A stretch of 64,000 bases of DNA, from positions 1 to 64,000 of the forward strand of contig JBJCIZ010000810.1 of the NCBI GenBank assembly GCA_051294375.1, in the 5' to 3' direction. This DNA is from Paraspadella gotoi (Eukaryota; Animalia; Chaetognatha). A model generated the notes under the pieces. The model did not search any database. It worked only from the letters and a program-made list of their open reading frames with translations, and had not been told where the DNA came from. Positions within the stretch are counted from its first letter, which is position 1. Each line of letters opens with the position of its first letter. The translations under genes and the position numbers were made by a program. Positions 1-64,000 of this stretch are shown here, one piece after another.

Positions 1-1245
1 GGAAAGCGAAGGAGATAAATTACGCGTTCGCCGGAGCGCCAAGCAATTTGAGTAGGGAAAGGTCAAGGTCAGGATGGCGATCGGGTGGGATGCCGCGGCG
101 CATGGAGGAGAAGCTGAACGGATTGCCAGCGTGAAATGAGTCATGATGGAGAGGAGAAGCACGCGGAAGTCCATTTCTGTTAAAATGCAGAGGTGGAAAT
201 GTCGTCGTCGACAGTGATGTCCATGAAGATGCTTGAATGGAAGAAAAACACCGTACGGCGTCGGCGGTGGAGATAGCGGAATTGGCATCCGGTACGGTGC
301 GGAGCGGGAGCCGGAGGTGTTGTCTAGCAACCTTTTCAAGCGCTGAGGATGTCGCGGGCATGGCGCGGAGGACTGACATCGTCCGCCCGCTACCGTCGCA
401 AGGTAGGCGCGAGGAAAGAACGCGCTCACTAGCGCTGATACGCCGGAAAAGTCGGAGACCTAGACGAAGGTGTGTGGACGTTGCGCAACAAGCACCGATG
501 AAGAGGGAAGCAAGGTCCGTAGGAGGTGCTAGTTAGCGGCGGCGAAATTCCTGCCATAGAGTGCGGAACGCCGCTCGTGAGAGCACGTAGGACTCGTACT
601 CTGTGAGAGGCGGTGAGCAGTAGCGAGGCGCGATCCGCGAAGTCTCATGTGGGCAAGAGAGAGCGCGGAAATGAGAGTGCCGGAAACATGGAGATAAGCG
701 CATGGAAGCTCCGTAAAGAGTTCGTCGACTCCATCTCAGTGAAGGCGATGAGGAGGAGATAGCGGTAGATTCGCGAAGTCTCATCAGCGGAAAGCAGAGA
801 GTCGCCATGGGAGATTGGGCGAGCATATCTCCAATGTAAAGTCGATAGTCAAGATGTAAAGAAACAATATTAGTAAACAAAATGGATTCCGGCGGTCGGC
901 TCCAACATCGGCGGCGGCTTTTTCTCCTAAGGGCCGGTATCAGTATCTTTTGTGGATGAGGCGGCGTCCGGCGCCTTGACAGTCAGAGAAACCGCGATTC
1001 TTCCTTCTTATTCAGCAGTTAGGAGAAATAAATCGAAGCAGACTGCTCCGGGGCAGGTAAGCGGCAGGTCCTGCTGTCGGTCGAGCTGGTGCCTGCCTGC
1101 TTTGGCGGGCCCGGGCCGATTCCGAGGCCGGGGAAAAGCGCGATGCAAAAAACTAAACGCTGCGACGACTGAAGTGCAAGAGTAAGGTCGCCGCGAGAGC
1201 GAAAACAGCGGCAAAGGTGAGAACGGGTTTGAGACATGCGCGAAA

Positions 1246-1520
1246 ATGGAATTCGAGGCAATGGAGGCAGCGGGCATCGTGCGCCGCTCCAACAGCCCTT
1301 GGGCGTCACCGCTCCACGTCGTCCCTAAACTGGACGGCAGCGTGCGCCCCTGTGGCGACTTCCGTCGTCTCAACTGCGCCTCAGACGATGATCGTTATCC
1401 AATTCCACGCCTGCGAGATTTCACGGCCAACCTTGCGGGTAAGACGATTTTCTCCAAAATCGATCTGGTGAAAGGCTACCACCAGATCCCGGTGGCACCG
1501 GAAGACATAAAAAAGACTGA
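1246..1520 (+). mobile_element. Ty3/gypsy LTR-retrotransposon reverse transcriptase fragment (N-terminal RT only)
   Basis: Translation EFEAMEAAGIVRRSNSPWASPLHVVPKLDGSVRPCGDFRRLN...RYPIP...IFSKIDLVKGYHQIPVAPEDIKKT is the typical gypsy RT N-terminus. It breaks off before the YxDD motif and joins sequence that is also present at about 371. Confidence 0.9.
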
Positions 1521-4249
1521 CATCGTCGCCCGCGCGTCGCAGGTGGCGCGAGGNNNNNNNNNNNNNNNNNNNNNNNNNAGGAATAGAAGAAAGAAGGAGA
1601 GATAGAGAAGAGAAAGGCAGATCGCCGTGGAATACACAGTTAGAAACGTTCTCACGGCAACAGATAGCTACGAGTTTTCGATAGGAAATAAAAATCGATC
1701 CGGTGTTGAAGGTGGTTGTGATGAGAAATAAAAGGTTGAACGTGAGTTAAAATGGAACTGTGAACTGGTCAAAGAGGAAGTGAGGAGGACGCTGAGGAAG
1801 AAGGGTGATGGAGATACAGAGTGGGCGTTTACGGTAAGAAGAAGATACTCATCTGGAAGTAGAAATCTCTTGAATTAGCGGGAGGAAGATGAGAATTGAT
1901 CACTATACTCCGCTGTCGAGGTTGTTTGTTCAACGCACACTACCTTACTGTTTTTCGGCCGAATATCACGATTAAATCACTTAATGTCATGCCTTGGTAA
2001 TCATATATCTTAGAGTAATCCTATTATGTAGTGTTTTGCTATATTGTAATTTAGTTACGAATCGAACGCGAAACCTTTTGCGTTCGTTTCCAATGAACTG
2101 CGTCCGGGATTTCGATCTTTCTTAGGCCACGGTTTCTTGGTTGTAATTTACAGCAGTGGAATGAGAGGAAAATTATTCCGATCCAATATTGAAACATATT
2201 CAGCATCCGAAAGTTTGTTCAAATATAGTGATACATTTTAGAGTCGACTATTTACTATCTTAACATCACTAGGCGATTCTAAGTGAACAAGAAATTTCGC
2301 CCAACAAAAGTCTTCTCTTGTCTGTCATTGTTCAGTCTATGATCTGCCTAATTCGTTAGGACTTTTTAAAAGGGGCGAAGTCACGACTACACAGGATCTA
2401 AAAATGAAAAATAATATATTATTGTGCAAATGAGTTCATACGTTAGCTTTAAGCCTTAAAACATAATCTAAAGAGAAAAAATTAATTCAATGTGAAAAGT
2501 TCATCGGCCAAATTTCATGTTTCATTACTAAATTTCTTCGTCCATACAAGCTCTCAGCTCAAAGTCTCCTATAAAACGATGTTTACAAGAGATGAACAAG
2601 TATGTTTTGAATACTAGCTATAGTTTGTGTAAAGTGGTCTTCATTGACTTGATAACTTTCCTTGACAAGGACATAATACTGCTACAGGCCAAAGACACGC
2701 GTTGGTATTTGAGTGACGAAAATCGAGACGCCAGAGGAAACGATAGGAGGCAGGTCCAAAGCAAAACGGCAATCAGCTAAGAAATGATAGAGGAACACTA
2801 AAGTCTCCAGGACCACAAAAGAGGACGAAGCCCCACGAGACTAGTGACAAGTAAGTTTAGAAGTTGTAAGTTAGAGAAGTGAAGTTAAAGTGGAAGTTAG
2901 TAAGTCCTGGCAAAGAATAACAAAACATTTAATACAAACTCAGGCAAATATATATATATAAAGTTTAAAGAACTTTCTTACTTGTTTCTAGAGGCCACAA
3001 ATAGTAACAAAAAGTTGCTTCATCATTCACAAGAAGAAATCCACCAATCATCCCAGAATTTCACCAACCTGGTAAATATTGTTCTCACAAACTAAGAGAG
3101 ATTCGCGAGATATTCTAGAGACTAGAAAGTGCAAGAATGAACAGATCTATTGGATCATATCGATAAATCCGTAATTAAAAATCTATCGAAAATCCGATGG
3201 AGAGGAGGAGGAGATCCGCCACGGAATCTGTACTTAAGTATATATATAAAAAAGTCTAAATCAAAGATGTCCTCCTGTAATCGCTGGAAAGCTGGCAACT
3301 TCTTGACGCTCAGTAAAAGGACAAAAGAGATGCGGGTAAACGGGTGGAGAAGCTGGATTTCTTCGTGATATAATAGATTAGTTATTTCGTCACCCCGCGC
3401 TATTTGGGCCCAACAGCAAAAGCATGTCAAATGACCTGAGCACAAATGGTCCAGCAGAAACTAGCATCCTAAAAATATCGGTTTTCGGCTAGAGTCCTAG
3501 GAAAGAGGAAAGGAGAAAATTTTAAAATGCTGATTAAACTGACAGGAAAAATATATAGCGCCAGGAACTTGTTAAGACCTTAAAAAGACACGTTGCATTA
3601 TTCCCTCAAAACAGAAACATTCCTCTTATAAAACGGTCGAACGGATTCAGACGGGTGTCATGATACAATCGACAGATCTCGACAACTGCCTCGTTGTAAG
3701 CCTGAAAACATTCGACCTGCACTTCCACATGCGTTTTTAAATCAAGTATCAATGACAGAGACGAAGGGGTACAAATTTTAAAAAAGATTAAAATTGTGAA
3801 CGAGATGGAAACAAAGCTACGATTAAGATTAATTCGTTAAATATACTTATATTTAACTCTTTCGTCCCTCTGCATAGCTCACGAACTTTGAGAAGTTCAA
3901 CCGTTGGGTAGCGATATCGGAGATGTAGCGCACAGAGCAGGCCGAAAGATATCACGCAGGCAGTGTTCAGGGCTATCAGTGAACTACCCCGCGGAAACAT
4001 TTGAGACCCGCATGTGGCGCTGCGTGGTGACTGTATCACGTCCTGACGAACGGATCGAACCTTCGTTCGTGTCCGCACCTATCACCAAAATACAACAACG
4101 ATTGTTCTGAACCAATTAGTACCCTTTGAGAGCGCACCGCGTGGCGACGCTTCGGTAAGCCGCAAGACCGACAAGTGTAAACAAAAAACACTAAAAAACT
4201 GCGACCTTCATTCTGACGAAATTCTTAAAAAACGTTTGCCGCTAACTGA

Positions 4250-5750
4250 AAAAGACACAATTTGCAAATCCTACGAAAAATTATTGACACACAAGGCAGG
4301 GGGAATGAAACCATTGAGAGCGTAAATATGCTGCATAAACTGACTGACCTAGACACTATAAAAATTCTCAATAGATCTAAGGATAACCTATCGTTCGGGC
4401 TATTATATAAAACATACTAGAAGCAAAACGCAAATAATATATAGCCTTATATCAGAAGTAACAGAAGCCAGTATAACTGAGAGCCCGGTGGCCGACTTTG
4501 AACGTTTGAATATATCCTAAATTAAACATATAGGTTCAGAAACGCGAAGACCCGGTTGTAATCTGAACAGCCCCGGTGGACCGAAGTCGATCCGGATCCG
4601 ACAATAGTTTTTCACCCGAAAGTCCGACGAGCAGTACAACCGACGTCCAGAAACAGATGAATATATAGTAAAGCAGGCACCAGAAAGCAGCCAGACAAGA
4701 TCGACTTAGGTAAAGGAAAAAATACCAGGCACGACAGAATGACCTATGAGGAACTACGATCCGAATTACCAAAATGGAACCATAAAGGTAAACTAATGGA
4801 TGACATATATCATAGCAATACATAGTGAAACGTATATATAACGAACGGCTTTAGTCACGAAATCCCATACTTTCTCTGCCCCCCGCAGGAACGAAAGTGC
4901 GGATACTCGAATGAATGACGGAGATAGAGACAAGCGAACGCCATACCGAAAACCCGCGACACACGCACACACCAAATCCGCGAAGCCTAAAAGGTGAGTT
5001 TCCAAGTGCACGAAAACGAAACGCGAAAGTCTCACCAGTAAAAAATCACTCCAAATACATCAATGTTCTCTTACCAGAGACAGCGGCAGGTACTAGCATA
5101 AAAGGATCGACACATACTTCAGGCACATCAGGCTAACCGTCGCGCACTACATGACATCCTTCAACGATCTATGAATGAAGACATCCGAGCGAAAGACCAA
5201 AATTTATGAAGATTCTGCGAGACATAGCTCGTCTCCTTACAATGTTAGTATGTATGAATCAACCGGTGACTTCAACCGAACACCGAAACCTTAGATGAGC
5301 CTACGGGAAATGCTAAAACCTTGAGCACGTACATACACAAACTACTCCAATACTTGGGCATCAACATTTCGCATTGTACCCACACGCACGTCAAGGCCTT
5401 ACTACAACACATCTATTTCATGACATAATGCATATGCACAAGCTCTACCAATTCCATGTGCATCAGAGTTGGCAACACAGAAAAAAATCTTAAACTAACT
5501 AAAAACGAATCAATACCTAACAAATACTACCGGAAAAATACGTACACCTAAAAATCCCATACCAACTAAGAAATTTAATCAGTAATCTAAATGCGTTTAA
5601 AGGAAGTTGACTTTATTGGCCTATCGTTATTTATTGGCTTAAGCATCCGAATGCCGAGCACAATGCAATATTTCGGCAAGTAAACCACTCCAGACTACCC
5701 CGATGGGGCGAGACCTCAAACCCTGCCAAAAAGCAAAACAAAAGCAATAA
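4250..5750 (+). mobile_element. Heavily degraded non-LTR retrotransposon (LINE) remnant
   Basis: Scattered frameshifted motifs: APE-like KILN..TY (about 4360-4400), RT-like QYLGI (about 5348) and C-terminal NLNAFK (about 5584), followed by an A-rich tail. Sequence quality is poor. Confidence 0.35.
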
Positions 5751-8700
5751 CATGATAAGCTCTTTATTGTCGCGTTGGTCTCCCTGTTCCAGCATCTCCG
5801 CTGCTTATCATTATAATATTATATAGGAGAGAACAAAAAATGAGACGTACAAAGTCGAACGATTACAAACAGTTCACTTGCAACGACGAGAACCGCATCA
5901 CAAAACGTAAGGAGCGGGTAAGTACTTAATAAAAGGGTTTTTCGGTAAGGTGTCGCTTTACGCGGAGAGCAGAGAGGATCTAGAGATTACAAAGCAACAC
6001 ACCTTCCGTTATCGAATTTCGAAAAACTTCGGAGCTTCCCGACGACTTTTTCCCAACACAACTTTGAATGAAGCATGGCTATACCGCTAGGAAGCCGTCC
6101 GCCTGTAGCGGGACGCGCAGGGAGATCTCAGTCAATAGGAGTTCTATTTATTCGAGGGCGTTGTTACGCTTCCGAAAGCGAACTCACAATGTTGTAATTT
6201 TTTGCCGTCACTGCACGAAACTAGTCCGTCAAGGAAACACTTTTTACGAAAATTGGAGCGCATCGAAAATGATACAGATAAAAGCGATAAAAATATTAGG
6301 GGCAAACTAATGATAATAAAAGTAAAGAAAACGCTTTATATATCCTTATCCTACTCTATTTTGTCGCTCTCCTCTGGAGCTACAAAAAATAAGACAGAAC
6401 TAAAATAAATAACAAAAAATGGGACGAATGGGGTGGTTTTTAAGCAGTGGGTGGTTTGCACACCCTCCGAAGAGGGTTTCGTCTTTCCGTCTTGTCCTGG
6501 TCGGCGAAAGACACGCTTTGGCGAAGGCGTTGGTTTTTGTCCTCTCTCCTCACTCAACCAAAAAACCTTGACCTTGACTCATTTACCCTTTTTTCTCAAC
6601 CTATACAAAAAAACCCTGGAATCTATGAACCAACAACGTACAATGTGTGACGACGTCAGTTCATAATAAAAAAAAACTAAAAATACACTTGTAAATTTCG
6701 TGGGTTAAGGACTTAAATACTAAACAAAAATCGAAAAACCATTAAATTTTCTTAAAAAAACGAACAAAAGTATTTTTTAAAAAGCTAAATATTTCATAAA
6801 AAATACTAAATTTTCAATTGAAAAATGGCCGTACCTTACCGCACAAGAACCGGAGAGGAAATGTAGAGCCTGTTCGCACAAAAAGAAAAAAAAATTTTCA
6901 AAAAAAAATTTAGCAAAAAACATAACAAAGGGAGAACTACGTCGTAGTTAATTTGTAATAGCCATTGGGGAGAAAATCGGGGGGATAATAGTTCAGGCAA
7001 ATATTCGTTTGATCACTCGCCGAGCGTAAAGTCGCGGAAAGATCTCTGGGAAAAAGGCATCGAATGGGTAAATAAACTTATCATTACCGCAAGTTAGATT
7101 CGAGGCCGTACGATCGATTTGAAAGGTTCGAGGGTATAACTGCCGAAGAACCAAAGAGAGGTACTGTTGAGTATATTACGAAAAAAATATAATATTACTC
7201 AAAAAAACTAATATTTATCTAAACTAAAAAATATTAAGAAAAACGTAAGAATACATTAATTATTTCCGATGTTCGCTGCATCAAGTTCCAGCAGACCAAC
7301 AACGCAACTTTTACATTCCGTAGCCTCAGCCCGTAACCGCGCCGATCCGAGGTCCACTACGAACCGGAAGTCATGTCATAGGATCGTCGCTGAAACCGGG
7401 ATGTTAACGAGCAATGAAACAACGAAAACAATGTCATGTAAATTGTAACGGGAGCCATCGACGATGCATCAGAAACGATCGATGGCCGCGTTACTAAAAA
7501 TTCCTTTACATAAACAAAAAATTCTAAAAAATTCCGCATACTTGAAAAAGGCAAAAATAGAGATTTCGAAAAACAAGTCCAAGTTATATCGAATGGTCAA
7601 ACGAGAGAGGCTGGTACGGGCCGACTACACGCTACAACGAATAAAAGCCTCCACGAACCTCCCCGCCAGCCCATGAAAAAACACCCCTCAGCGATGTTTT
7701 GTTTACCAAAGAGAGACCGGACGTCAAAGTAAACAAAACAAGCGAGACTCCGTCACAAAGGCGCCCCCATCGCGATCAGTCGAACATGGTGCAGAAATTC
7801 GAATAAACAATAAATAAATCATGAGTAATGAAAATAAAAAAATAAAAACGGCTTTTGAACGGCACCTCCCATAAAAAGATTTGCCCAAAGTGCAGAAAGA
7901 AATAGGATCCGCCTTTTGAACGCGACTGAAAGAAAATGATTATAAATAACGTTTGATCGCCGCGTTTTACAGGAATCGAATCCGTATTTTGAAGTCCCAA
8001 CCCTTTATCCCTCCACAGGAGAATCCGAATTTCCATTCGAATTGTAAACAAAACCAGAAAAACAGAAGAAACGAAATAATAACTATCTAATTAAATGAAA
8101 ATAGTTAAGATATTAAAAAGAAAGACGAGCTTTTTCAGCTCACAGAAAAGAAAAAGCCTCTAGAAAGGGCTTAGAGCGCAATCGGAATTTAAAGTTAAAA
8201 AATAGCCTAAGCCTCAGTGCGCGGGGACCTGTTTAACATTTAGAGAGTACGCGAAAAAGAGCCAAGCCTGACTCGCGCTCTTGACGGAGTTTAATTCATA
8301 AGAAAATGAAAAATATAATATAAAAAATTATAATAATTCATTTCAAAAATTATCCGTTAATAATTAAAACGGCCGGATATTTATAAAAAATCTCTAAATA
8401 ATTTTTACTTTTAAAAAACGCCGTAAGCAAATCAAAAAAACGAAAAAACTTTATTCTTTTCGCGATGGGGGCCATCGCTAAAAAAGTGAAAAACTCTGCG
8501 CCCCAACAATTTTTTATAACAAAAAAAAATTGTCCGGCCGTAGAGCGGGTCACGGACACAAAAAAAACGAAAAAATTGTCCGGCGTAAAAGACGGACGCG
8601 ACACAAAAAAAAATATATATATTTAAAATGAAAAACTCTGTCTGGCCGTAGTAGCGGACGGCAGACACTACACGAAACCCACATCTCCATTGAAAGAAGT

Positions 8701-11700
8701 TTACTGAGACGCCGTCAGATGCATTTCCAGAGGAAACCATGACCTACCTGGCGATCAAGAGCCGGATCCTTGAGTTCATTTAAACTAAAAAATAGGCACA
8801 TGGTATATAAAAAAAAAGAAAATAAACCTAAAACGTCATTACAATGTGCGAAGACAAGTGTGGATTATACTACTCAGCCTAGGTAATTAATAATCAAAAG
8901 CAAACACTTTAACGACTTTTACCTTATCAATAAGCACATTTATAATTGTTTCGGATCGCAATCAAAAGTGAAGCAATGCGCGTAAATATTACCCATTATC
9001 GTGGCCGCATACAGTGTAACCATAGAAAAACAGGTTAAGTAAATTACGAAACATTAACCACCCATATTTAAAAACAGCTCAGTGGTTTAACAGGGGAGGG
9101 AGCTTCCGTACACCCCAAACCTCAAACAATGATTCTATGTGCCGGTACTAAGATCTTAGCCCGCCATATCTCCATAAGGAGGGTAGGGCTGTATAGCTAA
9201 CCCCGTCCGCAAATAACCTAAAAAAAAAAATAAAAAACAGTTCTCAAGATTCCCTGCCGGGACCCGCGGACACCAAGGCTGCCCACTAAAAGAGAGAGAG
9301 CACGACGGCCGATGGAACTGCAACGCCGCCTTCTCTCAAGCTGTCGACGACCGGACGGAGGACCTATTCCAATCCGGCGATGGGGCATCGGACTAAAGGG
9401 TCCAACGAAGGGCTCTTCCAACGCCTCCGCAATCCTCTCATCAACAGCGTCACTAGGGGCTATGACGGACCCCTTCTATACAACGCTTCTGCCATCCGCC
9501 AGTGCGCAAGCGCAAAACGCCTCCCGTGCGTCCTCATGCAAATCTCGCCCCACCTCGGCAAGATCCGGACTTAAACAGGTCGCACACGCTCACCAGCAGG
9601 GCCTCGGGAATCTGCAAAACAACGCATCTGCGAGACCCGCAGATCCTTCCGGGCTCTCTAACATCTGCGTGCCTGCCTGCAAATTCCGCGAAAACGTCCG
9701 CCGACGTCGAAAGCGCTGCTTTCGTCGTGCGGAACACGATTTAAGTGGCGCTGCATTTTGAAAACTTTGTAAATTTTTTTAAAAAAGGAAAAAAGGAGAA
9801 AAAGATAAGGGACCAGCCGCTAAACAGCCGGCGACGTCCACATGCAAAACCCTTAAGGTGAGGCAATGTACAAAAATTTTTTCTTTTTTTCCGAAAAAAT
9901 CTACAAACGTCGCGTTCAGCTTCGAAAATGAGCAGAGGTCTGCATTTGACGTAACGTAAACGAAAGATACGAACATAATTCGGTAATAAACGGTTACAAA
10001 CTGTACGCCAAAATCCGCCAATTTGATCTTACTATAAAAGGATGAAATTCGTACTAAAAAATTAATGGCAAATGAGATCAATTAGAAAATTCAATTTTTA
10101 ACCGTTCAAATCTGAAGAAAAATTTTTGAATAGGGACTGCACTTACAAAAAACGCGAAAATAAATAAAATAAATTAAATTTTTTTAAAAAACCCTAACTT
10201 CGCAAGCACTTAAATTAATAAACCATAAACTCTTAAATAATGTAGCTAACCAAAACAAAACAGGATCTGAAGAACCATAGTCTTAGAACAACAATAATAG
10301 GATCAGCACCGATAATGAAAGTGCAATCTAAAAATAGATTCTAATCAGTAATTTTCTGGTTAGGTACACTCCCTATAGGGGAATCTGCGGCCGAAGCGAA
10401 ACTAAGCAAAATTGGGGACAAACGAAATTTTCGTTTTTCGGCCGCGAAGGCCTCTGGTAAAATAAAACATCGGAAATGCATAGCAATAAAATGGAAAAGG
10501 CATCACAAAGAGTTTAATGATCTTTGGAGGGACGAGCGTATTTGTATTAATTTTAACTTTTCTCGTCTGACTGCCAAAACTGACGAATTTAGATCGCCGA
10601 TGAAGATTATTCCTTCTCGGTCGCACGAGCGCGCGCCCGCACGTGGTGTCGTTGCTGAAGCACCCTTGCACTAACGCCAGGCCTCCACCAAGGTACGTAC
10701 ACAATATATGAGTCTACGTCGATCGGGGACAAGCACCTGGCGACACACAATACGCAGATCTGGGCGGATGGGGAAATGGAGAAGTAGCTGGCGTTAAAGG
10801 TAGGAAATCATTGGCATCTGCCAAGACGATTGGAATTGTTTGCACGTTTCGTCTCGGAGGCGGAGCCGAGAAGGCCAAAGAGGGCGTCGACCAGCGCATT
10901 CACCGACTGACCCCCGCCCGTCGAGCGAAGGAGAACGACCATAACGAAGAGGCGAATCTTTTCCAAAGTAAGATTCCATGAACCGAAAGTTTTTAGAATA
11001 ACAATTAGCGAAAGAGGCGATTCGCTGTCGTCAGATTATCGACGTTGTAAAAGATTCGAGGAAAGGCATTGAACCGCAGACACGGTGAATGGATTAAAAA
11101 CACGCGCGCAAAGCGAAAGCAGTTTATTCTTAGCATACATCACGAAATCAGCGAAGACACACTCGGGCGTGACTGAAAGAAGGGAGAAACGACGAGGAGG
11201 CGCCGAGCGCCGCTGATGTCTCGGCGAGTCAAACACCCGGAAGATCTTTGGGTTTCCATGGAGACCCGACTGACTTTTTGTAATTCGGCCACAGTCGAGG
11301 TTCCGCGGCAATCGCAAAGAAAAATTCAGTCCGCATCAGATGGAACAATCCATTATCACACATTTTTTTTTTTTCCGAAAGGGGACTGGACCAATTGCAA
11401 CATCAGGTCACGGCATCTCCATTCGTCCACGACCCAGGAAATCAATATCGGGTTCGCAGATATTCAATTGTTTTGAAAAACGGGAAAAAAACGCGACTTT
11501 TAATCCCGAATTTGTACTTGAAGATCGGTTTAGACAAAATTCGTCGGCAACAGAAACAACTCGAAAAAAGTCTGAACCAAATGGTAAGACGAAATTGGCG
11601 GCAATTGAGAGATACCCACTCGCAAGTTACATAAAGGTCGACGATTCGGCGACGATTCAAATTGACGCCGGTGCTCAAAATTTGGAGGACATCGATAAAG

Positions 11701-12509
11701 AAGCGCATTCCCCGGCGTGAAATTGTAATGGATAAGCTGGTCGCAGATCCAGAGAAAAATCTCGATGGAAGTGAGTTTCACTACTTTTTGCCGCTCTTTG
11801 CCGTTGACAAAACGTATCGTCGACAGATTTTGCTACCGCAAACAATAAGAGTCATCGACGCACGTTGATTTAGATATGCAATGTATCTGCGCCGTTCGTG
11901 GCATTTTTTAATCATATTGTTTATATCGAGCCGAAGTAGGATGATGTAAATATTGCGCATGCAAAAATTTCAAAGTCAATCGTCAACCGCGTTTAGAAAT
12001 CGGCGAGGCAAAAACCCGCCGTTTTTCGTGCCTCTTCGCAAAACAAGATTCGCGATCGAAATAATTTTTTTGGTTCGCACTCAAACGTTTGAACTAAGGC
12101 GCGTCGCTTCGTGAGTTCTTTTTTATTTAAGGCCGCGAACGATCGAGCGACAGGAAGCCGGTAGCGAAAATGGCTCGTTGGGTCCTAATATTAATTTTTT
12201 AAACAAATAGCCGAATAACGTTAATTACAAATTAATTAAGATAAATGAATTCGCAGACAAATAAGAGGAAACTCAAACTTTTTAATTCAACTAATAAATC
12301 AAACATGTGTGTTGCAGAGGACAGGAATTTTAAGTACAACAAACCGCTTTTGAACGAATATGGTTATCGAATCCCTTCTTTTCCGATGACGGAGCAGCGA
12401 ATTTCTCTCAGAGGCAACAGAGAAATAACCCAAGATCGACCTTTATGTTAGCACTTACACAAAGCTTTTTCTATTTTCTATTAACTATTATAAAAAAAAA
12501 CTAGCCAGC

Positions 12510-13347
12510 AATCGTAGGACGTGGATAGCGGCTCGCGAAAGTCTCCATAGCGGTGCGGGTAAGAGAGAGTCGGCCGATGGGAGATCTGACAGTCTCCCAT
12601 GTAAGTCGATAGTCAGATGTAAAGAAATATTGTAAAAAGATGGATTCCGGGGATGCCGACAATCGCGGCTGGCTTTTTTCCTCCTTAGGCAGGGTATCAG
12701 TTCCTGTTTGATCGGGCGGCGTCGGCGCTTTGAAGTCGAGAAACCGCGATTCTTCTTTACTTTTAGCGTCGAAATCAATCGAAGCAGCTGGCGGTAAGCG
12801 GCGAGGGTCGCTGCGTGGGAGCGGTGCTAGCTGCTGGCGGGCCGGGCCCGATCCGAGGCCGGGGAAAACGCGCGATGCAAAAACTAACGCTGCGACGACT
12901 GAAGTGCAAGAGTAAGGTCGCCGACGAGAGCGAAAACAGCGGCAAAGGTGGAGAACGGTTTTGACGACAGTTGGCGCGAAAATGGAATTCGGGCAATGGA
13001 GGCAAAGCGGCATCGTGCGCCGCTCCAACAGCCCTTTGGGCGTCAACGCGCTCCACGTAGTCCCTAAACTGGACGGCAGCGTGCGCCCTGTGGCGACTTC
13101 CGTCGTCTCACTGCGCCTCAGACGATGATCGTTATCCAATTCCACGCCTGCGAGATTTTCACGCCAACCTTGGCGGGTAGACGATTTTCTCGCAAAATCG
13201 ATCTGGTGAAAGGCTTACCACAGATCCGCGGTGGCACCGAAAAGACCTAAAAAGAGCTGACATCGTCGCCCGCGCGTCGCAGGTGGGCGCGAGGAAAGAA
13301 CGCGCTGTCACTGGCGATACCCGGAAAAGTCGGAGACCTAGACGAAG
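12510..13347 (+). repeat. Duplicate of the GC-rich block at about 760-1553, continuing into sequence seen at about 375-468
   Basis: Direct sequence identity, e.g. 'aacgctgcgacgactgaagtgcaagagtaaggtcgcc' in both blocks and 'ccggaaaagtcggagacctagacgaag' at about 443 and about 13321. Confidence 0.85.
12975..13260 (+). mobile_element. Second, frameshifted copy of the gypsy RT fragment
   Basis: Near-identical to 1240-1520 apart from many 1-bp indels, with the same flanking junctions on both sides. Confidence 0.85.
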
Positions 13348-13367
13348 ATTCGTTGATTTGCTGTCAT

Positions 13368-13548
13368 ATGAAATTGGTACAACCAATATAAAAAATTATC
13401 CATTCATTTAATAAATAAGCTATCTTGCCCCTGACTTTGGACAGACTTTGGTGGTTTAAGGCCTCCATCACTCTTACAAGATAATGACATAGCAGGTCCC
13501 TGCAAGCTTTCAATCAAGACTCTCTCACAGTCTCGTTTATTCACTATA
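13368..13548 (-). mobile_element. 5'-truncated retroelement 3' end, probably Penelope-like
   Basis: Shares a fixed terminus 'atgaaattggtacaaccaatataaaaa' with 14749-14988, 15161-15203 and 36622-36664. The other end varies in length, and this copy abuts a (TA)n tract. Confidence 0.5.
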
Positions 13549-13657
13549 TTATTTATATATATATATATATATTATATATATTTCTTGTTTCTGTCAGAAA
13601 TTCTGACATTCGCTCGTATTCTCTCCGCTTCATTGGGAAATTGTTGAGGATCAAAAA

Positions 13658-13802
13658 TTTTACTTTCGCCGACCGCGGTTTTGGCGGCTTTTGGAAAACC
13701 ACTTAAAATATTTATTTTTTAAAAACGAATTTTAAATAAATATTCCCTAATTACCCTAACCCTAAACCCATTTAACCCTAACTCCGGTCGGCGAAAGTAA
13801 AA
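13658..13802. mobile_element. MITE with 18-bp inverted repeats and internal (CCCTAA)-like repeats
   Basis: ttttactttcgccgaccg at 13658-13675 and its reverse complement at 13785-13802. An internally deleted palindromic relative is at 41184-41231. Confidence 0.7.
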
Positions 13803-14618
13803 ATAAAAATAGTAAAAAGTAAAAATATACACACGAAAATTTTAATAATTAAACTACACATTTGTCATAACTACGCTACATTTACAAGAAAAATAAATCT
13901 GGCTAGCTGGATGACTCAGCGGTCAGGATCGGGATAAACAGAAACGACGACGATAATTTTAGGAGTTGGAGGAAGCAGTTAAAGGTGAGAAGCGACGACG
14001 AAAGGAATGACGCATGAAACGACGATGGAAGCAGCGTGTGTTTGAGTCCGCTGCATCAGGAGCCGCCGGAAAGGGGGCTTCGATGGAAAGCTGGTAGATT
14101 ATATTTTATACCATACTATAGTCCAGCCACCAATATTGTGCATAAAAGAAAGCTGTCTTCACCAGCTTGCCCGAATTTCCCATCCCAGATCTTTGTATTA
14201 GCCAACCGTTGTAGCTTTTGTGCAATACTCTTGTAGCAGCTTTGATGGCTGATTTGTTCACTTCAATGAAAATTAATTTCTTATTATTTGACAATAAAAA
14301 AGATTGATTTAAACTTATAATTCTTATTAAAGTATTCAATCCACATTTGACAAACAAAATAAAAAATGTAACAATATTAGGATGAAGATATCAAAAATCC
14401 GATTTTAATAATCACAAAATGGAAGTTTTAATTGTTGAGCCGCAGTGATTAATATGCAAACATTTACAGAGGATAACGTCACTCCTTATTTAAAAATAAA
14501 TACAAAATTTTCTATATTTCATTACTTCTATATTAAGTAAAACAACCATATTGGTACGCAAAATATGCCACTTTTACTTTCTGAGCATAAACCTTTCTTT
14601 TGGTGGTTGACTAAACAA

Positions 14619-15512
14619 TAGAGTGTAGTGGAAAGTTAACGTATGGAAAATTCTAAAAGTCATTATGGAACAACATACTATCAGTGAACATTAATTGTAA
14701 AAAAAATTAATATTCATGTTTTTAATTTTCACAATAGGCTATATTTATATGAAATTGGTACAACCAATATAAAAATTATCCATTCATTTATAATAAGCTA
14801 TCTTGCCCTGACTTTGGACAGGCTTTGGTGGTTTAAGGCCTCCATCACTCTTACAAGATAATTACATAGCAGGTCCCTTCAAGCTTTCAAATCAAGACTC
14901 TCTTACAAGTCTCAGTTTATTCACACTCCAAGATCCTGGCTTCCTCTATCAATGAAGTGGTATAATATTTCAAAGAATGTTTCAATTGTATATATAATAC
15001 TATCCTTTTAAAATCGAAAAATTTCAAAATAAGCTTTTCTTAATTTTGATTGCAGATTTGAATTCCTCGTCAAAAGTTGATTAAAGAAAATATAAATCCT
15101 TTTTAAAAATTATTTCATTAAGTGGGTTAAAAATTAAAAAAACTATATATAATATATATATTAAATGAATGGATAATTTTTATATTGGTTGTACCAATTT
15201 CATATTAATTTTCAGCTTAAAATATAGCTTTTTCTAATTTTTTATCCACTTAATGAAGGAATTTTTTAAAAAGAGTTATATTTCTTTTTATCAACTTTTT
15301 ATGACGAATCCAAATCTGTAAAAAAATCTTAGAAAAAACTGTTATGAAATTTTAACATTTATTGGTTTAGTACTAGTATAAATATGGCCTACTGCGTAAA
15401 TTGTAAAATTTATTATAATTTTTTTTATTACATGTTTATGAGTATAATGTTGTTCGTTCCTTACTTTTAGAATTTTAATTAAAGTTAAATTTAAAAATTT
15501 TACTACGCCTTA
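14619..15512. mobile_element. hAT-type MITE (same family as 62614-63234) carrying nested insertions
   Basis: Ends tagagtgtagtg...tactacgcctta; degenerate 8-bp TSD ctaaacaa/ataaacat; body co-linear with 62614-63234. Confidence 0.75.
14749..14988 (-). mobile_element. Longer copy of the same 3'-end fragment, nested in a hAT-type MITE
   Basis: Minus strand reads EEARILECE...KLRLVRES...KSDGGLKPP, which resembles the C-terminal part of a Penelope GIY-YIG endonuclease (ILxxE..KRxxxE..NxDxG). Confidence 0.45.
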
Positions 15513-17397
15513 ATAAACATATCCTACGAGTCTGCAAAATTTTTAAAAAAAATTTTAATTATGATTATTAAACCCAAATTTAAGGTCTGATGTTACTTCA
15601 CCTAGATCAGGCTGATATAGTTCTTTCACGAGTACTCGCGACCCAAATAAAAATTAAATAGTTGGATTTATTCTACAGGGAAGTCCAGCTCTTTTGGGAC
15701 TAGATTAAAAAAATTGTTTTTATGGGTAAATATTATATTAATTAACTAAAATTTATTACATATGATATAAGAACACAATCTTTAAAAAAAATACAAAAAG
15801 TATAAATTACATAAGACACGATGAAAGTAAGCATGGCATAGTATATGCAGCCATAAATAAAAAATCGGTGATTAAAATCATAATCTCTGAATAAGTTATA
15901 ATCATGGTTTTCTTCATATATGAAAAAAATTAATGCAAAATAATATTTGGTAGTTAGGATATGACTAAATATAAAATAATTTAAAAAAAGTAATATATAA
16001 AATAATTTGTTTTCTTATAATAGTCTAACTCTATAACCCATTTCATCCATTTTTTCCATTTACCCCTCATATCTTGTTGGTAAATTACTTGGTTCATCTT
16101 AGAATACTGAATTATAAAAATTTATCAGAAAAAATTGAATCTTTCCTTCTTTCCATATATCTATTTGATCGTTTATCTATTTATAACTTTAACCTGTTAT
16201 TACACTTGAGTGAATTGATGGGTTCATCTAAAATTATGTTTATGGCCAGAAAAGAGGTTGATTAATCTTAATATCAAATTTGGACAAAATAATTCTGGTA
16301 TCAATCAATTTAAATAAAAAAAATAATTTTAATTATTTATTTATTTTTTTTTTAAAGTAAAAATATATAATAACAATAACAATAATAATAATTATAAACA
16401 TAACAACAAGTACTCTTGCTCTTTCTCACTCTCTATCTCTCTTTATTTTTTTATCTTTCTTTCTTTCAATCTATTTTTTTTCTTTTGATCTCTCATTCTT
16501 TACTTACCTTTTCTCTGAGCTCTTTACTTTTTATACTTTTATCATTCCAATTCATCTTCTTTATAAACATTAACTTAAATAAAAATTATTAAATCTTTTT
16601 TTAAAAATTTTTAAAAAAATTAAACTGACCTATAATCACTGAAAATTGTATTTTTACTCTAAAAGAGCAAAATGCAAAATTTGTCCCTTAAATCCAGATC
16701 TAAAATTCTTAATGCTTAAAATATTTTTTTCCAAAATGCTTTTTTTTTAGTTTTTTAAAAAATAAAAATTTTTATGGTATAGAAATTATAGTCCAAACTG
16801 TTTCAAAATGCTTTCCTTATTCTCTTCCTCAATACAGGAGGAACACAGTAAAAAAAAAGTCAAATCTTGAAAAATTAGATAAAGTTTTTAAATTTAAAAT
16901 AATAAAATAATAGATCAGAGAGTAAGATCTTTATCTCAGCTATCATTTGGTATATAATTATAATCATTTTTAAGATTTTTTGGTTATATGGTATAACTGA
17001 CAAATCAAAGAGTACAAAATTTTGTCAGAGATTTTTGCCACCACGAGTTTGTTTCTTATTGCCTTTTTACTAATTTTTCTTTTTTGTACATAAGCGAGGG
17101 TTATGGTAAAAGTAAAGGAAGTCTGGTAGAACCAAACGCGTTAAGTATTATTAATATAAAGCTTCAAGTTTGGCTCACAGATTAAGAAATATGATAAAAA
17201 TTTGCATGGGTAAGCTTCACCACGTTAACTTGCATCGTGTCATAACTACCCAATAGATTTTCAAAATATTTTTGATATTTATCTTTTAAAAATTAGCCTA
17301 TTTTCTAAATATAGTTTCTTTTTTTTAAACGCTCTTGCGTTGTACGTCCATAAAATTAGTCCCAATAGGACTAGAGCTCTGTATAAGTTAGCTAATT

Positions 17398-18006
17398 CTA
17401 TAAAAAAATTTTAAACCCTACCAGAAGCTTTTCTGTTAAAAAATTTATACCTTTATGATTGAAATGTAAACCATCTTGACAAACAAAATTTTCTTCCTTA
17501 TGAAACATTTCTGGATCTACCTTAAAAATACAATCCCTATGACAGCTACAGCGATAATCAGTATCATTCAATTTTTTAATAACTTTATTAACATCATAAA
17601 TGTAATCCTCATTACGAGATTCTAAAAATTTAGTGTTACTGCACAAATTAATTTTTCTTTCACACAGTGGAACATGAAAAATTTTTAGGTCTGTATAATC
17701 TTTATATAATCTGCAAATGTCTTGTTTAATATCCGTGGCGATAATTTGACTTAATTTGGAGGGTAACTCTTCCGAAAAGTTAATATGCTTGCTAATGTCA
17801 TTTTGTCCCATACTTAAAACCAGTATTGAATGTTCTTCCCGTAAATGCTTATAAATATATCCATGCTTTCCAATCAAATCGTTAACCTTAGCCCCAGAAT
17901 AGGTATGTACATCAATCTCTTTTATTTTCGAGTTTAAAACCAGGAATTTCAGGTGGTCATCATTAATTTTTCTGAGTAGACTGTCCGATAAGAAAAGAGC
18001 TGACAT
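17398..18006 (-). CDS. Standalone SGNH/GDSL-type hydrolase (esterase), 202 aa, intronless
   Basis: All four SGNH blocks are in order: I 'LFLSDSL' (catalytic Ser), II 'YSGA', III 'SMGQND', V 'DGLH'. The ORF is uninterrupted and has an in-frame stop upstream of the ATG. Confidence 0.85.
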   Translation of the reverse strand: MSALFLSDSLLRKINDDHLKFLVLNSKIKEIDVHTYSGAKVNDLIGKHGYIYKHLREEHSILVLSMGQNDISKHINFSEELPSKLSQIIATDIKQDICRLYKDYTDLKIFHVPLCERKINLCSNTKFLESRNEDYIYDVNKVIKKLNDTDYRCSCHRDCIFKVDPEMFHKEENFVCQDGLHFNHKGINFLTEKLLVGFKIFL

Positions 18007-18247
18007 TTTTTCCCAATGATATAAAACTGGCTAAAACCCCGGGCCCCAGCTCGTGGGTTGCCGAAGTCATGAGGAAGACGTGGACGTAGAGGGGGAAGAG
18101 CAGCTTTGTGAAGGTTCCTCCGTCTTTCAAAATATTAGAATGTTGTTCAAGGCATTAATATATTCAAGTAAGTCCAGCTCTTTTCTAAAATTATTCAATA
18201 ATTAATTTAATTTATAAAAAAATAATATTTTTCGATGAAATATGGTA

Positions 18248-18470
18248 TTATGGTGGACTAAAATCCACCAACCATTCATCAGCGGCCATTGGTGCCGGAG
18301 GCAAGTCATTCGCCTCCCAACCCAAAGGTCCGGGGTTCTAGCCCGATGGTTGACTGGCAGTTAAGAGGGACGGGGCGCTTAACCCGCCTGTAACATGGTG
18401 TTACAGGCTGATCCGAAGCTCAGGGACTGCTTATATTGAACGGTTCTGTCATTAACACATAATAATAATT
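18248..18470 (+). mobile_element. tRNA-Gly-derived SINE, full-length copy
   Basis: A-box-like tggtgccggaggc, anticodon arm 'cgcctcccaac' (CCC at 18316-18318), B-box-like ggttctagccc, structured body and (TAA)-like tail. Several other copies occur in the window. Confidence 0.8.
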
Positions 18471-18645
18471 ACTGTTTCTTCAGTATGAATTTTATAATAC
18501 TCTTTAATATAAATTTCATTTTTTCTCTTACTTTCTCAGAATGCCTCATTTCATCTTAAATTTGAAATTAAGTTAAATTTTTTAGCTAAAAATGAGGTTT
18601 GAAGTTAAGTTTACGGACCAAGTTAGGGATAAGGTTAGTCATTAA

Positions 18646-18712
18646 AGTTCTAGTTGGTTGGCGACTTCGCCATGGCGATATCGCCAGGGCAAGTCGCCAA
18701 CCAACTAGAACC
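18646..18712. mobile_element. 67-bp palindromic mini-MITE, Kolobok-like
   Basis: TIR (a/g)gttctagttggttggcgactt with TTAA on both flanks (18642-45, 18713-16) and purine-purine termini. A related end is at about 30290-30352. Confidence 0.6.
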
Positions 18713-21561
18713 TTAAAATATTTGTTAAATACATTTTTAGTATTATATAATCTACCCGATTTACTATTTACTAAAGTGAAATGAAATTAAATAAAGGTTT
18801 TTTTTCATATATTAAAACAATTCTGAATTGCATTAATCTAAAGTTTGGTTTGATTCAGCTTGCCGTCTTTTTTGGTACAAAGAGAAATGATATGACATTA
18901 TAAATGACATTCGTCTGGCAATAAGGTTATCCTTTAAAATATAAGATAAAACAACCCTAACTGACTAACTTTGTTCTTTCTTTGATTAGTAGTAGTCAAT
19001 TTTCGGTTTCTTTTATTGCTTTTATCGAATTTTACTGACCGACTACATTAAGTGTCTCATGGGTATACTTTAAGGTTTTATAGGTTTAAGAGATGGCACT
19101 TTTTTGTTTCTCTCGCATCCTCTCTGCCCTACCGTGTATTCTTTTAAGAATTTTAAAAATATTTAACTTTTACTTGATGTTTTAACCCTTCTTCTATAGT
19201 TACGCCATAAAATCTTTCATGGAAGAGATGGACCTGCCTGTAATATATTAGTTCAGATCGAATGAATAAATGTTAAAATGACCAGACGACGATTAAGATT
19301 AAGATTAAGAATTAATGCAAAATTATCTAAAATAAAAGAAAACGCGAATTATTGTAGGGTGAATAAAAATTGTAATAAACCAAAGAGAAAAAATTTGTAA
19401 ATATAATAATTAATAATATTGAAAAGTGAAAACATTGACATTTTATGATTTTTTAATTAACAGATAAAGTTAATAATATGCTTTGCTGTTTCTTTACACT
19501 GTATAAAAGAATCCAGTTCTCGGGAATAAAAATTTTATTTGAGCTATGTTACAATGACAATTATTTCTAAAGTGGTATCATTATTGAATACAAAAATAAT
19601 TTTTACTCAGTTTCCAAGGAGAAATGAAATGGAATATACAATATAATTATTGTAATATTAATAAATTAATAAAATGCAAAATGAGTTTTTTAAAATGTTT
19701 CTTAAATGATAACATTTCACAAAATGGTGATGATAAAATTTTAAAAAAGGTATAAATTCGTGAGTTGCACTTTCTGTAATAGAAACTCTTATATGAATCA
19801 ACATTCTAAATTTTTTTTTTAATTAAAATATTAAGAAAAATATTTTTAAAAAATTTTTTTGAAAAAAATTTGTATCTGTTTGTTTTAAGAAATTATAAGG
19901 ATACTACATTCATGTGCAAAAAAAATTGGTCAAGTGGTTTAGGAGATTTGATTTTTTAAACTTGAGTGTTCCAAATCAAAAAGGGAAAATTGAATATTAT
20001 TAAAAAACTTCAAAATCATTAACCTAGCATTTATTTTTTTTTAATAACTTTAAAATTATTATTCAAGGATTTGGATCAATCCAATAATCCAGCTATCCCT
20101 CTCGATGTCCCTTTTAATTTATTTTTATATCTAATCTATTATAAAATTTTAAAATATAAGAAAAAAAGATTAATCTTAAATGAATAAAAAATTTTGACGT
20201 TTATCTTTTTCAATTTTTTTTTTAAATCATTGCTCCCAAATGAATAGCCTGATTTTTAAAAAAATTATATCAAACTCTTTATCTTTGAATAAATTTTAAT
20301 TTTTTTTAAATTATTTATTTTTTTAAAAAAATATGTGGTGATTTTTAAAGGCTGATATAAAGTGGCGCGTTTTTTTTGCATATGACTGTACTATTGTACA
20401 ACAAAGAAAACATAATAACTGATACCGTTTCAATCATAAATTTTTTTAAAAGGGCTTAAATTTTATTTTTTGTGGGTACAAAAGAAAAAAAAATATTGTA
20501 ACATCTCTCAATCTTTTTATAAATCCACCATACTGTGTACTGCAGATACTGTAAGAGAACAACAAAACCAAGACGGCATTAACCAATATATATTTTTTTA
20601 AAGTAATATTCCTCTGTATATAAAATAATTGGAGAAAGAAAGACCCAGGTCAAAATCTTTTTTTTTTAGATAAATATTCCACAATGATACAGTATAATGT
20701 TATATCTTAACCAATGAGTGAGTTTGGAATTAACCAGGATTTTTTTTTTATAAATTATACCAGAGAAAACATGATAATCTTTTGTGTATATACTATTTGA
20801 GATGAACAAAAGGAGAAGCGAACCAGGATTTTTTTTGGAAAAAAATATTGTATGTTTATGAGAGACATTGGAACAATTGAGATCTTTAAATGAAGATCTT
20901 TAAACTAAATATCCCACTATATATCAGATAGGCGAACAAAAGAAGGAGCGGGGCAATAACCTGAGGGTCTTTGTTGAAAATATTTCACTTTATATAAGAT
21001 AGGCAGACAAAAGACGGAGTGATTAAATAACCCTAAGAAATATTTTTCAAATTATTCCACAATGAATAAAGCAGGCGAGGCGCATTTAATATGTTTTTGA
21101 AAATTTTCCCAATCTGAATTCAAAATAAGATTATAACCGGACCACAAAGAACTGTCATATCCAGGGTAAATAAGCTATTAATTGGGATCCATGAAAAAAG
21201 TATATAACATTTTTAATAAAGGATATCTATACAAAAACTTGTTTGCTTTTAAAAAAATCTGAATGTTTCCGAATCTACATTGAATTACCCTACAGTGGCT
21301 TCCTTCTATTTTTTTGTAGGTCAAATCGTTTAAAAGTTAGAGGCCAAAAAATATGGTTACTTCAAATAAAAAATTGAAAAAAAATCATATTTAATTTTCC
21401 TCCATTTTTGGTATTGAGTTATTTGTTTTTATTTTGAATAGAGTTAGTTATTTTTTTTTTTTAATTTGGCAATGCTAAAGGCCTTACACCATTTTTTGGT
21501 TTGAAAAAGTGCTATTATACCTTTTAGAAAAGAGGGAAAAATATTGGGTCTGAAAAGAATT

Positions 21562-21672
21562 GCGTTAAAGATGTGGAAAAACATTTCACTGTCATACCTC
21601 AATTTGCTGTATGAGAGCATGCCCAGACGAATGTAAGCAGTAGTCGATGCCGAGGAAGGGCATACCAAATAC
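21562..21672 (+). pseudogene. Tc1 transposase C-terminal remnant
   Basis: ALKMWKNISLSYLNLLYESMPRRM*AVVDAEEGHTKY matches the Tc1 end motif W..I......L..SMP.R..AV..A.GG.TKY; one internal stop. Confidence 0.8.
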
Positions 21673-22315
21673 CCATATTTTGTATACTTTTTATTGATTA
21701 AATGAATTATGTTATATACTTTTTTCCTAGATAGTAGAATGAAATAATATTTATTTTATTTTATATTATATCAAAATTAAATCAGTTTTCCAACACTACC
21801 CGAGAGGTAACTGACTTAGTGTCGCTTTTTTTAAAGTGGTTTCGCCAAGCCTAAATATCCAGTCTATCGGTTGCCTATTTTTAAAAATTCAAGTTTTTCC
21901 TTTTTTCTTTTTTATAAATTTGAATCTTTACCTTTTTTTGACTAAACTAAAAGTTTATTGATTACTAATACTATATATCTTTGGAATTACTGACTAGCTT
22001 AAGACAATATTTTTACAAGTTTGATTTTAAATGTGTTAAACTAGCTGGATATCTGGATAGCCCTAGTCCACTTTCAATCAATAAAATTTGAATATTTAAT
22101 TCATTCAATTTTTTTATTTATACCAGTATATATCCAACATGAAACCATTTAAAAATAAGTTTTTTGAAAGATAATTCCAAAGAAAGATTTTGTCACTTAG
22201 ACGTGTCACACAGACATTTAAAAATATTTATATTTGAATCCATAAATATCGTATTTTGTTTCCAAAACTGGTCACACAGACCTTTTAAGTCAACCAAAAG
22301 TGTTAAAATTATTGC

Positions 22316-25300
22316 TTATTGGCTCAATCCATCAATCAGCAATATAAGGTTGCCCTTTTTAAGCTCACTTAAAAGAGGTATTGTTTGTCTTTCACCATTT
22401 ATTTCAGTAACAAATTTCATTATTTTCTTTAATGGCTTTACTATATCAATTATTTTTCCTTGTACCCAAAACACTTGTCCATTATCTTTAACTTTTAAAT
22501 GAAAATTATGCTGAACTAATTTTTCTGGATTAGACAAATAATAATCATAATTTTCCTTTGATTTTTTGATGGCTCGTTTTTGCTTTGCTGTTTCTATCCT
22601 TTCTTCTATTGTCGATATTGTAGCTTCAGCAGCATCAGTGATATCCGAAATAACATTAGGAGCTTCTTCAATAAACTCTAGTTTTCTTAAATGTGGATTT
22701 TCTTCATATATCATATCTAAATGAGCTAGTTTTTCTTTCAAACTGTATTCCTTTTTATTTTTGCTCTTGTTGAATACATTTTTGTCAGAAGATTTTGCAT
22801 CCCCAATTCTTTGTAAAAATTCAATCATGAGGTTAATAGCAGATATTTTTTCTTTTTCACTTTGTAATAATTTTAACTTATTTGGAATTTCATGTTCCCA
22901 CCATGGAGGACCATAGGATTCAGTAAATTTTCTTACAATTTCCAACTTTTTTAGGCCTTTTGCGTTATCTTTTTCGGTTTTTGATTCAATCATTTTCTGA
23001 CGTTTTTCCAATAATTCTTTTTTGTAATTTTCAGATAATTGCAGGTCTTGTATTTTGTTTTCCTTGTAAGACTTTCGAGCAGAATCAACTATTTTATGTT
23101 GTTCTTCTAAACTTTTAGTATCAAGAAATTCCAATGGCTTATTTGTCCTTAACATTGCATCCGTTTCCAATGTAGTTGGATTTGCTGTTGGTTTAGAATT
23201 TTTTATAAAACGAACAAGTCCAAAGAGTGCTTCTCCCCTTTGATTCGTAGTTGGAACACTGGCTGTCGCGTCTACAAATTTTGGATCGTCTTGGAGTTTA
23301 TCCATTAATCCACCAGCAAGGAAATCATTAGCCTGATTTAAAAGAGTGTGCAGCATTGCATTGCCAATGACTTTAATCAAAGATGATATTTGCTTTTTGT
23401 CTAAATCGTTAGTCAGTGTTAATTCCATCACTTTTGCTACTTTTTCTTTCTCCAAAAATACTGAGGGGAAAGAAGATTTTCCCTCCATCAATATGCTTCC
23501 ATCTTTTCCAATTTCAGATAAGAAATCGTGGAGGTTTTGCAAATGTGGAATAATTTCTAAAATATGAACCTGAGTTTGAGCATATTCATCATTGCGATCT
23601 TTACCATAAAGTACTCTCCAAAATGGTGAAATAATAAAAACGTCACAAAGACTCATTGCCATTAGTTGATAAAGCGCTAGTTTATCTTCTAAATCATATT
23701 TGATTGAATGATAAATTTGGCAACTATCCTCAAATTCAAAGAAAATCCGGAGATGTTCTAATAAAGTAAGAGCTCTGGTTGAAGCAGGGAATTCAATTCC
23801 ACATCTTTCGTGTTCATAATGGACTACATTTGGAATTTTATTTTCCTGGCAGTATGCCTTAAATTTTGGAACTTGCTTCCAAGTTTGTTCTTTTTGATGA
23901 GGGTGAAAGACTGCTGATAGATTTTTTACCAGTCGAACCACAGCTGGAGTTTCCTCGGGAAAAGCATAATCATTTTTACTTTTGTTAGAAGCCATGTGTT
24001 TTGATTCTGTGATGCGCAATGCTTTGATTACAGAGCAACTCATATTACTAATGAGATGCATCTTGCAATAAAAGACATTGATTTTTGCAAGATTTGAAAG
24101 TTGGTCATTTGATAATTGATTATTTTTCAAAACAGAAGGAAGTAATTGACGCTTAAAACGTTCAAGTTCTTTTGCAAAAGCTCCATTGATTGGTGCTTGA
24201 TCTGTCATCGTATTTGTGATCTTTGAGATTATTTCTGCCAACTTTTCTAATTCATCTTCATCTTCTTTAAGTCCTTCTTTGGCAATGTCAATAAACTTTT
24301 CGTGTACATAAGATAGCAGCGATTTGGCGTCCTCATGGCAGATGGCACGCAGCCCTAGTTTCATTATAAAAATATTAACTAATGAGGATTAAAAAAATTA
24401 TTGACAATCATTACTTACCAAGAGTCAAGTATGATCCATCAGAAAAATGAATTTGAGACCCTAAGAAACTCATCGAGTTGTGTGTTGCCGAATCAATGGC
24501 GATGGTTACATCCTTTTCATCTTCAAGCTTATCTTTTATTTGTTTTTTTAACAAGGTTCGACTCTCTGTCATAACTCTTGAAATGAAAGTTTTAGAGGGA
24601 GTTCTAGTCAAATCTGTTCCAGTCAATCTCTTTAGTACTGACTTCATAACCTATGAATTATGAAGCAAGCTTTTAAAACACAATGTATAAAAATAATTTT
24701 TCTAGACATTTTATTGTATAATCTCTTAATTTAATAGTATAATAATACTTGAACTAATGATAATAATAAGTTTTAGTAATTAATTTTTAATTTTATCTTA
24801 TTATAAAATTAAAATTATTATACCTGAGGAATTTTTCTGGCTGGAATTCCAAGCTGAAGAAGATCCCATGCACAAATACGAATTTCATTTGTATATTTTC
24901 CATTTTCAAAAATGCATAATTCTTGGTCTTTTAATGCATCATTCATTTGCTCTAATACAGTTATTTTTTTTGACTGTATTTTTTTGTCCTTTTGCATCTC
25001 ATTGATGACGTAATTGTATTTTGTACAATTTTTTTTTGTTTTTTCCTTATTCTTCCTATTTTGAATTTTTTGTTGAGCAAGCTTTTGCTGAAGAATGCGT
25101 TTTTTCCTTTTTTCTTTTGCTAATTTAGCTAAGAAGTCATTAATTAATTTATCCTTCTGTTTTAGTAGCTTTTCTAGGCCTTTGCTTTCAATCTGACTTT
25201 TTTTTAATTTGCCCATTATTTTTGATACTTTGATTTGCTTCCTGACCTTCATTTTTTTGTTAACCTTTTTTAAGGTGTAAATTTGTTTAATGAGCTTGGC

Positions 25301-26604
25301 TTCTCTTCCTGATTGATTTTCTTTGTAATTATTCTCAGTGACAAAAGAAATATCAAATTTAGAACTTGATGATCGATTATCATTTTGATTTTCATTAACA
25401 AGCTCAGCAGTATGATTAACTATACTTTCTGATATTGATGTAGTTGGATAATGAATCATCTGACCTTCGTCGATCGAATTGTTATCCACATCCAACAAAT
25501 TTGAACTTTTAATGTTTATCAAAGGGGAATTTGGTAGACATTGACAATCTATCTTTGAAATTGAATCTAGAGATCCTAGCTCTAGTGATTCATTGTAACT
25601 GTCTACTTGGTGGCTGCCTGAAAAATTGTTGCCAGTTTCATCATAAATAGGTAGCAATCTTGATTGAATATTGCCTGCTATATTTGTGGTCAAGGCAAGG
25701 TCTGGTGTGCTTGGATTTAATGTATTCAGGTAGTTGTCATTAACGGGCTGACTCAAATTGTTTAACTGTTCATCTACCCTTTGAACATGATTACTTTCTT
25801 GGGAGAGATTAGGCTGAAATTCGCAATCTAAAGAAAATTTTTAAAAATGTTTGGTAAGGAATGCAGAATGTTGGATATGAAATTTCACCTATCAACTGAC
25901 TATTTTTTATAAGTTTTATAAGTTAAAATTAAACTTTTTTTATAAAAATAAAAAAATTCTACTACCTTTTAAACATAAAAATGGCTCATTAATATGCTAT
26001 ATTTTGTCTTTGCTTTGATCAAGCAATAATGGACTATGACCTCTCTCCCATTTAAGTAAGTAGACAAGGATTTCTGGGTGAAACCAACGTGGATTTATTT
26101 ACAAGAAAATAGACAGTGAAAATGGTGTCAATTTTTAGACAGAGTGACTTGCCATGGAAAACAAGAGCTATTTATACAATGGAATCGGATGCGTGACTCA
26201 GGCAACTTTGCCCGCCCGATGGAAGCCCGGCTGACCATTGGCCGGTGCCATTTGTCGTTTGACCAATGAGAAAGTCTCTAGTAATTTCTTCTCGCGTCGC
26301 CGATCCGATTCCGACTTTTAGGTTCGATTCCTCTGCGATGCTCCTTTTATACTAAAAAAATTAACTAATAAAAAATACCTCTTAACTCTTCAGCGGAAAA
26401 AAATGACTGGCTAAAATAATTTTTTCCCAATTCAGTGTTTTCTTTTCTTTTTTTTTTTAAAAAATGTAGTTTCCGAATTCTAGTTGAAAGTTTTTTTTCA
26501 GAAATAAGGACGTTTGGAAAGGATTCTAAAACAGTTTGGACACCAGCTGAAATACTCAACCCTTGTGTGAGCAGCCAAATTTGTTTTTTTGTTGGTATAT
26601 CCAT
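22316..26604 (-). CDS. Multi-exon DDE transposase with CxxH insertion domain (divergent hAT-like), predicted about 1166 aa
   Basis: Exons 26604-26379, 25827-24824, 24650-24419 and 24354-22316 join through GT-AG introns in matching phases (3501 nt, no internal stop). Motifs TIAIDSAT (D1), TMTDQA (D2), FYCKMH (CxxH) and PTTNQRGEALFG (E). The link to exon 1 is less certain than exons 2-4. Confidence 0.8.
26168..26267 (-). promoter_or_regulatory. Pol II promoter-like motif cluster
   Basis: On the minus strand: two CCAAT elements (26263-67, 26237-41), GGGCGGGC (26210-17), TGAGTCA (26194-200), then TATAAATAG (26168-76), within a GC-richer island. Confidence 0.4.
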
Positions 26605-26756
26605 TTTTTGTTATTAAGAAGCAGAATCCTAATTATTTTGAATAAAAAATAAATTCAATACCAATTTATGCACCATTTTTGATTAATTTTAGAGATTGAT
26701 CAAAATTACATACAATAAATCCTTTATTAATAAATCAGAAAAGAAATTTATAATTC

Positions 26757-27433
26757 AACAAGTTTGAGCAAACAACGTCGGATCTGTCGACGATAATTAA
26801 GCGGTAATAAGCTAATCCGATGATAATTCCTACTTTTAATTTGTGATCTAAACAGATCATAACAAATAATAACAAACATCTTTATAAATCTATGAAAATC
26901 TATAAATCAATTGATCAATCAATCATTACCAGTACCAAAACCAACTTGCATAATTTGGTCATTATACATAATTTGGTTATTTTGAAAATGTGGTCAACTT
27001 GTATGATTTGGTCAACTTGCATAATTTGGTCAACTTGCATAATTATGGTGACTTGCATAATTTTTTCAACTTGCATAATTTTTATAATAATTTTTTCGTA
27101 ATAGATCATTAGATTATAATTCATAACATATATATTTTAATAAATCATTAAAAAAATCTATCAATTAATCAGTCACTGATTCTATGTGTGATAATTCAAT
27201 GCAATTCTGAATAAAAAAATATTTATGAGTAGTGGGTGACTTTTGTTTTTTTCCATTTAAGCACATTTCCACTTGTACGATTCCATCGAAACTTCATATC
27301 CAACTTACCTACCCATAACCAAAATTTTATTTTAATCTATCCATCCAATCAAAATGATTTTAGGGTTGGACCGACAGACCAACAAAGTGAATTATAGAGT
27401 CGGAATGTGCTGATAAGCAGATCCAAATTAAAA
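26757..27433 (+). mobile_element. Helentron-associated non-autonomous element (HINE, DINE-1-like), short copy
   Basis: 5' aacaagtttgagcaaacaacgtcggatctg, internal 18-bp tandem repeat cataatttggtcaacttg, 3' hairpin gtcggaatgtgctgataagcagatcc followed by A's. Same ends as 53578-57214. Confidence 0.75.
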
Positions 27434-29964
27434 GCAAAGAAGAAAAATTGTTATTTTTAATAAAGACTAAATTGTTATTACAGGCATGTTGTGACTAGAG
27501 TGATAGTCTTCATCAATGCAAATTAACAAATTCAAATGAAATAAATTTTTACATAATTTGTGTGTGTGAGACAGAGAGATAGAGAGAGAGAAAAAAAGTT
27601 AATGTTCATTAAAAAGAATTGAGAGATAGAATATTTTTTTTAAGTTGACAGTTGACAGCCTAAGAGTGAGGACAGTTAATATTGAGGGAAAAAATCCAGG
27701 GAAATGACAGGTTTCAAATCACATACTATAAGCACTGTAAAACATTTTATAAACCTTTTAAGTCGAGCAAATAATTAAATCGCGAGCAGCAAAAGTTTAA
27801 TTTTTGCTTATAAAGGATCAATATTTCATTATCCAATAAATAAATATTTTGACCATGTTTACATTTGAAATATACATCCTAGTACAAAAGTTACTACCAA
27901 AATATCTCTATAAATAGTATATAAATACTAATATTTCTCAAGCAACACATATAATTATTATTGATAACATTGTGAAATCCAAATTCTGTTTCATATAGCT
28001 CATTTCAATTGAGCATAAAAAATACATTATATATTATACAACAATAAATAAGCTTTGATCCTTCGACATTGTATAAAAGTTGCAATGACTTTTGCAGTTT
28101 GTCAATAGAAAGCAAAACAAGAGTTCTGTACTATAAATGATAATTATGAATCAAGCTAAGATAAGAAAAATAGGTTAGTAAAGACTTTCAAAAAATTTTA
28201 TGATATTAATTTTTTTTTAGTTGAAAAAATATAATACTGATTGTTGGAAAGAAACTTTCGTGGATTCGTTATGAGCATAAACAGGTTACTGATTAATATT
28301 TCAAAAAGAAAATGCAATCATTACCCTACTAATAATAGATAAATATATTCAGATTGATAAAAATGATAAAAAACTAATTGTACTCTGTTTAGATAACTTT
28401 TTATGGGTTAAATGAATCCTTTTTATGGGTTATATGAATCTATTCTTGAAAATTAAATTTAAAAAAGAATTTGTATTAGCAAAGCATAAAAAATAATTTC
28501 ATATAAATTAATTGAGTACATAAACAACAAAAGAAATTTATAACACAGAACTCCTAATGATTAAATATGGCCATTATAACGGTCGTGGTTCCAACTTTAC
28601 AACTGGTTTAAACATTAAACATAATTCCAACCTCGGACTAAGGATATGCTTTACTCATTTGGAAAAGTTGTAAGTTTGAACTTCTTATTTCGGTTATTAA
28701 AATAAAAATAGTATATTTTTAATGCAATATTTGTATTAATTCCAGCTATTCCAGCTTATACAAATAAAATCGTTGTTAAATCAAAAACCAATTTCCGTTA
28801 AAGGTTTATCTTTATTTTGAAATCTTAATATAATATCTTAATCTTATTTGTTTAGACAACTTTTAATAGCTATCTGAATCCAATTTTAAAAAGACATAAT
28901 TCAATAAAAAATTTTAACATTTCTTATTTATAAATAAATATTAAAAAATTAATTACTTGTGCTTCTAGCCATTTAAAAAAAAATTTGGTCCATTTAAAGT
29001 TTTTTCAATGTATAAATTTTCATTTGGGAAGGTTCTCAAATCAAAATTCTGACCAACCCCATTGACATAGATTTGCCCTATTACAACCCAATATTTTTAA
29101 AGATTTTCCATGTCCCAAAACGAGTCCAAACTTTTACTTTTCCACATTTACCAGCTTTAATTAGAGTTTTCCTTTTTTCCAGTATTAATTATACCATTTA
29201 TCTGTTGGAAGAAACAATTTTTTATCAAATTTAATGTTAATTAAAATTTATTCCTTTAATTAACATTAGAAATACAGTCAGTAATTATTATCATTTATCA
29301 ATTCAATTAATTTATTGTTCTTTGAAAAATTACAACTTACAACAATTACAAGATGCCAGTTAGATTTAAGTGAAATTGTTTGTTTTGCTCACAGACAACG
29401 AATTTGTTTTTATTTTCAAGGCTAATATTAGCAGAAACATGTATGTTTTTCCCCTTAAAAACAAAACAAAAAATTTCACTTAATTCTAATTTCAAATGCA
29501 ATGAAACAATAACCTCAAAATAAAAATATGCCTGTTAAAATTTTAAAAGTGAAAACATGTTGAAAAGGCCTATTAATTAATAAATTTGTAATTTTTTTGT
29601 TACTTGAACTATTTTTATTTATAATATTAAGCTTATATTATTATAGCATTAGTCAGACATTGCAACAAGTTCAACCCGCCTAAAAGCCTTCAGTTCTAAC
29701 GCGGTTGCTCGATGAGTATTAATTAACATCAACGTATGACTGCTAGATACCGGGACCAATCCCCAATGATATCTACCCTGTGAAAAGGATGGCCTTTAAC
29801 CGCTTTTGGGGAAAAGAAATCCCTTAAGAATGGCTTCCCGGGATACTTTTCATTGCTCTTGATGGGGCTCAGAAGATACTATTTATTACCTTTAGCGCCT
29901 TATAAAATAAAAGATTACAAATAGTAATCTGATTGTTACTGAATAAAATTGAAATAAAAATATT

Positions 29965-30105
29965 TTATAGTGTACTAAAATCCTACAATCGTTCATCAGC
30001 GGCCATTGTTGCAGTAGTCAAGTCATTCTCTTCCCAACTCAAATGTTTGGGGTTTTAGCCCAGTAGCCGTTTAGCAGTTAAAAGGGACCGGGTGCTTAAA
30101 CAGCC
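29965..30105 (+). mobile_element. Diverged, 3'-truncated copy of the SINE
   Basis: Aligns to about 18248-18390. Confidence 0.7.
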
Positions 30106-30727
30106 GGAAAAAAAAATTAACCTAAGTTAGGGTTGGGGGAGAGGCATGGAGTTTAACAGGAGGCCTGGTTTAGGGTTAGGGTTGGGGAAGGAGCCCGTGG
30201 GTGATGCGTTCATCCCCGTGTCTCAACATCAGCCGCGAGCCTCTCCTCTAACTCGCGCCTTTCATTATATTCGCTACTTTTATCACTGGCGAGGTGACAT
30301 CGCCAGGGTCCTGGCGATATCGCTATGGCGAAGTCGCCAACCAACTAGAACCAACTCTATAAAATTTTTAAAAATATTTATTAAGTAAATAATCTCTAAA
30401 TTTAAAATTTATAAATTTATCATAACATTTAAATTATATTTGTTTTACTTTCAAAATTTTATTAAACATTTTTTTAAAAATTGATAAATTCTTCATTGAT
30501 TTCTATAATAGCAAGTTGAAGCAAAATGATTGTTTTTTCCGCAGATGTAGCATCTTCGGTTGGTACGCCTTCTGAGAATAATTTAAGAGCATTATGGTTG
30601 TTTTAGGATAAGAAAATTTTAATATACAGGAGTCGGAAACAAAACTTATTAAAATTTTATTATCTTTACAAATAAACGAATATCTCCGGAACCATTTGAA
30701 GAATATCAGTGAAATTTATATCAAATA

Positions 30728-30923
30728 TTATGGTGGACTAAAATCCACCAACCATTTATCGACGGCCATTGGTACCGGAGGCAAGTCAACCGCCTCCCAA
30801 TCCAAAAGGTTAGGGGTTTTAACCCGGTGGTCGCCTAGCAGTTAAGAGGGACGGGACGCTTAACCCGCCTGTAACACGGTCTTATAGCCTGATCTGAAGC
30901 TCAGAGACTGCATATATTGAACA
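30728..30923 (+). mobile_element. SINE copy
   Basis: Aligns along nearly the full length to 18248-18445. Confidence 0.8.
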
Positions 30924-31114
30924 GTAGGGTGAAGTGAAAGTTTGGAATCAAAATTTAACAGTTATATTTTGAAAACTATCATATTAGTGAAAATTAATCT
31001 ATACTTATTTTTTTTTTACAAATATAGTAATCCAGTCAGCTTATTTTGTATATAGTACTACCCTTGTATAATAAAGCGTAGTGACAGTTACGTACGGAAA
31101 TTCTAAAAGTTTTA

Positions 31115-32040
31115 CAAGCGCCGGTAGAAATACGCTGTCATTTTCAAACCAGTGGTTATTTATTGATTTTAAAATTTAGTTGAATAGAAAATACTAAAAC
31201 TATTTATGTGTTAAAATTTTATATTGATCAGTTAAGATATGCCTTGACAATGAGTGGAGAAAGTTGGCTTGTCAAATCGGATTTCATTTTTCAACTCACT
31301 GTTTTTAAATTAAATTTTTTTTTTAACTTTTAGCACTTTTTTAAACAAAGTATTTATTAAAATATTAACAATATTAATATCCTCAGAAAGCCCTTAAAAA
31401 TATGAAGAGAATTATATACTTACGAATACTGTAGTATAAAATTTAACTGGCCCAGCTTTAATTTAATTAGGATATTCAAAAATGAGACATCTTTTTAAAA
31501 ATCAATAGCTGGAGAGTAAATTTATAATTTTTATCAAATTGTGATTGGCTATCTTAGATCTTTTTTTCTCAGGCTCTTTCATGATATTTATATAAATAAT
31601 AATATTTTTTGTTATAATAATTTAAACAGGTCATATATTTTGAAAAAAGATTTAAAATTTTAAATAATTAACTTTTGACACTCTTAATTGAACCAAGGCT
31701 GGGCAACTTACTTTTTATGTTAGAGCTTTCATAAGTATATCAATCTCTTCATATTTTTAAGGGCTTTCTGAAGATATTAATATTGTTAATATTTTAATAA
31801 ATACTTTGTTTAAAAAAGTACTAAAAGTTCCAAAAAAAAAAGAATTTAAAAACAGTGATTTGGAAAATGAAACCCGATTTGACAAGCCAACTTTCTCCAC
31901 TCATTGTCAAGGCATATCTTAACTGATCAATATAAAATTTTAACACATAAATAGTTTTAGTATTTTCTACTCAAATAATTTTTAAAATCAATGAAATAAC
32001 CACTGGTTTGCAAATGACAGCATATTTCTACCGGCGCTTG
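31115..32040. mobile_element. Tc1/mariner-type MITE with about 300-bp TIRs
   Basis: ta|caagcgccggtagaaat...atttctaccggcgcttg|ta with long, near-perfect inverted arms. It lies immediately after a 5' stub of the hAT MITE (31072-31110). Confidence 0.85.
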
Positions 32041-32787
32041 TAAAATTGTCACCATGTAGAGAAGTCTTATTTTTGACGTACACTGCCTTCCGAGCTTTTA
32101 TGGCCTATCTAGGAAGGGGGAAAGTGCGTACATCTTTATAAAAAAAATTTTTACAAGTTTTCGATTACAACTTAACTATGGTTTTTTAGAATTATTCCAA
32201 ACTTGGATTTTAGGACCTGGTGGCAGTCTGCTTTAAGACGCCATACATTGAGCTAATAAAAAGTTTAACATCTGAACAGGATAAGGGTGAAAAGTCTAAT
32301 GACTCCAAATAAAAATCTTACTCATTATTAAAATATTGTAGCTGCATTACAGTATGAGGCAGTATATAAATATTTGAGCTTGGGTTATCATCTTGAGGAC
32401 CGTTAACCTCTACCAGGCTTTAAATGACACCTAAGTTCATATCAATTGGCTTCACCACTTGTTTTATTTATCATAATAAAATTAAACTGACCCATTTATA
32501 TATTATATCTTGTCATTAGCCCAATCTTTGTGACATAACGATAATGATTGGTATAGCAATAGTTGACAACATGATAAATTAATTTAAATAGAATTATAAG
32601 TTTTGATTCCCGACTCTGTAATTCCAATATAAAATATTTTTACTTTGTGAAAAAAATTAAAAGAAATAAACAAATAAACAAGTGGAACATTCCTATTCCT
32701 GATCCCTTAACAAGGTATCGTATTTTTTAAAAAATTTAAATATTTTTATTAATACATTATAATACATAATACAGTAACATCCGTCAA

Positions 32788-33281
32788 GAATTTCTGAGAT
32801 GGCAAGCTCTATATCTCTCATATTTACGGTTATTTAATCAGTAAGTCTATGCTCTATTGTCACTTTTGGGACATGGCAACTAAGTTGAAAAATTTTCGGT
32901 TGCCAAGATTCGAACCAACATCTTTCTTTGTCTCCGAATCAAGCGGGCTCTCACGAAGCAAATTTAAGAATTTAACTTTTAAATTTCAGATATTTTTTTT
33001 TAAATGAAGAATCGTCTGAACGCTTTGCTAATTATCATGAAAAAAAATTATGTATTTTAATAAGCAACTAATTGTTTATTACTTATTTCCAAGAGAGTTA
33101 AAAATAAATGTTATGAAGTATACATATGAAATATCTCAAATTTTTTTTCGAACGCCGAGTGGTTAGCATTCCAACTTAAGAATAAAAAGGTTGAGAGTTA
33201 AGAGTTAATCACAATGTCTCAGAAAAATTTCTGATAATCATAAATGTATTTCAGTTATAGAGCTTGCCGTCTCAGAAATTC
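32788..33281. mobile_element. MITE with 26-bp inverted repeats
   Basis: gaatttctgagatggcaagctctata and tatagagcttgccgtctcagaaattc. Confidence 0.6.
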
Positions 33282-33789
33282 ATTCATCAAGTTAAGGAAT
33301 AAGGTTTAGGGTTAAGAAATTATTTCAAGAAAAAAAATTATGAACTAAAATTTGGTAGATTGTGCTGAACAATTATTAATAGTCAACTTACGGAGTAAAA
33401 TCTATTGTTATTTGTCCGATGTATTCGTTAACTCTGAGAGTAGAAGTAAAAATTAAAGCATATTTCAATGGTTAGTATCTTACATTCCTCTATGATTGGT
33501 TGTACAATTGTCACTGCAGATAAAAATAATGAAAATAAAAATAAATAAATATTTTTTTATATGTTCTTTTGGCAGATTATTTTATAATTTTTATTTTATA
33601 TATGCTCCATAAAAACTGAAACAATTTTTAATATTAATAATAATTAAGTTGAGATCATTTAAATTCAATTATTGTTTTTTTAATCATTTTTTGTTGATTT
33701 AATTAGATTGGATTTAATTATTCAAATATTTTGTTATAGTATTTAGCGTTTGGACTTTTTAAACAATATTTTTACCAAATTTATTAGTA

Positions 33790-34340
33790 CAGAAGGCTTC
33801 ATATTATAAAATGAGGTACCCTTTTTTGTGACCAGAATCTGGTCCAACCAAACTACCCGATCGAATTTCATGAAATTTTACATTTAGAGTTCTAATGACA
33901 ATATAAATGGGATTATCGAGGCGTATTTTATATTTAACCCATGACAAGAGATACAGGGCCATTTTTTATGCGCATCAGGTACATTGACGTTTTAAACATA
34001 TAAAAAACATTTTAGAACTAAAATTGATAAATTTTCGTTAATAAAGTATTGTTTGAAGATGCATGGTTCATCGTTTTACTTTCAATTTTCCCAAATTGAA
34101 ACTGTTCAAAACAAAAATAATGAAATAATTTTTTAAAAATATTTTTAGCTTTTTTTGGACCCCTAGGGCCCTGTATCTCTTGTCAGGGGTCAAATATTGA
34201 AATTTGCCTCGATAGTTCTATTTGTATTCACATAGGGATTGTTCATACCAAATTTCAACAAATTTGGTCCAGTAGTTTTCTCGGAGCGTGTTCTGGTCAC
34301 AAAAAAACGGGTACCTCATTTTATAATATGAAGCCTTCTG
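33790..34340. mobile_element. Tc1/mariner-type MITE
   Basis: ta|cagaaggcttcatattataaaatgaggtaccc...gggtacctcattttataatatgaagccttctg|ta, giving a TA TSD. Confidence 0.85.
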
Positions 34341-34969
34341 TATTTTCTTTTAAATTCAAGTTTACATTGTCATCGTTCCTCCGTTGTTTGGACTTCTTCC
34401 ATCGAAACGCCGCGCTTTGAAGGAGGATTGGTATTTTGTCGATTTCTTCAAATCATCTCTGATGTAAAAAATAAGTTAACTACTGAGGCATTTAGTTAAG
34501 CACGTATAAACCTTAGATCGATTTAATTAACAGAAAAAACCTATTCGGGAAACTACTTGGAACCATCAGGGGAGACCTTCGTACATATCCTAGAGTGGTT
34601 TTTAAATTTGTTTTCTAAAGCACGTTTTTTAGAAAATTTTATTAAAATCAAATTTTTTTTTGAAGAAAAATTATTTAAAAAAAATTCATGTAAAACTGTA
34701 TTTAAGGCAAATAAGTAAAATTAAGGTATTCATCCTGATGAATTTTTCAAGACCTTTCAGATGAATTCATTTTCATCATTTTAAGATGATTCAATCACGA
34801 GATAATCGACTTACAAGTAATATTTTTCTTTATATTTATTTCTTTTTTCTTTATTTCATTTATTCTTATAATTATACAAAATTCGTCAATATAATTTATT
34901 AGCATTAAGTCACCTCTACTCCTGTTTGTAAAAAGTAAAATTAGAGTCTAGGAAAAAGTAGCTATATAC

Positions 34970-36515
34970 CGAGGGTAATGTTGCGTAGAGTGTAGTAGGT
35001 CTTTCGGTTTGTACCGACGTTCTTCGCGTTCTTCGCGTTCTTCCCGTCTTCGATCACAACGTTCGTCGCGTCGATCACTCCGATCGTCCTGCACGGTTCA
35101 TTTGAAAAGAGGAAAAATAAAATGAAAATATACCATCTCTGAAATGATAAAAAGCTGAAACTTTGCGGTTTGGATAAATTTATAATAGCTTAAGCAAACC
35201 GAGAGCTTTAATTTAAGACCAAATGAATATATATTAATTTTAATATTAATATTAATATTAATATTAATTTGAATCAAAAATTTATAGCGAGTACAAGCTC
35301 AAACAATTTTTTTTATATTTTAAATATACTTTCAATGGACAAAATTTTTTTTATATAGCTCTATACCCTAGAATTAATTTTTTAATATTTATTTATAGAT
35401 AGGAAAGGCCAAAAAAGTTTTGAAAATTTTTAAATTTTAAGACCAGATTCAGATAGCTCATAAAAAGTTATCTAAACAAAGTATAATTTAAAAAAAAAAT
35501 ATTTATCATAAGTAGGTCAATAATAAAAAAAATGTAAAAAATCATCATTATCATCATCTTTTGATGATTTTATAAGTTTTTTTAGATTTTTACTGAGAAA
35601 ACGTAAGAATTTTAAAAAGCTGTAATTTTGTTTCTTATTTAACTCTATCCGAATCCATCAAAACATTTTAAGATTTTAAATTTTTTTTTATATAGTAATA
35701 TAATACTTTTAATTATGCTAATATACAAAAAAATATTTTAATACTATAATCTATGCTCATGATAAATTATTTTAATGCTGTATACATTAGCATTTAAATT
35801 TTATTAGCTATAGCTAATAATGATTTAATATTATTTTAACTATTAAATATGGACTGGAAACTATAGAATATGACCTTCATTTTGAGCCTACTCCCAACTC
35901 TTTATGATAAATATTTATGAAATTATTTAATAAAAAAGCCTCAAAAATTACAAAAACATAAAAAATATTTATTTTATTTTCATATATAACTTTTTTTGAG
36001 TCAAATGATTTTATTTGCAGATTAATGTATATGGGATGTATTAAATACTATTAGTTATATTATTTTATTTATAATTTATTCAGTGTACCTAATTTTCGTT
36101 CAATTATAACCAAAATTACATATACTTTTGTTTGCTACAGCAACAAAATAAAAAAACAGTTAAAAAGAAATTATTTATAAAATTTTACTACCTAACCGAA
36201 ACTTCTCTTGATAATAAAATTTTAGATTTTTATCATTCCAGAGTTGGTATATTTCCATTTTCTTTTTCCTCCTATCAAATGAACCGTGCCTGATAACTAT
36301 CACGATCTTCGTCGCGCTGGTCTTTGCGGCGATCCCTTGAGCGCTCCTCTCGGCGGTCACCATGCTGATCGTCGCGTCGAGCGCCCTCGCCTTCCCCTCT
36401 CATTCGCTCCTTTCTTTCCTCGCGGAGTATTTCCCTTCTTCTGCTTCTTTTCTCTTCTTTTTTTCCATCCTCCATCATTTCCTGGACGTCGACCATAATA
36501 TCTTCAAATGATTCC
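34970..36515 (-). pseudogene. Arg/Glu/Asp-rich exon of an unidentified multi-exon gene, disrupted by the Chapaev-like MITE
   Basis: Acceptor tttttaag| at 36516 and donor |gtatat at 34969. Removing the MITE and one TSD gives a continuous frame ...RDEDRDSYQ-DDRSDRRDERCDRRREEREEREERRYKPKDLLHSTQHYPR. Further exon-like pieces lie at about 34920, 34590 and 34460. Confidence 0.6.
35092..36288. mobile_element. Chapaev-like (CMC) MITE
   Basis: About 60-bp TIRs starting CACGGTTCATTTGA; 4-bp TSD cctg at 35088-91 and 36289-92. Confidence 0.75.
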
Positions 36516-36794
36516 CTTAAAAATTAACAAACAGAGTCTCAAAAGTACTGCCAATTTACAGAATACAGCGAATCAGAACAGTTTAAATTAAATATTAAAA
36601 ATATAAAGTTCTTATTTTTTGTTAAATGAATGAATAATTTTTATATTGGTTGTACCAATTTCATTAAATACAAACTATTAACTTAAAACATTTAAGAAAA
36701 AATATTTTAAAAATCATCTTTTTTGCCGCCCTAATTAAAAATTATTTTTTTCAGCTACTCGGCTTTAAGAGAAAGTGAAGAGAAAGTAATTATT

Positions 36795-37007
36795 GATATA
36801 TATTAATGACAGAACCGTTCAATAAAGCAGTCCCTGAGCTTCGGATCAGGCTGTAACACCATGTTACAGGCGGGTTAAGCGCCCCGTCCCTCTTAACTGC
36901 CAGACGACCACCGGGCTGGAACCCGGACCTTTGGGTTGGGAGGCGAATGACTTGCCTCCGGCACCAATGGCCGCTGATGAACGGTTGGTGGATTTTAGTC
37001 CACCATA
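36795..37007 (-). mobile_element. SINE copy with 12-bp target-site duplication
   Basis: Reverse complement of the 18248 copy, flanked by aaagtaattatt at 36783-36794 and 37008-37019. A second partial 3' end follows at about 37020-37082. Confidence 0.85.
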
Positions 37008-38074
37008 AAAGTAATTATTATTATGTGATAGTGAAAGAACCATTCAATATAAGCAATCCCTGAGCTTTGGATCAGGCTGTAAATTCGTTTGAAATACACA
37101 TGAGCTGCTGTAAAAACTATTCTATGCATCTCACATTATATGCTGAATCATAAATTAAAAAAATTTCAGCATTTCTCAGTTTTGAAAGTTCAATGACCAT
37201 CCACAAGAACAAATGTTTTCACAATCGTTCGTTAAATTATATTTACTGAAATAAGTATGTGTTTTGAAATATATTTCCTAATATATAAAAATATTAGGCA
37301 AAAGCGCTCGGCTTGTTATTTTTGTAAAACAATGTGCAGTAATATAAGTAACAAAGAAGAAAATAATAATGATTAAGAAAAATGAACCTGTGTTCCGTAG
37401 ACTTGTCCATTTTGGCACCTGTTAAGCAATAATTAAAATTATAAAAATAAAGAAATTTATACGAGTCAGAGCCATGAGCCACAATCAGTAGAGAGCTACG
37501 GAGTTTATTTGGTTACTTTGACCGTGTTTAACCAACGTAGAAATAATATTATTTCTAAGATCTCGTGTTCGAAAAATTTAGTTTTCAAAAGAATAGTCGC
37601 ATTCTCCTTGTATATGACTTTTTAGGAGGTTAATATAAATATAATAACGTTAACCTCAACTACTTAATTCTTATGACAGAGGTTATCTTGATGACGGAAG
37701 GGTCAACTGACGAGTCGCCAGATGTCCATTAATCAGCTTACTATCTCACCTCACTGAACAAATCGCCTACCCTTAATATTTTTTTTAAAACTTACAGCGT
37801 CGGTCTAGCGTCAATGTTCGACATCATTTTCCGAACATCGGACAATAAAAGCCGAGAAATGCCGTTCGACCGCAACCGATTTATCAGATATGTGACCGAC
37901 CATCGTCGTGCGTCATTTTGGTGCTGAGCTTCGACGCTTGATCCTTAGTATCCAAGTAAAATTAACATGCTAACGCAAATATTCGTTGGTTGTTTTATAC
38001 TTATAGTCGTAAGCTCTTACCATTAATTTTCATTATTTGCGCATCTCACCTACTTCCTTAACCATACGCTTCCT

Positions 38075-38789
38075 NNNNNNNNNNNNNNNNNNNNNNNNNN
38101 NNNNNNNNNNNNNNNNNNNNNNNNNNNNNNNNNNNNNNNNNNNNNNNNNNNNNNNNNNNNNNNNNNNNNNNNNNNNNNNNNNNNNNNNNNNNNNNNNNNN
38201 NNNNNNNNNNNNNNNNNNNNNNNNNNNNNNNNNNNNNNNNNNNNNNNNNNNNNNNNNNNNNNNNNNNNNNNNNNNNNNNNNNNNNNNNNNNNNNNNNNNN
38301 NNNNNNNNNNNNNNNNNNNNNNNNNNNNNNNNNNNNNNNNNNNNNNNNNNNNNNNNNNNNNNNNNNNNNNNNNNNNNNNNNNNNNNNNNNNNNNNNNNNN
38401 NNNNNNNNNNNNNNNNNNNNNNNNNNNNNNNNNNNNNNNNNNNNNNNNNNNNNNNNNNNNNNNNNNNNNNNNNNNNNNNNNNNNNNNNNNNNNNNNNNNN
38501 NNNNNNNNNNNNNNNNNNNNNNNNNNNNNNNNNNNNNNNNNNNNNNNNNNNNNNNNNNNNNNNNNNNNNNNNNNNNNNNNNNNNNNNNNNNNNNNNNNNN
38601 NNNNNNNNNNNNNNNNNNNNNNNNNNNNNNNNNNNNNNNNNNNNNNNNNNNNNNNNNNNNNNNNNNNNNNNNNNNNNNNNNNNNNNNNNNNNNNNNNNNN
38701 NNNNNNNNNNNNNNNNNNNNNNNNNNNNNNNNNNNNNNNNNNNNNNNNNNNNNNNNNNNNNNNNNNNNNNNNNNNNNNNNNNNNNNNNN
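38075..38789. other. Assembly gap (others at 1554-1578, 44651-44750, 59100-59109, 63455-63479)
   Basis: Runs of N. Confidence 0.99.
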
Positions 38790-41700
38790 TTAATGATTGA
38801 AATATCTTAAATCGAATAACGTCTAACCTGTTATTGTCTATGTATGTTATTTCATTGCTAATCTTTAACTTTGTTTTGTCAGTTAGGTCTTAGGCTTTTT
38901 TTTTGGATTGCTCATGTACTGATACTGAATCAACCTTGTTGGGAATTCACGAAATCGAAATACACAACGGCATATACTTAGACCTAAACTTGTTTAAGCC
39001 TGCTGCGCTGTTAATACGTATTATAAAAATAGTCTAATTAATTGACATTGGTTCAATAATTATTTTGAAAAGTTATTTCGTCTGACGTTAAATGAACATA
39101 TTTTGAGCCTTCTGTCTTTAAAAATTAAGTTCAGGGTTAAATACTTGATTCTAACTCAATTAGGATACGGATAAGCTTTACTACTTATTGCCCATTCAAT
39201 ATTTAGTCGTACTTACTAGTATAAAATGTAAAGTCTATAAGATTTATTGATTACTAAAACAAGAATGTAATTTTTTTTCATAAAAAATAGATAAAAAGAG
39301 GCCAGTAAATATCATAATTTTGTTTCCACCTAGTCAGTAGAGGGGCATGCTATTTAGGTTCACCTTCAGTTTCGTGACCCGGTGGATGATTAAGTAATTC
39401 ATCAGGCACCTGACTATTATGGTACCGGGATCAACCTTAACAGGTACCTACATCGGCGGGAAGGCGTGAGGACAGCCGAAACCGCCTTTGGGGCCTGGGA
39501 TTAACCCTCAAGCCTGCGTCCGGAAGCTAGACTCGTTCCTTTGCTGCTGAGGAGGGTCCACAGAGATGCGGTATAGTCTTTCTGCCACTTAGTGGTCTTA
39601 TCCCACAGGATGGCCGAAAATTATAAAACGGTGAAATATGAAGCCATGAACCAGTCGAACTTTTAGAAAAGAAACCGCTTAAAAAGTGAAATTGAAAATT
39701 AGTGAAACATCAGAAAAAAATCCCGTGATATACTAAAACACAACACGGGTTGAAAACCTGTGTATGTGTAAATGTGCAACTCTTTAACAGTGCTCTTTTA
39801 AAAAAATATTAAATAGTAAAACGTGGGTCAACTTGAAAGTATGATATGCTTACTTTATGTTTGAACTGGGAGAAACCTGACAATAAAGCCACCGCATCCT
39901 CATCTAAATAACACTCAAACGCTCTGAAAGAGTAACGTTTTTTGGCGCCATGGTTGATGACGGAAGCACGGGTTGAGAAAGCGCTGAAAAGGGTGGGAAA
40001 AATTAAGGTCCTAAAATTAAAAAATCACAGTAAAGAAAATTATTATTTAAGCATATAGATTCCTTAATCCATATTAGTCAATTTTCACATTTAAATACTA
40101 TATACTATATAAGAAAAGCTATACCAGATCAAAAAACTTGATAATATAATGAATATGCGCACAAATATGGACCATTATATAGCATACTTAAATTTAAAAA
40201 ATTGATCCAAGAAAACTCCAGTAGTTATTACATAAAGACTAAGTAATTGGTAAATAAATTTGGTCATGTATTTTTTTTTAATATTAAATTAGATATTTCA
40301 TAATATTCATCTAATATTTTTATAATATTTATTAAATAATATTTTTTATTGTTTCCTTAGATAAAGGATAGTAAAAGACGACCTTTTTTAATAATGCACT
40401 TATTTTATACAAATTAAAATTTAAATAATTCATATCAATTTAAAATATTTTTTTTACGTAAATTTGTTCCAAAAAATTTTGAAAAATAAAATGTAAAAAT
40501 TAAAAAAAGTGAAAAACTGGTACTAATTTAAATTGAATGTTTTGCACAGAAAAATTAATAAAAATTACATTCGAAATATAGTATCATAAATGGTAAGAAC
40601 TTATCTTTGACATTGTTATCTCGGAAATAAAATTTAACGACACAGTTCCGCACGATATGTACAAGTTAACAGACATTGAGACACATTGTATTTAGTATTT
40701 ACCTTTGATCCTCCTTCGTCGCATTCTAATAAGATTGAAGCAGCGTTGGCGTGGAAGTTTTCTCGGCAATCACGTAAATTCGTGTGCTCAAGCCGCCAAA
40801 TCATGCCTTTGAAGAATCTCTGGACTACCGAAGCATCTCGCCGGGGTTGAGGAGTTTCCTCAAATATTCTTCGAATATTCTCGGGGGCGTTTTAGGAGGA
40901 GGACGGACCGGCGGGTCCTAACAAAAACTGTCTGGCACTTGGTGGACGCGTATTAAAATTCATAATATAAAGAACCCCCTCCTCGACCGAGCTGAAAGGA
41001 AGAAGACGTTGGGAGAGAAATCTTGCTGAAGACCGGGACCGCAGGCGCCCTAAAGTTTATAAGTTTCTTATCCACGTGGTCGTGGAGGCTTGATATTTAA
41101 TGGGTAGCTTAATAAAATATCATTCTAATCCTAGTATAAAAAGAAACGTTATCATCATATTGACGTGACAAATATAGTGGTAAAATTTTACTTTCGCCGA
41201 GCAGAGTTTTGGCGTCGGCGAAAGTAAAATTATGCAATATGGTTCATGATGTACGCCATTGGTAGAACAAATATTAAATTTTTTTTTTTAAATAGAAAAA
41301 AATCTTATTTTTTGGACAAGAACTTGAAACTGATATACGAAATTGAAACATATAGAATATAAAATTATTGATCCAAATTTCAATATTTGACTCTCAACCG
41401 AGATATGCTCCCCGGCGGTGATTCACAAAGGTTCGTGCATTGGACAGACCGTCGTGTCTTAACAAATATTTTTAAAAATTAATTTTTTTAAAACAAATTT
41501 GTAAACGCTTATTCTTCGTGAAAAGCGTTTTTAATACTAAAAATAAAAGATAAACAATATTAATTAACCTTACAGCCGGCGGAGAAAAAAAAATAAATTT
41601 TTTTCTAACTCGATGGCCTGGCTTGGAACAGTATTCTAGAATTCAAATAAAGAACGATGTATTATTTGGTATATGAGACTCCTTCACTAAAAAGCTTTTA

Positions 41701-42049
41701 AATCAGGGGGGCGTGGGAAGCATGGGGGAAAAATTCGATTTATTTTAAAAATTTAACTTAATAAAAGCAATTTCTAATTTGAAGAAAAAAATATTAAAAA
41801 AAAAAAACGGTGGGTGAAGGTGATTGTGGGAAATAATTTCCGATGGTTGACTGTTTACTAAGATATTGATTTTGAGACTACTGAAAAACACGAGTAAGTC
41901 GGTTTTAAAACGGAGGACCTGGATCCGCTCATTTAGATGATTAGCGTTGAAGAATAAAAATGCGATAAAATACGATTAAAATCGAAGGCGACGAAGAGCG
42001 AATAAAAATAGTCGCATTTTCTGTGAACGAGCTGCAATAAAAATAAATA

Positions 42050-42850
42050 TAATTTCAAGATGAAAACGTCGGAAAATACGCCTTTGTTCCTGTGCAGATT
42101 TTGAAAGCTTCAGATCGCTGGACTATTCCATTATGTAAAATAATTAATGCCCGCTAAGTTACGTTCGTCTTCAGGGTTGCAAATTTAAAGCCTCCTCTTA
42201 GAAAGTTGTTTTAGGACTTTTTAATGCTGATAATTTTAACAAGTGAAATAGGCCTTAGCCGCTGGCCAAGGGACACTAAACTAATTTATATGTTTTGTGA
42301 TAGTTTACTTTTGACCACAGCACTTAGACGAGGGACAGCTAAACTTGACAGTAAATTTCTTAAATGTAGTATTATGTTTTACTGGCCTTTGTTTCATGAT
42401 CCAAGACTTTACCAATTTTCTTTGTTCCCGCAAAGGAAAGATACCTAGGACGCTAGATGGTTCAGATACGTTAATATCACACTTTTTAATGTTTATTTGT
42501 TGGGATCAGTGCAAATATTGTAAAAGTATAGCAACTCGATCACGGGACATTTTTGGAGTAGAGGCACCGGTTTTTAAAGTGCTCGCTAATATTGTAGTAC
42601 CACGGGAACCATTTATTCATAGTCTTTTTTGCGAGTTGAGAAATGAGTCAACGATTGTCTGCTTAGAGTAGGGAAACTTAGTAATATAATTTTTAAAAAT
42701 ATTCGCCTTGAGTAATCAATAAAGATGAGGAGCTGGTACGAGTAAATGGACGAAAAAAAGAAGGAATTTACAAGGAAAAAACGCTCGCGGGAGTTAATTC
42801 GTTTTAAATGGGCCTTTTGAATACTATTAAACGGTATTATGAGTGGATTT
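42050..42850 (-). mobile_element. Degraded repeat, probably a Penelope-like linker/GIY-YIG region
   Basis: Inverted homologous copies at about 45070-45450 and about 48500-48770. Minus-strand fragments VPWYYNISE, C-containing linker, RPVKH and HRNKGV fit a PLE endonuclease pattern only loosely. Confidence 0.4.
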
Positions 42851-44782
42851 AATGTTGTTCCAGCAATTTTAGGATAACTGAAAAAGCTGTGCCACGTATC
42901 GAAAATGACCATTCGCTATTTTGCAAGTATTTAAAGCCGTCTACTTGGTTGCCAGAACTTTCGTCATGAATCAAAAATAAAGCCGGAAAAATTTCGCATG
43001 CTCTTCGAAGATGTTTTTTTTCTTCGCGAAGCGCATATCTACCACTTCGTTCTGTACAATACACTATAATCTTAAAACACTTCTAAATCTTCTTTAATGA
43101 AAACTTCATTCGTAATATGCTGTTAGCCAAAAGTACTAAGAAAACAAATAAATTTCCTCATCCAGAGTCACGTCTTCCTGTTTTCCCGTACCGCACTTGA
43201 CACGTGACGATGTTGACGGGTTCCCGCTGGGAAAAACTCGAGATAGATGGAAAAGATAGCTAAATCGTGCGGCTTGTTTTCCTCCTTAATTTTCCGATAA
43301 GTAAATTTTGACGCTTTTAGCATGCTGAGACTGAGGGGCTTTTTAACGCAGATGAAGAAGAGTAGAAAATTATAATTTAATTGTTAATCTAATTTGGTGT
43401 TGTATTATGAAGCTCGGGTGACAACCGAGTATCGCTTTCGTCCTAGTAGTCTTTTTTGTCGTCCGAGTTCTAATGGCTGATTAGGTAGGGTTGACGAGTA
43501 ACCGTTAATTTAGAAAAATTTCAGGCTTACCGTTTTAAAACTAATATTCTTAACGGTTAACCTCGTTAAAATCGGTTTAATTTTAATCAATTTAACTTTA
43601 AATTTAAAATATTATTATTAAATCAAACTAAAGTATTTAATGTATTTTATCTTAACCTTGCTCTTGAAGTCTTTTATCTTCTATGTGCAATAATACATGA
43701 TTTTAGTTAGTAAATTTAAAAGATTATTACGAAACTAGTTTGAATCTACTATGATAATTTAGCTAATCAGATGAATGGCATCGTGATCAAAGTGCTTACT
43801 TACAAAACTTTTTCTCTTTACCTCATAGCATAATAAAAATATAAGAATAAAGTGACAAAGATAGAGGAAAAACCACAATGTAATTGCTAATTCTTATGTT
43901 TTGTCTTTCTTGCTCTCTCGTTTCTCTTTTCTTTCGTTATATCTTTGCGATTGATTTTTCTTGATGTTTTAGTTTCTTGAACGGCTGGTTTTTTGTTTTT
44001 TATTTTTGTTCATAAGCCCATAAGGAGGGAATAAGAGAGGACAACGAATAATAATTACTTGTTCTTTTTAAGAAAAATTTCAAAGATTTGCTGATACCAG
44101 AAGGTAAAAAAAAATGCGATATTGAAAAATAAGCCGAATTATGTAAGCGCTAAAATAGAATATAGTTAACGGTAGGGTTAAAATTATTTTTAACCGTTAA
44201 TAAACCGTCTCTAACTCGATTAAACGGTTATCGTAACCCTAGGTATTAGTACTATGAGTGACAAAACGTGGCCTATCACCAGCCGCCTCCTTTTTTCATA
44301 ACATTTTTACACGAGTGCTTAGTGTGGAACGTAAGAAATGTAAGTCGCATTTTGTGGCAATGTGGATAGGTTATTTTAAGGTATAGTTCTCACTTTTTTA
44401 AGGAATATGTTCTTTTCTCGCTCACACTTCCGGCTATAAAATTACAATTCTTCTGTGGACTTATGTGTTATGTAATCTTTGTGAGAACTGTGTTTTTTTA
44501 ATTACATGATAATGGTAGAATATAGAGATATTTGATTACAACTTCATTCGCTATTGCTTGCGTTAATAGATAGGTGAAAAGTGTATTAATAGATAATATA
44601 GAGAAATACGCTAGAATCTGGAAAAAAGACAATAATCTCTTACCTTATTTNNNNNNNNNNNNNNNNNNNNNNNNNNNNNNNNNNNNNNNNNNNNNNNNNN
44701 NNNNNNNNNNNNNNNNNNNNNNNNNNNNNNNNNNNNNNNNNNNNNNNNNNTATCACGTTCTAAATATTTGTTTGCGGTCTAT

Positions 44783-44880
44783 CTCTGTCTGTCTTTCTCT
44801 CTGTCTCTCTCTCTGTCTCTCTGTGTGTGTCTCTCTCTTTGTCTCTCTCTGTCTCTCTCTGTGTGTCTGTCTCTCTCTGT
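44783..44880. repeat. (CT)/(GT) compound microsatellite next to an assembly gap
   Basis: Directly visible. Confidence 0.9.
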
Positions 44881-45848
44881 ATAGATATGTCGCTTCGCGA
44901 AGAAAAAAAATTCGAGCGATCGAAATTTTTTCCGGCTTTTTTTGGTTCATGACGAAAGTTGCACCAGTAGCGCTTTAAATACTTGCAAAATACGAATAGT
45001 TTTCGATAGTGCAAGCTTTTTAGTATCTAAAATTGCCGGAACAACATAAATCCATAAATAGTATAATAGTATTCAAAGCCATTTAAAACGATTACTCCGC
45101 GAGCGGTTTTCCTTTAAATTCTTTTTTTTTCGTATTTTACTGTAAATACTAAGGAATATTATTAAATTTATTACAAGTTTCCTACTCTAAGACAATCGTT
45201 GAACTCTTTTCTAATGCAAAAAAGACTATAAATAATGGTCCTGGTACAATATTGAGCATTTCAAAACCGGTCCTCTACTCGAAAATGTCCTTAATTGCTA
45301 TATTTTACAATATTTGCACCTGACGCCAACAAATAAATTAAAAAGTTTTATTAGTATTTGATCCTCTAACATCCTAGGTATCTTCCTTTGCGGGAACAAA
45401 GAAAATCGGTAAAGGTCTTGATATGAAACAAAGCCAGTAAAACATAATACTGAATCTAGATTCAGATTTTCAAAAAACTTTAAAATATGATCAGAACCAT
45501 ATTTAATGGAAATTAGATACACAACCGGTCGGTCAATTATGCTCAAAAGGTTAGTAATAAAAATCGAGTGACTCGAATATGCAAATGAGATTAATGCGTC
45601 ATAGTAAGGTTGAATATAAGGCAAAAGAGAGCATAAACAAATTAATAATAACTATTTTTTAAAAAACAATTAAGAAATATGTTTTAATTTGTTTTGATAG
45701 TTGTTTATGTGAATTCTGTATGATAAAAATATTTGAAAAAGCTAATTTATCTAATAACATTAACATAGCTATCAAATTTTTTCCAATTTTTATTTTTATT
45801 CATTTTCATTATCAAATTGGTACAACAACTATTTCTTTTTAATTTGAG

Positions 45849-45964
45849 GAGAGTTTGAAATGGATTCAATAACGATTTATTTGAAACAATAATAATAACG
45901 GACATGTTTCGCCTCTTTTTCAAGCGCTGATGAATCGTTGTTGAATCCATTTCAAACTCTTCTC
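45849..45964. repeat. Palindromic junction of two partial Penelope-type pLTRs with hammerhead remnants
   Basis: Inverted arms gagagtttgaaatggattcaataacgatt and aatcgttgttgaatccatttcaaactc. Minus strand carries GCGAAACATGTCCGTT; plus strand carries CTGATGA at 45927-33. Confidence 0.55.
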
Positions 45965-46851
45965 TAAATCTCAACCACAACGAAATGAAAGGATTATAAT
46001 GTCTAAGAAAATATTTTTAAAAATATAGCTCTTTTAATAAGCTATCGATTGGTGCAAGAAAATTATATTATTACATATTATAAACATTTTTAATAGGGAA
46101 AAGTCATTGATTCTTTTTGACAAAAACTAATTTCTTCTTTTTCTATTTTTGTACCAATCGACTTTGTCGTCCTATAACTTTCGAACGCTTTACTCGATTT
46201 TATTGGGACTCAGACCAATTCATTTATCGTTCAGTAAGCTTTATTTTATATTTCTATACCTTTGTAAAATTCAGCCATCAAATACGGTTTTTTTCTATGT
46301 GAAAAAGTAGATTTTTTTTCGCCGTAGTGTACAAGATAATGACAGAGCAGAGAGAAAGATACATATTGAGCCAAAAGTAAAATTGCTGGATATAAGCTTT
46401 ATAATAATTAAAAGTTGGAATTTGATAAAACTGACCCTTACCCATGACAAATGAAAGATTTACCCTCGCTTTTTTAATAACCTCTAAGTGGCTCCAAAAT
46501 TAAAATTCTTAAATAATACTAATTTTTTTTACTCTCATTGAAAGATTTTGTAACCTTGCGTCAGACCAGTCTTTTCTTTCTCGTAGCCTTCTTTTAGCCA
46601 AAAACCTCTTCACTTGTCACTCGATCATAATCGTTTCAAGGGAAAAGATCGGCCATCTGGAACTGTAGTTTTTACGAAATCCAAGGATTTTCTTTACAAA
46701 TTTATTGTACGACACTTATTTCCCCATTTATTTACTTCTACAAGAATAAACTTATTCACGATTTATTTGTCATTTATATCTCTTTGAGATTTAGAAAACC
46801 TTGCTCCCTGTTACAGCCAGTTCAACCGACGGCCGACGCCTCGAACGCGTG

Positions 46852-47379
46852 ACCCTCGTGTACTCGCCGTTCAACAAAAAAAAAATTTTAAATTCCTCTT
46901 CTCGAAATTCCTCGTTTGATTCTTTAAAAAAATAGAATAAGACGCAGAGACAGATCACGCTTAAGTTGCTTCCCACGCTACTTATAATCATTTTTACTTG
47001 ATTTGATTCATAATCTTTTAGCTATAGTTGTTGTTTGGTACTCGGAGACCTAAGGTACTGTCTCCATGAGTGTCCAAGCGTGATCTGTCTCTGCGTCATA
47101 AAAAACAAAAACCTTTTTTCGCGAAAATGCCGCGAAGTCGATGGCAAAGTCGATGGCAAAGTCGATGGCAAAGTCGATGGCAAAATCGCTGGCAAAGTCG
47201 CCGTCGAAGTCGCCAACGAAGTCACCGGCGAATTGGGCGCATTTCGGCGGCGTGGAGATTTTCCATTTTTTGTATCCAAATCTCCGGCGTTGTATGAGGC
47301 TGGACAGAGCTCCTGTCGCAGGACACTCAGCGAAGAACAATTTAAATTTTTTTTGTTGAACGGCGAGTCTACGAGACGG
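46852..47379. mobile_element. MITE with internal 12-bp tandem repeat
   Basis: Inverted repeat actcgccgttcaacaaaaaaaa..tttaaatt at both ends, an inner inverted repeat gacgcagagacagatcacgctt, and (gtcgatggcaaa)x4 from 47137. Confidence 0.7.
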
Positions 47380-47566
47380 TTTACATAGTTTTTACTCTGT
47401 TACTCTGAAGTTAATTGAAGAGAGCGCTGGAAAGGAAAGCATCTGAAGAATCCTTGCGATTAAATTATTTTAATATTATTCAACATCGTTATTTCCTTTC
47501 GTTTCGTTGTGTTTGGATGATAGAAAGCGTTTTTAGATTGATCAAACAACGATTTTATTAGTATGA

Positions 47567-47611
47567 GACGGACATGTTTCGGCTTTAGTTGTACAAGCCT
47601 TCATCGGCGTC
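47567..47611 (-). ncRNA. Minimal type I hammerhead ribozyme (Penelope-type), U4C variant
   Basis: Minus strand reads GACG CCGAUGA A GGCUU-guacaacua-AAGCC GAA ACAUGU C|CGUC: stem I GACG/CGUC, stem II GGCUU/AAGCC, palindromic stem III ACAUGU, with AAUAAA downstream. Confidence 0.75.
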
Positions 47612-47853
47612 AGAGATATTTGTGAACTTTTACATTCTGTTATTTATCAGTAGTTAATTGTTGAAATATTTATTTCACCTTTAGTTTAAACAATTTATCT
47701 TTGTTGAACATTACAAAAATGTATTGTTTTTCAAATATTCTCTCTCTCTCTCTCTCTCTCTCTTTCTGTCAATTTTTCACCATTTAGTTTCTTTTCACAA
47801 TCTAGCTCATTCTGTCCTCACCTTAACTTGTCCTCACATCTGACCACTATTCT

Positions 47854-47890
<37 letters not shown>

Positions 47891-47932
47891 TTTCCTTTGC
47901 ACAAACTTTTTTGAAAATTCACAAATATCTCT

Positions 47933-47977
47933 GACGCCGATGAAGGCTTGTACAACTAAAGCTGAAACATGTCCGTC
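47933..47977 (+). ncRNA. Second hammerhead copy, inverted relative to the first
   Basis: gacg ccgatga a ggctt gtacaacta aagct gaa acatgt c cgtc; part of about 110-bp inverted arms at 47518-47630 and 47917-48027. Confidence 0.72.
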
Positions 47978-49992
47978 TCATACTAATAAAATCGTTGTTT
48001 GAACAATCTAAAAACGCTTTCTATCAATATTATTCAAGTAAACAGTACCAAAATGGTTTTGAGCAAAACAAAAAACTGATTGAACTGAATCTCTCTGTCT
48101 CAATGACTTTTTATCATTGCTTCACTGTCTTACTATCTTTAAGGATTAAGTTACAAGAAACAATCATTGCAATAGTATTTTCATGTGCTTTTTATTGCTT
48201 AATATTATTTTTTTATCCTATCTGCTGATCAAACTATACATACTAGCGTTTTAATTTGATTTTATAACATTTATTTAAATTTTTATATTAGATTAATATG
48301 TTTTTATTAAATTAAAATTTTACTGTGAAACGTTAATCCCATTTGCATAATGGAGTAACCCGATTTTTATTACGAACCTTTTGGCTTTGTAGACAAAAAA
48401 TCGTTCTATCTCAAATCTCTTATTTTGGTACCAAGGTAATATTCCCAAGGTTTTGTAAAGATATTCCAACCCGTCCCATAGGAAGCTTGCCAGACTAACT
48501 ACATTTAAGAATTTATGTCAAGTTTCACTGTCCCTCGTCTAGCTCTGGTACTAAAAAGAGAACTTGTCACAATACATATATTTAGTTTAGTGTCTTGCCA
48601 AGCGGCTAAAAAGTCCTAAACCAACTTTTAGAGGAGGCTTTAATTTGCACCTGAAGACGACGTTAACTTACCATTTTTATTTTACATATGGATAGTCCAC
48701 GATCTGAGCTTTACAAATCTGCCGGAACAAAGGCGTAGTTTTCACGTTTTCATCTTGAAATTATTTTAGAGATATATGTTTACACCTTCTAGCCATCAGT
48801 GATAAGGATAAGCGAAGCGAACTTGAGTGTTTTAATCGGAATCCTGTGATTAAATCTGTTTTTAATCTGAATCTTGTGATTAAATCGACGGAGATACTTG
48901 AGAATAAAGATTTCGATTGTTTGTATTACTGTTTTTTGCTGAACTAGTAGAGATGCTCAATAATAGATAACTATGAGGAAATAAAAGTTGGCGATTGGTA
49001 AACAAACAGTCTCTAACCGAGTCTCGCCGATTGTCGACTTTAGAATGGCTTCTGGAAGAGGAGGGGAAGAAGAAGAAGGCAGGTTCAGTCCCTTGTTGAT
49101 AGACCTCACGGAGGAGGATGAAGATGATACTCACCCCCCCATCCTCCCCCTCTCCTCCTTCACCCCCTCCTCCCACCTCATGGATAGAAAATGGGGGAGA
49201 GGAGGGGAGGAGGAGAGGGGTGGAGGAGTTGGGGGGTGGATGGATGGAAAATGGGGGTTACTCATCCTCGGAAATCGAGTTAAGAGAAGTCGGGGGGGCC
49301 TTTCTCGATTCTCCGAGGCTTCCCGAGTCAACTCGGAAGACCTCCTTAGTGTCGTTGTCGTTGTCGGTCTCGTCGTCGTCGTTTGTCTCGGCGTCGTCGT
49401 CGTCGTCCGTCTCGGCGTCGTTGTCGTCGCCGTGAGGGATAAGTGTCGAGATCTGATAAGAGAGAGAGAAGAGAGAAAAAAAAATTCGAGGCGAAAAAAA
49501 AACATTCAAGGCGAAAAAAAACCATTCGAGGCGAAAAAAAATAAACTTACAACAAGAGACGAAAGCGTTCCATGGCGGCGCGCGTAAAGCGCCAGCATTG
49601 GTCGCGGACGAACGCTGTCAGAAACAAGAGAGAAAGAGACGACTAGTTAGTGTTTCCGTTGCCATGACCCAATTCTTCTTGAAAAGCTTACTTTCTGTTT
49701 TTCCTTCTGTTTACGCAATTCTGGAAGAGAGAGAGAAAGAAAGGAATTAGTATAAATGTTAATATTTTTTGTGTTATCCCAATATACACTGTAAATACAC
49801 TAACATTACACTGTTCCGATTCCCCTAAAACGGGGCCTTCTTGAAGTTTGAGGTTGTTGCTATTGGTCAATTTGACCAAAAAAAAAAAACTATAAAAAGT
49901 TTCTTTTTTTTTTAATTCTAAAAATTAAAAAAACGCCAATAAGTATAAATATCAGAAAAAAAATCCAAAAAAATATTAATTCTATGTCTATC

Positions 49993-50565
49993 ATGGATTT
50001 ATCCCAAAAACCATCACACTGTTTAAACAACGTTTCAAGATTCCCACATATGTATTTTTTTTAGTGGAAAAACGACTTTAATTCTACGGCTTTTGCGCAA
50101 CATATCAAGCGTCTGTTCTACCCCAGTTAACAAAATAACATATTTTTATGAACGGTTCAATCCAGAATTCGACAAGGCTAAAGAGGAAATTCCAAATATT
50201 GAATTTCGTCAAGGGGCGGATGAATCCTACTTCTCCGATAATGTAGAAGATGAAATACCCACCGATGGTCAAGAGGGGTTACCTCATAATATCATCGTAT
50301 TAGATGACAATCTGAAATCGTATTCAAAAAATTGGTTGATGATAGCCTTTTCGGTGATGATTCATCATAAAAAAAGTCTATCATAGCCGTCTCTCACAAG
50401 ATTTTTTCACAGACAAATAAAGAATTACGTTTTATCCAAGGTCAGTGCTCATATTTAATCTTATGTAATTTGAGGAGGGATCGCTCATCTCTCATTCACC
50501 TCGGCAGACAATTGGAGCCAAGATGTCCCTTAAGTTTACTGGAAATATTTGATGACATTAATTAA
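49993..50565 (+). pseudogene. A32/FtsK-like DNA packaging ATPase (Polinton ATP), disrupted
   Basis: RFKIPTYVFF..SGKTTLILRLL (Walker A partly deleted; SGKT at 50063-74), IIVLDD (Walker B), MIHH, then after a frameshift LRFIQGQCSYLILCNLRRDRSSLIHLGRQ. Confidence 0.88.
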
Positions 50566-50605
50566 TATTCACAATTTATTTCACTCAAGTTTATTTTGTT
50601 AAAAA

Positions 50606-50944
50606 ATGAATTCTTCCCTAGCCGTGAAAAGATTCAAAGAAAATCTTCCGTTCTTGAATCAAATCAAAAAATTAACCGCTTCTCAACAAAGAAAAGATTT
50701 TCTTCTCACCCTCAGCGACATTTGTTTAAACATATTAAAAGAAAACATAAAATTAAAACTGTCACAAATAGAAAAACTAAGAAAGTTTAAACACATTTTA
50801 CACGGATTATCTTTAAAGAGAACCTCTTTGAAGCAAAGAAAGAAATTCGTTCAGAAAGGTGGGTTTCTCTCAACTGTTCTTTCCTTTTTACCATTGGCTG
50901 CTATGTTAATTAACCAAATAGTTCAATCTACCAAAAAAAAGTAA
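50606..50944 (+). CDS. Small basic Polinton conserved protein ending in QKGG plus an amphipathic helix
   Basis: ICLNILKENIKL..Q.EKLRKFKH.L..L..K.SLK.RKK..QKGGFL..L is the pattern of the small ORF that follows the ATPase in many animal Polintons. Confidence 0.8.
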   Translation: MNSSLAVKRFKENLPFLNQIKKLTASQQRKDFLLTLSDICLNILKENIKLKLSQIEKLRKFKHILHGLSLKRTSLKQRKKFVQKGGFLSTVLSFLPLAAMLINQIVQSTKKK

Positions 50945-50949
50945 TAATA

Positions 50950-51666
50950 ATGACTCAAAGAAAACAACCCTTAAGATTCAGCGAAAAGATGTTTCTTATT
51001 TCAGAAAGAGATCTTAATAATTATGGATTGGATAAAAATAAACAGGAGATTAAAAAAAAATATTTACCTGATGATATAAAAGTTCGCACATTGAACGACG
51101 AGTTTATTCGTTCCAAGGCCCACGAAGAAGTTTTAGAAGCCCAGAATTTGGCCCATCTGCAATCAAAGGTACAACCAATTTTACAATCTTTGTCATCTTT
51201 CGGTTCTCCCGATTTAAATTCACAGCTGACAAACTCGTTACAATTCATCCCTAATGTAAAGATCGAAAACAATCAGGTTTTTCTCGATGATAACTCGCTG
51301 GGGACTTTGTCAGATATCTTATCTGATTTAAAAGCAAACAATATTTCTAACAACCCTTTTAAAATTCAATCTCGTTTGTACAAATTGATCGAAAACAATT
51401 TAGCAAAGGAAAAAGAACAAAAAAAGAGAAAACGAATCAAACTTACCGACGATAATGAAGATGACGACGAATTAGAAAAGGAGATTGTTGCGCAGGTAGG
51501 TCGCCCTAGAGGCCGACCACCCAAGAAAAAGGTTTCTCCCGGTAAGGCCAAAGTTCCCGTGAGGTCTACGACAAGGACAAGGCCCTCCACTCGTTCTTCT
51601 TCTAATAAAGTTGCAAGCAATCCGCCCCTGCGAGATGTCGGCGGCGTCAAATGGTTCGGAGTCTGA
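50950..51666 (+). CDS. Polinton uncharacterised protein, 238 aa
   Basis: Intact ORF between the QKGG protein and the integrase. N-terminal KMFLI motif, AT-hook-like GRPRGRPPK, basic tail ending KWFGV that overlaps the probable integrase ATG at 51651. Confidence 0.7.
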   Translation: MTQRKQPLRFSEKMFLISERDLNNYGLDKNKQEIKKKYLPDDIKVRTLNDEFIRSKAHEEVLEAQNLAHLQSKVQPILQSLSSFGSPDLNSQLTNSLQFIPNVKIENNQVFLDDNSLGTLSDILSDLKANNISNNPFKIQSRLYKLIENNLAKEKEQKKRKRIKLTDDNEDDDELEKEIVAQVGRPRGRPPKKKVSPGKAKVPVRSTTRTRPSTRSSSNKVASNPPLRDVGGVKWFGV

Positions 51667-52565
51667 AAAAAAAGAAAATGATATATTGCGTAAAGCATAT
51701 TATCAAATGCCCGCGATAAGCGCTCTCGCTTCCGAAACTGAGTTTTTAAAATGGGCTAAACGATTAAAGTCAGAAAATATCCCACAAACAAAAGCAAAAG
51801 ACTTTTTAGAGGCTCAAAAAACGGCGGTGGCTTACAAACAGATTAGGAGACCAAAACGTTACTATAGAAACATACCCAGAATGAAAGTAAATTCTAATTG
51901 GTTAGTTGACCCCGCCGATTTGGTCGAATTAAAAAAATTTTCTGTTTATAGATTCGCATTCTGCGTCATTGACAATTTTAGTAAATTATCTTTTGTGACC
52001 TTGTTAAAGAAAAAAACCACTTCACTGGAATGACAGACCGACGAAGATCTTAACCGGACTTTCACCGTCCCAAGTTCACTGGAATCCTGATAAATACGAA
52101 AAAAGAGTTAGGGAAAATTATTTGCTTCGGTCTAGAATACACAAAGAGAGAATAAGAAAATATTATAAAACAAAAGAAAAACTTAATGTGGGAGATTCTG
52201 TGCTTTTGGCTAAACCCAAAACATTACTGAGTCCCAGAGGTTATCATTCTCCTTTCGACGCTTCCCAGATTTTTAAAATAAAATCAAAATTAAACTCGAC
52301 GCCGCCCACCTTTAAATTGGTCAACTCAGAAGGGAAAGATCATAAAGGCGTTTTTTACCGATACAGTTTGGCTAAAATAAATCCAACTAATTCTTCCGAC
52401 TTTTATTCATTAAAATCCGTGAGAAAAAGAAAAAGTGGAGAAAAACAATTTCTAGTTTCAAAACTGGGTGAAACCAAATCAAACTGGATCGACGAAAAAA
52501 CCTTTAAACAATTAAAAAATGATGAAAAGGGATTTTATGGTCAGGCTGTGGAGCTCGGACAGTAA
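51651..52565 (+). pseudogene. Polinton retroviral-like (rve) integrase with SH3-like and chromo-like C-terminus; catalytic core internally deleted
   Basis: LRKAYY, DFL..Q..AY...RR, W...ADLVE and CVIDNFSK (first D) are present. Only a QTD remnant remains at about 52034. The C-terminus has VGDSVLL..K...RGY...F...IFKI and K.FLV..LG.....WI. Confidence 0.88.
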
Positions 52566-53579
52566 ACAATATTTCCCATCTAATTCCTCATCAAATTTTA
52601 CGAATAAGCTGCCAGAAAGTATCATCATACCTCCAGAGATCCTTTATTGAGGTTGGGGTCTCTGAGTTATCTTACGTGGATGACTTTGAGAACATCGTTC
52701 CTGGAAGAAAAAATGTCGTAAGGGTAATACAATTTATTTCTTAAAGAAATACAAACAAGTTCTTTAATTAATATTTTTCTATTTTTAGGTTTTTGACTGG
52801 TTAGTCGAAATGCCAGTTGGTCATCCAAAAAATCCCTATCCTACAACTGTCTGGGGAGATTTTTATGAACTCAGCATATAGAAGGGAAAATACGACGGTT
52901 TTTTAATATGCAGAACTTTGAATAAGTTTATACAAGAAAATGTACCCAGACTTCAAGATGATGATGTGTTTTCATTCAATCAAGATGAAGGTTATATAGA
53001 ATATAAAACTGAAAATAAGTGGTTAACTATAGAAATCGAAGGTGAAATTTTATACATAAATGGGATTGTGGAATTCAAAGGACTCTGGATTAGTTACGAT
53101 AGGAAAAAGCAAATCGTCGTTTCAATATTCATATCCCTTGTTGAACCAAGATGGGAGCCCTCAGTTGGACGCCGACGGGAATCCTAGGGTCGAAACGAGA
53201 TTTTTTAGCAACGACAGAACGATGAAAAGTCTGGACGAGACAAATAGTCACTTTTATACCCCATCCAATTATATTTAGAAGATCTCGCTTTGATATATAC
53301 TTCAATTTTTTCTGTTGGCCTAATGGGAATTCTATGTAAATACAATAAAAGTTCAAAGAACTAATGGGAGAGTTATGCAAGATTTTCACAATATTCAATA
53401 TTTTCCACTGGCTAAAAATTATATCGATTTTATTGATATAAGTTTAAAGAATATAAACGGAGACTCCCTGTATTTTACCGAGAAATCTGCGAAACAGCCT
53501 GTATTCATCACTCTACATTTTCGCCCAGCAAGGAGTATAAGAAGAAACATCATTGAGAGAGAGAGAGAAGAAGAAAAAA
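52519..53579 (+). pseudogene. Minor capsid protein (penton) with one intron, disrupted
   Basis: N-terminus FMVRLWSSDSKQYFPSNSSSNFTNKLP...EVGVSELSY and C-terminus QYFPLAKNYIDFIDISLKNINGDSLYF...ITLHFR are typical of Polinton minor capsid proteins. Intron at 52718/52724-52788. Frameshifts, stops and a probable deletion are present. Confidence 0.85.
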
Positions 53580-54867
53580 CAAGTTTGAGCAAACAATGTC
53601 GGATCTGCCTACGATAATTAATTAATTAATTAATTAATCGATTAATTAATTAATTAATTTTAATATGTAATAATTAATTTTAAATTTATATTCAACTTAT
53701 CATCATCGATGTCCTTAAAATTGGGTTAGGACAGTTATTAAATATGTTTTGTTTACATTTTATCAAAACAAACAAATATCCTTTATTTTATTTTATGTCT
53801 CCTTGTCTCTCTCACTCTCTCTCTCTCTCTCTCTTTTTATGCAATTGCGACGATCTTTATGCTTTTAAGATTTTTTTAACTTGCATAATTTTTTCACATT
53901 AATTAATTAATTAATTAACTAATTAATTAATTTAAACATTTATTAGTAATCATTAATATTAAAGATTCAAGTAAATGTGACTTATGTTTTCCATCTAAAA
54001 TCCATTTCCACTGGCACAATTCCGTCAAAACTTTATATAGTTATTATATATTAATAAATATTTAAAAGCTTCAGTGCAACAATCCAATGAACTAAATCAA
54101 AAAGTTACATTGAAAATCGATTTAGTAGTAAAAGGAAAAAAAAATTTAAAGAGAACTAGGAGTTATAAAAAGTGTTCAATTTTGGCCCGCCTTACTAGAT
54201 ATTAGGCCGGAACAGGTTGAAAACTAGAAGTTCTCTCAAATGGTTAATGGTTAATGGTTAAGCGACTATTAAATAATATAAAATGAAAATAATTTTTAAA
54301 ATTTTGCTTATCAATTTTTTTATAGATTCTGATAGAGCTTTAAAAGTTAGATAAAGGTTATTAATACAACTTTTTTTTTGTTTTATTAATGAAAAATTTT
54401 TAAAAATAAAATTCAGCCAATAATGATAATGATGATAATTTTTTAAGGTTTTTTCTATTTTTAACCAATTTATTGTCAAAATTTGAAAAAATTATAGTAC
54501 TAACTTTCATTTAACTTTTTAAGCTCTACAAGAATCCGTTCTTAAAAAAATCAAATTTTTAAAATTTTTTTTGTCATTTGTTATATTATTAATAAATATT
54601 TAAAAGCTTCAGTGCAACAACCCAATGAACTAATTCAAAAAGTTACATTGAAATCGATTTAGTAGTAGAAGGAAAAAAGAAATTTTTTTGAGAGAACTAG
54701 AAGTTATAAAAAGTGTTCAATTTTGGCCCACCTTACTAGATATATTGCATGTGATTAAACAATGTTATCGGAATAATAATTTTATCAATTTTATGTATTT
54801 TGTAAGTATTTTAATTATTTTTATTCAGTGAGTAAAATAACTTTTTTATTCGCTAATTTTTATTTCG

Positions 54868-54907
<40 letters not shown>

Positions 54908-55051
54908 AATTGCAACGATCCTTATGCTCATTTTTCTGCTCTCTCTCTGAAGAGAAAAGGCCGAGACCGACGGAGACGTCCAGATCTGACCCATTCGACC
55001 GATTGACCGATCGACCGGACGGACTGACCTGACTCTTTCTCCACCTCTTCT

Positions 55052-55084
<33 letters not shown>

Positions 55085-55448
55085 CAAACTTACTAGGACG
55101 AGATCAAACAAGACAGATTTAGATTCACTGGATCACATTTTAGAGAGACCGTCAACTACTTTCTTACAAAGTTTCTATTACGTTTTTACTGGAGAATCTT
55201 CTACGATTTATTTGATTCTTCTCGATTTGATCTCGATTTTCTCCACGGATTTTATTTACATTTTATTACATTTTTTTACTTTTATTCACGCATTATTCTT
55301 TTCCGACTTTTCGAGCTTCAGTTCATAAAACGTTTTGGGATACTTTTCGCCAGATAAGTTACGACCAAGTGGACCATCCTCACCTCAAGAGGCTCTCTCT
55401 CTCTCTCTTTGCAATTGCGACGATCCTATGCTCATTTTTCTGCTCTCT

Positions 55449-55488
<40 letters not shown>

Positions 55489-57214
55489 TAATAAAGATTC
55501 AAGTAAATGTAACTTATGTTTTTTCCATTTAAACTCATTTCCACTGGCACAATTCCGTCAAAACTTTATATCTAGCTTCTTCACACAATTTCCTACCCGC
55601 TCACAAAATTTCATTTTAATCTATTATTGGTTAAAATAAGTAAAAAGATTCAAGTAAATGTGACTCATATTTTTTTCATTTAAACTCATTTCCACTCGTA
55701 CGTTTCCACCGAAACTTTATATCAAGCATCGTTACACATTTTTCTACCCACACAAAAAATTTGAACTCAATCTATCCATCCAATTATAATTAATTACTAA
55801 TTAGAGTACTTATTGGTTAAAATAATTAAAAATATTTTAGTAAATGCGACTTATGTTTTTTCCTCTTAAACTCACACGATTCCGTCGAAACTTTATATCC
55901 AGCTTTATCACACACTTTCCTACCCACACACAAAATTTCTTTTCCAATCCAACCAGCCAATCACGAGTTATTGGAGCTTTGCTAAGGTGGGACGGATGGA
56001 CGGATTGATTGACTGATTAATTAATTATTGATTAATTAATTGACTAATTGATTAATTAACTGATTAATTATTTGATTTATTAATACATCCTGGATATACA
56101 TTTAATATAAAAGGAAAAAGAATTATAATGAATTAGTGAAACAGGTTTTTTTGTGTTTTTTTCCATTTAAACTCATTTTCACTCAAAAGATTCCATCGAA
56201 ACTTGGTTTCCTGTTCAATCACACACTTTTCTACTCACATACAAAATTCCAGGTCAATCGATAATTAAGTGGTAATAAGCTAACTTGGTCAACTTGCATA
56301 ATTTTATCAACTGGCATAATTTTATCAACTGGCATAATTTTATCAACTGGCCTAATTTGGTCAACTGGCCTAATTTGGTCAACTAGCATAATTCAACTTG
56401 CAGAATTTGGTCAACTGGCATAATTTGGTCAACTAAGAATTTGGTCAACTGGCATATTTTTGTCAATTGGCATAATTTGGTCAATCAATCAATCAATCAA
56501 TCAACATCAATCAATCAATCAGAGAGAGATAGAGAGAAACTTTAAAAAATTCAAATTAAATGTGTCTTTTGGTTTTCTAATTTGAACTCTTTTCCACTCC
56601 TACGATTCCATCAAAAAATTTATATCCAGCTTTATCACATACTTTCCTACCCACACACAAAATTCCATTTCGATTTATCTATTCAATTTTTAATAAACAT
56701 AATAATTATGAGTAAATTGAAGTAAAATACTTCAAGTAAATATGACTTTTGTTTTTCCATTTTAACTCATTTCCACTCGCACGATTCCATCGAAACTTTA
56801 TATCCAGCTCAATCACACACTTCCCTACCATCATACAAAATTTCAAGTCAATTGCCCTATCCACTCATGAGCAATTGGCGTTCAAATAGTGAAATATATT
56901 TTTTTTGTTTTTTCCATTTAAACCAATTTCCACTCGCACGATTCCCTCGAAACTTCATATCCATCTCAATCACACAGTTTCCTACCCACACACAAAATTT
57001 CATACCAATCCATCCATACAATCACGAGTAATTGGAGTTTTTTGCTAAGGTGGGACGACGGACGGACGACGGACATCGTTTTTTTTGCATAATTTATCAT
57101 AATTCGATGTTCTGACATGATATAAGTGTGTGCCCGACAATATTGAGGGGCGGACCGACCGACCGAAAAAGTGAGTTAGAGAGTCGGGATCTGCTGATAA
57201 GCAGATCCGACTAA
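53578..57214 (+). mobile_element. 3.6-kb Helentron-associated element (HINE) inserted in the Maverick
   Basis: 5' sub-terminal gtcggatctg (53598-607) is complementary to cagatccgac in the 3' hairpin (57183-211). Contains (TTAA)n, (CT)n and (GACG)n microsatellites plus 18-bp and about 170-bp internal tandem repeats. Inserted in an A-run with no obvious TSD. Confidence 0.8.
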
Positions 57215-57226
57215 AAATCTGACCTC

Positions 57227-57705
57227 ATGATTTATCCACTCAAACTACCTTTCAATCATTTGCGGGGGTTATCAAAATATGCCACTCCTACTTATCGTGG
57301 GTCTGGATATGGGGGAATTATTGGCCATTCCGTCCCTCAGACTGGTCAGAACATGTTTCAGTCCCTCGCCAGCTTTTTCAAACCGCTTTTAAGGTCCATT
57401 GGTCCAGCGGTTAAGTCCTTAAAACCTTGGGCTTTGAAAGTTATGAAAAAATTGGGAAAGGCAACGGTGGACAGCGGTATAGGAGCTGACGCTTTAACGG
57501 GCAGGTTACAACGAAGGAAGCCTTAAAAGAGGGCGTTACGGAAACTAAAAAAAAAGGAAAAAAAAATTTAAAAAAAGAAATTCCTGAGCAAACCTATAAA
57601 AGAATTAAAACATAAAAAAATCTTCAGTTTGGTTCGGGGAAAAAAAAAAAAAAAAAGCGACGTAGAAAAGAAGACAAAAAAAAACCGCGACAGAGCAAAC
57701 TGTTA
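57227..57705 (+). CDS. Basic core/membrane-active-like Polinton protein, copy 1 (homopolymer frameshifts)
   Basis: Same sequence as 59129-59614 with small indels. Confidence 0.7.
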
Positions 57706-57724
57706 AAAATATTCTATTATCGTC

Positions 57725-59099
57725 ATGGCCTTTGCGGACGATAACCTGACTCGCGGATATGGTGTGGATCCACACGCGGAATGCGTTCACGGGGCTCTGG
57801 ATCTGTTACAAACCAGCCTATGATGCAAAAGCAAGTGGAATCTTGTTACTATGAGGAAATTTTACCTCTAAACTCACTGGCTGAGAATAGGTAATAATAA
57901 ATTCTTAATTGTAAACTGAAAAAGAATAATTAGTCTTTCAACATGTTTTTTTTTCAGTACTGCGAATTCTATCCATTTTTCGTTGCCGCCTTCCATGGAT
58001 ATGACAGCTTTGAATGAAAGTTACTACTCTGTAACTCTCAAGGTCGTTAAAAGTTTGGGTGCGCCTTTGGATCCGTTTACGGCGCCAAATGCAACGACGA
58101 AAAAGGGTAATCACGTGGCTTTAACCCAAATGGCCGCTTCTAGTTTATGGGCGGACGTCAATTATAAGCTGCAGCATGTCTACACCAACGATGTGAATCA
58201 AACATACCCTTACAAGGCAGATCTACTCGTCGAGCTCAACTATTCTAAAAACGTCAAGGAAAAAAAAATGCGCCTGGCTGGTTGGTGTTCGGATCCGGAC
58301 AAAACGGTAGAGTTGCCCAATGCCTTAGCAAGCGAAGAATCGGGTTTTAAAACCCACGCATCTTGGACGAAGAGTGGTGAATTGCTTTTATACGGCGCCA
58401 TCTTTTCACCAATGTTCTTACAATCGAGATTATTATTGCCACAAACTTACAGCAATCTAGAATTTCAAAAATCTTCTATGGCTTTTGTACTTGATAGCAA
58501 CAGCGATAACAACGAATTTAAAGTGGTACTAACGGGAATGAGCTTGTATCTCAAAAGGGTCGTCATGGCTGCTTCGTTCAAGTTGCAACTCGAGGATAAA
58601 TTGGCGCGTGGCAGTCTCGCAAGATACGTTTGCAAAGTGACCAGCGTTCGTACTTTTAACATCTCGGCCAATCAGAAACTGGCCACGTTCGAATCAATCT
58701 ATGACAACAATATAATTCCATTTTTCAGCGCCATCGCAATTGTGACGACCGAGAGTTTTGTGGGAAATTTCAGAAATCCTTTTAATTATCACCATCACAA
58801 TGTGACATCGTTAAAGGTGTCTTATTCTAAACTCACTTTGCCCGGAACGGACGGCTTCAAGACAAATTTTCATACGGGAGAAGAAGACTACTTACAAGGG
58901 TATTTAAATCTTCAAAGGGACGACTTCCATCTCAACGGTTGCATCGACTTGACTTTGGACGAGTGGGCCAAAAAAGGATATACCATCTGGAATATAGGTA
59001 AAGAAGATTAAAATTAATTTCGTACGAAAAAACTACAACTTAAATTTCCCCCCCTTTTTTTTCAGGAACTCCTTATTGGACCCCTTACAACAGCGACCA
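57725..59099 (+). CDS. Double jelly-roll major capsid protein (Polinton MCP), copy 1, two introns, runs into a gap
   Basis: Exon 1 MAFADD...HAECVHGALDLLQ..VQKQVESCYYEEILPLNSL (indels in this copy; open in copy 2); intron 57891-57957; exon 2 57958-58997 open, with SSLWADV, TYPYKA.L..ELNYS, FLQSRLL, NPFNYHH and LDEW.KGYTIW; intron 58998-59065. Confidence 0.92.
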
Positions 59100-59128
59100 N
59101 NNNNNNNNNCGACTAAAAATCTGACCTC

Positions 59129-59614
59129 ATGATTTATCCACTCAAACTACCTTTCAATCATTTGCGGGTGGGGTTATCAAAATATGCCACTCCTACTTAT
59201 CGTGGGTCTGGATATGGGGGAATTATTGGCCATTCCGTCCCTCAGACTGGTCAGAACATGTTTCAGTCCCTCGCCAGCTTTTTCAAACCGCTTTTAAGGT
59301 CCATTGGTCCAGCGGTTAAGTCCTTAAAACCTTGGGCTTTGAAAGTTATGAAAAAATTGGGAAAGGCAACGGTGGACAGCGGTATAGGAGCTGACGCTTT
59401 AACGGGCAGGTTACAACCGAAGGAAGCCTTAAAAGAGGGCGTTACGGAAACTAAAAAAAAAGCAAAAAAAAATTTAAAAAAAGAATTCCTGAGCAAACCT
59501 ATAAAAGAATTAAAACATAAAAAAAAGCTTCAGTTTGGTTCGGGGAAAAAAAAAAAAAAAAAGCGACGTAGAAAAAAGAAGACAAAAAAAAACCGCGACA
59601 GAGCAAACTGTTAA
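59129..59614 (+). CDS. Basic core/membrane-active-like Polinton protein preceding MCP, copy 2 (open, 161 aa)
   Basis: YRGSG...QTGQNMFQSLASFFKPLLR (amphipathic)...KLGK....G..AD.L.G...KEALK...QFGSGKKKKKKRRRKKK matches the QxGxG-containing ORF found just upstream of Polinton MCP genes. Confidence 0.78.
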   Translation: MIYPLKLPFNHLRVGLSKYATPTYRGSGYGGIIGHSVPQTGQNMFQSLASFFKPLLRSIGPAVKSLKPWALKVMKKLGKATVDSGIGADALTGRLQPKEALKEGVTETKKKAKKNLKKEFLSKPIKELKHKKKLQFGSGKKKKKKRRRKKKTKKNRDRANC

Positions 59615-59633
59615 AAATATTCTATTAATCGTC

Positions 59634-59768
59634 ATGGCCTTTGCGGACGATAACCTGACTCGCGGATATGGTGTGGATCCACACGCGGAATGCGTTCACG
59701 GGGCTCTGGATCTGTTACAACCAGCCTATGTGCAAAAGCAAGTGGAATCTTGTTACTATGAGGAAATT
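59634..59768 (+). pseudogene. MCP copy 2, exon 1 only, fused to HINE internal sequence
   Basis: Open MAFADD...CYYEEI, then an abrupt switch to sequence matching about 56258. Confidence 0.8.
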
Positions 59769-60729
59769 TCGATAATTAAGTGGTTAATGAGCTAACTTGG
59801 GTCCACTTGGCATAAATTTATCAACTGGGCATAATTTTATCATATAATACAACTGGCTAATTTAGGTCAACTGGCCTTAATTTGGTCAATGCGTAGCATA
59901 ATTCAACTGCATTGGCATGATGATTTGTTATTAGATTGGTCACGAGTTCTTGTCTGGCAAATTTAGTCAAGTCTAAACATCAATCATCAATTCAATCAAC
60001 TCAATAATTCAGTAGCAGGATAGAAGAACTTACATACTATAATAAAATTCAAATAATGGTGTCTTTGTGGTTTTCTCTAAATTTGAACTCTTTTCCACTC
60101 CTACGATTCCATCAAAAAATTTATATCCAGCTTTATCACATACTTTCCTACCCACACCAAAATATTCCATTTCGATTTATCTATTCAATTTTTAATAAAC
60201 ATAATAATTATGAGTAATTTGAAGTAAAATACTTCAAGTAAATATGACTTTGTTTTTTCCATTTTAACTCATTTCCACTCGCACGATTCCATCGAAACTT
60301 TATATCCAGCTCAATCACACACTTCCCTACCATCATACAAAATTTCAAGTCAATTGCCCTATCACTCATGAGCATTGGCGTTCAAAATAGTGAAATATAT
60401 TTTTTTGTTTTTTCCATTTAAACCAATTTCCACTCGCACGATTCCCTCGAAACTTCATATCCATCTCAATCACACAGTTTCCTACCCACACACAAAATTT
60501 CATACCAATCCATCCATACAATCACGAGTAATTGGAGTTTTGCTATAGGTGGACGGACGGACGGACGGACGGACATCGTTTTTTTTTGGCATAATTTATC
60601 ATAATTCGATGTTCTGACATGATATAAGTGTGTGCCCGACAATATTGAGGGGCGCGGACCGACGGACCGAAAAGTGAGTTAGAGAGTCGGGATCTGCTGA
60701 TAAGCAGATCCGACTAAAAATCTGACCTC

Positions 60730-61210
60730 ATGATTTATCACTCAAACTACCTTTCAATCATTTGCGGTGGGGTTATCAAAATATGCCACTCCTACTTATC
60801 GTGGGTCTGGATATGGGAATTATTGGCATTCCGTCCCTCAGACTGGTCAGAACATGTTTCAGTCCCTCGCCAGCTTTTTCAAACCGCTTTTAAGGTTCCA
60901 TTGGTCCAGCGGTTAAGTCCTTAAAACCTTGGGCTTTGAAAGTTATGAAAAAATTGGGAAAGGCAACGGTGGACAGCGCGTATAGGAGCTGACGCTTTAA
61001 CGGGCAGGTTACAAACCGAAGGAAGCCTTAAAAGAGGGCGTTACGGAAACTAAAAAAAAAAGGCAAAAAAAAATTTAAAAGAATTCCTGAGCAAACCTAT
61101 AAAAGAATTAAAACATAAAAAAAACTTCAGTTTGGTTCGGGAAAAAAAAAAAAAAAAAGCGACGTAGAGAAAAAGAAGACAAAAAAAAACCGCGACAGAG
61201 CAAACTGTTT
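60730..61210 (+). pseudogene. Core-like protein, copy 3 (many indels)
   Basis: Co-linear with copies 1 and 2; preceded by a partial duplicate of the HINE (59769-60720). Confidence 0.7.
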
Positions 61211-61231
61211 AAAAATATTCTATTAATCGTC

Positions 61232-63369
61232 ATGGCCTTGCGGACGATACCTGACTCGCGGATATGGTGTGGATCCACACGCGGAATGCGTTCACGGGGC
61301 TCTGGATCTGTTACACGACCAGCCTATGTGCAAAAGCAAGTGGAATCTTGTTACTATGAGGAATTTTACCTCTAAACTCACTGGCATGGAATAGGTTATA
61401 TATTCTTAATTGTAAACTGAAAAAGAATAATTAGTCTTTCAACATGTTTTTTTTCAGTACTGCGAATTCTATCCATTTTCGTTGCCGCCTTCCATGGATA
61501 TGACAGCTTTGAATGAAAGTTACTACTCTGTAATCTTCAAGTCGTTAAAAGTTTGGGTGCGCCTTTGGATCCGTTTACGGCGCCAAATGCAACGACGAAA
61601 AAGGGTAATCACGTGGCTTTAACCCAAATGGCCGCTTCTAGTTTATGGCGGACGTCAATTATAAGCTGCAGATGTCTACACCAACGATGTGAATCAAACA
61701 TACCCTTACAAGGCAGATCTACTCGTCGAGCTCAACTATTCTAAAACGTCAAGGAAAAAAAATGCGCCTGGCTGGTTGGTGTTCGGATCCGGACAAAACG
61801 GTAGAGTTGCCCAATGCCTTAGCAAGCGAAGAATCGGGTTTTAAAACCCACGCATCTTGGACGAAGAGTGGTGAATTGCTTTTATACGGCGCCATCTTTT
61901 CACCAATGTTCTATACAATCGAGATTATTATTGCCACAAACTTACAGCGATCTAGAATTTCAAAAATCTTCTATGGCTTTTGTACTCGATAGCAACAGCG
62001 ATAACAACGAATTTAAAGTGGTACTAACGGGAATGAGCTTGTATCTCAAAAGGGTCGTCATGGCTGCTTCGTTCAAGTTGCAACTCGAGGATAAATTGGC
62101 GCGTGGCAGTCTCGCAAGATACGTTTGCAAAGTGACCAGCGTTCGTACTTTTAACATCTCGGCCAATCAGAAACTGGCCACGTTCGAATCAATCTATGAC
62201 AACATATAATTCCATTTTTCAGGCCATCGCAATTGTGACGACCGAGAGTTTTGTGGGAAATTTCAGAAATCCTTTTAATTATCACCATCCAATGTGACAT
62301 CGTTAAAGGTGTCTTATTCTAAACTCACTTGCCCGGACGGACGGCTTCAAGACAAATTTTCATACGGGAGAAGAAGACTACTTACAAGGGTATTTAAATC
62401 TTCAAAGGGACGACTTCCATCTCAACGGTTGCATCGACTTGACTTTGGACGAGTGGGCCAAAAAAGGATATACCATCTGGAATATAGGTAAAGAGAGATT
62501 TAAATTAATTTCGTACGAAAAAACTAAACAATTAAATTTCCCCCCCTTTTTTTTCAGGAACTCCTTATTGGACCCTTACAACAGCGACCATGCTGAAATG
62601 AGACGATCGATAATAAGGCGTAGTGAAAGTTACTATACGAAAATTCTAAAAGTCAATTATGAACAACATACCATCAGTGAACATTAATTTGTAAAAAAAA
62701 TTAATTTTATGTTTTTTAATTTTCGGCAGTAGGGCTAATATTTATATTATAGTACTATCCTTATAAAATCAAAATTTTCAAAGTAGGCTTTTCTTAATTT
62801 TGATTGCAGATTTGAATTCTTCGTCAAAAGTTGATAGAAGAAAATATAAATCATTTTAAAAAATTTCTTTCATTAAGTGGTGTTAAAAATTAAAAAAACT
62901 ATATTATATATATAAAAAGTTAATTTTCAGCTTAAAATATAGCTTTTCTCTAATTTTTGACCCACTTAATGAAGGAATTTTCAAAAAAGAGTTATATTTC
63001 TTTTTATCAACTTTTTATGACGAATCCAAATCTGCAAAAAAATCTTTAAAAAAAACTGTTTTGAAATTTTAACATTTATTGGTTTAGTACTAGTATAAAT
63101 ATGGCTTACTGCGTAAATTGTAAAATTTATTATAAATTTTTTGATTACATAAATGTTCATTATATATAATGTTGTTCGTTCTCCACTTTTAGAATTTTAG
63201 TTAAAGTTAAATTTAGAAATTTTACTACGCCTTAGTCGATAATGCAAGACTTCAGATCCAATTCCATCCAAAATCCGAAAACAAAGCTTTAACAGTATTG
63301 ATTTTATCGACTTTTGATGCTACTTTAACAATGTCATCTGACTGAAAAGGTGTCAAAAGAGATTACTAA
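61232..63369 (+). pseudogene. MCP copy 3, full span, frameshifted, last exon split by a MITE
   Basis: Introns at 61395-61457 and 62488-62557. After the MITE, 63235-63369 reads VDNARLQIQFHPKSENKALTVLILSTFDATLTMSSD*KGVKRDY*, the typical Polinton MCP C-terminus. Confidence 0.85.
62614..63234. mobile_element. hAT-type MITE (621 bp) inside MCP exon 3
   Basis: TIR taaggcgtagt/actacgcctta; 8-bp TSD atcgataa (62606-13) and gtcgataa (63235-42). Confidence 0.85.
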
Positions 63370-63479
63370 AAAAACAAAACAAAAAACATGAATACTTTGG
63401 AAATTGAAAAAAATTCTAACAGGACGTCTGCACTAAAAATCTATTTTTGGGAGTNNNNNNNNNNNNNNNNNNNNNNNNN

Positions 63480-64000
63480 TTACCTCTAAACTCACTGGCT
63501 GAGAAATAGGTAATAATAAATTCTTAATTGTAAACTGAAAAAGAATAATTAGTCTTTCAACATGTTTTTTTTCAGTACTGCGAATTCTATCCATTTTCTT
63601 CGTTGCCGCCTTCCATGGATATGACAGCTTTGAATGAAAGTTACTACTCTGTAACTCTCAAGTCGTTAAAAGTTTGGGTGCGCCTTTGGATCCGTTTACG
63701 GCGCCAAATGCAACGACGAAAAAGGCGTAATCACGTGGCTTTAACCCAAATGGCCGCTTCTAGTTTATGGGCGGACGTCAATTATAAGCTGCACATGTCT
63801 ACACCAACGATGTGAATCAAACATACCTTACAAGGCAGATCTACTCGTCGAGCTCAACTATTCTAAAAAGTCAAGGAAAAAAAAATGCGCCTGGCTGGTT
63901 GGTGTTCGGATCCGGACAAAACGGTAGAGTTGCCCAATGCCTTAGCAAGCGAAAATCGGGTTTTAAAACCACGCATCTTGGACGAAGAGTGGTGAATTGC
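63480..64000 (+). pseudogene. MCP copy 4 (partial, after a gap)
   Basis: End of exon 1, intron 63510-63575 and start of exon 2; indel-rich. Confidence 0.8.

Follow-up and report, generated by a model that had tools for sequence, protein, structure and literature searches.

Animal Maverick/Polinton elements, with which the locus analyzed here is best compared, have been described as carrying intronless core genes. In the accessible parts of the reports, intact vertebrate elements are presented with intronless ORFs, "introns" proposed by Genewise being taken as degradation (PMC8097293), and the elements of C. plicata are described with intronless core genes and intron-containing cargo genes (10.1101/2022.07.12.499685). 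Large-scale searches for endogenous polinton-like viruses start from the premise that there are no introns and call genes with prokaryotic gene finders (PMC10120064, as far as its accessible part describes the procedure). According to the available portions of other reports, introners occur in about 25% of dinoflagellate viral elements (PMC12166617), introns in viral-derived transcripts of Cymbomonas were read as possible domestication (PMC10675990), and group I introns are located upstream of MCP (PMC12220804). In the available parts of the full-text literature, including PMC11296320, PMC5718144, PMC8547959, and 10.64898/2026.10.13.758929, no spliceosomal introns are described in animal Maverick capsid genes; Kapitonov and Jurka 2006, Pritham 2007, Repbase, and supplements could hold earlier mentions.

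We analyzed a 64,000-nt stretch of DNA from the AT-rich genome of the chaetognath Paraspadella gotoi (assembly GCA_051294375.1, contig JBJCIZ010000810.1, positions 1 to 64,000; hereafter the window). We consider it likely that the window holds a decaying copy of an intron-bearing Maverick family, in which the host major spliceosome probably removes the introns, so that complete shell proteins come from spliced mRNA only. The capsid genes and their interruptions are as follows.

52519..52717, + strand: penton (minor capsid) candidate, exon 1; profile positions 3-37 (iE 2.4e-9) and 39-58; frameshift near 52640 in the assembly
52718..52788, + strand: penton intron; 71 nt, phase 0, GTAAGG...TTTTAG; GC 0.18
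52789..53617, + strand: penton candidate, exon 2; profile positions 94-151 and 226-283 of 287; stop and frameshifts in the assembly
57725..57890, + strand: MCP exon 1; ~54 codons; matches profile positions 4-26 and 24-50; frameshifts near 57810-57825, confined to the assembly
57891..57957, + strand: MCP intron 1; 67 nt, phase 2, GT-AG, T-rich acceptor; GC 0.19
57958..58997, + strand: MCP exon 2; 346 codons for the double jelly-roll core; finds 1,356 relatives at E<=0.001
58998..59065, + strand: MCP intron 2; 68 nt, phase 1, GT-AG, T-rich acceptor; GC 0.28
59066..59099, + strand: first part of MCP exon 3 in copy 1; truncated by an N gap

They are accompanied by the following neighbors.

50027..50560, + strand: remnant resembling a packaging ATPase; frame broken and P-loop lacking its first half; SGKTT and IIVLDD motifs recognized by eye
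50603..51666, + strand: two small ORFs, 113 and 250 aa long between stops; neither assigned to a Pfam family at cut-off
51680..52565, + strand: integrase-like gene; central part missing; C-terminal half matching the L001 gene upstream of penton, E 2e-9
53590..57215, no strand: high-copy host repeat block of about 3.6 kb between penton and PX; covered hundreds to thousands of times as deeply as the element in four runs
57227..57660, + strand: PX/core-protein-like basic ORF; matched by tblastn to the gene that separates penton from MCP in L001, E 2.8e-4 (copy 1) and 1.3e-5 (copy 2)

The order integrase-penton-PX-MCP in the window is the same as in an uninterrupted relative, the metagenomic contig L001. 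There, the MCP, one of the top relatives, is encoded by a single ORF that follows three others, which we interpret as integrase, penton, and PX. Homologs of all three ORFs are present in the window, and in L001 penton and PX are adjacent, without the repeat block. The penton candidate is homologous to the gene at the same position in L001, whose protein falls among unnamed clusters, some of them from Preplasmiviricota. We take the window gene to be a putative penton from its position. The PX ORF is presumably a core protein, as its position and motifs suggest. Likewise, we assume that 51680..52565 is an integrase of the retroviral type, its match beginning only at L001 residue 98; no library named the penton, PX, integrase, or ATPase candidate, and the L001 integrase piece itself has no relevant Pfam family and no PDB match. 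The segment at 50027..50560, which we presume to be a packaging ATPase, has no database match, and a word-based search retained none of 528 candidates. Upstream of 50100, 159 stop-free pieces reach at least 62 aa; the 145 longest gave no Pfam match to protein-primed DNA polymerase B, and the element runs off the window. After MCP, a short broken frame starts near 63390, at the place of an additional ORF in L001; it gave no significant match when an adenain-like protease was sought. Among 25 of the 36 inverted repeats, none forms a bounding TIR pair; the right end of the element lies outside the window.

As for MCP, its middle exon can be placed among double jelly-roll capsid proteins. In sequence searches, the best eight relatives of exon 2 are 439-459 aa long and 31-33% identical to it, the exon spanning their residues ~52-396. 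The fold predicted for exon 2 from a 120-row alignment has a pLDDT of 91.7 (only 29.7 from the single sequence), and the model superposes on the Sputnik capsid (3j26) with a Z score of 19.7 and an rmsd of 3.2 over 301 aligned residues, covering the chain range 46-419 of 508. On PBCV-1 Vp54, it covers the range 49-354 of 436. Since exon 2 covers only part of both chains, it leaves out the N-terminal arm as well as the last part of the second barrel, and on its own it is, in the predicted model, an incomplete double jelly-roll protein. In the ESM Atlas, it is grouped with DJR-like and F54H12.2-like clusters at a recognition score below the tool's bar; structure comparison and the ESM Atlas together identify a double jelly-roll MCP, a Maverick/Polinton trait. 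Other searches returned little: a word-based protein search found MCP relatives in none of 1,326 candidates, Pfam at cut-off gave no family for the capsid pieces or for 10 homologs, and the MCP profile, run against PDB sequences, found nothing beyond a weak hexon match (E 0.39). The full MCP length of ~460 aa proposed in the earlier note is supported, as is its point that ORF-only screens would catch a truncated piece. The same note expected complete jelly-rolls only after splicing; the second barrel would be completed by exon 3, as judged from the alignment.

The three GT-AG segments with T-rich acceptors reported by the earlier note were confirmed, with lengths of 67, 68, and 71 nt. Their GC content is 0.18-0.28, against 0.35-0.50 in the flanking exons, and each holds stops in at least two frames. 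A strict motif, GTAA...TTTT[CT]AG spanning 60-75 nt, occurs as four pairs at three sites in 5,601 nt of the element, while none of 500 shuffles gave more than two pairs, the motif having been picked after the fact. The 64-nt GT-AG segment that had been noted in a transposase gene (24355-24418, minus strand) is present in the sequence, and it is the single yardstick by which the three introns are of "host-type size". The three introns show the GT...AG ends with a pyrimidine-rich acceptor that are traits of U2-type introns, and their removal restores continuity with homologs; a branch-point motif consistent among the three was not found. Within the 64-kb window, nothing similar to them was found beyond their own copies, and they barely resemble one another (at best, 8 of 300 shuffles were as good, in six comparisons).

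Homology profiles, which were built from relatives only and scored with X at breaks, run through all three segments without missing positions; each segment is also crossed by independent DNA contigs. In a profile made from uninterrupted relatives only, exon 1 reaches position 50 (at 57885) and exon 2 resumes from that position (at 57956) on the far side of intron 1; no coding positions are therefore missing across the 67 nt. The proposed splice pair ranked top of 10 candidate pairs in both profiles (52.2 vs. 43.7 bits, and 39.0 vs. 29.4), its removal leaves two loop residues more than the closest relatives have, and the segment is bridged in DNA by contigs of runs X1 and X5. For the penton, the pair 52718-52788 came first of 40 GT/GC-AG pairs, with 34.2 bits vs. 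28.0 for the donor at 52724 (65 nt) and 7.9 unspliced. Of the two donors left open by the earlier note, the profile thus favors 52718 and not 52724. At intron 2, copy 1 scored 16.1 bits spliced vs. 16.7 unspliced, with only 11 codons before the N gap, and the profile could not rank. Copy 3 scored 51.1 bits with one inserted residue, vs. 27.1 bits with 24 unspliced, X being placed at every break, in a test that compared the proposed intron with no intron only.

For intron 2, there is also a joined form. One contig of run X9 jumps 68 nt, with GT..AG ends, exactly at this intron; it is the only joint among those listed, at a depth of 3.3, with 30 nt on its short side and a 3-nt ambiguity. This joint is the strongest evidence, and independent evidence, for the intron status of intron 2. 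Our view of X9 as an RNA run is a guess, but a spliced transcript and a precise intron loss lead alike to the conclusion that the segment behaves as an intron. In DNA, intron 2 is bridged unspliced in both sequence types described below (runs X1 and X2), X1 having no joint; the contigs of X5 and X6 stop short of its far side. Of the three introns, only intron 2 was seen joined, and only in this contig of X9. None of the nine runs listed is recorded as RNA, which speaks neither for nor against transcription. No joined form was seen for the penton intron or for intron 1, at which X9 has no cover. Together, these findings show that the three segments are real spliceosomal-type introns.

What the joint says about present activity is a separate matter. 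The introns could be real and the X9 joint a DNA copy that lost intron 2 precisely, which is compatible with our reading on the origin of the introns and differs from it on whether they are spliced today. The type of X9 being a guess, this is helped by repeat-to-element depth proportions in X9 that resemble those of DNA runs (X9 depth is 2-7), and by unspliced X9 contigs that cover intron 2 and the penton intron, with 3 and 9 differences from the window, respectively. However, the window-type sequence at intron 2 is found in X9 solely in joined form, with 0 differences over 61 nt, and a precise loss would most simply need a spliced template. We regard this alternative as less likely than not.

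The introns appear to belong to a family rather than to one copy. Runs X1, X5, and X6 each contain two sequence types over MCP exon 2, and among four runs an additional paralog, ~82% identical and at ~10x depth, is listed in two only (X1 and X9). As both near-identical sequence types carry intron 2, the introns would be a family trait, acquired in a lineage most of whose sampled relatives lack interruptions. Among the listed differences, which mix alleles with paralogs, synonymous changes account for 10 of 24 changed codons (p 0.018) and 6 of 8 (p 0.002), vs. 21% expected. This fits a mobile family with a capsid under past purifying selection. A quick tree built from 66 rows of the 120-row alignment puts the window MCP on a long branch at the base of a 22-row clade (SH-aLRT 99). 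Both MCP intron sites are spanned by 128 of 172 profile-matched proteins, in a library made up mostly of gene calls, which would miss split genes, and in which L001 alone is verified in DNA. Three of the 10 short relatives examined end in tails that fit GT-donor read-through. For one protein of the same clade (P0062, 24% identity), homology stops at the same alignment column as the end of exon 2 and a donor-like tail follows, which we take as a lead only. Scans of viral contigs found no relative, and a metagenome scan found L001 only. A bolder version of our reading would have an active, spliceosome-dependent animal polintovirus lineage with spliced virion genes, its high-depth paralog the mobile form and its capsid introns old and clade-wide. 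We put this forward tentatively, at somewhat less than even chances.

It had been suggested that splicing lets MCP and the penton be read. The three segments do interrupt these genes, but removing them is not enough to open the genes as assembled: MCP exon 1, PX, and the penton also carry frameshifts or stops. The contigs of X1, X5, and X6 do not have the frameshifts of MCP exon 1 and PX, which are therefore likely assembly errors. Contigs over the penton show 4-5 gaps relative to the assembly, so some of its frameshifts and its stop may be errors too. Downstream lie two further features.

59110..64000, + strand: copies 2-4 of PX-MCP; only copy 3 has the MCP C-terminus (to ~63369), with profile positions 415-447 at 63241-63339
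62614..63234, no strand: TIR-bounded element (MITE) in MCP exon 3 of copy 3; 621 nt, 8-bp target duplication (7/8 match)

Copy 3 differs from copy 1 by 6 substitutions vs. 43 indel events in 1,930 nt, and copy 4 by 0 substitutions vs. 10 indel events in 528 nt. Copies 2-4 are probably noisy duplicates made in assembly, with the indel signature of uncorrected long reads. Since their differences are almost only single-base indels, the introns in copies 3 and 4, which had been offered as recurrences in support, are not independent ones. The depth of the window type in seven bubbles, 0.8-2.2 times that of the other type, does not suggest three or four true copies, although depth is not copy number. 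Damage of another kind is found in MCP exon 3 of copy 3, which holds the 621-nt element, with an 84% relative at 14989-15512, and also a premature stop. With the core of the integrase missing, the repeat block inserted, and the MITE and stop in the sole C-terminal piece of MCP, the window copy is apparently a decaying, partial endogenous Maverick/Polinton.

Because this copy took other insertions, and introners are reported in dinoflagellate viral elements (PMC12166617, in its accessible part), the three segments could be neutral insertions, remnants of transposons or introners, in a dead copy. Yet their sequences match nothing else in the window and barely one another, their removal restores frame and length relative to homologs, one of them is joined exactly, and exon 2 appears to have been under purifying selection. 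We find neutral insertion quite improbable. Even less probable, in our judgment, is a capsid module under host domestication, with the introns marking that process. It has a possible precedent in Cymbomonas, in so far as the available text of PMC10675990 describes it, and in the window the integrase is disabled but the frame of MCP exon 2 is open. Against it stand several diverged paralogs, one of which is listed in only two of the four runs, the repeat block, and the MITE and stop in the one copy that has the C-terminus; nothing pointed to strong expression, and a multi-copy family with a synonymous excess argues against it as well. The proposal in the earlier note of a virus-like lineage whose virion genes need the host spliceosome, or else of host co-option, is thus upheld for a Maverick-type module with genuine introns and not for co-option. 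That the segments are degraded coding sequence, a caveat contradicted by profiles that run on across all three, or errors of an assembly that is admittedly rich in indels is scarcely credible, since independent DNA contigs bridge each of them, no profile positions are missing, and all hold stops in two or more frames.

We return to our preferred reading, that of a decaying copy from an intron-bearing family. The element, integrated or nuclear, would be transcribed by host Pol II in the nucleus, and its capsid messages would be spliced by the major spliceosome, presumably at intron 1 and the penton intron as well as at intron 2. An unspliced MCP message would stop after ~55 codons and give no capsid protein. 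If capsid genes are spliced, whole lineages would be undercounted and intact elements could be scored as dead, and capsid production would be tied to the host nucleus, with a splicing-level switch for host or element. Spliced capsid genes would also make it possible to study, in a small and tractable system, how introns arise in genes that mostly lack them elsewhere. Were the tentative active lineage real, ORF-based surveys would systematically miss such viruses or call them pseudogenes.

Compared with known systems, the element in the window is nearest to the metagenomic MCP clade formed by P0001-P0008 and L001, whose gene order is alike and in which the MCP and penton of L001 are single ORFs in DNA. 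It shares with the introner-invaded polinton-like elements of dinoflagellates (PMC12166617) the presence of intron-type sequences inside integrated elements. However, as the accessible portion of that report describes them, those introners form repeated families, lie in coding regions in about 25% of cases, and arrived mostly after integration, whereas the introns of the window are mutually unrelated and unrepeated in it. With animal Maverick/Polintons (those of vertebrates, PMC8097293, and of nematodes, 10.1101/2022.07.12.499685 and PMC10748475, and adintoviruses, PMC8502044, each in its available part), it shares a double jelly-roll MCP of ~460 aa, a single module of genes that resemble those for penton, PX, integrase, and ATPase, and an endogenous, multi-copy state in which most copies are degraded. 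Its MCP is only 33% identical to that of the best relative, and no polymerase or TIR was seen in the window. A further difference lies in the capsid genes themselves: in the canonical animal elements, as these sources present them, the core genes are intronless, whereas in the window both MCP and the penton candidate are interrupted by introns.

Several relatives of the major capsid protein (MCP), known as predicted proteins, stop early (P0062/P0185, P0150, P0094 and P0008), with tails compatible with read-through of a GT donor, as judged by eye at the protein level (3 of 10 short relatives inspected, P0008 being additional). The homology of P0062 ends in the same alignment column as exon 2 of the MCP in the window (57958-58997), while that of P0150 ends two codons earlier.

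An approximately 82% identical paralog of part of exon 2 (window 58672-58779) is present in two independent sequencing runs, X1 and X9, at about 10 times the depth of the window copy. Among the listed sequences, it is found in X1 and X9 only, being absent from those of X5 and X6. Eight of the nine listed differences between this paralog and the window copy fall in third codon positions. The paralog possibly represents a polymorphic, active family.

Other features of the window are as follows.

1157-1605, reverse-transcriptase fragment (RVT_1, E 2.6e-7)
17398-18030, minus strand, GDSL/SGNH lipase match (210-aa stop-free frame, E 3.6e-6)
22316-25840, minus strand, gene resembling a transposase, split into three or more pieces and containing a 64-nt intron (24355-24418)
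48985-49750, low-complexity GC-rich frames that carry repeats of 6, 20 and 24 nt and lie shortly before the ATPase-like frame
50027-50080, start of the ATPase-like frame, lacking the first half of the P-loop
62614-63234, non-coding TIR-bounded element with an 8-bp target duplication

Immediately 5' of the ATPase-like frame lies a T-run followed by AG, and the missing half of the P-loop reflects either a deletion or an intron end within the P-loop. Contigs from runs X2 and X5 both start at 50051, within this region, which suggests that the upstream sequence is variant. The GC-rich frames may belong to the Maverick/Polinton element.

Outside the element, a 67-nt segment (20603-20669) also fits the strict intron motif (GTAA...TTTT[CT]AG, 60-75 nt), which was picked after the fact. 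The transposase-like gene, for which a Pfam search returned no family at cut-off, probably contains a second, longer GT-AG intron near 24650-24820. Sequence resembling the reverse-transcriptase fragment is seen at 12501-13214. The TIR-bounded element is presumably hAT-like, and the window contains a relative of it (84%) at 14625-15512.
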